Of a DNA stretch of 64,000 bases, positions 1-64,000 are shown in pieces (positions within the stretch are counted from its first letter, which is position 1; each line of letters opens with the position of its first letter). The translations under genes and the position numbers were made by a program. The DNA is taken from NCBI GenBank assembly GCA_964247055.1, contig OZ176056.1:8122001-8186000 (forward strand). Reading direction: 5' to 3'. Origin of the DNA: Paragordius varius. Its lineage: Eukaryota; Animalia; Nematomorpha. The notes below the pieces were generated by a model, which saw nothing but the letters and a program-made list of their open reading frames with translations, made no database searches and was not told where the DNA came from.

Positions 1-69
1 AACAAGACGCGGGACAAAGTGTGAAAAAGCGGGACTGTCCCGCCAAAAGCGGGACGTCTGGTCACCTTA
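1..69. mobile_element. Right end of a hAT-type element (TIR reverse complement TAAGGTGACCAGACGTCCCG); remainder lies upstream of the window
   Basis: GC-rich end with repeated CGGGAC subterminal motifs, terminating ...GACGTCTGGTCACCTTA. The TIR resembles that of the 22512-23951 element. Confidence 0.7.
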
Positions 70-70
70 G

Positions 71-252
71 GTATGGTATAATTATTTTTTCAGTATTATT
101 CAAATTTAAAACAAAATTTTATTATATATAAAATGTAAAAAAAATATAGGTAATATATCCTAAAAAACCCACAATTTATTTTAGGGAGAATTTGAATTGT
201 TCGAGGGTGAATTTGAATTGTTCAAGGGTGAATTTGAAGTTTAAATGGTATA
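71..252. mobile_element. Family A MITE (TATA-CCATTT termini, 21-bp subterminal repeats), left part interrupted by the hAT end
   Basis: Family A internal sequence followed by GGGTGAATTTGAATTGTTCAA repeats and AAATGG-TATA end. Confidence 0.75.
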
Positions 253-451
253 TTATACAATCGATTATAGTTTTTATCTAATAATGGCCGAAATAGGGTT
301 TTTGAGCCATCTATGACTTTTACCATCAGGTTTATTAGGGGAAAATAAAAATCTACCGTTTTGTTAATGAAAATATAATAATTGTAAAATATATTATATA
401 AAATATTTAACCTTTTAATTTTAAACCGTAAATGATTATTGATTTGATTAG

Positions 452-3400
452 GTATCCGGATAATAGCTATTCTGCCATCTTTCGTAAACTTGGGGAGGGT
501 AGTTATGCTGAAATATTTGGTTTATACCTCAATCCACCCAAAAAAACAACAACTAATGCTGCTCGAAATGTCAAACAACATTATAACAAAAGTGGTGTAA
601 TAAATGATCCTATAAGCCAAAAACCAATATATGCTTATAAAATTATTAATCTTACGCAGGTCATAGTTGGTTTATATTTTTTTTAGAGTGAGTAAAATGA
701 ATGGATCCATATATTAATACAGGGAAAATTGAAATTATACACAGGGCAAACTTTAAAAAAAACAAATAACGAAAAGGTCAATGTACTTTTATAAACTTAT
801 TATGCTTTAATATACCATTTACAGTTCAAATTCACCCTTAAACAATTCAAATTCACCTTCGAACAATTCAAATTCACCCTCGAACAATTCAAATTCACCC
901 CCAAATAAATTATGTGTTTTTTAAGATTAAATATTACCTATATTTTTTTATATTTTTTATAAAAAGAAATTTTGTATGTAATCAAAAAAATACTGAAAAA
1001 ATAATAAACTTTGCCATAAAAATATAATTAATTTTAATGATGAGTTATATTAGACCGAAATTTCATAATTTATTTTTAGGGTGAATTTGAATTGTTTAAG
1101 GGTGAATTTGAATTGTTCAAGGGTGAATTTGAATTGTTTAAGGGTGAATTTGAATTGTAAATGGTATATACAGTAAAAATTGAAATTATCCGGACAAAAC
1201 GTAAAAATATAAAAACAAATATTTTTTGTCAAAAGACAACCATCTTTTTTAAATCTTGATTTGTTAAATAAATAAATATCGCATCAAAATATGGAATAGA
1301 GAAGTATATTGGTAACACAATCAATCATATATTTTATATAATTGTGAATAAATCATTTATATGGGAAAAATTTAAATTTACAAAAGTATGGCTTTTTAAA
1401 AAATATTTGTCTTTATGTTTTTACGTTTTGTCTATATAATAATAGTTTTTACTGTATAACTCATTGTTTTAAATTGCAAAGTATGTAATAGAAATATACA
1501 TTGGTAACACAATCATTTATATATTTAATAATTGTAATAATTGATTATATAGCAAAAGACCAGAGTTTAAAAAGTATCTATGGCTGTTTTTTGGAAATGT
1601 TTGTCTTTAATTTTTTACGTTTTATCTGATTAATATCACAATTTTTACTGTATGTCTATTTGGATTATTTTAAACATTCCAAATAGATAGAGAAAATGAT
1701 AGTATTTTTTTGTTTAAAATATGCTAAATAAAACAAATAAACTATACATTAACATAAAATCAAAAGATTGATAAAATATCAAATTGTTTGATTTTTTTAC
1801 TACAATATTATATATTTATTGTCGATATATTGGTCTTCACGTAATCAAGGTATGCTTAAAAATTTTTGGTAGTTTTTTAATAAGTTCTATCAATCATGAT
1901 TATATTCATAACTGGTCAGACCCATCACTAATTGGAGGCAAAAATATAACCAAATCATTTAAAAAACGTAAAAATTCGCAAGGACAAATATTTTTTGAGA
2001 AAAATATAACCATATTTTTAAATCTTCTTTTTTTCCAACAAAACTTATCATTTTAAGGCAAATTGCGTAGTAGAGTTATGAATTGTAAATGGAAACTATA
2101 TATAAAGTTTATTAAACCAGGATCAGTCTTTAATTAAAATTGCTGTCTATATAGCTACAATTTTTATTGTATATATCTCAATAATATATATACCATTTAC
2201 AATTTAGTTTCACCCTTGAACAATTCAAATTCACCCTCGAACAATTCAAATTCACACTCAAATAAAATATATGTTTTTTAAGATTAAAAATTAACAATAT
2301 TTTTATATATTTTTGAAAAATAAAAATTTTGTTTTAAAATAAAATAATACTGAAAAAATAATAAACTGTAACATAAACATATATTTCATATTAATAATGA
2401 GTTATTTTAGTTCGAAAATACATAATTTATTTTTAGGGTGAATTTGAATTGTTCAAAGGTGAATTTGAATTGTTCAAGGGTAAATTTGAATTGTTCGAGG
2501 GTAAATTTGAATTGTTCAAGGGTGAATTTGAACTGTAAATGGTATATATATTTCATAAATTTTAAAAAAGTGACCTCTTCAAAAAATTACTTTATTCGAT
2601 ATAACAATAAAACTATAATAATTCTACCTAGCCCAGCGTTCATGAATCAAATGAATCGGCAATAGTAGATGGCAACTTGAAAAAAACATCAACCTATTTT
2701 TTCTTTGATATCCTATCTGAACTCATCATCTCACAAATTTTGAGTGAAACTTCGACTCAAGGATTTATACAAACTACAAAATTGTTTTGTTGCCATGGAT
2801 TTTACCCACCTATGCTTTTAGAGGCTTGGGAAGCGTTTAAGAAAACGCATAGCACTGTTTCGTGTGAAAATGAACGACCAGGTTTTTTTTATATTTAGAT
2901 ATTTTCACCGTTGTATATGCTTTGTGAAGGCTTTATAAAATCGAGTGAGAATAATAAAAAGTAAAAACGTAAAGTATATATTAATTATTATTTTTAATCC
3001 ATTATTCCAATTAGTACAAAAATAATATTAATTATGTCCTAAATACTATTTGTCAAATATATAAACTTACATCTTTATGTTCTAATTTTCAACCCAAAAT
3101 AATAGATAATTCACCCTTGAACAATTCAAATTCACCCTAAAATAAATTATGTTTTTTCTAAGTTAAAATTATACCTATATTATTTTATATTTTTATAAAA
3201 TGAAATTTTGTTTAAAATTAAAATAATACTGAAAAAATAATAAACTATGCCTTAAGAATATATTTCATATTAATGATGAGTTATATTAGCCCGAAAACAA
3301 CACACAATTATCTTTAGGGTGAATTGGAATTGTTCAAGGGTAAATTGAATTGTTCGAGGGTGAATTCGAATTGTTGATGGTATATAAAAAGTAAGGTTAA

Positions 3401-6400
3401 AAATATTATATATTATTTTTAAAAAATAATATAGTCTTTTACCTTCATTAGTGGTGTAAATGTATTAATTTTATTCAATCTTGTTTTTTATGGTAGATTT
3501 TTACACAAAATCCGACAAATTCCTCATATATGAACAGGGGTATGGCGGGACAAGTTTGGAAAAATTTGAGGTATAATTTTTTTTATTAAAAATTTTTTTT
3601 GCCTTTCATTGTAAATTCGTTTTTGGAAAAAATATTCATGATAATTGCAACATGTAAAAGATTTTATACTTTTCCAAAAAATATTATATTATCAAATGCC
3701 TATTGCAATTATTTGAAATTTACATTATTATATTTATATAATTTAATCAAAAACTTTATATTTAAGTTTTAAATAATAACATAACTGAAAATATAAGGTA
3801 CCTTACAATTATTTATATTTAATTTTTTAATAAAATAGATAAGTATTTTAAAGTGTATTATTTTTGTGGATAATACAGGACAAAAAGCAATGATATATGT
3901 AAATAAAGGAAATTTATGGTATATATAGTTAAATCAAATTAAAATAATTAAGTATAAAATTATTAAATGCATATAAAAATTTATTTACCATATATATTTA
4001 TCAGAAAAAATAATTTTATAATTTATTTTGTTAGCATGATGTGTTAGTTGTAAGGTTTAAGCCTTATAATTTTAAGTTTTAATTTAATTTATGAAATTTT
4101 AAATTTTTTATAAGAAGTAATTAAAATTATACGGACAAAAGGTAAAAATACAGAGACATATTTTTTTCTAAATTCAACCATACTTTTTAAATCTTAATTT
4201 TTTTTTAATTTAACTCATATTTTAAACTCCAAAGTATAAAATAGAGAGGTATATTGGTAATACAATCAATTACATTTACGTTTGGTATTAAATGTTTTTA
4301 ATGTATATATTAGGGTTTGAAAAATATGGTTGTCTTTTGAAAAAAATATTTGTCTTTATATTTTTACGTTTTGTCCATATAATTTCAAACATTTTTACTG
4401 TATATATAATCAAGTTTGCAAATGAATGTGAAATACAAACGTTTCTCGTTCAATTGTGTCAAGCTATAAGCCAAGTGGAAAATGCCTATGAATTTGAACA
4501 TCGAGATTTGCATTGGGGAAATATATTGGTAGTACAAAATTATTTTTACTGGGGTTTAACTTTATAAAAAAAACATTATTTTTCAGACAAAAACGTAAAA
4601 ACTAAAAGACAAATTTTCTTTGTAAAAATACAACACTATGCTATTAAAAATTTATGATGTTTCTATATTCATAAATGTAATTAAATAGATTATTTGGGAA
4701 AAATAAAGGTTTAAAAATATATTTCTTTTAATACTTGGTTTATAATTGAAATTTTACTATATATATACCATTTACGATTCAAATTCACCCTCAAACAATT
4801 TAAAATCACCCTTAAATTTCCTCAAAAATAAATTATATATTTACGGGCTATTATAACTCATCATTAATAGAAATATTTCTTTATGGCTTAGTTTTTGATT
4901 TTTTCAGTATTATTTTAATTTTAGACAAAATTACAGTTTATAAAAAATATCAAAAAATATAAAGGTAATATTTAATCTTAAAAAACATATTTTATTTTAG
5001 GGTGAAATTTATATTGGTCAAGGGGGGGGTGAATTTTAAGTGTAAATGGTATACATCTAAAATGTGATAAATATTAATTAAAACTTTATACTGCATAGAT
5101 TGAAAGAATATCAGAAAAAAATTGTGATTTGAAAGTGTCCATTATCGATTTCACCTTATCAAGGATGAAAATAAGTAAAATTTTAGTTAGAGTAAAAATT
5201 GAAATTATACGGACAAAGCGTGAAAATATAAAGACAAATATTTTTTTCAAAAAGACAACCATACTTGAATCTTGATATTTTAAATATAACTCATTGTTTT
5301 AAACTACAAATTATAATATATAATTGTAAAATCAATTGTGTATTTTACGATTGTAATTTCATGTTTTTTATGGGATAAATTAAGGTTTAAAAAAGCATGG
5401 TTGTCTTATGAAAAAAAAATTTCCTTATATTTTTACATTTTGTCCGTATAATATCAATTTTTACTGCATTTTGTAATCGAAAGTCGGCCTTAACAGGCGT
5501 TTTTTTTTCAAAAAATTAGAAACTTTAGGGAAGTTTTCCAAATTATAAATTTATTTTAATCTGTAATGGAAACGGATTTGTTTTGGCTCTAGTTTTATGT
5601 ATTTTTTTTAAAACTGCATTTTATAAATAATATACATTGGGTTTTAAACCCTGAACATTGCTTTTTTGCATTGAAAAATGGTTCCATCAATATTTTTATG
5701 TTAAATTGAATTAAGAAATTTTTAGACGTGATTCAAAATTATAAAAAAAAATTTTCCATAACCTTTTTAATATCCTTAAATCTCAAAAACTGGGTTCAAT
5801 TGACCATATTACAGTAAAACTGATATTATACAAATAACACCTAAAAACATAAAGACAAATATTTTTTTAAAGATACCCATAGTTTTACCTTGATTTTATT
5901 ATAAATCATTAGTAAAAAATGCAAAGTGTTTAATAGAGATACATATATTACTAACATAATCAATTCTATCTGTTACAATTGTAACTAAATGGCTTATATG
6001 GGAAAAATTAAGATTTAAAAAAGTATGGTTGGTTGTCTTTTAGATAAAAATATTTGTCCTTATATTTTTAACGTTATGTCCGTATAATTTCAATTTTTAC
6101 TATATTATATATATATATTTACTAAGTTTATTTGGTAATTTATGCCTTATATTTGAGGTAATGATTAATAAATCCTTTATTAGATAATCAAATCCATTAT
6201 CGAGAATTGGTGACAGAAAATGACATTTTTATGGGAAAAGGCGATATTCAATTTGACGTATATCGCGATATGCGCAAACTAACCAAGTAGCTTTTTTCAT
6301 TTATGGGTTTTTTTATTTAGCATATAGGTGGATTATTGAAAATTTTAAAGAAATTTGATTTTAGTGAGTATGGTAAATTGGCCATAAAAATATATTTCAA

Positions 6401-7093
6401 GTAAATTTTATAATACAGTATGCATTTTAATGGTTGCTTATTTCAAACTATAGTAGAGCCATTCGCAACACATTAGTATCTGGAAAAAAGAAGGGAATAA
6501 TTTTTTTTATTCATCATTTTATTGTTTCATAGCCCTACTATAGTGTATAATAAGTCACCATTATAATGCATACTGTAATAAATATAAAAATTCGCTTCTG
6601 AAAATTTTTTAACACACGCTATTACAGTGGAAATGTTAAATCAAGTCCGAAATAGACTTTCTAATTTTCATTATTTTTTATAGTGAACACTTATTCCCGT
6701 CATTAGAAGGTTACAAAATTTAATAAAACCATACAAATTGCAATATATACCCACAAATTAAATTCACCCTCGAACAATTTCAATTCACCCTAAAAATAAA
6801 TTATGTGTTTTTGGGCTAATATAACTAATCATTAGGGTAAATATCTTTATGGCATAGCTTATTATTTTTTTAGTATCATGTTGATTTTTAATGAAATTTC
6901 ATTTTTTAAAAAGAATTAAAAAAAATATAGGTAATTTTTAACCTTAAAAAACACATTATTTTAGGGTGAATTTGAATTGCACGTAGGTGAAATTGAATTG
7001 ATCAAGGGTGAATTGAACTGTAAATGATATATATATATATATATATATATATAATGACGCCAAATAGACCCATTTACACATGAAAATTTGAAA

Positions 7094-7132
<39 letters not shown>

Positions 7133-8235
7133 AAAGGGATGATTGGAAAAATTTTCACCCTAAAACCAATGTATTATGGATCCGATATATCATAGCAAAA
7201 GTGCTTAAACACAAATTCCCTAGAAGACAAAAAGGTTGATTGTGGATTTTAAAATTTCTTCAAATTTGCTTAACAAACCAAACATACATATTAATTTTTT
7301 TTTATAAGAACTCATTATAAAAATAATATCATAATATATTAGATTTATTTACAATCAGAAGCAAGCAAAAGGTAAATTAAAAAGTAATTTTTTATCCAAG
7401 TTAACACACTTCATAACGTGTTGGGTTATTTTATCAAAATTTATATATTAAAAAAATATGTTTTCTTTTACCCTTTGAGAGCTAGATACAAAATATAATT
7501 TGAAAAATTTAAAATTAAACATAAAACCTCAGCTTACACTACTTTTTTTCTTAAATTTTTTTGTATCGCTAATGCAACAATGTATAGTATGGGTCAAATA
7601 AATATAAATAACTTTGGAAAGCTTTAAAAACACAATTTACCAGCTACTTTTTGTTATTCACTGATTTTAATATCAGTTGTTCGTTTAATCTCGTGTTTTG
7701 GAGGAATTATACGAAGAAAACATAAGAATATAAAGGCAAAAAAATTTTTTTTTAAAGACAACCATACTTTTTAATTTTTTTAATTAGAACTCATTGCTGA
7801 TTAAAACATTGCAAAGTATAAAATAGAGATGAATATTGGTAACACATCAATATTATATTTTACAGTGGTAGTAATTAAATATTTTATTAAAGAAAAATTA
7901 AGGTTTAAATAAGTATGGTTGTTTTTTAAAGAAATTTATATTTTTACATTTTGTTTGTCCGTATATAATTTCAATTTTTATAGTATGTGATGATTATTAA
8001 AAATTAAATTTAAATAGCTTCGTATATCAAATTTTATCAAAAAATCTCTTTGAATATTAAACAAATTTTATATATATTCAACATTTTTGTAGGCAAAGGC
8101 AAAAAAAATCAAAAACCGCATCGTACACAATATGCCACGTACTTAACCAATCTCCATGAAAATAAACGATTTTGGGAAAACTGTGGCAATACTTTTGAAA
8201 TTTTATCGACACTCCAAGCATTCAATGCAAAATAA
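452..8235 (+). CDS. HASPIN: Haspin (histone H3 Thr3 kinase) kinase domain, 5'-partial, 8 exons in window
   Basis: Exons 452-659, 2632-2881, 3497-3570, 4415-4528, 5099-5174, 6184-6286, 7137-7234, 8093-8235 join in phase with GT-AG. Motifs KLGEGSYAEIF, YKII, ILSELIIS, GFYPPMLLEAW, FEHRDLHWGN, SIIDFTLSR, GDIQFDVYR, FHPKTNVLW match haspin. Stop TAA 8233-8235. Confidence 0.93.
811..1168. mobile_element. Family A MITE, complete
   Basis: TATACCATTTACAG...TGTAAATGGTATA with tandem 21-bp TTCAAATTCACCCTTGAACAA units at both ends. Confidence 0.9.
1169..1456. mobile_element. Family B MITE (Tc1/mariner-pogo-like, TA-CAGTAAAAATTGAAATTAT TIR)
   Basis: TA-CAGTAAAAA...TTTTTACTG-TA with long imperfect TIRs. 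Further full or partial copies near 4114-4402, 4580-4760, 5188-5468, 5810-6102, 7700-7985, 16370-16640, 20650-20895, 21720-21871, 24835-25040, 52120-52370, 58830-59080. Confidence 0.85.
2189..2546. mobile_element. Family A MITE, complete
   Basis: TATACCATTTAC and GTAAATGGTATA ends with 21-bp repeats. Further copies about 3105-3384, 4764-5053, 6746-7030. Confidence 0.88.
6414..6577. mobile_element. Family C MITE (TA-CAGTATGCATTTTAATGGTTGC TIR, Tc1/mariner-like)
   Basis: Inverted termini flanked by TA. Other copies about 8339-8517 and 15991-16197. Confidence 0.85.
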
Positions 8236-9018
8236 CTAAGGAAAAAATTTTTTTTACATAATATTATAAAATAAAATAAATTATTATCATTATATTGTTG
8301 ACAAAATTCTCACATTTAAGCCAACACTGCAGTTATATGAAAGTATGTATTTTAATGGTTGCTTATTTTAAACACAACAGGAGTGTATGGATGGAAAAAT
8401 TAAGGAAATATTGTTTTATTCAACATTTTTTTAGTTTTTTCCATACACTACTGTGTTGTGTTACAAATTGCCCTATTATAGTGTGTGAATTCAGCAACCA
8501 TTAAAATGCATACTGTAATGCCTTAAACTTTTTATTCCACGGCTTAATTAATATTTTCTGGGCGTAGTTTTTAATTATTCATATATATTAGGCCTGAAAT
8601 AATGTTAAATTCAAAACCCTAAACTCAGTTTTTAAACAAATTTTAAAATCGCTGATGGTTTCTGCCATATCTAAAGTTTCAAAAATATGTTTAGAGGAAA
8701 AATTGATTCAACAGAGTATCAATAAAAGTGTATTTGAAAAAAATTGCGTAAAATTAAAAAATCAACATTTTCTTTGACTTTATTAATTTGTTTTATTTTT
8801 ATATAAAATGCGCCCACACCCCATTCACACATAGTATTAATAAATAATCATGAAATATGTTGCAAATTAAAACCATTGTTTAATATTAATAATATAATTA
8901 TTATAATAATTTTTTTTGAAATTAATAAGATATATTAAATAACATGCATATTGGTCTTGCTACAAATCCAGTTCAATTTTTTGGTGATACCATTGTAGAT
9001 TAGTAATGTAATTATTTT

Positions 9019-12000
9019 TCAAGTGTATCTATCCTAAAAAATCATAAAATAAATTTAATATATATATATCAAATAAACTGTATATGACAACATATTTCCT
9101 TACAATCTAGTTTTTTAAAAATCTTTAATAAAAATATATAGTTCTAAAGTTAAAACGCCTTAATGTTAATCAAATTGAAAAGATTTAGTTTTTCACAATT
9201 AATCATTACCTATCTATTTAAAAAAACTAAAAATATTATAAACTACAAACTCCATTTAAATAAACTATCTACAAAAAAAGTTATGTAATATTCAAAAAAT
9301 TGAATAATTTCAGCATATTGGACAAGATATAAAAAATTCTGCACACTATCAAAAAAATAAATCACCATATATATTTATATGTTAAATAAAATTTACATAT
9401 ACTTGAATGTTGGATAAAACATTGCTAGCCAGGTTAGTAATACGTCCTGTAATTCTCGATACTCCATCTTTGACTCCGTCTTTTATGTTTCCCAATTCTG
9501 GCGTTAAAATATCCTAAGAAAATGCAAATTAACAAATAAATTCATTTATATCTTCGAAAAGTAATAAAAAAATATTTTAAGTTAAATAAAATCATTATTT
9601 CCCAGAAAAAAATTTAAAAAAGAAGAGTGAACAATATGAAATTACCTTATAAGTAGAATAATAATCCATGGCCGTATTATAAGTTGAACTGGCTACACCA
9701 CTTGATCTATGCATTCTGGCACCTATAAAAAGTCAATATTTTACAATCATGAAATTATTTGAAAATGTATAATTTAGAGATGATAGTATTAGTAATTTAC
9801 AATAATCGTGACGTTATAACGTTTACAACTAATTTTTTCAAATGTTATTCACATAATATATAAAAATAGTATCAATTATACGTTCAAAATCGATTATACT
9901 TCAATTTTCGTCTAATATATCGCGTTGTAAAAATATTAGGGGAAAATATATACCCTTCGACATGTCATCATTGCCAAACAGGTCGGCACTAGATATCCCC
10001 GATGCGCCTTCCAAATTTTTCAATTTCACATTGTATTCATCAGTACTACCGTTGGTAGAGGAACTGCCCTTGTTAAAGTATTGATCAGATGATATGGATT
10101 TGGCATTTCCAAAATTTTGTCGTGCATAACATGACGAATCCGCTAAATTCGGTCTTTCCGTCCTATTTTTCTCAGCAGAAAAAGCAGCTGTTGTAGTTTT
10201 TTTGTTAATCGTCTTATTTTTATTTGTGGTATCGTTCTCATCATTATCGTCGTCATCGTAGATATTGCGATTACGGGAGGTTCCATATTTTGCTATTTTT
10301 ATACCAAATACACATGCATGCTTTTAGCAAAAAACTATTAGCAAGAAATTTTTATGCCGAAACAATATCAATCAAAGATCGAATGTTGAAACAAAACAGG
10401 TTAACTGGTTGAGATACTAATGCCGGTGTGATAACTAACAAAATGGTTTAAGGAAAAAAAACTGAAATCATTTGGAATTTATTGACTCTAACTTTGGTGT
10501 GTCAATTAAAGTATGTATGATAAACATATCACATATTTTATAAACAATTTATATAATACTGTATTTATATTTCCAAATAATTAAGTTGTAGTATAATTAA
10601 TTCTAAAGTAAATTGAAAAATTAGATACTTGATACTGAATATGGCTTTGATTTCGTTGTTTTTCCACCATATGTTGTTGAGGTGGTATGATGATCGTCTG
10701 CCTCTTCATATAAATCATTTTCATCGTCAGACGATAGATTGGAACTTAAACGATTGCTTTGATTTGATGATTTTTTATGTTGCGATTCAAGTTTTTTGGA
10801 GGGTGATGAACTACCAATTTGGTTTATGGTTACAATATCGTTCGAAGCAAAATGACTCACGCCAGACTGATTACTGTTGCTTTGCCTGAAAATATATTTG
10901 TGGGGAAAAAATTGGGTAAATTATCTAACCATATATTTATTTAGCGAAATTATACATAGCTAATATAGTTTTACAAAAAATTTTACTTCTTTTTCGCAAT
11001 ATCTTTGGCCAATTGATTAGATTTTTTGGCGTTAGGTTTACCAGATGTATGGTTTGTAGCATCATCTATGTCCTGATATGACAGTTTCATTGAGGCACTT
11101 TAAAAAATAATGCAAGATGAAGTAATAACCAACTATTAAATTCTATAATTAAGGTGATTTTTTGGCGACTTGATGCGTGTGTTTCGGATATAATAAAGTT
11201 TGATTAAGTAAACGACAAATTATGAAAAATTATTATTTGATTGTAAATGTTCAAGAAAATCGATAATAATAATTTAAATCAAAAACATAAGCTATTGATA
11301 TGGTAAAATCCTTTCTTATGCTATATGCGCATAGGAGCAAAAATAGAATAATATCATTATCTAGAATCATTGAAAGATTAGATTCGCGATTTTGATTTTA
11401 ATAAAAAAAATTTTGGGCTTGCGATTTGTTTATAATTGCATAAACTTTAAAAACTGGAATAAAACAAATTATAAACGAAATATTATTATTATTATATTAT
11501 CAATCGCCCTTAAGCCCAAAATTTATTTTATCATGATCATAGTCAAATTTACAAATTTTTATGGTTTGTATATCATACGCAAATAAGATAAAAAATTACA
11601 TTTTCTTCAAAGTTTCCTCTTCATTTAGCGAAGGATCGCCACCAGCACCCTCAATGTTATTATGTGACTTCTTATCATGACTCAAATTCCGACTATTACG
11701 TAATTCTTCGGCCTGTTGTGCCTGTTTTTCTATTGCGGCAAAATCAATTTTGTTTGATAATTTTTGCGTTTTGAGTCCTTTTTTGCTTGATAACGCACCG
11801 CTACCAGTCTACCCATTAGTATTTTTATAACATTGGTCAAATTAATAAATGTTTGGTTATTTAAGGGATATAAAAATTCAAAATTACTTTTTTTGCCATA
11901 GATTGGTTCGATTCGTTGGCCAATGAGGCTCCTTCAGAATTTAAGTTGGATGCAGTATGGCTTTGGTTATTAAAACTTAATTTTTCTGAGTTTGTCTAAA

Positions 12001-12734
12001 AAATGTGCAATTTCAATTAAAAAAATATCGAAAAATAAAATATATTTCTTCTGACATTTCTTTTAAAATAATATATACCTGTGGTTTATGGCTATTTTCT
12101 ATGAGTTTATTCAATTTTTGTCGATACATATTGGCCGTTCGACTGGTATATTTGTTTTTAACGTCAGTTTGACCAGAACTGGTGTATTCGGAAAAATATG
12201 CTACCTATTAATAGGTATAAAAATGTAAAGAAGATAAAAAAAATATCTGATAAAAGTTGTTTTGTGCCAAATTATATATATACATATGGTATTATTTCAA
12301 AAGCACGTTTCAAAAAATCACTTTTTGTTATTGAAAGCAATTTGTATGAAAGATTTTCGGTTTAAAAAATATAAATTATACCGCATTCGCATTTCCACCC
12401 ATTTGCATTGCAGTTATCTGTGGACGTGTCCAACTCGTGTCAAGTTGTGATGAACGAATAAATGAAACATGAACTCCCATAGATCGATGTGTAGCCGAGC
12501 AATCTATGCAAAGAAACACGCCATAAGTTACACTACACCAGGTTGGATTTGTGCCTCCGCAATCAAAACATACCTATAAAAATCATCAAAAACTTGTAAT
12601 TTTTTCAAAAAGACTTACCGTATATATTAAAAATAAAGATGTAAGGAGAATGTATAAACTTTATTGGCTGGTTGCTTTTGTAATTCATTAAAAATTTCCT
12701 TAATTTCTTCTTTGCTGAGCACGTCGTCAGTCAT
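9019..12734 (-). CDS. ARFGAP2/3: ADP-ribosylation factor GTPase-activating protein, ArfGAP2/3 (Glo3) subfamily, 11 exons, 539 aa
   Basis: Exons (high to low) 12734-12660, 12573-12382, 12204-12079, 11995-11888, 11808-11600, 11097-10987, 10885-10629, 10292-9954, 9722-9646, 9513-9403, 9033-9019 sum to 1620 nt. Zinc finger [28 protein letters not shown], Glo3 motifs [10 protein letters not shown] and ISSADLFG, C-terminus NIQDRYT*. Confidence 0.93.
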
Positions 12735-13034
12735 TTGTTTAACAAATTGGTTATACGTATGAACCCGTAGATTATATTTGACAATATGATATTTACCTTC
12801 AATACAAATTGCTTGATTTGGTGTGTCAGAAAATCATATAAAAAAGCGTAAATTATGAAATATGTATCGGTTAATATAGGTTTAAACTTATTTTTAGCAT
12901 AACGTCAATATATTCTTTAAAATTATATTTGGAATCACTAAATATTTATCATATATATTTAATTTTATTTTTATGGTCTTTCATAAGGCCATTAAGTTGA
13001 TTTAAAAATTTAACGAATTTTTTAAGTACATTAA

Positions 13035-13576
13035 CACTTTGATTCAAATTGGGGTATACAATTACCCCAGATTAAATTTGAATTCAAATTTTAAAAAACT
13101 ACTGAAGGAAACAGTCCCAATTTAAATTTATGCTTCTATCCTAATAAAAATTATATAAATATGCCATAATATTTGAATAAAATATTGTTGAAAAAAATTA
13201 CATTCTTCGCTATTTTTATTTTACAAAATTTTTGAATATCGTCCTCATTTAATTCTAAGGGTAAAATTAAGCAAATTTTTTATTTAAATTTCATCTAACA
13301 TTGATAGAAATAGAAAAGGCGGGTAATTTTGTATTATTTTTTATAACCATTGCACACATGTCACGTTGACTAAATATTTGTCGGTTTTAGCTTAAAATAA
13401 GTAATATCAAGAAGTATTTTGAATTAAATTTTTTATATATTTTGGTTTATTGTTATATTAGTGTAAAATTCTGCCATATTCCTTCTATATTTTTCAAGGA
13501 AATAAATTAAACAGGCCTGGGGTATTTAACTCCCCCAATTTGATTCAAAGGACTAAAATGAATGTGTTGTAAAGTG
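13035..13576 (-). mobile_element. Family D piggyBac-like non-autonomous element (TTAA-CACTT...AAGTG-TTAA), reverse orientation
   Basis: TTAA at 13031-13034 and 13577-13580; reverse complement of the 26840-27411 copy. Confidence 0.8.
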
Positions 13577-14278
13577 TTAAGACATACGTATTTTAACCCT
13601 TATTCTCTATTTTATCCTTATTATTTTAAAGGCCGAGAATTGTCGTTAATACTTTATGACCTGTTAGGGTAATTTTATAATTCAAAGCCATTAAAACTTA
13701 AATATCTTTAAAAATATGTTTAAAACTTTACTCAGAGTGCGATTAGTTTCTATAAATTAAATATTAAATATAAACTTGTGATTTTGCATATGTTTATTTT
13801 GAGAGTTAATGGAATAAGATTCTCTAGTTTAATATTTATACACATTTTGTACAGTTTTTCCAAACTTTCATTCTCTTCTGTATCCACCCAGTTTGGATAG
13901 GTAAAATTAGCGAATAAACAGATCAAAGATTCTAATTACATATAAAAACTAAATTATATACATAAAAAGTTACTAAAATATTTTTTTCTCATATTTTTGT
14001 ATATGTCAAGTGTGCCCTATACCACACTTGCAATTTCTTCAAGTTTTTCTTAATCATATGATTTTTTATCACCTTATGTTCAAGTTTACTTGCTTGACTT
14101 AAGTGCCCTAATGTTAATTTTTTTTATCACATGAAAGCAAGCCATGACTTGAAAAACTTGTGAGCCAAGTCAAAAAAATTTTTTATCACCCCACCCAATA
14201 TATATAAAAACTCATAATTGCAATAATCAACATTTCAAACTTTTTCGCCGACAATTTTTATACATTTTTACGCTTAAA

Positions 14279-14754
14279 TAATGTGACAAAGTATTTTGCA
14301 ACCTGACGCAGTAAATTAAACATACTTTGTAATTTTTAAACGTGATTTTTGCTGTGGTATATCAGATGATATTGTTGTTATCTATTTATAAGCTTTTAAA
14401 TACAATTAAAAATATCCAACAAATAACTTATATCTGAAATAAAAATTAAACTACTTTCAAAATGAGAAATTTATACTAAAATATAATCAATTAGTTTAGT
14501 GTTGATTTTATATTTTGAGGTCTTGTTTGCAGAATCCTGAGTTAAAGGGCCATTGGCCTAAATCTTGAGGTTAATCTGACTTATAGTTCCCCCACTGCGC
14601 AAATGTCTGTATTGATAAGCGGTTTGACCGGTCCAAAATAATTCAAGTAAAAACTAAAATATTAACCAATCAATAATAGGCCAATCTTAGTGTTTATCGA
14701 AAAATTAACCATTGTTTTTTTACGAATTGCGGTTATTTTAACAGATGTCACCTA
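14279..14754. mobile_element. Degenerate internally deleted relative of the 22512-23951 hAT element
   Basis: Starts TAATGTGACAAAG and ends ATGTCACCTA. 14530-14760 is clearly similar to 23545-23790. No TSD seen. Confidence 0.55.
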
Positions 14755-14761
14755 TATATTT

Positions 14762-15174
14762 TAAAGTCATCTATCCTTTATTTTATCAAAAATTTATTTT
14801 TTTGCGTTAAATATAAATATTTGTTGAAGGCATGAAAAAGTAAAAGATGTGTGGGGGAAGGGTGTCGAAAATCTTATATGGTAAAAATGTGTTTAAGTCT
14901 AATCAATACACTAGCAACTAACCTTTATCTTAAAATTAATGTTAAAAAAGCTGGGAATGGTAATAATTTTTTTAGCAATCCAATCTTTTTAACATTAATT
15001 TTAATATGCAAAAATACATATTTTCGACGCCGTTCCCCTATAGTTCTTTTACTTTTTTGATGAATATAATATTGTTAATACCATAGTCTTGTTTTTTTCT
15101 ATTCTTTAACAAATATTTATACCTATTTAACGATAAAAATAAATTGTTGATAAAATAAAGGATACATGACTGTA
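14762..15174. mobile_element. Family I MITE (TA-CAGTCATGTATCCTTTATTTTA TIR) containing a small nested inverted repeat (about 14853-15038)
   Basis: Right end TAAAATAAAGGATACATGACTGTA matches that of the 56431-56661 copy; left end degenerate. Confidence 0.65.
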
Positions 15175-15836
15175 TACAAGTGAAAAATTAACAACTAAAT
15201 AAATATTTTTAGTTCAATTTTTTATAAATTAAGATAATATAATTCAGGTTTTCAATATCTGCTTTACTAATAACCTCATAAGATAATTGATTAGAATGAT
15301 ACCCAAAAATCGAATTGGGTTATTAACATATGTTAAGTTTGACTAACAAATTTAACATGTTTATTTTTAATTAGAATACTTTTACCCATAATATGTGCGA
15401 AGCATAGAGCAATTTCCATAAAAATATACATTTAAGATTCGTTAGCCACCAAATAACCGTTATCGGCAAATTAGATAAAATTCGTAATATATTTATTGAT
15501 TTTTATTTTAAAAAAATTTTACACGTATTCTTATTCATTTATTTTCTTTTTGTGCGCGTTATAACCCATTAAAAATATGACATATAATGCTGATTCACAA
15601 TAATTATTATATTATTATCAAAAACATTATCTTGTTAAAATATATATGTTTTCCCCAAATTTATGGCATATTACACACATCTTTATTTACTTTTTAATTT
15701 AATAATTATCTTATCTATAATTATAAACTTCTATGTTAAAATTTATCAAAATATTCATAATATCCAATACCTATATTAAAAATCAATTGTTTTTGAAATA
15801 TCATCCACTCAATAGTATTAGTTAATAATTTTCACA

Positions 15837-16215
15837 ATGACAATCGCTTACAATAGTAAAGTTTCTGAATCCGGTGTTTTGACATTTTTTAGGCTACTGG
15901 CTATATGGCGGGTAAATTATTTAAAAAAATTTTAATTAAGTTTGAAATTAATATTTTACGTAAACTTTTAATCATTATATATATATATTATATAGTATGC
16001 ATTTTAATGATTGATCATTTCACATTATAGGGCAGTTTGTAACACACGAGTGTACACAAAAACAACAAAATAATAATTATATCCTTTCATCCATTACTTT
16101 TTTTATTCCATTCATATTTTATTTTTTTTCTTACACATTGTGTTGCAAATTGCCCAACTATAGTGCGAAATAAGCAACCATTAAAATGCATACTGTATTT
16201 AACGTTAACTTTTAA

Positions 16216-16250
<35 letters not shown>

Positions 16251-19200
16251 TTAGGGCAGCGTGTACAAATTGATTTGGAAAGAATTTTTAGTCTACCTTT
16301 TCCTATTTTACATGTTGAATTTCGTATACCGTTTTGCATTGACGGAACACCAAAAAATGTAAGACCCATTATACAAATATATTTTTAAAATTTGATATTA
16401 TATACAAGATCATTTAAATATACTAAAAGACAACCCATGTTTTAAAATCTGATTTTATTTAAGAAAACCCATTATTTTCGTTTGGAAAATGGGAATCATA
16501 TTTATAAGTTGGGAAATAGACTCAAATATATAATTGAAAATTCATGTAGTAAAAACTAAAGTTTGAAAAAGTATGGTTGTCTTTTTTAGAAAATATTTTC
16601 CCTTTTATTTTTAATTTTTGTCTGTATAATTCAAATTTACTAAAAAGCTTAATTCCGTTGCCGATAATATTGTATCTACTTGATTAAATTGTTAATGTAA
16701 ATATTTTGCTAAAACATACATTATAATTTGATGATAGGAATACATATTTGTTTTACAATGCTAAATAACTTTTTTAAAAAAATTAATTTCATCCAGCTCT
16801 AGTTAAATCTTAACAGCAGTTTTGCTAAATAATATCCAATAAACTTTAGCGTAGCTACATTTGAATATTGTATAGAATTTTTGAAGGAGTTGTCTTATAC
16901 TGTGATGCATTTCTTAACTTAATACCATTATCGTTTGTCCTGGGCTTTTTCGTATCCACCGTCGTTTCAAGATGGTGGGCTCAATTCGAAGCAATACCCT
17001 TCCCCGATTCGTAAGTGTCTGATTACATTATTTTATTTATAAATGATATTCAGAATTTTATCACTTTTTCAATATTTAGAGTAAGGAGTAATTAAAAATT
17101 ATTTATATAATAAATTATTTTGCTAGTAATTCCTTTTTGGATTTAGGGCACATTTAAAGTTGTTTTAAGCATCTTATATTAAGCCAATTCCTAAATTTAG
17201 TGTCTGAATTAAATTAAAATTATTTTGTTTAACCTATGATTTTGGGCTATGAAAAATAGATGTTATATAGATTAATATAATCTTTTGGATGTTGAAAGGT
17301 TGCTGTATTTTAAAATTAATGATTTCATTTTTTTGATAAGCGATTTTATATCAATTGTATTAGGGATAATCTTAAATTTTAAAATTTTCAAGTTTTTGAA
17401 CCATTACTGGTATATCTAATTTTTTAATAACATGGTTACTAAATATCTGACAAATTTATTTTTAAGCATACATTTTGTATTCACAAATTTGAAACTTCTT
17501 GACCTTTTGGGCTAGTTGTTTTACATATGGCTATTCTGAATTTAAAATATCTTAAAAAAATATTTTTCACATTGCAATTCAAAAATATGCCTTTTTTAAC
17601 CGTTTAGCCACATGATAAATTTCTTTTAAAAAAAGTATGTAAAAATCCTCGTCTTAAATTCAATCGCCCCCGTTTTTTTATTTTTTTTTCAAAATTAACT
17701 GTTTGCTTCTATCATGTTGACGAATATGATAAATGTAAAAATTTCAAGATTTTTAATTTATGAAGGAGAAGAGGGATTGATAATTAAATTTTAACCAAAA
17801 CAACTCTTTAAAAATTTTTTAACTCTTTCTTTCTAGGGTAGAAAACTATCCCAATATGTCATCGCATAATAAAAAAATGAATGAAGTGTTAAGTAAAAAT
17901 TATATAGAAATGATGGAAGTTTATATGAACAACATATTGTATCCATTTACAATTCAAATTCACCCTTAAGTAATTCAAATTGATCCTTAAACAATTCAAA
18001 ATCACCCTTCAACAATTCAAATTCACCCTAAAAATTAATTATGTTTTTTAGGATTAAAAATTACCTTTATTTTTATATATTTCTAAAAAATAAAAATTTT
18101 GTTTTAAATTAAAATGATACTGAATAAATAATCAACTATGCCATTAAGATATATTTGAGTTATATTAGTCGAAACATAATTTTTTTTAGGGTGAATTTGA
18201 AATTTGTTCAAGGGTGAATTCGAACTGTAAATGGTATATATACCATTTACAGGTCAAATTCACCCTTAAACAATTCAAATTCACCCTTGAACAATTCAAA
18301 TTCACCCTCGAACAATTCAAATTCACCCTTGAACAATTCAAATTCACCCTAAAAATAAATTATGTGTTTTCGAACTAATATAACTCATTATTTATGAGAA
18401 ATATATCTTTATGGCATAGTTTATTATTTTTTCAGTATTATTTAAATTAAAACAAAATTTTTATTTTTTAAAAATATATAAAAATATTGGGTAATTTTTC
18501 ATCTAAAAACTTATATATTATTTGAGGTGAATTTGAATTGTTTAAGGGTGAATTTGAATTGTTCAAGGGTGAATTTGAATTGTTCAAGGGTGAATTTGAA
18601 AATTGTTCAAGGGTGAATTCGAACTGTAAATGGTATATATATATTATCGAAATTAGCGGTAAACTTTAGCCTTACATGGAGATGAAAAAGCGTTGCAGGT
18701 GTGAGGCACAAAAAATTGTTGTGATTGTTTGGCATTATGTTATTACAAGTTAAGGGATTCTGTTTTTGAGAATTTTGCCATATTTGCAATCAATATACCA
18801 ACCTCAAATTCGATCCTGAACAAATCTCACCCTAAAATGCTCTTTATATGTTTTTATTTTTTTATATTTTAGAAAATAAAGTTTTGTTTAAAATTAAAAT
18901 AATACTGAAAAAATAATAAACTATGCTATGCCATGTGTATATATTTTTAAATTTCATATTATTAATGAGTTTTATTAGCCTGAGGGTGAATTTGGATTGT
19001 ATATGGTATATATGAAATGAAATGTGGTTGACAATTAGTTAATAATCCGACTTTTGTTTTGTAGCATATAAAATTTAAACTCCGTAATTCCACAATTTTT
19101 TTTATCATCACTGTTAGCCTGGGCAAGCGAGTCTCTAAAATTGTCATTTATATTTTAGTATCAGGGGGAAAAGACACTATAAATTATATATATTTTTAGT

Positions 19201-22200
19201 TTTATGCTGAATAATAAAAGCGAACGATTTATGCGTCTTTTCTTATGTAATTTAAGGCTTGGCTCATTAGATTCTATGGATTATAAAATAGACCAGGGGT
19301 TTTCAACAAGCGGCATTCTCCTACAATTCAAGAATGTGGTGCTTATAAAAGCTTAGTAAAATTGATACTCCTTAAACAAATGAATAAATCTATACAACAG
19401 CCAACTTTGTTTAAATATAACAGTCTTATGTTTGGAAATGAAATAAAATATATATGATGAGTGCCACTATAAACGAATACGGCGCATCGGATCTTTGAAT
19501 AAAAAATGCAGCCCGCGAAGCCATTTGTGCTAGATACCCCTGAAATAAACTCTACCATTTCCAGTTCAAATTTACCCTTTAACGATTCAAATTCACCCCT
19601 GAACAATTCAAATTTACCGTAAAAATATATTGTGTGTTTTCGAACTATTATAACTCATTATTAATTTTTTCAAATTATAAATAATCTAAACAATTTTTAA
19701 TCTTAAAAAACACTTAATTTATTTTAGGGTGAATTTGAATTGTTTAAGGGTGAATTTGAAATGTTTGAGGGTGAATTTGAAGTACAAATGGTATATATAC
19801 AAAATGTATTTCTTGTGCCTTCTTATTTTAGAGCAGCGCTATCTATAGGATCCATGATTGTGGGGAATGATTTACATGGGAGACTTTTGCGTCGAACCCT
19901 TATTCGATATCTCAATCTTACGGCTTTACTCATTTACCGTAACATAAGTCGACCGATTAAAAAAAGATTTCCCACGCTAAATCATTTAGTTGATGCCGGT
20001 TTCATAACGAACGATGAGCTGCAATCGTATGAGGACTTACCTTGTCCGCATGGGAAATGGTGGGTCCCTTGCGTTTGGGCTTGTAACTTACTTACCAAAG
20101 CTTATCAAGAAAACCGTATCATAGATTTGAAATGTTACCAACTTTTATTCAATGTAAGTTGTTTGTATATGTATATATCAGTGTCAGTTTATTTCTTCAA
20201 TCAATAGACTATGCAATGCAATCTATAAATTTTTAAATTTTTTTGCGGGCCATACATAATATCTCGGGGGATTGCGCGTGTTGGACATTCCCGTTCTAAA
20301 TAATATTATTTTTAGTTTTAATCTTTTTCTTAATATGTAAGCAAGCAATTATATTTTAGAATATTTAAGAGATTACTAAGACGTATTTTGTATTATGGTC
20401 TAATCTAAATAATTTTTTATATCAATGTGAAGTTTAATTATAATTATGATATTAAAGTAAAATTTACCAATAATATATATTTAGTTAGTTACGGATTTCA
20501 AAAATAATTGTGGGAATCTCTATGCATACGATTGGATACAAATCCCTTTAGTTTACACTCAAGTATACACTTGTTATCTTTATTAATTTATAAAGATATT
20601 TTAATTAAGTTATCAGATGGAAGCTAGTTCAATTTTAAATATATAATTACAACAGAATTGTGAAGACAAATATTTTTTTCAAACGCTGTTTTTTTAAACT
20701 TGACACTTTTAAATATAAGCCATTGTTTTAAATTACAAAGTATGAAATAGAGCTGTAAATTGGTTACAGAATCAAATTATATTTTTTACAATTGTATCTT
20801 ATCAATATAACAGGAAAAATTAAGGTTTGAAAGTATGGTTTTCGTTTAAAAAAATATGTCTAGTTTTTTCTCTAAATAATTTGAACTTTTACTGTACTTT
20901 TTTGAAAAATATAGGTTTATTATAATAATATAGCAAAATTTTATTACAAGATAAAATTTCTTAGATAAAATTTATAATAAATTATATTATACAGACTGTA
21001 ACTTTGGCCACGTATACATTTTTTCTGGCTTCCTTAATGGGTCGTCAACTATTAGATGGGCAAAAGAAATACCCCAACCATGATGATGTTTATTTCCCAA
21101 TTTTTACATTCCTACAATTCTTTTTTTACATGGGTTGGTTTAAGGTAAAACAACACATAAAATTATTTTATTTTTTATCAAAAAAAAATTTTTAAGAATT
21201 TTTTTATAATTTAAGGTCGCTGAAGAATTAATAAATCCTTTGGGGGAAGATGAAGATGATTTCGATATCAATTGGATTATCGATAGAAATTTTCAAGTAA
21301 GTTTGCTACATAAAACAATATTTGCCATGAGTTTTGTGTGACTGCAATAAAAAATGCATTAAATATATATATATGATAGTAATTTTATCATATTGAAAAA
21401 CGGCTAAAATATTTTTTAATGATACTTGAGCATTTCGAATCATATATTACGGTAAAAATTGATAAATTTTACAGGCAAAACGCAAATAAATATTTTTTCA
21501 CTAAACAACCATACTACTTTAACCCTAAATTTTTACTGTACTATAACATTATTTTACAGCATGATTAAGTAGTATACATATTGCTAGTTTTTCATTAATT
21601 ATTGCCATATAACATTTGCAACAAAGGGAAGTAATATTGGTTTATACGTATTATTTCTCTATCAACTACTATATTAACCAATATAAATTCTCTTTGCTTT
21701 ATATGCTAAGTGACGATATTTAGTAAAAAAAATGATACGGAACACTGTTTACATCTCTATTTTATACTTTGCAATTTAAAACTATGAGTTACAATTAAAA
21801 AAAATCAAGTTTAAAAAAATATTTGTCTTTTTATTTTACTTTTTCTCTGTATAATTTTAATTTTTACTGTAATCCATATAAAAGCTAGACCGGATAGTAT
21901 AAATTAAATATAATAATAAATGAATATTTTTCATTTCAAATCTAGTATATCTTTTAAAGATGCAAGCTGGTAAAAACACATCATCTATTTAACAAAAATG
22001 ATAATTTTTTAAAGTGCCAATATCTCTAACTAAACATTATTATATGAAAACCAAAAAGGTTTCAATGTTAATGGTAGACACAATGCATAAAGTAATACCA
22101 CCCCTGGAAAAAGATATGCACTGGAATGATATACAACCCGTGTTACCTTATACCGCGGCAGCTCAGGAATATAAAAAAACACCTTGGATGGGATCAACAG

Positions 22201-25200
22201 CTCATACAATGTATATTTTATTTTATAAAAGCTAAAAGATAATGATATATTTTTTCTAAAAGAAAAGCATCATTTCAAATTAAACTAACTCGTCATTTTG
22301 GCTTGCTAAATGAGGAAACGAGAGATGTAAATTAGTAATATACTCAATTATGAAATTTAAATTGATAATTTTATAATTTACGTAGACAATAATTAAGATA
22401 TAAAAAAGTATGGTTATCTTTCAAAAATAATATTTGTCTTACTATATTAATTTTGAAGTTAAAGTGATTATGTTTGTTAAGAAATTTTAGATAGAGTATT
22501 TTTATAAACGGTAATGTGACCAGAAATTTTTAATTTGGACGCAGTATAAAATTAAAACATACTTTGCCTGTTTTTACACAATCGGTGTGTAAAATATCCT
22601 AATGAAATATATATGATAGGAAAATATCAGGATTATCATGGCGCTTTTAACCTTTACGAGTTATTAAAAAAAATTATTTACACTTTTGTGGTGGGTGCTC
22701 CGTATAAAATTTTAAAAGGTGCGCAATTTTTTTATATATATTTTTTGGTGAAAGCTGAGTGCTTTATTTCAAAAAATATCACTAAAATATATAAACCATA
22801 TATAAAAAGCAAAACTATATTAAAATTTTTTAAATTGTTGGATGTAAGCTCTGAAAGTCCCAAATTTTTTGGCTTTTTTATGATGGACTGTTCTCTCAAA
22901 GCAAAAATTCCGACATTGTGCAATAATTTTAAATATAAGCTAAATTTTGATATCTATATTTTAAGAAAAATGCATACTTTAAATATATTAAGCGTACTTC
23001 ATACTATTTTCAGCATGATGGAAACGATATAAACGGTTTAAGACTTTATATACATATTTCGATAATGCTATACGTTTTCCTCACTCATAAAAATTCACCA
23101 AAATATGCAAGAAAGCAAATCTTTAAATTACATATAGTAATGTTCAACATCATCATTATTTAGAAAAAGGGTTTAATTATATATTATAGCGTTACACCGT
23201 TTCCATAATTCTTCAAAATAGTTTGAAGTACGCTTCAACTTCAAATTTGTTTATGCAAAAAATAAGAAAACTAAAAAAATTTAGGAAAAAATTAAGAAGT
23301 ATCATACCTCCCACCTAATTAGTATAGAAAACGTAAAAAACTTAATTTTTTAATACGAAAACAGGTTATTTCAAAATCATATGCCATATATATTAATTTT
23401 GAATAATATGTTACGGGAATACAATTTTCTTTATGATTTCCCAATTGATGATTTTAACAAAAAATGAACTTTCTTAACCTAATCAAACATTTATTAAACT
23501 ATCATCATTTTAATAAATATTAAATTTTGAGACCTCTTTTTGCGGAAGCCCTGAGTGAAAAAGCCTTTAGCCTGAATCATACGGTGGAGTGGGAGATTTA
23601 TAGTTTCGCCACTGCCCGAAAGGCTGCAATCCTAAGCGGTTTGACCGATCCAAAACCCAATGTGTATAATTCGAGCAGAAAATAAAATATTAACCAATTA
23701 AAAATAGGCCAATCTTAGTTTTTACCGTAAAATGAATCATTTCTTTACAAATTATGGGGTTATTTTTACAGAGGGTACTATATTAAATTCTAAAATATTT
23801 TTTTTCACATAAAAGGTAATTAATGAATATTTTTAAAAAATTAAATTTTTTCAATTTCAAAAAGCAGTACAAAAGTGGCCGCAGTACAGGCGCAGTTTTT
23901 TTTTGAAAACCCAGTACTGTACTGCGAAAAACAGCCTATCTGGTCACATTAATAAACGGTTAAAAGTCATGATTGCATTAGTAGCTGGTCAAATCCAACC
24001 CCAACATAATTCCCAAAGGCACATCGACGAAATTAAATAATAACGATTTATAAGCCGCCGTTTTTATGGAATTTTGTTTGACGCCGGAAGATCTAAAAAT
24101 TTAAATATTATCAAATAAAAGAACCACCACGGATAATTTAAAAAAATAAACTTAATAAACCTTTCTCTGAGCAAATTAAAATATTAAGTAGATATTCGAT
24201 AGCTATAGTTCCTATATGTGTAAAAAAGTGTTATTAAAATAAATATTTAACACCATATTTGGTATACAGAGTGGTCTTAAAAAAATAAGTTAAAAGAGTG
24301 ATTTGTTTCCCGAAATGCCTCTCACCTCTCTTTTTCCATTTTAAAATCAAACATTTTTTCAAGAAAACTCAACATTTACAATGAAAATCAACATGTTTTA
24401 TTGCTTCGCAACACTTTTTTAAGCAAACGCACCATTTTTTGATCCAATCGCAACATTTTTTCGGTTGTTTTTTCTAGGAAAATGTTCTTTTATTAGAAAA
24501 GTTGCGTTTGCTTGAAAAATTGTTGCATTTTATTGAAATAGTTGGGTTTTGAAAGATCGTTGCGTTTGATTAAAAATATTATTGCATTTGGTTGAAAATG
24601 TAATGCTTTGGACTAATATGGTATCCATTAAATTGATAAACTCATAGACTTTTGCTTGCTTGCATAACTTTGGATCAATTTAGATATAAATTTTAATTGT
24701 TAAAATAATAACATAAAAATTTAAATATTATCAATTTCGAACATGCTTCTATTATCATTTTAGAAGATGGCCATATAATTTTTTTAATTTATAACTTACT
24801 TAAAATTAAATTTATGTGCCCATTCTGCTATATACAGTAAAATGAAATTATACGGACAAATAAAAATATAAAGAATTCTTTTTTAGACCTTAATTTATCC
24901 CATAAAAATCATTTAATTATTTTATAGTTTATTTCAAATAAATTTTCGTTTATCATTCATTATCTTATGGATAAATGATTCTTACTAAAAAACCAAGATT
25001 TAATACGTAAAGTTGTCTTTCAAAAAAAATATTTGTCTATCAGGCTAAATCCGGACGAAATGAATTACGAACATGGTGACTTGACAACGGAAGATACAAC
25101 TCCACTCCTGGGAAATATCAGTAAAAAGGCCATTCATTCAAAAAATAAGTAATTTTATATTATGTTTTATTCAAAAAATACGTAATTTACACTAAACTTA

Positions 25201-26475
25201 TATCGCATTTTGAGATTTATATTTAAAATATATCCACATTGACACAATAGTTTTTGACTATTTCAATTTTGTTTTCCAAAAAAATGCTTGTAAAGGTCGG
25301 TTATTATCTCATAGATATGGAATAGGTATTGTATTCTAGTTAAAGAGGTTTTTAACACAAATGGCTTCCCGGGCCGCATTTTAAATTGATAAAAAAAACG
25401 GAGGGTACCTTTTAAAATAAATATATGATCCATTCATATATAATATTTATTAAAATCCAAACATAAAACTGTAAAATACAAACCAACATATCAATTTTTT
25501 CAAGTTCTTGCCAAATCGAATATAGACTAAATTAGAAAAATTGTTTATAAATCGTTGATTTTACTAAGTTTTTATAAGCATATATTTACAAATTATGGCT
25601 ATCCAGGTATTTCGCGGGCCGCACATAAAGTCTCAGATTACTGCGTGTTGGCCATCCTTAATTTAAATCATGAATATTAAAATGTTTAAATCATACCCTT
25701 TTTACCATTGTATTTTAGGTTGCTAGAAAAATGGCCAAGTCTAGGATCCTTGAAAAACTTATCGTCTTTTATGAATCCCACATCTCAAACACCGCCAAAA
25801 TCCAATTTACCCAAAACTGTGACTTATTATACAGGAGGTTCAAAAAATGTCAAGAGTCCTTCATCTAGCACAGCCAAAGATGAAAAAAAGTTTAGAAATT
25901 TAATGATGATGAATCAAGAAGGGGAGATAAAAACCAAAAAATCCCCTACGGCTGTAATATATTCCACATTTCCCCCTGCGGCATTTGGAATTAGCAGATT
26001 TATAAAGCGGAACCCCCCTTCTGCAAATAATAAAAGAGGTGCAGCAAAACATGCCGCAAATAACGATGATATTAGGGAAGCCCAAAATTTTATGTTAACT
26101 GACACATCGGGTAAAAACTTACATACTACAGCAAAAGAAACCAAAATTAATGAATCAGAAAATAAGGACGGCGTTAGTATAGAAAACAATCATTTCATGC
26201 CTTTACCAGTTAAAACTCGGAATGTAAGGTTTGACCAAGATCATCCCATAGAATCTATCGATATGATAAATAAATTAACGCAAGGCCTGAAAAAATCTAT
26301 TTTAAAACCTACTAATAAAAAAACACCATCCTCAATTCCACGCGATGTTAAAGAAAATTCGGAGAATAATAATAATGAGTCCAAAGACAAAACAACTGAT
26401 TCCAACCGATTAGGACTTGTAATGGGCGATTCTAAAATAGATTTAAAGGATATTAAGGATAAACCTCAACAATAA
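15837..26475 (+). CDS. BEST: Bestrophin calcium-activated anion channel, paralog A, 10 exons, 652 aa
   Basis: Exons 15837-15911, 16255-16358, 16876-17010, 19832-20153, 20485-20562, 20995-21144, 21216-21296, 22059-22210, 25044-25148, 25719-26475 sum to 1959 nt. Motifs [60 protein letters not shown]. The last two exons are less certain. Confidence 0.93.
17938..19795. mobile_element. Cluster of four family A MITEs (17938-18238, 18239-18637, 18794-19010, 19551-19795) plus a Charlie-type MITE (19294-19542) in bestrophin A intron 3
   Basis: Repeated TATACCATTT and AAATGGTATA ends with 21-bp arrays. CAGGGG...CCCCTG ends with near-perfect 8-bp TSD AAATAGAC/AAATAAAC. Confidence 0.85.
22512..23951. 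mobile_element. Non-autonomous hAT element, 1.44 kb
   Basis: TIR TAATGTGACCAGA/TCTGGTCACATTA with perfect 8-bp TSD ATAAACGG (22504-22511, 23952-23959). Confidence 0.9.
24335..24623. mobile_element. Short family H MITE (21-bp TTTTTCAAGCAAACGCAACAT repeats)
   Basis: Degenerate inverted 21-bp arrays like the 41480-42938 element. Other short copies 36650-36752 and 40044-40173. Confidence 0.65.
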
Positions 26476-26839
26476 TTAAAGGAATTATTCAAAGTTTTTA
26501 TGGGGATACCATTCCCTCTAGTATAGATACAAAACATTGATGGCACTTTGAAAACGTGTTTGTAACGAAAATAAATAATGAAAATTAAGACGATAAAATT
26601 TGTAATAATCAAACAGAGTACTAATAAATTTATTTTATATATAATGATTATCAACTTTTTTGTAACTTTGCGACTAAATAAACGAAAAGGCTTTATTCTT
26701 TAATGACTTTTGCACGTTCATCATCGTTTAAATTAACCCTGATATAAATTAAAGTATTAGTAGAAATAATTTTTACAAGAAAATTTACTGACTGCACACA
26801 GAGCTTTGAACCATATTAAAATTTTCAAAACACTTTTAA

Positions 26840-27411
26840 CACTTGGATACAACACACTCATTTTAGTCCTTCGATTCAAATTGGGGGATACCCCAGGCCT
26901 GTTTAAAATCAAATACTTTACAAAGTATGGAAGCAATCGAAACCATGGCAAAATTTTGCACTTATATAACATTAATAAACCGAAATATATAAAAAATTTT
27001 ATTCAAAAATACTTGATATTACTTATTTTAAGAAACTGAAAGGTAAAAATTTAGTCAACGTGACATGTGTCAAATTGTAAAATTAAAAAAAAATACAAAA
27101 TAAACCGCTTATTTTATTTCTATTAATGTTAGATGTGATTTATATAAAAAATAAGCTTTAGTTTTACCCGTAAAATTAAATGAAGACGATATTTTGCAAA
27201 ATTTTTGTAAAATAAAAATGGCGTCAAAGTAGTTTGAGATAGAACTTTTTTTTCAAAACAAAATTTTATCAAGATATTTTGGCATATTTATATAATATTT
27301 ATCAGGATAGAAGCATAAATTTAAATTGAAACCGTTTCCTTGAGTAGTTTTTTAAAAATTTTAATTTAAATTTAGTCTGGGGTATTTAGAACCCCAATTT
27401 GAATTGAAGTG
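26840..27411 (+). mobile_element. Family D piggyBac-like element
   Basis: TTAA-CACTTGGATACAACAC...GAATTGAAGTG-TTAA. Confidence 0.85.
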
Positions 27412-27560
27412 TTAATATTACATAACACAAAATATAAATTTCATCAAATTGTTTCTGAAACATATTCCTGATAATACAAATTGCTAAACAAAAGTTTTCA
27501 AAACAAAATATAAGTAAGATATTTATTTTTATGCTCGTAATAAATGATGATAAATTAGAG

Positions 27561-29737
27561 TTATTGGGTGTCCATAGCATGTGAAAGAGTATATTCAGAA
27601 TGTTTTCCCTTGTTCTTTTCAGCCTTCTTATTTTGTCCTTTCCGCTCTAAAATTCGTCTACGATCTCGATCCATTTTCAGTTTGACTATAACAACCTAGA
27701 TGATAAATATAATACAGTGTATAATTTTTACAAAAAAAACTAAAATATACTTTTACAAGACAAATTCTACATAAATTTTCCCTATATCCGATGAAAAAGG
27801 ACGTGCTTAAATGTTCTTTTTTTTCAAAGTTTGAACAATAATCAAATTTAACACTTGGATACAACACATTCACTTCAGTCCTTCGATTCGAATTAGGGTT
27901 GTTGGATACCCCAGGCCTGTTTAAAATAAATATTTCAAATTTGCACTTATATAACATTAAGGAACCGTGATGATAAAATTTCAACATTAGCTACATTTAA
28001 AAATAAGACAAAATAAATTACTTTTTCTGATGCTATCAATGTTACATGTGATTTAAATAAAATTAGCTTTAATTTTTAAACCAGATATTTTACAAAAATG
28101 TTGCAAAATAAAAATGGCGTGGAGTAGTTTGATATGGCACTTTTTTCATAAATAGATTTTTTAGAGATAATTATAATTTTAATTGGAATAGAAGCATAAA
28201 TTTAAGGGACCGTATCTTTAAGTAGTTTTTTGAAAATATCAACTTATATAGATTCTAGGATATTTAAATACCCCAATTCAATCAATCGAAGAGTTAATTT
28301 TTACCCTGAACTCTCTGATTCTTAAGTGAAATAACACAGGAATTAACCTTTTTTAAAGTAATTTTATGTATTTCACAAACTCCGAAACCTGAACTCCGAT
28401 AATAATTTTTGTTTTAATAAAAAAACCCTAATTCAAATAAATATAAAGGTGTTTAATGAAACAAAACTATAACTTTTCTTATATAGGGTAGTTTAATACC
28501 CCGGAGCCATTCTAAAATCATAGATTGAAACAAATATTCCTTAGATATCTAAATGCATAATTTAAATACTGCTGCCTTTTTTCACTCTAATTTTTTAATT
28601 CGTTAATACAACAGCTAAAGAGAAGTATTTTATGAGTAAAATAGGAATGATTTATTAATTATAGAAAGTTTTAAAATTATAGTATTTAAGCGGCAACTTT
28701 GGGTATTTATTGATTTTTAAATAGCCTGTTTGTTTAAATCTGGTTTTGTAAATCTTCCAAAATATCGTTTAAAAAACTGTAAAATATATTGTTATTCTAT
28801 CCAAATAGTAGTTTATTTACAAATAAAGTTGTATGGTACAATTAACCCAAATAAAGAAAATATGAAAAGGTAATGATGAAATGTTTTTACAAATTTGCAA
28901 AGGTATAAAATGTTATTAGGTGCGAAGCAAAAAATAAAAGTTGAGTATATCATCCAAAAACTAAAAGTATTAGAATAATGAATATATATGGTTTTTATAA
29001 ATTTTCTGCTTTTAAAATATAAGAACCGCATTTTTATCGCTTAGGTCAAATAAATTTAATTAGAGCATTTTTATCTGTTTATTTAATTTTTTTTCCTGAT
29101 ATGAGACTTTTTGATTTTGCCTAATAATAGAAAAAACATTTATCATTGTGATATTCTTAATTCTGAAACTACCCGATGTACGATTCATTAACCTTTATTT
29201 TTTAATCCCAGTTTTTACCGCAGTGTTATGTAATTAATTTTTAAAGTCCTTATATTAATTTTATATTAAAACTAAAATATTTTTATTCAAAATTGATCAT
29301 AATTCAATATATAAAATAAATAAAAAAAGTCTTATAGTTTTATCTTTAATTTAAATTATATTTATTTTATTTTAAAAAACCTTGGATGGATGAATTCCAA
29401 CAAAAACTGTGGCTCCATTTGCTTTTTCACGTTGAATACGTTCAATGTGAATAACATACTTTTTTCGATAACACTGAACAACTTTCCCAACACTTTGGCT
29501 TTTAAAATGTCCTCTAACAACCTATAGAAAACAAAATAAATAAAAAGAAATAAAAAATAAGATACAAACCTGGACTTCATCGTCTTTTTTGATAGGAATA
29601 CTTCGGACACCATATTTGGTCCTTAAATCTTTGGATAATGGTGCACTCATAATAATCCTTCTAATATGGGACGGGGCATTAAAATGTCTTTTGCGATTTT
29701 TTCGCCGAGAGCTGCTAACAAATGGGTTACGCTTCAT
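27561..29737 (-). CDS. RPL26: 60S ribosomal protein L26 (uL24), 3 exons, 147 aa
   Basis: Exons 29737-29570, 29521-29381, 27695-27561. Protein [29 protein letters not shown]|VVRGHFK..VGIHPSK|[19 protein letters not shown]. Introns 48 and 1685 nt. Confidence 0.96.
27852..28293 (+). mobile_element. Family D piggyBac-like element in RPL26 intron 2
   Basis: TTAA-CACTTGGATAC start and GAAGAG-TTAA end; internally deleted. Confidence 0.8.
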
Positions 29738-29760
29738 ATGGAGTGGAGGAAAGTGAGGGT
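29738..29760 (-). promoter_or_regulatory. Pyrimidine tract directly 5' of the RPL26 ATG (5'TOP/TCT-initiator-like)
   Basis: Minus strand ACCCTCACTTTCCTCCACTCCAT-ATG. C-rich in an AT-rich context, with no AG between tract and ATG, so not a splice acceptor. Confidence 0.55.
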
Positions 29761-29817
29761 ATAACTAATAAATGTAATATCGTATGACCAATTAACATAC
29801 GTAATACATGTTTTTAA

Positions 29818-30362
29818 CACAGATACAAATTCATTTTAGTCCTTTAAGTCAAATAGGGGTAGTCAAATACCCCAAGCCTGTTTAAAATTAAATTCTTCAA
29901 AAAATATCAAAGGAATTGAAACCATGGCAAAATTTGCACTTATATAACATTTATGAACCGAAATATACAAAAAATCATTCAAAAATACTTGATATTACTT
30001 ATTATAAGGTAAAACTTTTAAGGTAAAAATTTAGTCAACCTGGTATGTGTACATTAGCAAAATACAAAAATTATACAAAATAAAACACTTTTTCCGTTTC
30101 TATTAATTTTAGGTATGATTTGAATAAAAAATTAGTCTTAATTTTAGCTTTTAAATCATATAAAAATATTTTGAATAAATGCTGTAAAATAAAAATGGCG
30201 GTGAAATAGTTTGATATGGAATTTTTTTTAAAATTAAATTTTATTAAGGATTTTCGGCGTCTTTATATAATTTTCTGGATAGTAGAGATATATCTAAATT
30301 AGGACTGTTTCTGTCAATAGTTTTAAAATATAAAATTATATACCCCAATTTGAATCGAAGTG
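29818..30362 (+). mobile_element. Family D piggyBac-like element upstream of RPL26
   Basis: TTAA-CAC start and GAATCGAAGTG-TTAA end. Confidence 0.8.
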
Positions 30363-30965
30363 TTAAACATTTGATTATTATTTTACATTGAAATACTTAT
30401 TCTCACAACATAAAGCAAAAAAATAATATATTAAAAGGTTTAAATTCAATTATTATCTAAGCCTATATTCTATATCAGATAAAAAAACTTGGACTAGTTT
30501 TATTATATAGCTATGGCAAAACAAGGAACTATAAAAATTAGTTGGTGGTAAATATTATGGCTAAAAAATATAGATTACGAATTAAAAAAGCTTTTAATCA
30601 CAATTTTAAATATATATTTTTTAAATAGAGGTTCCTTTCAAAAAATATCACTATAATATATATCATAAACGACATATTTATATAGCAAAACAATATTTTT
30701 AAAAAATATTTAAATATAGCCCCCGAAAGTCACAGTTTTTTTTCGCTAAAATAAGTTAGCCTTTATAATAAACCCAAAATGCCGATTGCGAAAATTTTAT
30801 TGTAATTTGATATCTTTTAAATACTTTTTAAAAATAAATATTTCTTAAAAATTTAAATTTTAGCATTTTATTGAAGCCTGCCTGATATTTTTTGAAGTCA
30901 TGACGGAAATGATTTTAAAACTCTTTAAAATATTATAAAAACTCTCTTTCTATATGCTTCGATAA

Positions 30966-32250
30966 CACTGTGCAACAAAATATGGGGTTAATTTTATGGA
31001 CTCAATTTTCTAAATATTTTCTGATTCCTTATAGTATTGTGATCAGATTTGCGTAAAAAATTTTTTTACTTTCCCATCTCGTTTTCGAGATATGGGACTT
31101 TTTCCATATTTGGACATATCCAAAATTTTCTTGTTTGTAAATATTTTTCGCTATGTAAACGAATAATATGTGGCTTACATAAGTATTTTTACAAGAAATT
31201 ACCAATTTATCTTCAAAATAAAAAAAAAATTTACTTAAAATATCCATTACTTTTTGTTTTAGGGGGCAAAAACCCTCAAAGATTGGGTAACTTAACATTT
31301 TTTCACACAAATATTTTTTAGCAATTTATTAAATCAAAACGAACTTTATTATATGTTCTTGGATGTTGATAATGTTTGTTTAAATATAAATATCACTTTG
31401 TAATAGCTTTGTGGACTTTTATTTTTAAAAATAAATTTAATTTTTACAGCTTTTTTGTTGCTTTTTTTATGTATAAAATAATTTAATTTAGTCAGCTGTA
31501 AATACTAATTTCATTTTTTCATCTGAAATTTTTAAATTTTGACCATATATGGTGGCAGATATGTTAATTCGTTTGCTTCATTTTTAAATATTTTAAAATA
31601 ATATAAAATGGACAATGATTCTTATATAAATTTGTGATTGAATTCTGAATCGGAAAAATCGTCTGCCTTTTAGATAAGAGAAGAAAACACCTTGATACCA
31701 TCAAATACATTATATATATATATATATATATATACTTTAGGGATATGGATGATTCCCTCTTTGTCAAGAGTGCAATCTAAAGAAGCTTATTACCCTTATG
31801 AAGTTTACGATACTCGGAAATGAATTCTTTTGTAAAAAAGTTTAATCACCCATAAAATTTCAGTTGTTTAGGGAACAGGTATGCCACAGGGAAATCAAAG
31901 GAAAGCACCCTCATATACTAAATTATATTTTCAATAATTTTAACCATATATTCTTAAAAATTTTATTTGGGTTATCATCTCTTCAGTTAAATTATTTTTT
32001 GTCGTTAACGTTTCATTTAATTTAAACTATTGTCGCTTATCAACAACTCTAATCAACCTTTGTTTTTTGCTGATATATGTTTAAGCATAAATTTAAGTTA
32101 ATGATATTTTACCCCAACCTGTTGGGATCTATATTTAACTGATTTGTTTATTCCACCTAGACAATGTATGACATCGCCCAAGTATTTAAAATTATTTACC
32201 AATTCAATTTTGGCGTCTGCCACATAAAAGTAGTTTATTAATAGGTAGTT
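30966..32250. repeat. Left arm of long near-perfect inverted repeat (partner 33983-35248)
   Basis: Reverse complement of the right arm with only scattered substitutions, homopolymer and (TA)n length differences, and a divergent few tens of terminal bases. Confidence 0.95.
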
Positions 32251-32270
32251 CACCATCTCCAACCATTCAT

Positions 32271-33694
32271 ATGGATTTATTTAATATGATGGATGATACT
32301 GATTTGGAGTTTTATCAGCAAGATATAAAGGATACTAATAAATTAAGTGGCACTGAGGTGATATCCCTAATCAAAAAGTTGCATCTCTCAAAACGGTATT
32401 TTTAGAAAAAATAATAGATTTGCGCATTTTATAATTTATTTTAATTTTCTTAAGCTGAAATGCGTTAAATATATAAGTTAAATTTTGTATTTATCTTTGA
32501 ATACGCTAAACATTTTTTTAATATATTATTATATTAGGTCGACCGAACTTATGGTGAGGACTCTTAATCGAAAGAATTTAACTGACATCAATATAACCAG
32601 TTTTCGGAATAGAGGAATAAATTTCCGAAAATATTTTTCCGAAAACAGTATTTATCATGGTGTCATGATATAATTGGCTTAATGCAGGAAATGAATTATC
32701 CATATGATTCATCACAATGGGTATTATTTCTAGACGCTTCTCAGGTATATAATATTTTACATCTTTAGGAAAGTTTGAAGGCATTTTTATTGGACCGTGC
32801 CGGAGAGCACAGGCCAATATTAATAACATTCAGCCGAGTTTATAGGGAAACCTATGATAATTTTGAAAATATTTTGCAACTCCTCCGATACAACTTCCAT
32901 TATTGGCATGTAACAGGGGATTATAAAGTTTCTAAAATTCTAATATTTTTATAGGTCATGGGACTGCTTTACGGAATACAGAAAGGATTTCCTAAATTCT
33001 TTTGTCCTTTGTGTGAGTGGGACTCGCGGGACATCGATAACCATTACACAAAAAAAATTAGCCCGCCAGAACTTATGAAGTTGGGCCCAAGAATCAGACT
33101 AATTCTCCATTAATATCAGCTAACAAATTTGTTTTGCCGCCATTGCACACACTGCTTGGATTGGCCAAAACATTTTTGTGCAGTCTCGATAAAAATGGCG
33201 AAGTTTGGGCCCATTACTTCAGGAAGTTCAGGATGACGCCTGCCAAAATTAACGCCGCAGTTTTGATAGGGCCGCAGGTATTATACTTTTAATTTTAGGT
33301 TACGAATCTTTTCAATGATGTTATGTTTAAATCTAAAATGCAACCCAAAGAAAAAGCGGCATGGGTTGCATTGCGAACTTTTTCTCAAAATTTTTTGGGA
33401 AATACAAAAATAAGAACCATCTGGAATTAGGCAATCGTTTAATCGATTCTTTCAATAGGATGGGTATGTATGTTATAATACATTTGTTTTTTAAACATTT
33501 ATATTAATTTTTATCCTATAGGATGCCGCATGAGTCTAAAGCTCCATATGGTGGATTCCCATCTACATTTTTTTCCAAAAGGCTCAATTAGTGACCAAAG
33601 AGGAGAAAAGGGTCACCAGCTTTTGAAACCCTTCGAAAAAACCTATCGAAACAATATAAATTTGATTTGCGATTATATATATATGAATAAATAA
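32271..33694 (+). pseudogene. Chapaev3-type DDE transposase, N-terminally truncated, 5 introns, three -1 frameshifts and a probable TGG-to-TAG change
   Basis: Motifs KLHLSKR|STELM, QWVLFLDASQ|ESLKAFL, WHVTGDYK|VMGLLYG, FCPLCEWDSR, VLPPLHTLLG, LIGPQ|V, EKAAW, G|CRMSLKLH..SH, SDQRGEKGHQ. Introns 32396-32537, 32745-32768, 32928-32954, 33278-33298, 33464-33521. Confidence 0.85.
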
Positions 33695-33979
33695 ATTATT
33701 ATTTTATTTTTTCTACACCTAATTTACTTTATTATTCTAGATTAGATTATCCGTGTCTTAAAATTTTTTGACCAAAATATATTCTAAATATTCACTCTAA
33801 TAACTGATTATAATTAGGATTTGCATATAGTTCAATATAATATGATGAAATTATTTATTAATGGTATATTTTATTAGGCATATTCTTCAATTTTCTCTGC
33901 ACAGTCGTCCATATTGAAAGCTAATCTATTAGCTGATGTGATATACAAATTGTTGCGATTGGGTACTTTGTCATGATAA

Positions 33980-34480
33980 TATAACTACCTATTAATAAAA
34001 TACTTTTATGTGGCAGACGCCAAAATTGAATTGGTAAATAATTTTAAATACTTGGGCGATGTCATACATTGTCTAGGTGGAATAAACAAATCAGTTAAAT
34101 ATAGATCCCAACAGGTTGGGGTAAAATATCATTAACTTAAATTTATGCTTAAACATATATCAGCAAAAAACAAAGGTTGATTAGAGTTGTTGATAAGCGA
34201 CAATAGTTTAAATTAAATGAAACGTTAACGACAAAAAATAATTTAACTGAAGAGATGATAACCCAAATAAAATTTTTAAGAATATATGGTTAATATTATT
34301 GAAAATATAATTTAGTATATGAGGGTGCTTTCCTTTGATTTCCCTGTGGCATACCTGTTCCCTAAACAACTGAAATTTTATGGGTGATTAAACTTTTTTA
34401 CAAAAGAATTCATTTCCGAGTATCGTAAACTTCATAAGGGTAATAAGCTTCTTTAGATTGCACTCTTGACAAAGAGGGAA
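33980..34480 (+). pseudogene. Decayed non-LTR retrotransposon (RTE-like) C-terminal fragment; inverted copy at about 31755-32250
   Basis: Translation YVADAKIELVNNFKYLGDVIHCLGGINKSVKYR..KG..KQLKFYG resembles the post-RT IExVxxFKYLG...RLRWFGHV region; many stops. Confidence 0.55.
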
Positions 34481-35248
34481 TCATCCATATCCCTAAAGTA
34501 TATATATATATATAATGTATTTGATGGTATCAAGGTGTTTTCTTCTCTTATCTAAAAGGCAGACGATTTTTCCGATTCAGAATTCAATCACAAATTTATA
34601 TAAGAATCATTGTCCATTTTATATTATTTTAAAATATTTAAAAATGAAGCAAACGAATCAACATATCTGCCACCATATATGGTCAAAATTTAAAAATTTC
34701 AGATGAAAAAATGAAATTAGTATTTACAGCTGACTAAATTAAATTTTTTTTTACATAAAAAAAGCAACAAAAAAGCTGTAAAAATTAAATTTATTTTTAA
34801 AAATAAAAGTCCACAAAGCTATTACAAAGTGATATTTATATTTAAACAAACATTATCAACATCCAAGAACATATAATAAAGTTTGTTTTGATTTAATAAA
34901 TTGATAAAAAATATTTGTGTGAAAAAATGTTAAGTTACCCAATTTTTGAGGGTTTTTGCCCCCTAAAACAAAAAGTAATGGATATTTTAAGTAAATTTTT
35001 TTTTTATTTTGAAGATAAATTGGTAATTTCTTGTAAAAATACTTATGTAAGCCACATATTATTCGTTTACATAGCGAAAAATATTTACAAACAAGAAAAT
35101 TTTGAATATGTCCAAATATGGAAAAAGTCCCATATCTCGAAAACGAGCTGGGAAAGTAAAAAAAATTTTTACGCAAATCTGATCACAATACTATAAGAAA
35201 TCAGAAAATATTTAGAAAATCGAGTCCAGAAAAAGTTGTGTCACAGTG
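33983..35248. repeat. Right arm of long inverted repeat
   Basis: See left arm; the ORF track reports mirror-image ORFs (31029/34915, 31049/34856, 31564/34515). Confidence 0.95.
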
Positions 35249-37182
35249 TAATGCTGAACAATTCTATTACCTCAAAGTTTTAATTTAATTTTGTTATAAA
35301 TTTTGGTGAATTTTCGTAAAATAAAAATAATATGTATTGAACAACTGTTATTACAAAACATAACCAATCCGTTATTTACCATTACAAAATATTAAAAGTA
35401 TTGAAAATATTTTAATCGGAATTCTGAAGATTAAATTATATAAAAGTTTATACTATTTTTAAGGGTTTTAAAACCGTTTCTCATGGCCTAGGATAGTACG
35501 AAATGCGCTTTAACAAAATTTTCCTAAAAATTAGAAAAAATGTATGCATTTAAAATAATATTTTTAACATATATTTTAATTTTTATCGTGAAATACCGGC
35601 ATTTTTGCCTTTATTTTAACAAAACTAACCCATTTCAAAAAGAATAAAAATTGGGACTTTAAAATTTAATTTTTTGTTTTTATTAGCTTGTGATATATTT
35701 TTGTGATAGATTTTCCAATAAAGCCTTAGATTTTACCAAACTTTAATTATGCAAAAATTCATTTTCTGATATGGAGAACTTTCCACAAAAGTGTTAACCA
35801 ATTTAAATACTCGTAAAGGCTAGATCCAAAAGCAAAATTATAATCCTCATTAATTTTTATATCTGAATATATATTTCATTTGGTTTTAATAACACGACGC
35901 AGTGGAATTTGACTAATTTAATAACGATTAATAAAATTGACGAAAATTTTGAGATGAGGATAATCACTTATGAGCAAAATCTAAAGCTTAAGCACCATGA
36001 TAGTTTTGATACTTTTGCTGTAATTATTTTTTATAATCCCAATTCAATCGCAGTTTATGTATATTATGGTTATTGTTTGGAGTGAAGTTTTCCAAATTAA
36101 ATCCCCCTTGAAATGGCTTTCTCGACAATCGGAATCGAATTTTAGGAATACACTCATTCAAATTTATTTATTTAGAACTATGAATAGAGAATGATATAGT
36201 CTTTTTTTTATTTAACCCTTTAATTTATTCATATCAGTCTGAAAATAGGGTTTTTTATCCTACAATAGTTTTGTAAAAGATTCAACCTAACTAATATGCG
36301 CATATATATGTGTATTGTACCAATTTTTATTGTTTTCTCTTACTAGCTTTCGGGATAAAAAAATTGGAGATTGCACTAAAGACAAACTCAAAATGTTAAT
36401 CCAAGCTGTCTATTTTTTTTATTAATTTTCGTTAAAAATTTTTTATCTGACTCAAACTTTGAAAATTAATAGATATTAGAAAAATAATGTAAAAGCGTCC
36501 AATATATAGCGGAAACTTTTTCAAATTAAAATAATAATATATGAAATATAGTGAGTTAAATGGGGGTTTTAAGTCGTATTATGAAAGCATTGATTCCAAA
36601 AATACCGATTTATTATTTTAAACCCTTAATACTCCATGATATAATGGTTGTATGTCATTTTCAGATAAAAGCAACATTTTTTCATTAAAACATTACATTT
36701 TTTCAATCAAACACAATAAGTTACCATTTCTTGTTGCCTTTGACTGAAAAATGGTAATTTTTATTTTATAACTTTGATCAGGTTGCTTTTTCACAAATTT
36801 TTTCGCCCAATGATCGGAGGATTTTAAGTTTTGCGTCTAAATTTTCGGCGTTGACGATTAAAGCATATCAGAAATTTTTATCCAGTGTATAGACTCCTAG
36901 ACAAAAAATTAGAATTTATTAAATGTTTTGAAACTCACTCTTTCTCTGAAGATAGTAAAACATGTAATATGCAGCTAAAACAGGAGCTCATTTATTCCGT
37001 TTACCTTCATTTAAAACTCGGTTACATTAATCGATACAACAGGGTTTTTTATAATTTTGAAACCCGTAGGATGATCAAACGATATAGATCCATTTTAAGC
37101 TATCATTCCTCATGTTTAAAAGAATAATACTGAAAATGTTGACGATTCCATAATGATATATAGATTAAAAAAATCTCTAACA

Positions 37183-37356
37183 CAGGGATGTCCAACACGC
37201 TTTTTTCGGTATACAAGTACTCTAAAATGTTTAAAAAAATTGGATATTGATAAAAAATTTTCGATTTTGAAAATATATCATCTATTGGCTCTAAAGTCAT
37301 AAAAAAACCAAAAATTATCCATGCTTTTGCGAAAATATTTGTGTTGGACACCCCAG
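37183..37356. mobile_element. Family G hAT-Charlie-type MITE
   Basis: CAGGGATGTCCAACAC...GTGTTGGACACCCCAG with degenerate 8-bp TSD. Relatives at 19294-19542, about 20200-20295, about 25340-25660, 48747-48959. Confidence 0.7.
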
Positions 37357-37573
37357 CTCTTAGAAGTTTGATTATATGACAACTGTTGGAACAATTTTTA
37401 ATATGAATACTTAAATTATTGATTTTATATTTATTATTTATTGACAATTTGGTTAACAAAGCCCATACAAAAAAAACACTTTTGACAACAACCATATCTA
37501 AATTATTTATTTCGGAAAACTTACCATAAAATCAAAGAAAACAATAAGCAAACATTTCAAGGATTAACCATTA

Positions 37574-37789
37574 TTATGCGTCTGGGTGAGGACGTAACCC
37601 GCTTTCAATAACTTTCTTGAAATGTAATTCCTCACACAATATTTTTGAGACCCCAGAATGGATTGAAGTTGTTTCAATGGATAAATTTTCTTGAGAATTC
37701 TGGGATAGGTGATAAGCCTTTGTAAGACCAAAAATACCAAACAGTAAAAACATCCATAAATAAAATTCTTTTGACATCATAATGAACAT
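37574..37789 (-). CDS. Candidate small secreted protein or orphan first exon (unrecognised)
   Basis: 71-aa ORF with hydrophobic signal-peptide-like N-terminus (FYLWMFLLFGIFGLTKA) and raised GC; no family recognised. Confidence 0.25.
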   Translation of the reverse strand: MFIMMSKEFYLWMFLLFGIFGLTKAYHLSQNSQENLSIETTSIHSGVSKILCEELHFKKVIESGLRPHPDA

Positions 37790-39659
37790 AAAATAATGTA
37801 AAAAAATTAATGAATTTAAACAAAATTACAAAACCACCTCTTTTATACTCTGTGGACATGGTGCAAATTTTGAATAAATTAACTTTTAAGAAAAGGGTTG
37901 ATTCAAAATAATTTATGATGACAATTATTCCATAATAAAATAAAAGTGTCAACTACACTAGTAAAAAATGGTAGGCATCTCATCTTATTATTTTTATTTT
38001 TTTTGTCAAACTCGTAAATTTCATTCAGATTATACTATTTTTGTCATAATGAAATAACACAAATTTGTTATGTATTTAAGTAAATATGGGAACTGAGGTC
38101 TTTGCAAACAAGTTATTTTAGAATAACAAAAGGTTTCTCTAAGTTATTATATATTTATACTAATATACAGTATGGTAATAAGTATACATTGCTAGAAAGT
38201 TATTAATTATTGCCAAATAGCACATACAACAAAGGGCAGTATTATTGGCTTTATAACATTTTATTATTATATGTCAAATAATAATTCTCTCTGATGCATA
38301 TGCAAGTTGACAATTATTAATACCTTTCTAGCAATATATACTTACTAATTCTGTATAGAAGTGTTTTAAAATTATATTTATGGATATTTTCATATTCCTT
38401 GTGGAAAAAATATATGGCTCATTACATAGTTCACAGAATCCAGTGTCCAAGGTGCTTTAAGTTTTGAGGTTTAGGATTCATTCATTAAAGGTTTTCTCTT
38501 TTGCAATGAATGTTTCGATATCGAAAAGGCATAAAATTAGCGCACATTATATCCAGTTTTTTATGATAACCCATTTATTGTTTTAAAAACCCATTTTATG
38601 CAATAAGGGCCTAACCTTAGAGAGAAAAGACTTTATATATAGCCTATTACAAAAAAAATAAATAAATTCCTAATTCGCCTACTTTTTCGCAAGATTTAAA
38701 TCCAATATTTGTTGAAAATCCCATTTTTTAGGGAGGATTGGCTAGACTGAGGGGCACAAAAAATGGTTTAGTAATCCTCGGGACATCAATAAAAAATTTA
38801 TTATTAAATTCAAATCAGACTACATTTTTTTGTAACATTGTTCAAAGATAATAAAAGAGCATACTAGTCCGGGGCATATATAAAAAATTTTTAAAACCTT
38901 GAATGATTCTACACGCTTAAATTGTTTTTTAAACACCATGTTCTACTCTTTTATATGGATTATTTCCAATTTTAGTGATTTACCTAAAATTTATGGGCTC
39001 AATAGGTTTCAGTATCACTTTGTTACCTTTTTGGCATATCAAAATTGTTTTATTTGGACAACTGAATTCGTAATTAATTATATAAAAGATGTATTTTTAA
39101 AATAAATATAGTTATATTATTAATCTCAGCAATATATAAAAAATATAGCTATTATCAGTGCGATATGATCGCTTAAATTCAACTAAAAAAGTGAAAATGA
39201 CAAACTTATATAAAGTTCAATATATTTTTATAATAGACTAAAAACTAATAAATTGCCCTGGGGATTTATACGATATTAATATATACGCAAGTAATTAAAG
39301 AAACATTCGTTTATGTTACGCGCCACGATTGAAAATGAAAATTTAACCCTCAAGATTATTCAACATATCATATATTTTGTTTAACTGTAATTTACATTTT
39401 CTTCCTAACTAATTAAAATACGATCGAATCGTTCGCAAGCACTTCTTTGAACAAATCATTGAGTTTTTAAACTGTAACATTTTCTAAGGCAAAGACTCAC
39501 ATATAATAATATAATATATCTAATTGGAAAGAGTTATGTAATTTACCATAGTTTTATATATACATTATATTTTTTAAGAGCAGATCGTAATTGTTTAAAC
39601 TGTATCACAAAGTATATAGTTCAGTTGCATATGTAATTAAAATCAATCAAAGTCATTTA

Positions 39660-42600
39660 TCAAGTTTGTCTTTGTTTTTCGTCAATATTTTTTTCCGAAG
39701 GGTAAGTTTCAACAGGCAAACTAGTTATTAATTCTGTTTGCTGTTCACCCGAATCATCAGGTGTTATTAGACTCTGTTTTGGGGTGGATGGTGTTATATG
39801 TATGTCAGGAAAGGTATTTTTTGTAGCGTCACTCTGCTCACCGCTAAAACCTTCGACTGCATGATGTTCTTGATCAAGACTTTGAGTATCTTTGCCTAGG
39901 GACCATATGGGTTTATTAGTCTTGGAACCGATTTCGGGAACCGAATCGGAATGAAAAACCGGCTGAATTGGTCCGAAGGTAGCCTTTTCTAAAAAAATAT
40001 ATTTATTTAAAAGATTTAAATTTTATTCGTTTAGGGATTAGGATATACCAACTTTCAGTCAAAAACAACACTTTTTAACCAAACGCAACATTTGGATAAA
40101 AATATGTTGCATTTGCTTGAAAAAATGTTGCGTTTGGTTGAAAAGGTGTTGCTTTTCACCGAAAAATGGTATATAATTTAATATTTGATAGATGCAAAAT
40201 GCCACATAAGCGAAAACATGTGCAAACACTAAAATGCAAAGCACTTGCTCATAACTTTTTAAAATATAGATGCAAACAGCTTATTATTTATTAAAATAAT
40301 TTTAATTTTTATGTATAAGATATAAAATTAAAATATTATCTTATAAATAAATATTTAATTATCCATTTTAGATGAGATTGATGATGATGGCTAAAAATAT
40401 TTTGCTTTAGAAACGCGCCAGTTTACATAGCAAACTATTATCTATGTTTAATAAAAAAATTTATTTGATTTTTACAAATTGCATATAAAATAATTGGTTT
40501 ATAATTCCAATAACTGGTCATAAACCTCTTTTGATTTACTCTATTAATAATTAAAGCAAATTTCAAAATTTAAACAGTGTTAACAAAAAAAGGGCTGCTT
40601 AACATTTCGCGTGATTTTAATCTGCTCAGCTTTCGCGAATCAACATTTTTTGAAAGAATACTAAATTTGTATTCATACACAAAAACATTTTTAAATGATT
40701 GTAATGAAATTATATATAAATTTTATGTATGTTTTTATTCGTGAAAACTAATTTGTCAAGCACCCTAATTTATAATGAAGGACATGAATACATGATTTGT
40801 TTTAGGTTGTCTTATATAGTAGATTTAAAAATATCCATCCCATTTTTAATAATAAAAAGGGTAATGTAAAAAAGATACCTGTGGATGATTCCTCCGGCTC
40901 CTCCTCAGTTAATTTATCTAAATCGTCGAGTGATGCAAATTGATGATGCATAAGTGAATGTTTACTACCCCGTTTTGGAGAGCGCTTTTCCGCGCCCATT
41001 GCAAGGGGACTGGGTACGGGACGACCACTTTTAGATATAATTCGACTTAAGCCGAAACCCGCAGCTGGTAAACGCGAGGAAGATAAATTTTTAGAGCTTC
41101 CAAACGCTAATCCCTGTCCAGTATTCGGGCCAATGAAAGAAATGTTTGGAGATGAGGGTGCATTGTAAAGACCAGTCCCACCCGATGGATTTAGTATGCT
41201 TGATATCTTTTTGCGCATTTGCGCTGTGGAGGAGATCTTTTTTACGCGGGCATCATCTGGACGTTCTTTCCGCCCTGTTCCAGGGGATGAAGCCAGCTCT
41301 GGAGTTTGAGCGCCTGATCCATGATCAAGTCTTTGGGTACTAGCCCGACGACTTCCAACAACACGCCTGCCCCCTAAAATTGCTGAGGTGCGTCGAATCC
41401 CTGCTGCAGTGTCTCCTTGACTACCCCTTGGTTGTAACATAGGTCTAGAGATTGAAAAAAAAAACCAAAACATTTGTATTATACCATTTTTCATGCAAAA
41501 ACATCATTTTTTCAAGCAAACGCACCATTTTTTCAAGCAAACGCAACATTTTTTCAAGCAAAGGCAACAATTTTTCAAGCAAATGCAACATTTTTTCAAG
41601 CAAAGACAACATTTTTTCAAGCAAACGCAACATTTTTTCAAGCAAACGCAACATTTTTTCAACCAAATACAACATTTTTTCATCCAAACGCAACATTTTT
41701 TCAACCAAAGACAACATTTTTTCAAGCAAAAACAACACTTTTTTTTAATATTACAATGAATTATTATTTATTGGTAATTATAAATTATTTATTAAATTTT
41801 AAGTAAATGTAATTTATTTTTAGCGTTGAATTATGATTTTTATCGTTTTATCATCAATATTTGATGGTAAAATTGATTTTCAAACATTTTGAATTTGCCC
41901 ATAAATTGCATTATTTATTTATATTAATTATATTTTTCTTTTACAATTTTGGTTTCGCCTAATCAAATTATTTAATTTGCACTTCAAGAGTGTCTTTAAA
42001 AGTTTAAAGTTGTCCTTCAATTCAAGTTAATCCTTTGACTTTTTTGTTTTGTTTTTAACTTTTATTAATTAAATCGAAATAATTTATCTATTTTATTGTT
42101 TTTAACCTATTTTCTATTATTTAACATAAATTTTAAATGATATCATCTTTTAATCTTTGAGAAACCGTATATTAATTTCTTAAAATAATTTTAGATATTT
42201 ATAACACGAAAAAAAATATATGAGTTTTCTGGGTTATTAAAAAATTTTCATTAAAAACATTAAAAGTTAATAATTTTGTTCAATTAAAAAAATATTTTGA
42301 AACAAAAAAGTGGTTTTTCAATAAAAAATTTTATTTTTAAATGGATAAATATATAATAAATAAAGAAAATTAGGTTAATAAATAATAATATATATTAAAA
42401 AATAAATGCAAAAATTAGGGTAAAACAAAATTTATATATTTTAAGGACCAACTTAAAGAGTTCAAGGACCAACTGGAAATGTTCAAATACCAACTTGAAG
42501 TGATCAAGGACACTGTTGAAGTGCAAATTAAATAATTTGATTAGGCGAAACCAAAATTGTAAAAGAAAAATATAATTAATATAAATAAATAATGCAATTT

Positions 42601-45600
42601 ATGGGCAAATTCAAAATGTTTGAAAATCAATTTTACCATCAAATATTGATGATAAAACGATAAAAACCATAATTCAACGCTAAAAATAAATTACATTTAC
42701 TTAAAATTTAATAAATAATTTATAATTAACAATAAATAGTAATTCTTTGTAATATTAAAAAAAGTGTTGTTTTTGCTTGAAAAAATGTTGTCTTTGGTTG
42801 AAAAAATGTTGCGTTTGGATGAAAAAATGTTGTATTTGGTTGAAAAAATGTTGCCTTTGCTTGAAAAAATGTTGCGTTTGCTTGAAAAAATGGTGCGTTT
42901 GCTTGAAAAAATGATGTTTTTGCATGAAAAATGGTATATGAATTTAAAACAATGATTATCATTCGCGTTAAAATAATATAATTTCTACTCAATTTCAGAT
43001 ATAGATTCCATCCCTCGGGCCTCTGAGGAGGGCCTTCTCATTTTCTTTTTGGACATAGGCAAATATCTAAAAAATAGAAGTTTGAGTTATATATATCCAA
43101 ATAAATTTATACTTTCAAACTAATTCTTTTTAAAGGAAAAGTAAAAAATTAACCTATTTATTGAATATGGAGATAAGAATTTGTTTATGCCAGATTCATA
43201 ATCTAAAATCGGGGCATCTTCAGGTATGGGCTCTAGGTTTTGTCCTATCGCCATATCTTCAGGGTCTAAACTGAAATGTAAGATAATTATTTTGCTAATA
43301 CCCAATTGACAAATTATTAAAGAATGTGCCATAAAATTTTTAGTAACACTTGTTTTTAACTAATTTAGCATTAAGTCTAATTTTCGAAAATACTAAATAT
43401 AACGTTTAAAACCTTGAAGCAATTTTACGGCATATAAACTCTAACTCACTAAACATTTACAATTTATCCAGGTGCGAGAATAAAATTTTTAGTTTATACT
43501 TTAATTTTTTTATGTTTGACAAAAATTATTTCTACCAATAATAATATCAATTTAAAATTCATTTAATTACTGAATTATAATTCCAATATTAAGAAAACTT
43601 ATCTTCGTACAAAAATATATCAATGATGAGACTAATTGGAAGTCATATTATTGATCCCTGGTAACAGTTGTAGTCAATACCCCTGACTTTTTTGACATAA
43701 AATATTTAAAAATTATAAGGAATGAAAAAAGCAATTTTGAATAATGCATATTTAAGGCTAACTTGAAGACAAAACAACTTAAATATATGCATGAGCTAAT
43801 TGCAAAAAAGTGCGAAATACATCTACGTTATGAAGTCAAATGCTGCGAAAAAGTCTAATATGGTGTTCTTTCAAAGTGATACCATATATTTATTAAATAA
43901 ACTAACATGTGTTAAATTTTTACGATCTATATTTTCAATTAACTACCCGAATTCGTAACTACGCGTAGGAGATTATATTAAATTTTGGGGAAAAATAAAA
44001 TAAATGAAAAAAATATGAATATATAATTGCATACGCCAGGTTTGCTGTGGAGCCCATCCAAGTGTTCTTCTTATATTCTTGCGACGCAGCCGTATAAGGT
44101 AAATCGGGTTGATTTTGATCCCAATATTTGTCTTTGGTTAAAGTCGGGACCATATTATGCATTCCGTCTACAGCTAGTAGGGAAACTTGCAAATTCCTAT
44201 CAATAATCCAATTGATATCAAAATCATCCTCATCTTCTCCAAATGGGTTGAGCAATTCTTCAGCAACCTAATATATACCAGTTCAAATTTACCCTCGAAC
44301 AATTCAAATTCGCCCTCGAACAATTCAAATTCACCCTAAAAATAAATTATGTGTTTTCGAACTAATATAATTCATTATTAATATAAAATATATGTTTATG
44401 GTATAGTTTATTATTTTTTCAGTATTATTTAGATATAAAATAGAAAAATTATTTTCAAAAATATATAATATAAATTTTTAATCTTAAAAAACATATATTT
44501 TATTTGAGGGTGAATTTGAATTATAAGGTTGTAAATGGTAAATTGTGAAATTTTATGTTTCATGATAAAAGTATTCAGTTGCCAGTTATTTTCTGCTTAG
44601 ATTGAAAAAATAGAAAATTAGATTTAGGGATATGTAGGGTTTTTACCAAATGATAGAAAATAATTACTTTGAACCATCCCATGTAAAAAAAGAATTGAAG
44701 AAATGTAAAGATAGGAAAGTATATATCCTCATGGTTAGGATAACGCTTTTGACCATCAAGCAATTGACGTCCCATTAAAGACGCAAAGAAAAATGTATAA
44801 TTTGCTAGGGTAACTACCTAGTATGTTGGATAAAATTAGAAAATTATTATATTTTCCGTAAAAATTGAAATTATATGAACGGATGAGTAAAAAGTAAAAG
44901 ACAAATATTTTTAACAACCACGCCTTTTCAAAACTTGATTTTTTTCTACTTAAAATAAAAAATGCAGTTTCAGAGCATATGATAAAGCAGTGATACTCAA
45001 ACCGCGGCCCGCGGGCCGCATGCGGCCCTAAGAGTGCTTTAAAATTGCCCTATGACCATATTGATACTAAAATTATTTTTTTTATTGATGAAATCTTAAA
45101 ATACACATTATCGGATTTTCGCTTATTTCAATATTAATTTATTTTATTTAGATTTAATTTGATAATTTTTATTTTTACCCAATTTGAAATGTAGAAAAAT
45201 TTCCCTACATTAAAATAATTTCAAAATTTTGGAACACGTGGTTTTTGTTTCTGCATTCTATTTTCTTTTCTATTTTGAAATTACTGCATTCCTTTTTTGT
45301 ATTTAAGCAATCCTTTCACCCAAACTTGCATATACTTATTCTTTCATTCTATCCTGCATAATTTTATATAACTCACATCATTAAATTTTAATCTGTTTTT
45401 TATTGCATAATCATTTTTTTGAAGATATTTACATAATATTTAAACATAAATTCAAAGGATGACATTTAATGCTGAAAAACGTAAATTATCCGATGAAAAT
45501 CGCTCCGTTTAAAAAGAGAATGGTAAGAAAATTTTTTTGTCGTTTTAAATAAAAATGTCACCTGGCTTATATGTAAGGACACATAATTAAAATACAATAT

Positions 45601-48600
45601 TGAAAGACATTTTACAATCCAGCATTCTCACAAACCAGAAAATCATGAGGAAAAAAACGAAAAATGTTAAAAGATTAAGGAATTACACCAGAAAGAAAAA
45701 TCTATTATGTCCATAGCTAGCAGGAAAAAGCTGTAACATTAGCTTCGTATGGAATTTGCTATATTTTAGGAAAAAATATGAAACCGTTTACTGATTGCCA
45801 ATTAATAAAAGAATGTCTAATAAATGGTTGCACTTTTTTATTTAATAAATACATGGTAAAGATCAAATCATGACTTAAACTTTCTGATTCTACATGTGCT
45901 CGACGCATTATCTAAATATATTTATTGGCTCTGAAAAACTGCAAATATTTTAGTATTGCTATTGATTCTAGCACTGATATTAGTCAGCTCCTCAGTGTGC
46001 GCTCTTATGAGATTTTGCAACGACAACATAATCAACGAGGAATATTTATTATTTTTACCAATATATAATACCACGAAAGAGAGTTATTTTCTCGAATAAT
46101 TAGCCTTTTTTCGATAATAATGGTATATCTATGAGAAAATTGGTTTCGATCTGCACAGATGGCTGTCCCTCTATGATTGGAAACAAAGGATTTATTCCTC
46201 TTTTGAAAAACAAATATAAAATATTTGATCATTTAACTGCTTTACTCATAAGCAAAACCTGGTTTCGAGTGTAAAAGATGAATGCTAAATTCAGTAATTT
46301 AAAACGGTTGTGGATATAGTGAACCACAGGGGCAGAGTGTACCGCCGTAAATTCAAAAACCTTCTGAAAGATATCCACAGTGAGTTTGATGATATTCTTT
46401 TGTATACCACTGTAAGATGGTTAAGCCTTAGCAAAGTATTAAATAGATTTTTTCTTTTAAAACATGATATTATTTATAAAGGATAACAGAAAATTTGACA
46501 AGGAAATTAATAGTGACAAATGGTGGGTTTTATAGCCCACCTTTGTGACATTACTTATAAACTTAGTATTTTAAATACAAGTCAAGGGAGCAAAATAATA
46601 ACCCAATATGCTAATTGAGATTAAATTAATCATAGACAATTATTTAATTTTATATGATGAGATGAAATTCAGAGTTCAGGAATAAAGAAATATTAAAAAT
46701 TGCTTAAAATATTGAAAATCCCTGGCATATGGATCTATCCAATATTAAGCAACATGAGCATTTCGGTTTTGATCAGGTGCTATCATTGAAAAATTCGTAG
46801 ATTTTAAAAATGATTCCAATATGGAGGCTATATTCAAGGAGAATCGTGAGTAGAAATATATGTAGAGTTTTTATGCCAAATAAATATGAAAATATAAAAA
46901 AATGTGTCAAGTTATCCTAACTGTTTTTCCCTACCCTTACACATTTGAGACGGCATATTCAAAGATGAAGTATGTCAAGAATACATACAGAAATCACTTA
47001 ACCGATGATTATATGGACGACGTATTAATATTGGCCTATCATGAGGAGAAACCAAATTTGCCAAAAATTATTGGTTAATATCAAAATAAATGTTGTTATT
47101 AAAATATTTTAATTTTTTAAACTAAATGGTGAAAAACGAGTTTTTAGCTGGATTACATCCGCAAAAAAAATCATTGTGCTGATTTAAAGTATAAATATGT
47201 GCAAATAGCTATGGGATATTTGCCATTATAAAGTTCATGGCCCTCGAAAAAAAAATATATTTAATTTGGCCAGTCAAATTTTTTTGGTGAGTACCACTGT
47301 GATAAAGTGTATGACTATTTAAATTTTTTTCTTCTCAATCCAAAATGGTAAATTATTTTTAACGTTTCAAAGTTTAAAAAGAATGGGGTTGTCTTTAATA
47401 AAAATATTTTTCTAGTTTTGTCATTGGTATGTATAATATAATTTTTATTATATAAATTTACGGTTAGATATTGCCAATTACCTGAGTATATACTAAAGGT
47501 ATTGAGATCCAATCATAGGCATACAGACTCCCACAAGAGTCCCTAAACCGGGCCAAAATCTATATGGTACAATAATGATGAATATAAACTATTTCAACGT
47601 TTTTATTATACTAAAAATGATATAATATATATAAGCAAATATAGTAACTATGATGTTAAACACTAAATAAGGTACGATAACTGTATTCATCGACTATGCG
47701 ACGTTCCTTATAAGCTTTTAGGAGTAGATTTGAGCACCAAAGGCATGGGACCCACCATTTTGAGTGTGGACTCGGTAGTTCATCCCATAATTTAAGTTCT
47801 TCCTCGGTGATGAAACCTTAAACATATTTTTATCAAAAGGATAATATGTAAAATATTTTTGAATTTTATCTTTTGGATAAATCGCTGATAAAACTTATTG
47901 TCGAATCCTGTGGTTTTGTGTCCCTAATGCTCATTATATTATCGATAGTAATAAATTTTTAAATGATATTACTTAATCAATTTTATTTTTTTATTTATTT
48001 CATGAAAGAGTTATTATATTTAGGAAAAAAATAATTTTACCAGCATCAACTAAATGTTCCATGGTTGGGAATCGTTTTTTAACGGGTTTACTGATTGCCC
48101 GATAAACTAAAACAGCGCTAAGGTTGAGATATCGAATTATTGTTCGTCTTATCATTCGACCATGCTCATCATTACCTATAATCATTGCACTAACGGCTAA
48201 TCCCGCTCTATAGTAGTCATTTTTTTATATATATACATTTTAAAAATTTTTTAGATTAAATTTATTTAAAATTATCATCTATCATATATACACTTTAGCC
48301 AACAATTATAGATAATTGGTCAGAAACGCAAAAAGTTGCAGCAATAATACCGCTAAAATGTATAACGCAAAAGCAATTAAATATAAATTAAATTATGCCG
48401 TTATTTAAATAAACGTGCCAACTAAATGTACGCAAATGAAGTTTAAAATAAAGTTTATCAACATAAATTTGAAATGAATATTAATTATTATAAAGGGCAA
48501 TTACGTATCAGGCCATGGGACACATTGAAATTGTTCCCACCATCGGGTTACAACGGTTGAAACGAAAAATCCCAAAACAAAAGACAGGGGTATGAGGTTA

Positions 48601-50891
48601 ACGAAAGCATCACAGTAAAGTACTATGCGTTCGAAAATACTATCCAATTTTTAGTTAAAAGATAAAATAATCATTATTATTATAAATAGATGATGGAAAA
48701 AATTAGAATCATTTTTATAGGGTAAAAATTTTATATCTGTATAAGGCAGGGGTGTCCAACGCAAATGGCTTCGCAGGCATGCAGGCCGAAATATTTTAAA
48801 TATCAAACTTAAGACTGCAAAACACACCTCGTTATCAATTGGATAGACGTATTAGAAAAAATTGTTTAAGAAATATCAATTTTACTAAAATTTTGTGAGG
48901 ATATTTTTGCAAATTATAGATTTCCAAAATTTTCACGGACCGTGTGTTGGACACCCCTGGTATAAAAGTCTGTCCTTAAAAACTTTAACATTCGGCTGTT
49001 CACATAGAGACAGTGGAAAAATTGTACGGTTAAATGTTTTAATACAGTTATCACTACTAATAATAATAATACTATATTGTTTAAAGAATAAGCTATACGT
49101 CAACTAGTGATACGACATTACCTTACAGTGTGATATATAAAAAATTTAAATAATTATTTTTTTGTGAATACCATAACACAGTGCACTAAATAGGTATGAA
49201 ATAATGTTTTCTAAATAAAATTTCGTTTATGTTATGACTTTCTACAAAGGATTGACAATCTTAAATGAACATATATGTCCGTTCGAAACACAATTTTAAT
49301 CTAGTTTATTTTTTGGACCATTCAAAATTATAATAATCATAACAAACCTTGTAATTAATGGATCGCTGATAATGTAGTTGAAAATAAGCTTTTAATTATT
49401 AAAAGTAGGACAGTAGAAACTAAAATCGGACATACAATATATTATTCGTTATTATAGGTAAAAGCACTTCTATAAATTTTTAGTATCCTATCATAACTGT
49501 ATTATACCTGTTTTAATTCAATTTACTTTAAACTGACCTCTAAAAATATATTTTCAGTCTAATGTCTAAAATGCATGCAAAATTTATTTTTAAATTATGG
49601 AAGTTTAGCTAGCTAATCTTTTCGTTTGCCAAAAATACAATTTTAAACATCTTTTTGTTATTTTTTATTAATAATAATATCTTTGAAATAATATAAATTC
49701 TAAAGAGGTATTTTCGGTAAATAATATAAGCAAATAACAATTTTGGGAATTATATATTGCAAATATATATGCATACCTCTTTTGATGTTCGTTGAGAAGA
49801 AATCGATATATGAAATTTATTCCATAAAACAGGAGAAAATATATGGTAAATTCCTTCCAGATCAATTTGTATATGCTACCCTGCCAAAATTAATATTTTT
49901 AGTTATAATTATAATTAAGGGTTAATTTAAAGCAATATCGTATTATCATGATATTAAAATATCTATATTTTAACAATTTGAAGTTTTGCCGATTCCATAT
50001 GCATACAATAATTAAATAATTTCGTAAATTTGCAAATATGATATGATAAGTTAAATTTTCTGGCTTATATTTCATAAGAGTATTTATTGGATTAGATTTG
50101 GGTTGTGCAACTTCTTTTCATAATTATGAAAAATTTGTTAAATAGAGTTTTAAGTCATATTGATCTACTTCGCGTTATAGCATTTAAGTTCAAAAAGTAA
50201 AAACCTATCTTTTGAAAATTATTCGCATAGTATTTAAGCTCTTTCTCTATTATATTAACTCATGTACCTCTCTCTACCTTTCAAAAAAAATTAATTTAGC
50301 CTTCGTAAAACTTTAATTATTTATGATGAGATTGATTTTATACATTAAAATATTTTATTCAAACCCCAATTCGTTATGCACGACATAAATGCACATCATT
50401 TGTACTAAAGTGTTAACAAACGGCGCATGTCAAAACATGCGCCTAACTCTATATATGATTGAAATTACAGTAAAAACTGAAATTATACGGACAAAATGTA
50501 AAATTTAAAGACAAATATTTTTTTTCTAAAAGACAACCATACTATTTAAATCTTGATTCATTTCAACATAACTTGTTTTAAATGGCAAAGCTTAAAATAG
50601 AAATATATAGTTCTAACTCAATCAATTCTATATTTTACAATCGTAACTAAGTATCTTTTATGGGAAACATTTGGGTTTTAAAAAGTATGGTTGTCTTTTG
50701 CTTTATATTTTCACGTTTCTGTATAAAATTTTTACTGTAACATATCTAAATTAATACATTTTAAATTTTTAACTTTAATTATTCGAAAACCACAAAATAA
50801 ATATTTAAGCAAATACCTTCCATATGGCTAGAATTTTAAAGAAAGTGCATAATCCTGAATCCGAAATCTTGCTATTGTATGCGACTGTCAT
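39660..50891 (-). CDS. BEST: Bestrophin calcium-activated anion channel, paralog B, 12 exons, 728 aa
   Basis: Exons 50891-50817, 49880-49777, 48639-48505, 48207-48041, 47816-47662, 47559-47482, 44817-44668, 44267-44035, 43270-43154, 43066-42989, 41444-40879, 39988-39660 sum to 2187 nt. Motifs [48 protein letters not shown]. Confidence 0.92.
41480..42938. mobile_element. Family H foldback-like element: about 500-bp inverted arms with 21-bp tandem arrays
   Basis: TATACCATTTTTCATGC...GCATGAAAAATGGTATA. About 11 and about 8 units of TTTTTCAAGCAAACGCAACAT; arms 41480-42000 versus 42500-42938 nearly perfectly inverted. Confidence 0.9.
44274..44540. mobile_element. Family A MITE abutting the bestrophin B exon 8 acceptor
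   Basis: TATACCAGTTCAAATT start, 21-bp repeats, GTAAATGGTA end. Another copy at 51783-52086. Confidence 0.8.
44857..47465. mobile_element. Family B MITE split by the Charlie-type insertion
   Basis: Left B TIR at about 44857-44940 and right B TIR at about 47370-47465 flank the hAT element. Confidence 0.6.
44988..47299 (+). mobile_element. hAT Charlie/SPIN/GTF2IRD2-type transposon with decayed transposase
   Basis: CAGTGATACTCA.../...TGAGTACCACTG termini with perfect 8-bp TSD TGATAAAG. Broken-frame motifs [72 protein letters not shown]. Confidence 0.9.
48747..48959. mobile_element. Family G hAT-Charlie-type MITE
   Basis: CAGGGGTGTCCAAC...GTTGGACACCCCTG; TSD-like GTATAAGG/GTATAAAA. Confidence 0.8.
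50466..50739. mobile_element. Family B MITE, complete
   Basis: TA-CAGTAAAAACTGAAATTATACGG...TTTTTACTG-TA. Confidence 0.85.
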
Positions 50892-52801
50892 TGGGTATAA
50901 TGGTTTTTTAAAAAGTTGATCATTACTCCGTTTAAAATCGTCGATAACGAATTTAACCAAGAATGGTATGGAATAGAATAGGATAAGAATATATTTTTTA
51001 CCGCATTAATTTAATTATATCTGAACGTCTCTTTTTATATAAGAATTTTCGTTAAACATTGTAATCTCATAATTTAAATTTAAAGTGTAGGAAGGAAAAT
51101 AAAAATTCCTTGTACGTAATGAAAAATGATTAATATATAAGATATAAGGAAAATATATATATATATATATATGATTGAGAAACTGTTATTAGTATTTTAT
51201 TATTTTTATATAATACCTTTTATATTTTATACTTGTATATATATATATATATATATATTACTAAACCGTAAATGGAAATACCTCATTTTTATCATAAGTA
51301 TAAGTGAATGAGTAAGCGTGGAAATATATATTGATTTCAATATTAGATTTTCCAATTCTGTAATAAAAATAATAATAAATTTTTTTATTACGAAAGCACA
51401 GTAGGTTAGCATAATAATAATCGAATTTTAATTTTTTTTATAATAAAAATGACTAGTATGAATATATATTTTCATATCTTTTGGGGTAGTTTTATACCAG
51501 AGCGATTTTAGTTCAGATTAGGCCAAGCCAAAAAATATAAATATGGCCTTTTAGGCATAATATATAATTTTTCTTAACAAATAATTATTTATGCTTCAAC
51601 ACTTTTTAAATCTTTTTCGGATTTCCACATATCGTTAAAAATAGTAACTATGGAAATTATGGTTAAAACAAATTCGATTTGTTTTTCATAATTAAATTAT
51701 GCCGGCAGTAAGAAATTTAATTTTTAGATCAGCCGTATAACTGATTTAAAATTTATTTTAATGAGCAAAAGAATAATTAAGATATGCCATTTACAATTCA
51801 AACTCACCCTTGAACAATTCGAAACCCTTAAACAAAAATTCACCCTAGATATAAATTAAATTTTTTCGGGCTCTAATGTAACCGATCAATAATATATATA
51901 TTCCCATGCATAGTTTATTATTTTTTCCAGTATTAAGGGAATTTTAATCAAAACTTCATATTTTAAAAATATAAAAAATATAGGTATTTTTATATCATAA
52001 AAATCACACAATTAATTAATTATTTTAGAATAAATTATAATTGTTCTAGGGTGAATATAAATTGTTTTAGGGCTGTAAATGGTATATTAAGTATCTCTAA
52101 TATATTATGATGTATAATGACAGTAAAAACTGAATTACGGAGAAAACGTGAAAATAAATATTTTTTTTTAAAAGACCACCATACTTTTTTAAACCTTAAT
52201 ATTTCTCATATAAATAATATAATTACAAATAATTGATAGAGTCATCAATATAAATATTAATTCTATAACTTGCAATTTAAATCAATAATATTGATTCGAA
52301 AACCAAATTTAAAAAAGCACAAGAGTCTTTTGAAAAAATATTTGTCTTTATATTTTTGCGTTTTATCCGTAAAGCTCTGAGTTAAAATTAGCCCATTTCC
52401 ACGTTAATGAAGTGTGAATGAACAACTTTTATACTACTTTAACAAGTATTGGGGATTTATTCGTATTATTTGGTCAATAAAATAATTTTAAGATATGAAA
52501 TTCAAATGGTGCTCTACCTAACCAAATAATGCATAAACTCGAAATATGTTAAGTACTATGTTTAATGTTTCAAAGACGTCTCAGGCTTCTCTTATAATTT
52601 TATCATTCTGCCAATTAGGTTATGTCGTTTATTTATTTTAAGCATAGAACAGAGAGATATTATGATGCAATTTTCAAATAAAAATTCACCATTTGTTGAA
52701 GCTTATTAATTAAAATTTACAGTAAAAATTCATATTACAACTTTGTTTAAAAAAGAGAAATAATTTTATTTAACAAAAATTTTTTTCATGAGATAGCTTA
52801 A

Positions 52802-53797
52802 CGATTCATTTGCCGCAAAAAATTATATTTGTGACGCTCTATTTTTGGAAATATTTAGAGAAAATCAAAATTGGGTAAAAAGGGAATAAGGATTATTAAA
52901 TATAATTAAATAAATAATAATTAAACTTGAGATATTAGATTGTATTGCAGATATAGCCTAAAATCATATAGTTAGGGTTTTTAATAAAACTCAGATCAAA
53001 AGCGTTTTTCTTTTAACATGCATAAAAGACAAAAAACTTTTTATGAATTTATTATAGAATATTTTTTTAAATTATTTATTAGCTAAATTAACTATTTAAC
53101 ATTCTTATTCGGAAAAACTTATGTATAAAAAAACTTAAAAATATTGTTTTTTTATTTTTTGTCTTCTGGTATGAATGTTTAAAATATTTACTGTTTTATT
53201 TTGAAATATTGCATGAAGGGAAATTTTAAATTATATAAATTTATGCAATAGGATTAAAAAGTAGTGGAATATTAACCAAAAATCCTTACAATTACTTGTA
53301 ACAAGTTTGTTTTATTAATTAATATTTTAAGGATTCGTGCGAATTTTTGGTTGATATATTTGTCTATTGTGTAATAATTTGTATATTTTATGATTCCCGC
53401 TCATGTAAGATTCCAAAATAAAACAGTAGATGAAAATTTTTATATACTCTTAAACTAGATGACAAAAGAATGAAAAAATATTTTTTTAGTTTTATTTTGA
53501 ATATATATTACTGAATAAAATATGAATATTTAGAGTTTAATAGTGATAGTAAATAATTAGAAACATTTATATTAATATAGTTTCATATTTTTTTATCTTG
53601 TATAATAACCGCTTTTTTGATATGAGTTATTATAAAAAACCTAACTATATAATTTTAGGCTTATACAATATACCATAATATCACAAGAGTTATCATTATT
53701 TTTTTAATTATCCATATTCACTTTTTGCCCAATTTCGATTTTCTCTCAATATAAAAACTAAGTTGCCAAATAAATTTTTTTGCGGCAAATGAATTCG
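52802..53797. mobile_element. About 1-kb element bounded by inverted repeats ATTCATTTGCCGCAAAAAA
   Basis: About 20-bp inverted repeat at both ends; interior resembles parts of the 22512-23951 element; TSD unclear. Confidence 0.45.
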
Positions 53798-56430
53798 CTA
53801 TTATTTTACACACATTGTTATATTGATACAACATTTAAAACTATTTTCTCAAACCTTAAAAGTTTTTAAAATTGAAATGTAAAATCTCAGTTGAAATTAA
53901 TCTATATTTTTATGTTTCATCTTTATATTAATATTTACTGTGTATTTGATAAATTATGTATAATAATTAATCAATTGTCTTCAAAAAACACTCCGTGAAA
54001 TGCGTTTGGTATTTATTACTGCCAGGTAACTTTAAAAAACTATTGTGTTTAGCCACCCAAATCCATATATAAAATATTATTCCGGAAAACATGTGTATTC
54101 ATTTAAATTATATAAAGTAATTTTTCTTATATATGCGCTGATTATAATCATATTTTAAATTAGAGCTTTAATCCGTAAAAATAGCATTAACCCTCTCAAT
54201 CAATGAGAGACTAGATAAAGTATCGTTTTATAAAAATCTAATTTAATAAAAAATTAATTCTGCGATTGGAGCGTATTTCCAACTGAAACAAGCCCGAATA
54301 ATAAACAGTTAAAGTTATATGAAAGCCCCGAATATTATGCTATCTTTTGATTTAATTTTTTTAGTATCAAATACTAGGATTAACTTTATGCAGTGAAAAA
54401 GAATATCGAGGTTCGTGCGGAATTATAGGACCCAAAATTAAAATACATATTACTTTTTGAAATCATATCGTAATGGTTTTTGTCTTACATTATTAACATT
54501 GTAAAAAAGTTTTTCACGCTATAGTTGTCCCAATTATGATGTTGAAAGATTACTGAGAGCTTTAATATTAAACATCTAACCTCCGTTTACCATTATGGGA
54601 CTGGCGAGAAAAGGAAACTGGTTCATTATCAAATTATGTCGACAGAAACAAGAAGGGAGGAGATTACTATCTGAGATTGGTAGGTTACTTTCAATGCTAA
54701 CTTATCGATCTTAGTGATATAACTTAACAATATTTTTATGATAATAACCTCTTTAACCGCCTTCCTTCCTAAAATTGTTAAGAACTCAAAAATACCAACA
54801 AATCATCTACAAGAAACGTGATAATAGAGTTCTTCTATGAAATACTGGTCAAAACTAGATCCTATGCGAATCAAAAAAATTGTTGTTTTAAAAAAATAGT
54901 TGAAGCGTGGTGTAAACGGCATAAAAACGCTCTATAATAATTTTTCACATGGGAACTGATAAAGATTTCCAATTCTTCAGAAAATTGATAGAAAGATCGT
55001 TTGTTCAATTATGGAAAAATTCAATAAGGAATATTAAGATCGATCATATCTTTCAAATCTTTACAGCCATCGAATTATATGGGAAGCATTTATAATATTT
55101 TCAAGTTTTATTATACTGTTTCTACTATGAACATATGATAAAATATGTTATTCAAAGTCTGCATTAGGTCAAATTTATCATACTACTTCCTAGCCTTTTT
55201 TAAATCCTTAATTTTGGTATTTATGTGTGTATTTTTATTAGTCCGTTTTGAAGATGTCCACAAAGTGAGGACAGATCCTACTTATCATATCATTTGATTT
55301 ATAAAATCTAGCTTTTTATTACCAGAAACCCCAAAACCATGAAAATCTGATGTATTTTTCTATAAGACACCCCATCAATAATTGTTTATAACCCCGATGT
55401 TGTGCCTATATATAGGGATTTTTTTGAAAAAACCCTATTAACCGAATCAATATTTTTATTTGTACTCATAAACAATAATTTTTTAAACTAATTTTTACGT
55501 ACATTAACATTATTCAATATGCCATTGTAAACAAAGATATGTACTAAAATTTATTACATATTACCAAATTATAATGTTAATTTTAAAATTCGCCCTAATT
55601 TTGTCTCTATCTATGGTTTTGTTACGGGAAATATATAGGTAATTTCTTTTACTATTTTTAAAAAATGTATAATAAAAGATTTAGATTTCAATTATAAATT
55701 AGATCTGATTGCATAAATTTTATGTAGTCAGGTAATAAATGCCTTACCTTTGAATATTAAATCGAAATAATACAAATCATCACATATTTGGTGATATTTT
55801 TGCGTATAATAGTATAGTCCATACAATTAACTGCAAAATGGAATATTTTAATCCAAATATATTATGATCGGTCGGACTCGCATTTTTTCATAGGTAAACA
55901 ATGTTTAATTTAAATTGTTGGATTTCTAAACATACCCAAATCAGGTTATGATTTATTAAACTACCATAGGCGAACCCATTAAAGATTATAAAGTTGTTAG
56001 TAGTTATGTTTTACATGTCATCAATCGGATAAATGATATAAATATCATTGATTGTGAGAAACCATAACAAATTTTATCTTACATCTTTACATTTTTCGAT
56101 TTTATAATAATTTAAAATATCATTGGAAAGACCAGTTTTTCGGTATAAATTTAGTATATTCTTAAACATATTTCTGTTTATAAAGTAGCAAAAGGAGGTA
56201 TTTTTAACTAAAATATTGCAAATAAAATATTTTTTACTTAACATTTTAGATTTGGAAAAAGCTACTTCAACAACATTAAAAGTAACAACGCCCAATTTAC
56301 CTGATCAAGTTAAAAAGGTGCCTGTACAACAGCAATTTGTTTGCACGCTTTGCTTGGGATTTGGGTTATTATAGGAAAATTTATTGTAAAAATAAATAAG
56401 ATATGGAAAATTAGATACATTTTAATGCTT

Positions 56431-56661
56431 TACAGTCATGTATCCTTTATTTTACAAAAATTTTTATTTTTTCGTTAAATGGATATAAATATTTGGTAAA
56501 AAATGGAAAAAACAAGAGCTCTATCTCTGGTATTAACAATATCATATTCATCAATAAAGTAGAGGAATTACCATAGAGCTCTTGTTTTTTCCATTCTTTA
56601 CCAAATATTTATACCCATTAACGAAAAAAATCAATGATAAAATAAAGGATACATGACTGTA
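56431..56661. mobile_element. Family I MITE, near-perfect 230-bp palindrome
   Basis: TA-CAGTCATGTATCC...GGATACATGACTG-TA with about 100-bp inverted arms. Confidence 0.88.
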
Positions 56662-57657
56662 TATGAAAGAAAGAAAGATTTTCCAAACCCTATAAAAGAC
56701 TAAATCCGAAAATTTACAAAACAAAAGACGGTAAAAGTATATGGCATATTATTTAATAATATAAATTCCTATTTTCTATACATATCATCACTAAGATTTT
56801 TTAGGGAAATCCGTTTGAGAAAGAAACGATATTATATTCGTCAATTGACAATTTTAAAAAATTATAAAATAGAGAGACCGTTTTTCTAAAGCGCTTAAAA
56901 TCTATATAATCGACTCTCGTTTTTATGAATAGAGTTTAAAGATTGCATTAGTTAAATTAAATTTTAGGACTAGATACTATTAATGGAAAATTTTTTTGAT
57001 TAAAGTGTTACTTTGAAAATGAAATATTTTACCAAAACTTAACATTTTTTCATAAACACGCAAAATTTGTCAGAGCGCAACTATTATCTATTAAAAATAC
57101 ATTTCAATCAAAATCAACATTATTTAATATACCTACTCTTCATTATTAGAACATTTTAAACGTCCAATAAACATTTATCTTAAATCTTTAATTTAATTTT
57201 TTTTGTTTTTATTTTTTAATCAAATAATTAATCATATTCGAAGTGTATATAGCCATTAGGGAAATTAAAATATTAATATATATAAAAAATTCAATAACTA
57301 AAGAGTCAATATTTTTGGATATTTTTAAATATATAATACCTAAAACTTAATTAATAATATATGATAAGTATTGAGTTAAAATGGGAAGTCCTGAGTTTGG
57401 TTTTTGATTAAAAACATTGTTTGATTAAAGAGTGTTAAGGGTATTAATTATTTTCAGATATATTTTTATACTAAGTGGGTTTATATGTTTAAATGATAAT
57501 ATATTTTTATAGTTTACAAAAAAAATATTAGTTTTGCAAACTTTTATTTCATTTGATAAATATAATTAAATTATTAGTAACTAACCACCCATAATTATAC
57601 AATAACACAAATGTGGCTATTAAAATAAAATATCAGCACATTTTTTTTATCATTAAG

Positions 57658-60600
57658 TTATGATCGCGGTCCAAAGATTAATGATCCAATACGAACATAA
57701 GTTGCACCCATTTCGATCTAAAACGATTTATGAACAAAAAAAATAAATTCAAAAATGTAAAATTGTCTTCAAAAAAAGTAAAAATAATTTTGCTAAACAA
57801 TTTAAAATATAGCATTTTTTTGCAGAGTGGAAAATGCTCTCGCTTTTGCAGTATTAGCTTTTAAAGACTTTCAGAAATAATGGAATTCTCTAAATTATTT
57901 AAATAAAAAGGATGTTATGCTTGTTAATTTCAACCCTTAATGTGTGACAAAAAAAAACGAAATCAACCTGTTTTTCGGGTTTAACTAATGAATGTATTAA
58001 ACATTATAAAGAGCTAAATTTAGGCAATTATTTTTGCATTTTCTTAAACAAAGGCAAACAGTTTTAATTTTTTCCATGGTATTGTAGAGTTTTTAAAACT
58101 AAATTTCTCCCCTATATTGTAAACTATTGTTGTATGTTTTTGTTTAATTATTTGATTGAAAAAAAACACACTTTGTGATTCCGGCCAATAATTTTGTGAT
58201 TCCGACCAATAATGAAAACCATTTACAAAAAACTTTTCAGCGTAAAATATATGTATTTTAAAAAAAAATTACTGCATGTTGATAATCGTGAGACATACCC
58301 ATACTTAACTCAATCTCATCCATTGGAATGGATAGCTTAGTGTGGATTACATTTCGACATTCAATCATTTTCTATGCATCATTGCATATAATAATATTTT
58401 ATATTAATGGCATTAAAGGATTGCAAAAAGAATTAATCAATATGATATAATTTTTGGAAAAATATCATAAGGACCATAATTTACAACAGTATTGATATTT
58501 AAAAAAAAGTATATATATATATATACAGTAATAATTGAATTTTTACGGATGATGTAAACAGATAAAGACAAATATTTTTGAATTAAAGACAAACATACTT
58601 TTTAAACTTTGTTTTTTTAGATAAAATATTTAATTATGGCTGGAAAATGTGTTAATAATATACATCTCTATTTCATGCTTTCAAATTTAGAACAATAAGT
58701 TAATAAAAATTTAAGATTTAAATGTATGGTTGTTTTAATAAAGTTTGTCCAAAAATTTTAATTTTTGTCCGTATAATTTCAAAACTATTACTGTATTTTC
58801 TCAAAAATCATTAAATATTACGACGTATTTGTCTCGTTCAAAAAGACATCCAACCATATAGTTTAAAATCTATTTTATTTTTCCTATATATATTAATTGG
58901 AATAGTAAAAATAATTGATTATGTATCACAAATTCATTTACAACTCTATTACATTACTTTGCAATTTAAATGACTTATATTTAATTAGATATATTAAGTA
59001 TATAATTATACTATAAATTTTTTGAAAAAAAACGCTTGTCTCTATATTTTTACGGGTTTGTCAGTATAATTTCAATTTTAATTGAATTATATAAGTAGAC
59101 AAATTCCAAATACCATGAACTATTTTTGATATGATGAGTTCTAAAAAATAAACTTGGAAATCAGGATTAGGATTATGGAGTGTATATGTGGTCAAACTAT
59201 TTTCTTGCGAGCCAATAGTCATAAAACCTCGTAAATGCAATAAATGACATTTTTCACGTATTTTCCGGTAAATTTCAAAACTATCCTCGGACCGAATACC
59301 CCCTTTATCTAAGTAGTTAGTATTTTTGTTTTAAAAATGTTGAAAAAAATAAACTTTGAAGCCATAAACACAATTTATAATATAAAGAGGAAAAAAACGT
59401 AAGATAACACAAATATTTTTTACGCAAATACAATTATACTCATTTAATCCCTTTTATAATATATAATAATCTAAATCAGGCATGGGGTGTTTAACATATA
59501 TGTAGCCTGCGATCATATACAATACGAGATCATTTAACAACTTATTTTCGCCTGAATAAGTCTTATTGTTTTGGCAATGAATTAGCGAAAATTGTTTGTT
59601 AAAACAATAACAGTGGTTTTTGCAGTCTAATGCCGAAATTTAATAACTTTTAAATTAATTAAGGCCCATATATTTTGTAAATAACGAAACTATATCGCAT
59701 ATTTCGATAGACCCCCGCCATAATTTAAAGAAGAATTAAGCTTTTATAAACAGTATGGCTGGCTATCTTTGTAAAAAAAATATTTGCCTTTTAAGTATTA
59801 CGTTTAATCTTTATGCCTATAAAGTTTTACTGCATGCAATTTCGTTTTACAAAAATTATACAAGTGATTAACTATTTTCCTGACTCGTATTAATTTGCAA
59901 AAGAATGTTTAATCGTTTATCTCCCACAAAACATTTCGCCGCCCATGCATCATTAAGTTTTTCGGCAAGTTCAAAAGAGTCCACAGTATGAATCATGTAT
60001 AAATTGGGAATTTCTAAAAAAAATTAATAATTTTTTAATATGAAACATCTTTCATGTGGATAACAAAATTATTATTGATATAAAATTAACTTCCATGAAA
60101 TATATGTTAGATTTGATTAGTATATAAAACTCATATGTTCAAATATATGCCAAAAACAACATAGCATAATATGATTATTAAGTAAGTAATGAAAACAATG
60201 ATATATCTAAAAATATTTGGTAATCATTTATGTCCCAAGCATATAAGATACAAATCATAAAGAACATCCATTTAAAAGAATATTACACGGTATAAGCTAT
60301 TCACATTTAATCAAATGTCCCTCATTCAGATACGGCAAAATTTATCTTTTCACTCAATTTTTATGACAGTCTGACCATCCAAGTGAAATAGATGTTGAAA
60401 CTAAGGAGTAAAAGTTTAGTTTATCAAGTAATTTATATGTCTTGTGTGTATAGTCTGATTTATAATTATAAGGAGAAATCCTAAAAACTGAAGATTTTGT
60501 TAACAACTTGGCAGCTCTAGGACTTTAAAATAAAGTTTTACAATAAATTCGATATATGGTGTCTAAGTCGAGAGATAGTTATACCTTTTAAAACATGTGA

Positions 60601-61544
60601 AACAAATTTTGCAAAGTAGATATTGTGCAGAACATTCAAACCTTGTGTTTGTTGTTAGTAATGGAAGATTTTTACGTTTTCTCAGTTATTAATAAAAATA
60701 ATTGTAAGTATTAAACATAAAGGTCAAAATAAAAACCGTTATGCGGTCGTTGGTGTGTGTGTATAGAATGAAATTACAGGAGCGCTGTTAAAATATCAAA
60801 ATAAACCAATTTAAAGCGGTTTTTGAATTAATGGCTCAAATTTTGAATGCATTTTTCTAGGCTTATGTACATAATTTTTGAGAATGTTCGTCAGCCTAAG
60901 ATTGAGTAATTCGTCAAAAATTAAAATGAGTATTGGTAAATCATAAATGGAAAAATAATAACTTCCAAAAGGAAGTAACTATTTATTGATCAATATATCA
61001 ATTTAAAATTATCTGCTTCGTAAGGTTGTTCTGAAGCATGGAAAAAGTGGGTGAGAATATAAATCGCGGTCATTAAATAAAGTTAATAAACTTCTAAGAC
61101 CGTTTTCTGGGCCATATTGTAAAGAAGTTTACACATAATGATATAACAATTTTAACAATTAAAAATTTTTAAAATAATATATTCAATATTAAATATATTA
61201 CGCAACAATTTGTTGATTTTGTTCTTTTGCAAATGTCCAATAAAATGCCATTTAATATCCGGACAATCTTTTAAAATCTTAATATTTTAAAATATACTTC
61301 GTTATTTTTTGCTTTTGTTTCTAATTCTTGTACCTACAATTATTAAAAATTTAACATAATTTTCGCCAAAATCACGTTGGCCAAATTGATAAGCCAAAAT
61401 TATATCATGTATTGGCTTTAGTTTAGATACAGCTATTAATGTTGGGCTCTAAATATTAAAATAATAGACTTTATGAGATGTGAATTTGGAGATATTATAT
61501 AAAATTTCTTGCAAATTTTTTTGAATATTTTTTGAAATATTCAT
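57658..61544 (-). CDS. PLPBP: Pyridoxal phosphate homeostasis protein (PLPBP/PROSC, YggS family), 8 exons, 244 aa
   Basis: Exons 61544-61470, 61448-61356, 61333-61298, 61277-61202, 60013-59873, 59308-59154, 58371-58273, 57717-57658 sum to 735 nt. Motifs LIAVSKLKP (PLP lysine), FGENY|[57 protein letters not shown]. Introns 21, 22, 20, 1188, 564, 782, 555 nt. Confidence 0.93.
58524..58795. mobile_element. Family B MITE in PLPBP intron 6
   Basis: TA-CAGTAATAATTGAA...TTACTG-TA. Confidence 0.75.
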
Positions 61545-61580
61545 TGGTGAAATTATGGTTGCCAGATGATCAAATATTTG

Positions 61581-62723
61581 CCTATCGATTCAAATTGGGG
61601 TATCTAAATACCCCAGACTAAATTAAAGGTAAGATTTTTAAATAACCACTGAAGGAAACGGTCCCATTTTAAATTTATACTTCTATCCTAATCAAAATTA
61701 TATAAATATGCCAAAATATCTAAATAAAATTTCGTTTTGAAAAAAAAGTCCCATGTCAAACGACTTCGACGCCATTTTTATTCGCAATATTTTTGCAAAA
61801 TATCCTCTTAACACTTGGATACAACACACTCATTTTAGTCCTTCGATTCAAATTGGGGTAGTTTGATACCCCAGGCCTGTTTAAAATAAAATACTTTAAA
61901 AATTATGGAAGGAATCGAAACCATGGCAAAATTTTGCACTTAAATAACATTAATAAACCGAAATATATAAAATTATTCAAAAATACTTGATATAACTTAT
62001 TTTGAGCTAAAACCGAAAGGTAAAAATTTCGTCAACGTGACATGTGTCAAATTTTAAAATTAAAAAATAATACAAAATAAACCTCTTTTTCTATTTCTAT
62101 CAATGTAAGATGTAATTTATATAAAAAATTAGCCTCAATTTTAATCTTAAAATTAAATGAAAACGATATTTTGCAAAAATTTTGTAAAATAAAAATGGCG
62201 TCGAAGTAGTTCGAGATGGAACTTTTTTTTCAAAACAAAATTTTATCAAGATATTTTGGCATATTTATATAATATTTATCAGGATAGAAGCATAAATTTA
62301 AATTGGGACCATTTCCTTCAGTAGTTTTTTAAAAATTTTAATTTAAATTTAGTCTGGTGTATTTAGATACCCCAATTTGAATCGAAGTGTTAATTTTAAG
62401 AGTATAATTAAAGCAAATTTTTAATTTTAATTATATCTAACATTGATAGATAAAAAGTGGTTTATTATGTATTATTCTTCAATTTTATCGTTGCACACAT
62501 ATCACGTTGACTAAATTTTTACCTTTAGGTTTTACTTAAAATATAGGAAATCAAGTATTGCTGAATAATTTTTTATATATTTCGTTTATTAATGCTATAT
62601 AAGTGCAACATTTTGCCATGGTCTTGATACCTTCCATATTTTTCAAAGAATTTAAATTTTAACTGTGGTCCAACTACCCCATTTTGAATTAAAAGACTAA
62701 AATAAATGTGTTGTATCCAAGTG
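61581..62723 (-). mobile_element. Family D element (reverse orientation) interrupted by a second family D copy
   Basis: Two halves (61581-61811 and 62390-62723) rejoin into one reverse-oriented copy; ends ...GTATCCAAGTG-TTAA. Confidence 0.8.
61812..62389 (+). mobile_element. Family D piggyBac-like element, complete, nested
   Basis: TTAA at 61808-61811 and 62390-62393; closely matches the 26840-27411 copy. Confidence 0.88.
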
Positions 62724-63169
62724 TTAAACTAATATTTATAAAAGGTGTGCCAACTTTGCTTATGTTTAGATAAAACGGATCATATCTAATTTAAAGTAAT
62801 TACGTCGACAGTCATAAAAGTCTAATAAGCCCTAAGTTGCGTTCCACCCTAGGTTAAAATGTTTTAAAAATAAGAGTCCTTAAAATTAGTTTTATTTCGA
62901 AAAAATGTGTGGGTCCAAACTCTTTGAACATTAATTTTTATTGTTTTATAAATGCGCTAATAGTGACTAAGACTTTTTTAAATTAAGTTTAGCCCATACT
63001 TCTATAAATTTGGGTTTTTGGAAGAATTGTTGGCTTCAAAACACTATGTGCGTACAGCCTATTTCATCAAAACAATTTATTAGTTTTGCAAAGCCGAAGT
63101 GACTAAGATTTGAAATCGGCCCTTTATTTTAGCCCCACTTGGTGTGAAAATAAAGTTATTATAATATTT

Positions 63170-63465
63170 TATTAATGGTGAATCATTTCAAAAAACATGC
63201 AGGTTAATGTAAATTCAAAAATAGCTCAGTTTTATTAGAATGCGAGAAGGTGAAATAACCATTTTATTAATCCTCTGTCCAGTCTACCCGTGTACAAATA
63301 GTTTTTTTAGCAAATATTGATTTTAGGCACGTTTTCGAAACATGTATTGCCTATCGCTAATGGGTAAAAAAGTAGGTAATAGTTTAAATTTTAGTACAAT
63401 CGGTTGGCCTCTCCGAACCTTAAGTTCTGTATTTTCTCTTTCTCAACTATGGTCAGAACTATATT
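63170..63465 (-). pseudogene. Possible transglutaminase N-terminal domain fragment
   Basis: Minus frame YSSDHS*ERENTELKVRRGQPIVLKFKLLPTFLPISD resembles the TG signature DHHT..YEN..L.VRRGQPF.......PY.P..D. In-frame TGA at 63445-63443; no room for a full gene before 62723. Confidence 0.4.
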
Positions 63466-64000
63466 CTATATATTATATATGCATACGAATTCTTAAACCC
63501 GTTTTTTATGTACACTGTTTAAAAATTTATCATAAAGCCACCTATTGCTTGATTGAAGTACTATCACTTTTAATAATGTTAGACTAATAATCTCCATATA
63601 TATTTTAATTACATGATGGTCGTATTCTATCAGAAGTCTTCTTTGTCTTTAAGGCATTTGTTTGTAGGAATAGAACAATAAGCAAAGACAGGTGCCGGGA
63701 ACTCCGTCAACTCGGCGGCCATAACCTTTACTGCCCCCCATAAAACCATATTAAATTAAAAAAATACATTTTGAGCTGATATTGATTAGATAATGCTGTT
63801 AGATCTATATCTTATGCACTTGCTTAATTATTCATAAATTATTTATATACTTAATTTCTATTCTAAAATATTACCTATTTTTTTATAATTTAAAATCGTA
63901 ATATCATTTGAATACATTCAGCCTGTCAGAGTCGCTTTAGTCCCTCTACTTAGCTGCTAAATCACGTTATCTGCAAAATATTAAAAAAAAGTTATCGATT

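What the first reader, a model, noticed from the sequence alone, without database searches (positions are those of the whole stretch)
61278..61469. Three consecutive 20-22-nt spliceosomal introns in a conserved animal gene (PLPBP)
Seen: GTCTATTATTTTAATATTTAG (21 nt, 61469-61449, in-frame TAG), GTTAAATTTTTAATAATTGTAG (22 nt, 61355-61334) and GTATATTTTAAAATATTAAG (20 nt, 61297-61278). The last two would frameshift if retained. Removing them gives an uninterrupted PLPBP with ENY|VQE and exon sizes 36 and 76 nt that match my recollection of the human gene, so at least those introns look ancestral and shrunken rather than new. Typical animal introns need about 40-70 nt or more; 20-30-nt introns are known mainly from ciliates, nucleomorphs and dicyemids. 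Standard stop-codon usage and vertebrate-like intron positions indicate an animal. This points to a modified splicing machinery and to systematic under-annotation of this genome by gene finders with minimum-intron limits.
Basis: partly seen in the sequence, partly recalled or inferred. Interest (0 to 1): 0.9.

Follow-up and report, generated by a model that had tools for sequence, protein, structure and literature searches.

The report
Three 20-22-base introns in PLPBP
A conserved vitamin-B6 housekeeping gene (PLPBP) in this AT-rich animal genome is interrupted near its start by three introns of only 21, 22 and 20 bases, at positions where other animals have ordinary introns. They are among the shortest animal introns known, but no RNA was available to show that they are spliced.

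Summary

- **Gene model.** Removing these three segments and four longer GT..AG introns (1188, 564, 782 and 555 nt) gives an 8-exon, 244-codon reading frame with no internal stop.
- **Homology.** The product aligns end to end with animal PLPBPs at about 50% identity, with no gap at junctions 2, 3 or 4.
- **Intron positions.** A vertebrate-like PLPBP contig has introns at the same codons and phases.
- **Relatives.** Brachionus calyciflorus shares introns 4-7 but lacks 1-3. Adineta vaga has no introns in this gene.
- **Assembly.** An independent run reproduces the micro-intron region base for base, so assembly collapse is unlikely.

RNA evidence could not be obtained: the one RNA run laid on the gene holds no transcript of it. 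Splicing therefore rests on comparison with other species.

The claim of a modified spliceosome is untested, and published work on other short-intron animals suggests it is not needed.

Novelty is moderate. Introns under 30 bp are already described in myxobolid myxozoans and in Dicyema. Clustered 5' microintrons of 32-37 bp are described in flatworms. This organism appears to be neither; a single-gene tree places it beside rotifers.

First readers of this scan also noted micro-introns in at least seven other windows of this genome. Those notes are unchecked.

The parts
61470..61544 (-). PLPBP exon 1 (75 nt, ATG at 61544-61542; N-terminal helix)
   Evidence: It aligns with the N-terminal helix of Haliotis, Apostichopus and Brachionus PLPBPs. 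On its own it finds nothing in the PDB sequences.
61449..61469 (-). Micro-intron 1, 21 nt, phase 0, GTC..TAG; its own 3' TAG is an in-frame stop
   Evidence: The junction lies in a linker of variable length, so position conservation can only be judged to within about 5 codons.
61356..61448 (-). PLPBP exon 2 (93 nt; carries AVSK, the PLP-binding lysine motif, and FGENY)
   Evidence: Matches yeast YBL036C residues 43-70 at E 8e-5.
61334..61355 (-). Micro-intron 2, 22 nt, phase 0, GTT..TAG, between FGENY and VQEL
   Evidence: The alignment is gapless across the junction. A vertebrate-like contig, L002, has an intron at the same codon and phase.
61298..61333 (-). PLPBP exon 3 (36 nt, [12 protein letters not shown])
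   Evidence: The orthologous exon in L002 is also 36 nt.
61278..61297 (-). Micro-intron 3, 20 nt, phase 0, GTA..AAG
   Evidence: The alignment is gapless across the junction. L002 has an intron at the same position and phase.
61202..61277 (-). PLPBP exon 4 (76 nt, [14 protein letters not shown] motif), ends in phase 1
   Evidence: Matches PLPBP chains in the PDB at E 5.5e-4. The L002 exon is also 76 nt.
60014..61201 (-). Intron 4, 1188 nt, phase 1, GTAATA..TTTTTTTTAG
   Evidence: Same position and phase in L002 and in Brachionus calyciflorus, where it is 62 nt.
59873..60013 (-). PLPBP exon 5 (141 nt)
   Evidence: Matches yeast YBL036C residues 104-147. It found 41 hits among 1.8 billion representative proteins.
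59309..59872 (-). Intron 5, 564 nt, phase 1, with TACTAAC ending 7 nt before the 3' AG
   Evidence: Same position in B. calyciflorus, where it is 64 nt.
59154..59308 (-). PLPBP exon 6 (155 nt)
58372..59153 (-). Intron 6, 782 nt, phase 0
   Evidence: Same position in B. calyciflorus, where it is 59 nt.
58273..58371 (-). PLPBP exon 7 (99 nt, ELSMGMS motif)
57718..58272 (-). Intron 7, 555 nt, phase 0
   Evidence: Same position in B. calyciflorus, where it is 509 nt.
57658..57717 (-). PLPBP exon 8 (57 nt plus a TAA stop; VRIGSLIFG motif)

Best explanation
The three segments are genuine GT-AG (U2-type) spliceosomal introns of an intact, functional PLPBP gene. Introns 2 and 3 demonstrably sit at ancestral intron positions, and intron 1 probably does. 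All three have been whittled down to 20-22 nt, close to the smallest size at which a 5' splice site, a branch adenosine and a 3' AG still fit.

The proposed way of working is inferred, not shown:
- Each intron is recognised as a unit ('intron definition').
- The 5' signal is weak (GTC, GTT or GTA followed by A/T).
- There is no polypyrimidine tract.
- The branch A lies in a T-rich TTTTAAT or TTAAAAT motif, 12-13 nt from the 5' G and 7-9 nt from the 3' G.
- Any retained copy creates a premature stop, so unspliced mRNA would be non-productive.

The same gene also carries four introns of 0.55-1.2 kb with more ordinary 3' ends, one with a perfect TACTAAC. Two very different intron sizes are therefore handled within one transcript, with the tiny ones clustered at the 5' end.
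For: - **Reading frame.** Exact GT..AG bounds on all seven introns, and a 735-nt, 244-codon frame with no internal stop once they are removed.
- **Similarity.** 116 of 217 residues are identical to sperm-whale PLPBP, with no gap at junctions 2, 3 and 4. Alignments over residues 1-244 with mollusc and echinoderm PLPBPs reach E about 1e-80.
- **Junction gaps.** Of 66 homologues aligned from residue 5 or earlier, only 2 have a gap within 2 residues of junction 2, and only 1 of junction 3.
- **Order along the protein.** The pieces match yeast YBL036C in order: residues 43-70, 83-100 and 104-147.
- **Intron positions.** The vertebrate-like contig L002 has introns with GTGAGT, GTAGGT and GTAAGT donors at the same codons and phases, leaving 36- and 76-nt exons.
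- **Shared long introns.** Brachionus calyciflorus shares introns 4-7 in position and phase.
- **Effect of retention.** Keeping any one micro-intron gives a stop at codon 32, 74 or 77.
- **Chance.** The probability of GT..AG bounds on three segments is about 3.5e-9.
- **Sequence reproduced.** Other runs give the same DNA.
- **Composition.** The micro-introns have 10-14% G+C, against 17-38% in the exons.
Against: - No transcript evidence. RNA runs with the same species label hold none of the gene's sampled words. The one RNA run laid on the gene gave only two spurious partial matches under 90% alike.
- Exon 1 has no detectable similarity on its own. Junction 1 falls in a linker of variable length, and 20 of 66 homologue alignments have a gap there. 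Intron 1 therefore rests on weaker evidence than introns 2 and 3.
- An ORF-only census of GT..AG segments of 18-30 nt across the window shows no excess over decoy dinucleotide pairs. This window alone does not demonstrate a class.
- Other genes in the window have ordinary first introns at their 5' ends: 48 nt in RPL26 and roughly 90 nt in ArfGAP.
Confidence: 0.85

Rival explanations
1. The segments are true introns but are spliced inefficiently or in a regulated way. Much of the transcript would then keep them and be degraded or left untranslated, as reported for very short microsporidian introns.
For: All three retention products contain early stops. The 5' splice-site signals are weak. PMC13644364 cites a median splicing efficiency of about 25% for very short microsporidian introns.
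Against: The gene is otherwise intact and conserved over its full length, so a productive mRNA must be made. No RNA data bear on efficiency.
Confidence: 0.07
2. The segments are removed at the DNA level, as IES-like programmed elimination in somatic nuclei, and not by RNA splicing.
For: Their size (20-22 nt) and A+T richness resemble ciliate internal eliminated sequences. No RNA data exclude this.
Against: Their ends are GT..AG, not TA..TA. Introns 2 and 3 lie exactly at ancestral spliceosomal intron positions and phases. Contigs from five runs all contain the segments, and no joined form was seen.
Confidence: 0.03
3. The locus is a decaying pseudogene with three small insertions.
For: Read literally, the genomic sequence is interrupted by one stop and two frameshifts. 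No expression was detected in the available RNA run.
Against: The remaining 244 codons are open and about 50% identical to PLPBPs over the full length, with the AVSK, FGENY, SMGMS and VRIG motifs intact. Random insertions would not all start with GT, end with AG, and fall on ancestral intron positions.
Confidence: 0.03
4. The tiny sizes are an assembly or polishing artefact: longer introns were collapsed, or indel errors were introduced.
For: None was found.
Against: Four runs of the same organism label hold 100% of the sampled 31-mers of 61200-61545. Contigs of a run from another study match 61077-61295 and 61272-61553 with no differences and no gaps.
Confidence: 0.02

Closest known systems
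Ultra-short (<30 bp) introns of myxobolid myxozoans and of Dicyema japonicum (PMC13644364; PMC6736024)
   Same: These are animal GT-AG introns of 20-27 bp. They occupy conserved positions between conserved exons. Their splice-site motifs are reduced to about 'GTa' and 'AG'. A few A residues lie upstream of the AG, and there is no polypyrimidine tract. Short introns tend to neighbour other short introns.
   Different: In those lineages the whole intron population is short (median 22-27 bp; mean 38 bp in Dicyema). Here, four of the seven introns in the same gene are 555-1188 nt. Window G+C is 25.8%, against 36.7% in D. japonicum and 29.1% in H. salminicola. The PLPBP tree places this organism beside rotifers, not cnidarians. 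No dicyemid or flatworm sequence was in the tree.
Flatworm 'microintrons' (Opisthorchis felineus and other flukes, tapeworms, Gyrodactylus; PMC6530080, PMC4040987)
   Same: A discrete short-intron class coexists with kilobase introns. The microintrons lie next to one another in clusters and sit preferentially at the 5' end of genes. They are missed by gene finders with a high minimum intron length.
   Different: Published modes are about 32-37 bp, with a second mode at about 58 or 90 bp. The introns here are 20-22 nt. Nothing tested here indicates a flatworm.
Tiny introns of ciliates and nucleomorphs (Paramecium about 25 nt, Stentor 15-16 nt; PMC8997360, PMC5014332, as cited in PMC13644364)
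   Same: The length range is similar, and retention produces a premature stop.
   Different: Those organisms have only tiny introns. Paramecium also reads TAA and TAG as sense codons. Here the code is standard and the genes are of animal type (bestrophin, haspin, PLPBP with animal intron positions).

Membership tests
U2-type GT-AG spliceosomal intron | GT at the 5' end and AG at the 3' end | tested here: met
   All three micro-introns and all four long introns.
U2-type GT-AG spliceosomal intron | Removal restores a continuous reading frame that is collinear with homologues | tested here: met
   244-codon frame. Alignment is gapless at junctions 2-4. Full-length alignments.
U2-type GT-AG spliceosomal intron | Position and phase shared with orthologous introns in other lineages | tested here: met
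   Introns 2, 3 and 4 match the vertebrate-like contig L002. Introns 4-7 match B. calyciflorus. Intron 1 matches only approximately.
U2-type GT-AG spliceosomal intron | Absent from mature mRNA; lariat formed at a branch adenosine | not testable with these tools
   No RNA contig of this gene in run X8. The RNA runs hold 0.00 of the sampled words.
Animal ultra-short-intron genomes (myxobolid / dicyemid type) | Individual introns shorter than 30 bp at conserved positions | tested here: met
   21, 22 and 20 nt; positions.
Animal ultra-short-intron genomes (myxobolid / dicyemid type) | The bulk of the genome's introns are short (median under 30 bp) | tested here: not met
   Within this gene four of seven introns are 555-1188 nt. 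RPL26 intron 1 is 48 nt. A genome-wide median could not be measured.
Flatworm-type microintrons | Short introns adjacent to one another, at the 5' end of the gene, coexisting with long introns | tested here: met
   Introns 1-3 are micro and introns 4-7 are long.
Flatworm-type microintrons | Length mode of about 32-37 bp, in Platyhelminthes | tested here: not met
   The lengths here are 20-22 nt. The PLPBP tree groups the protein with rotifers at 97/93 support, but it is a single gene on a long branch, and no flatworm was in the tree.
U12-type (minor) intron | Highly conserved /RTATCCTT 5' splice site and TCCTTAAC branch site | tested here: not met
   The 5' ends read GTCTAT, GTTAAA and GTATAT, and there is no TCCTTAAC.
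PLPBP / YggS (Pfam PF01168 fold) | Full-length similarity to named PLPBPs, including the AVSK lysine motif | tested here: met
   blastp E about 1e-80 against named PLPBPs that carry PF01168. PDB hits to YBL036C, YggS and PipY.

The most novel reading that the evidence does not exclude
This genome belongs to a third animal lineage, independent of myxozoans and dicyemids and possibly a gnathiferan related to rotifers. In it, a discrete class of 20-25-nt introns has evolved and coexists with kilobase introns in the same transcripts, preferentially at the 5' ends of genes. One spliceosome would then routinely handle two size regimes, and the lower limit for animal introns would be about 20 nt even in a genome rich in repeats and not compacted.
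Probability: 0.45. Interest if true: 0.75.

Novelty: new member of a known kind. Interest (0 to 1): 0.6.

Why it matters
Until recently, introns under about 30 nt were regarded as absent from animals. A September 2026 survey of 51 animal genomes (PMC13644364) found them only in myxobolid myxozoans and one dicyemid, and linked them to parasitic genome reduction.

This case shows 20-22-nt introns at ancestral positions in a gene that also keeps introns of 0.5-1.2 kb, in a repeat-rich genome with 26% G+C. Extreme shortening is therefore not simply a by-product of global compaction. It also suggests that intron size is set locally, here at the 5' end of the gene.

There is a practical point as well. 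Gene finders and RNA aligners with minimum-intron settings of 30-60 nt would break or truncate such genes. PLPBP would lose its first 93 codons, including the PLP-binding lysine.

Tried and rejected
1. **RNA test.** Both sequencing-run searches and the single read-laying run gave no transcript of this gene. The decisive test could not be run.
2. **Window-wide census.** I looked for frame-rescuing GT..AG segments of 18-30 nt. The length distribution was flat. There was no excess over 63 decoy dinucleotide pairs: 30 against a mean of 35.6, and 7 against 4.0 with stricter flanks. ORF criteria alone cannot detect micro-introns in this largely non-coding, AT-rich window.
3. **Short exons alone.** Exon 3 (in a 20-aa query of which 12 residues are exon) and exon 1, searched alone against PDB sequences, were uninformative.
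4. **Transposase-like gene.** Pfam on pieces of the gene at 32.2-33.7 kb, which has three candidate micro-introns of 24, 27 and 21 nt, gave no hits. Those candidates rest only on 43-72-codon open flanks.
5. **A false candidate.** A 20-nt candidate at 4294-4313 upstream of the haspin exon was rejected, because its flank is a translated repeat.
6. **Flatworm idea.** This was prompted by earlier notes on micro-exon genes. It found no support, although no flatworm was in the tree.
7. **Dicyema japonicum.** Rejected on G+C content: 36.7% against 25.8%.
8. **Identifying the organism.** Rfam found nothing in the window. The Atlas search, cluster look-ups and three protein searches found no relative closer than about 54% identity.
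9. **Profile alignment.** An alignment of all exon pieces to a scaffold protein misplaced three pieces. It was replaced by a five-piece version.

Full report
**Observation.**
Each begins with GT and ends with AG. The window has 25.8% G+C. GT and AG each occur at about 4% of positions. The chance that three arbitrary segments all carry both bounds is about 3.5e-9.

**Gene model.**
I followed the reading frame downstream. The gene has eight exons: 61544-61470, 61448-61356, 61333-61298, 61277-61202, 60013-59873, 59308-59154, 58371-58273 and 57717-57658. Their lengths are 75, 93, 36, 76, 141, 155, 99 and 60 nt. Joined, they give 735 nt, or 244 codons, with no internal stop and a terminal TAA.

The seven introns are 21, 22, 20, 1188, 564, 782 and 555 nt, all GT..AG. 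Three micro-introns therefore sit together at the 5' end, and four long introns follow. Intron 5 has a perfect TACTAAC that ends 7 nt before its 3' AG. Retaining any one micro-intron gives a stop at codon 32, 74 or 77.

**Homology across the junctions.**
Single exons match solved YggS/PLPBP proteins in the right order. Exon 2 matches yeast YBL036C residues 43-70. Exon 4 matches residues 83-100. Exon 5 matches residues 104-147.

An exhaustive search with exon 5 returned a full-length PLPBP, P0028, later named as sperm whale. The spliced protein aligns to it over residues 27-243 with 116 of 217 identities. There is no gap at FGENY|VQEL, KNNE|ILKD or KLL(Q)|IPNL.

With more homologues, alignments cover residues 1-244 at E about 1e-80. 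Exon 1 aligns with the N-terminal helix of mollusc, echinoderm and rotifer PLPBPs. Of 66 homologues aligned from residue 5 or earlier, 2 have a gap within two residues of junction 2 and 1 of junction 3. Twenty have one at junction 1, which lies in a linker of variable length. Introns 2 and 3 are therefore very well supported, and intron 1 somewhat less.

**Are the positions ancestral?**
One hit, P0016, was a read-through ORF from a genomic contig, which I fetched as L002. In L002 the PLPBP coding sequence is interrupted in three places:
- after FGENY, in phase 0, with a GTGAGT donor;
- 36 nt later, in phase 0, with a GTAGGT donor;
- 76 nt after that, in phase 1, with a GTAAGT donor.

These are the same codons, phases and exon sizes as here. 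The first intron of L002 lies about five codons from ours by naive alignment, inside the variable linker.

In Brachionus calyciflorus (L003) the annotated gene has four introns of 62, 64, 59 and 509 nt, at the positions and phases of our introns 4-7. It has none at positions 1-3. Adineta vaga has no introns in this gene. A beetle contig reads straight through positions 2-4 (and the P0027 sequence). The micro-introns are therefore old introns that have been shortened here and lost in some other lineages.

**Is the DNA right?**
Four runs with the window's organism label hold all sampled 31-mers of 61200-61545. In a run from another study (X5), contigs match 61077-61295 and 61272-61553 without a single difference or gap. 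Collapse of longer introns is therefore unlikely.

**RNA.**
The RNA runs with the same species label hold none of the gene's words. The largest of them was read in full and placed only two unrelated partial matches on the gene. The decisive test could not be done, and splicing is inferred from comparative evidence.

**Is there a class in this window?**
A purely ORF-based census of GT..AG segments found many candidates, but no excess over decoy dinucleotide pairs. It cannot show a class here. The transposase-like gene at 32.2-33.7 kb has three candidates: 32745-32768, 32928-32954 and 33278-33298, of 24, 27 and 21 nt. Each has 43-72 open codons on either side, but no Pfam support.

Other genes in the window have ordinary first introns: 48 nt in RPL26, with a clear pyrimidine tract, and roughly 90 nt in an ArfGAP gene. 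First readers of this scan reported micro-introns of 21-31 nt in at least seven other windows of the same genome, several of them at gene 5' ends. Those notes are unverified leads, not evidence.

**Likely mechanism (inferred).**
The three introns have 10-14% G+C and weak 5' sites (GTCTAT, GTTAAA, GTATAT). They have no pyrimidine tract. They share a T-rich motif with A residues: TTTTAAT, TTTTTAAT and TTTTAAAAT. This puts a candidate branch A 12-13 nt from the 5' G and 7-9 nt from the 3' G (sequence). It is the same picture that PMC13644364 describes for myxobolid and dicyemid short introns. That paper found canonical U2 snRNA and U2AF there, so a modified spliceosome is not required, and I could not test it.

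**Who is it?**
Animal-type genes are present: two bestrophins, haspin, RPL26, ArfGAP and PLPBP. No PLPBP closer than about 54% identity was found in the searches of the 5.8-billion-protein collection.

A maximum-likelihood tree of 31 PLPBPs places the window's protein beside monogonont and bdelloid rotifers with 97/93 support. It also has the longest terminal branch (0.98, against a median of 0.4). No flatworm, dicyemid, nematode or myxozoan was included, so this is a lead only.

The 25.8% G+C resembles monogonont rotifers (24.2-26.4%) more than Pomphorhynchus (32.9%; PMC7310846), Dicyema (36.7%; PMC6736024) or Henneguya (29.1%; PMC13644364). Runs labelled as three other organisms contain low-depth pieces identical to this locus. 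That would fit an organism living in or on other sampled organisms, or very close relatives.

**Comparison with what is known.**
PMC13644364 (September 2026) reports introns under 30 bp in animals only in myxobolids (median 22-27 bp) and Dicyema, among 51 genomes surveyed. Flatworms have clustered, 5'-biased microintrons with modes of 32-37 bp alongside long introns (PMC6530080, PMC4040987). The present case combines the length of the first kind with the architecture of the second, in what appears to be a different lineage. I found no report of such introns in rotifers or acanthocephalans.

**Verdict.**
The intron interpretation is well supported by comparison with other species but lacks RNA proof. 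The 'ancestral and shrunken' reading is supported for introns 2 and 3. The 'modified machinery' claim is untested. I rate it a new member of a known kind, of moderate-to-high interest.

Noticed in passing
window 61558-62000, and about 29840-29880: A repeat with a short palindromic core (GGGGTA..TACCCC followed by AATTTGAATCGA) occurs twice just upstream of PLPBP. A related copy lies upstream of RPL26. In the runs labelled as other organisms, this stretch has contig depth of 1,000-27,000, against about 3-5 for the unique flanks. It is therefore a very high-copy, MITE-like element.
   Followed up: partly
window 183-3375, 17949-19781, 44282-44337: There are 21-bp tandem arrays (unit AGGGTGAATTTGAATTGTTCA) at 12 or more places, often beside bestrophin exons. 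In one register the unit starts with GT and ends with AG, so it mimics micro-introns in pattern scans. It probably represents the subterminal repeats of a foldback or MITE family.
   Followed up: partly
window 57400-62000, as seen in runs X5, X6 and X7: Runs labelled as three other organisms, from three other studies, contain low-depth contigs identical to unique parts of this locus, including intronic DNA. Either these are very close relatives, or this organism is present in those samples.
   Followed up: no
L003 (Brachionus calyciflorus) and L004 (Adineta vaga): The Brachionus PLPBP gene keeps exactly the four introns that are long here (62, 64, 59 and 509 nt) and lacks the three that are micro here. 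Adineta has none. This hints that micro-introns may be a stage on the way to intron loss.
   Followed up: yes
window 32190-33700 (+), with inverted copies at 31029-31321 and 34856-35196: A transposase-like gene (CxxC..WDSR..PPLH motif) has three candidate 24-, 27- and 21-nt GT..AG introns and a frame change near 33060-33110. It is flanked by long inverted duplicates. It has no Pfam match.
   Followed up: partly
window 16300-22240 (+) and 48650-43960 (-): Two bestrophin paralogues lie on opposite strands. Their mapped introns are of ordinary length (about 70-500 nt and longer), including the 5' intron mapped in the first gene. A hAT-like transposase ORF lies inside the second gene, at about 45900-47100 (+).
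   Followed up: partly
window 40805-41503 (-), with arrays at 41487-41744 and 42759-42931: A 233-codon open frame with 44% G+C sits in a 26% G+C region. It encodes a Ser/Gly/Pro/Arg-rich product with no Pfam hit. It is directly adjacent to two 21-bp tandem arrays that are open in several frames.
   Followed up: no
window 59309-59335: Long intron 5 of PLPBP carries a perfect yeast-type branch-site heptamer, TACTAAC, ending 7 nt before its 3' AG. The micro-introns have only TTAAT-like motifs.
   Followed up: no
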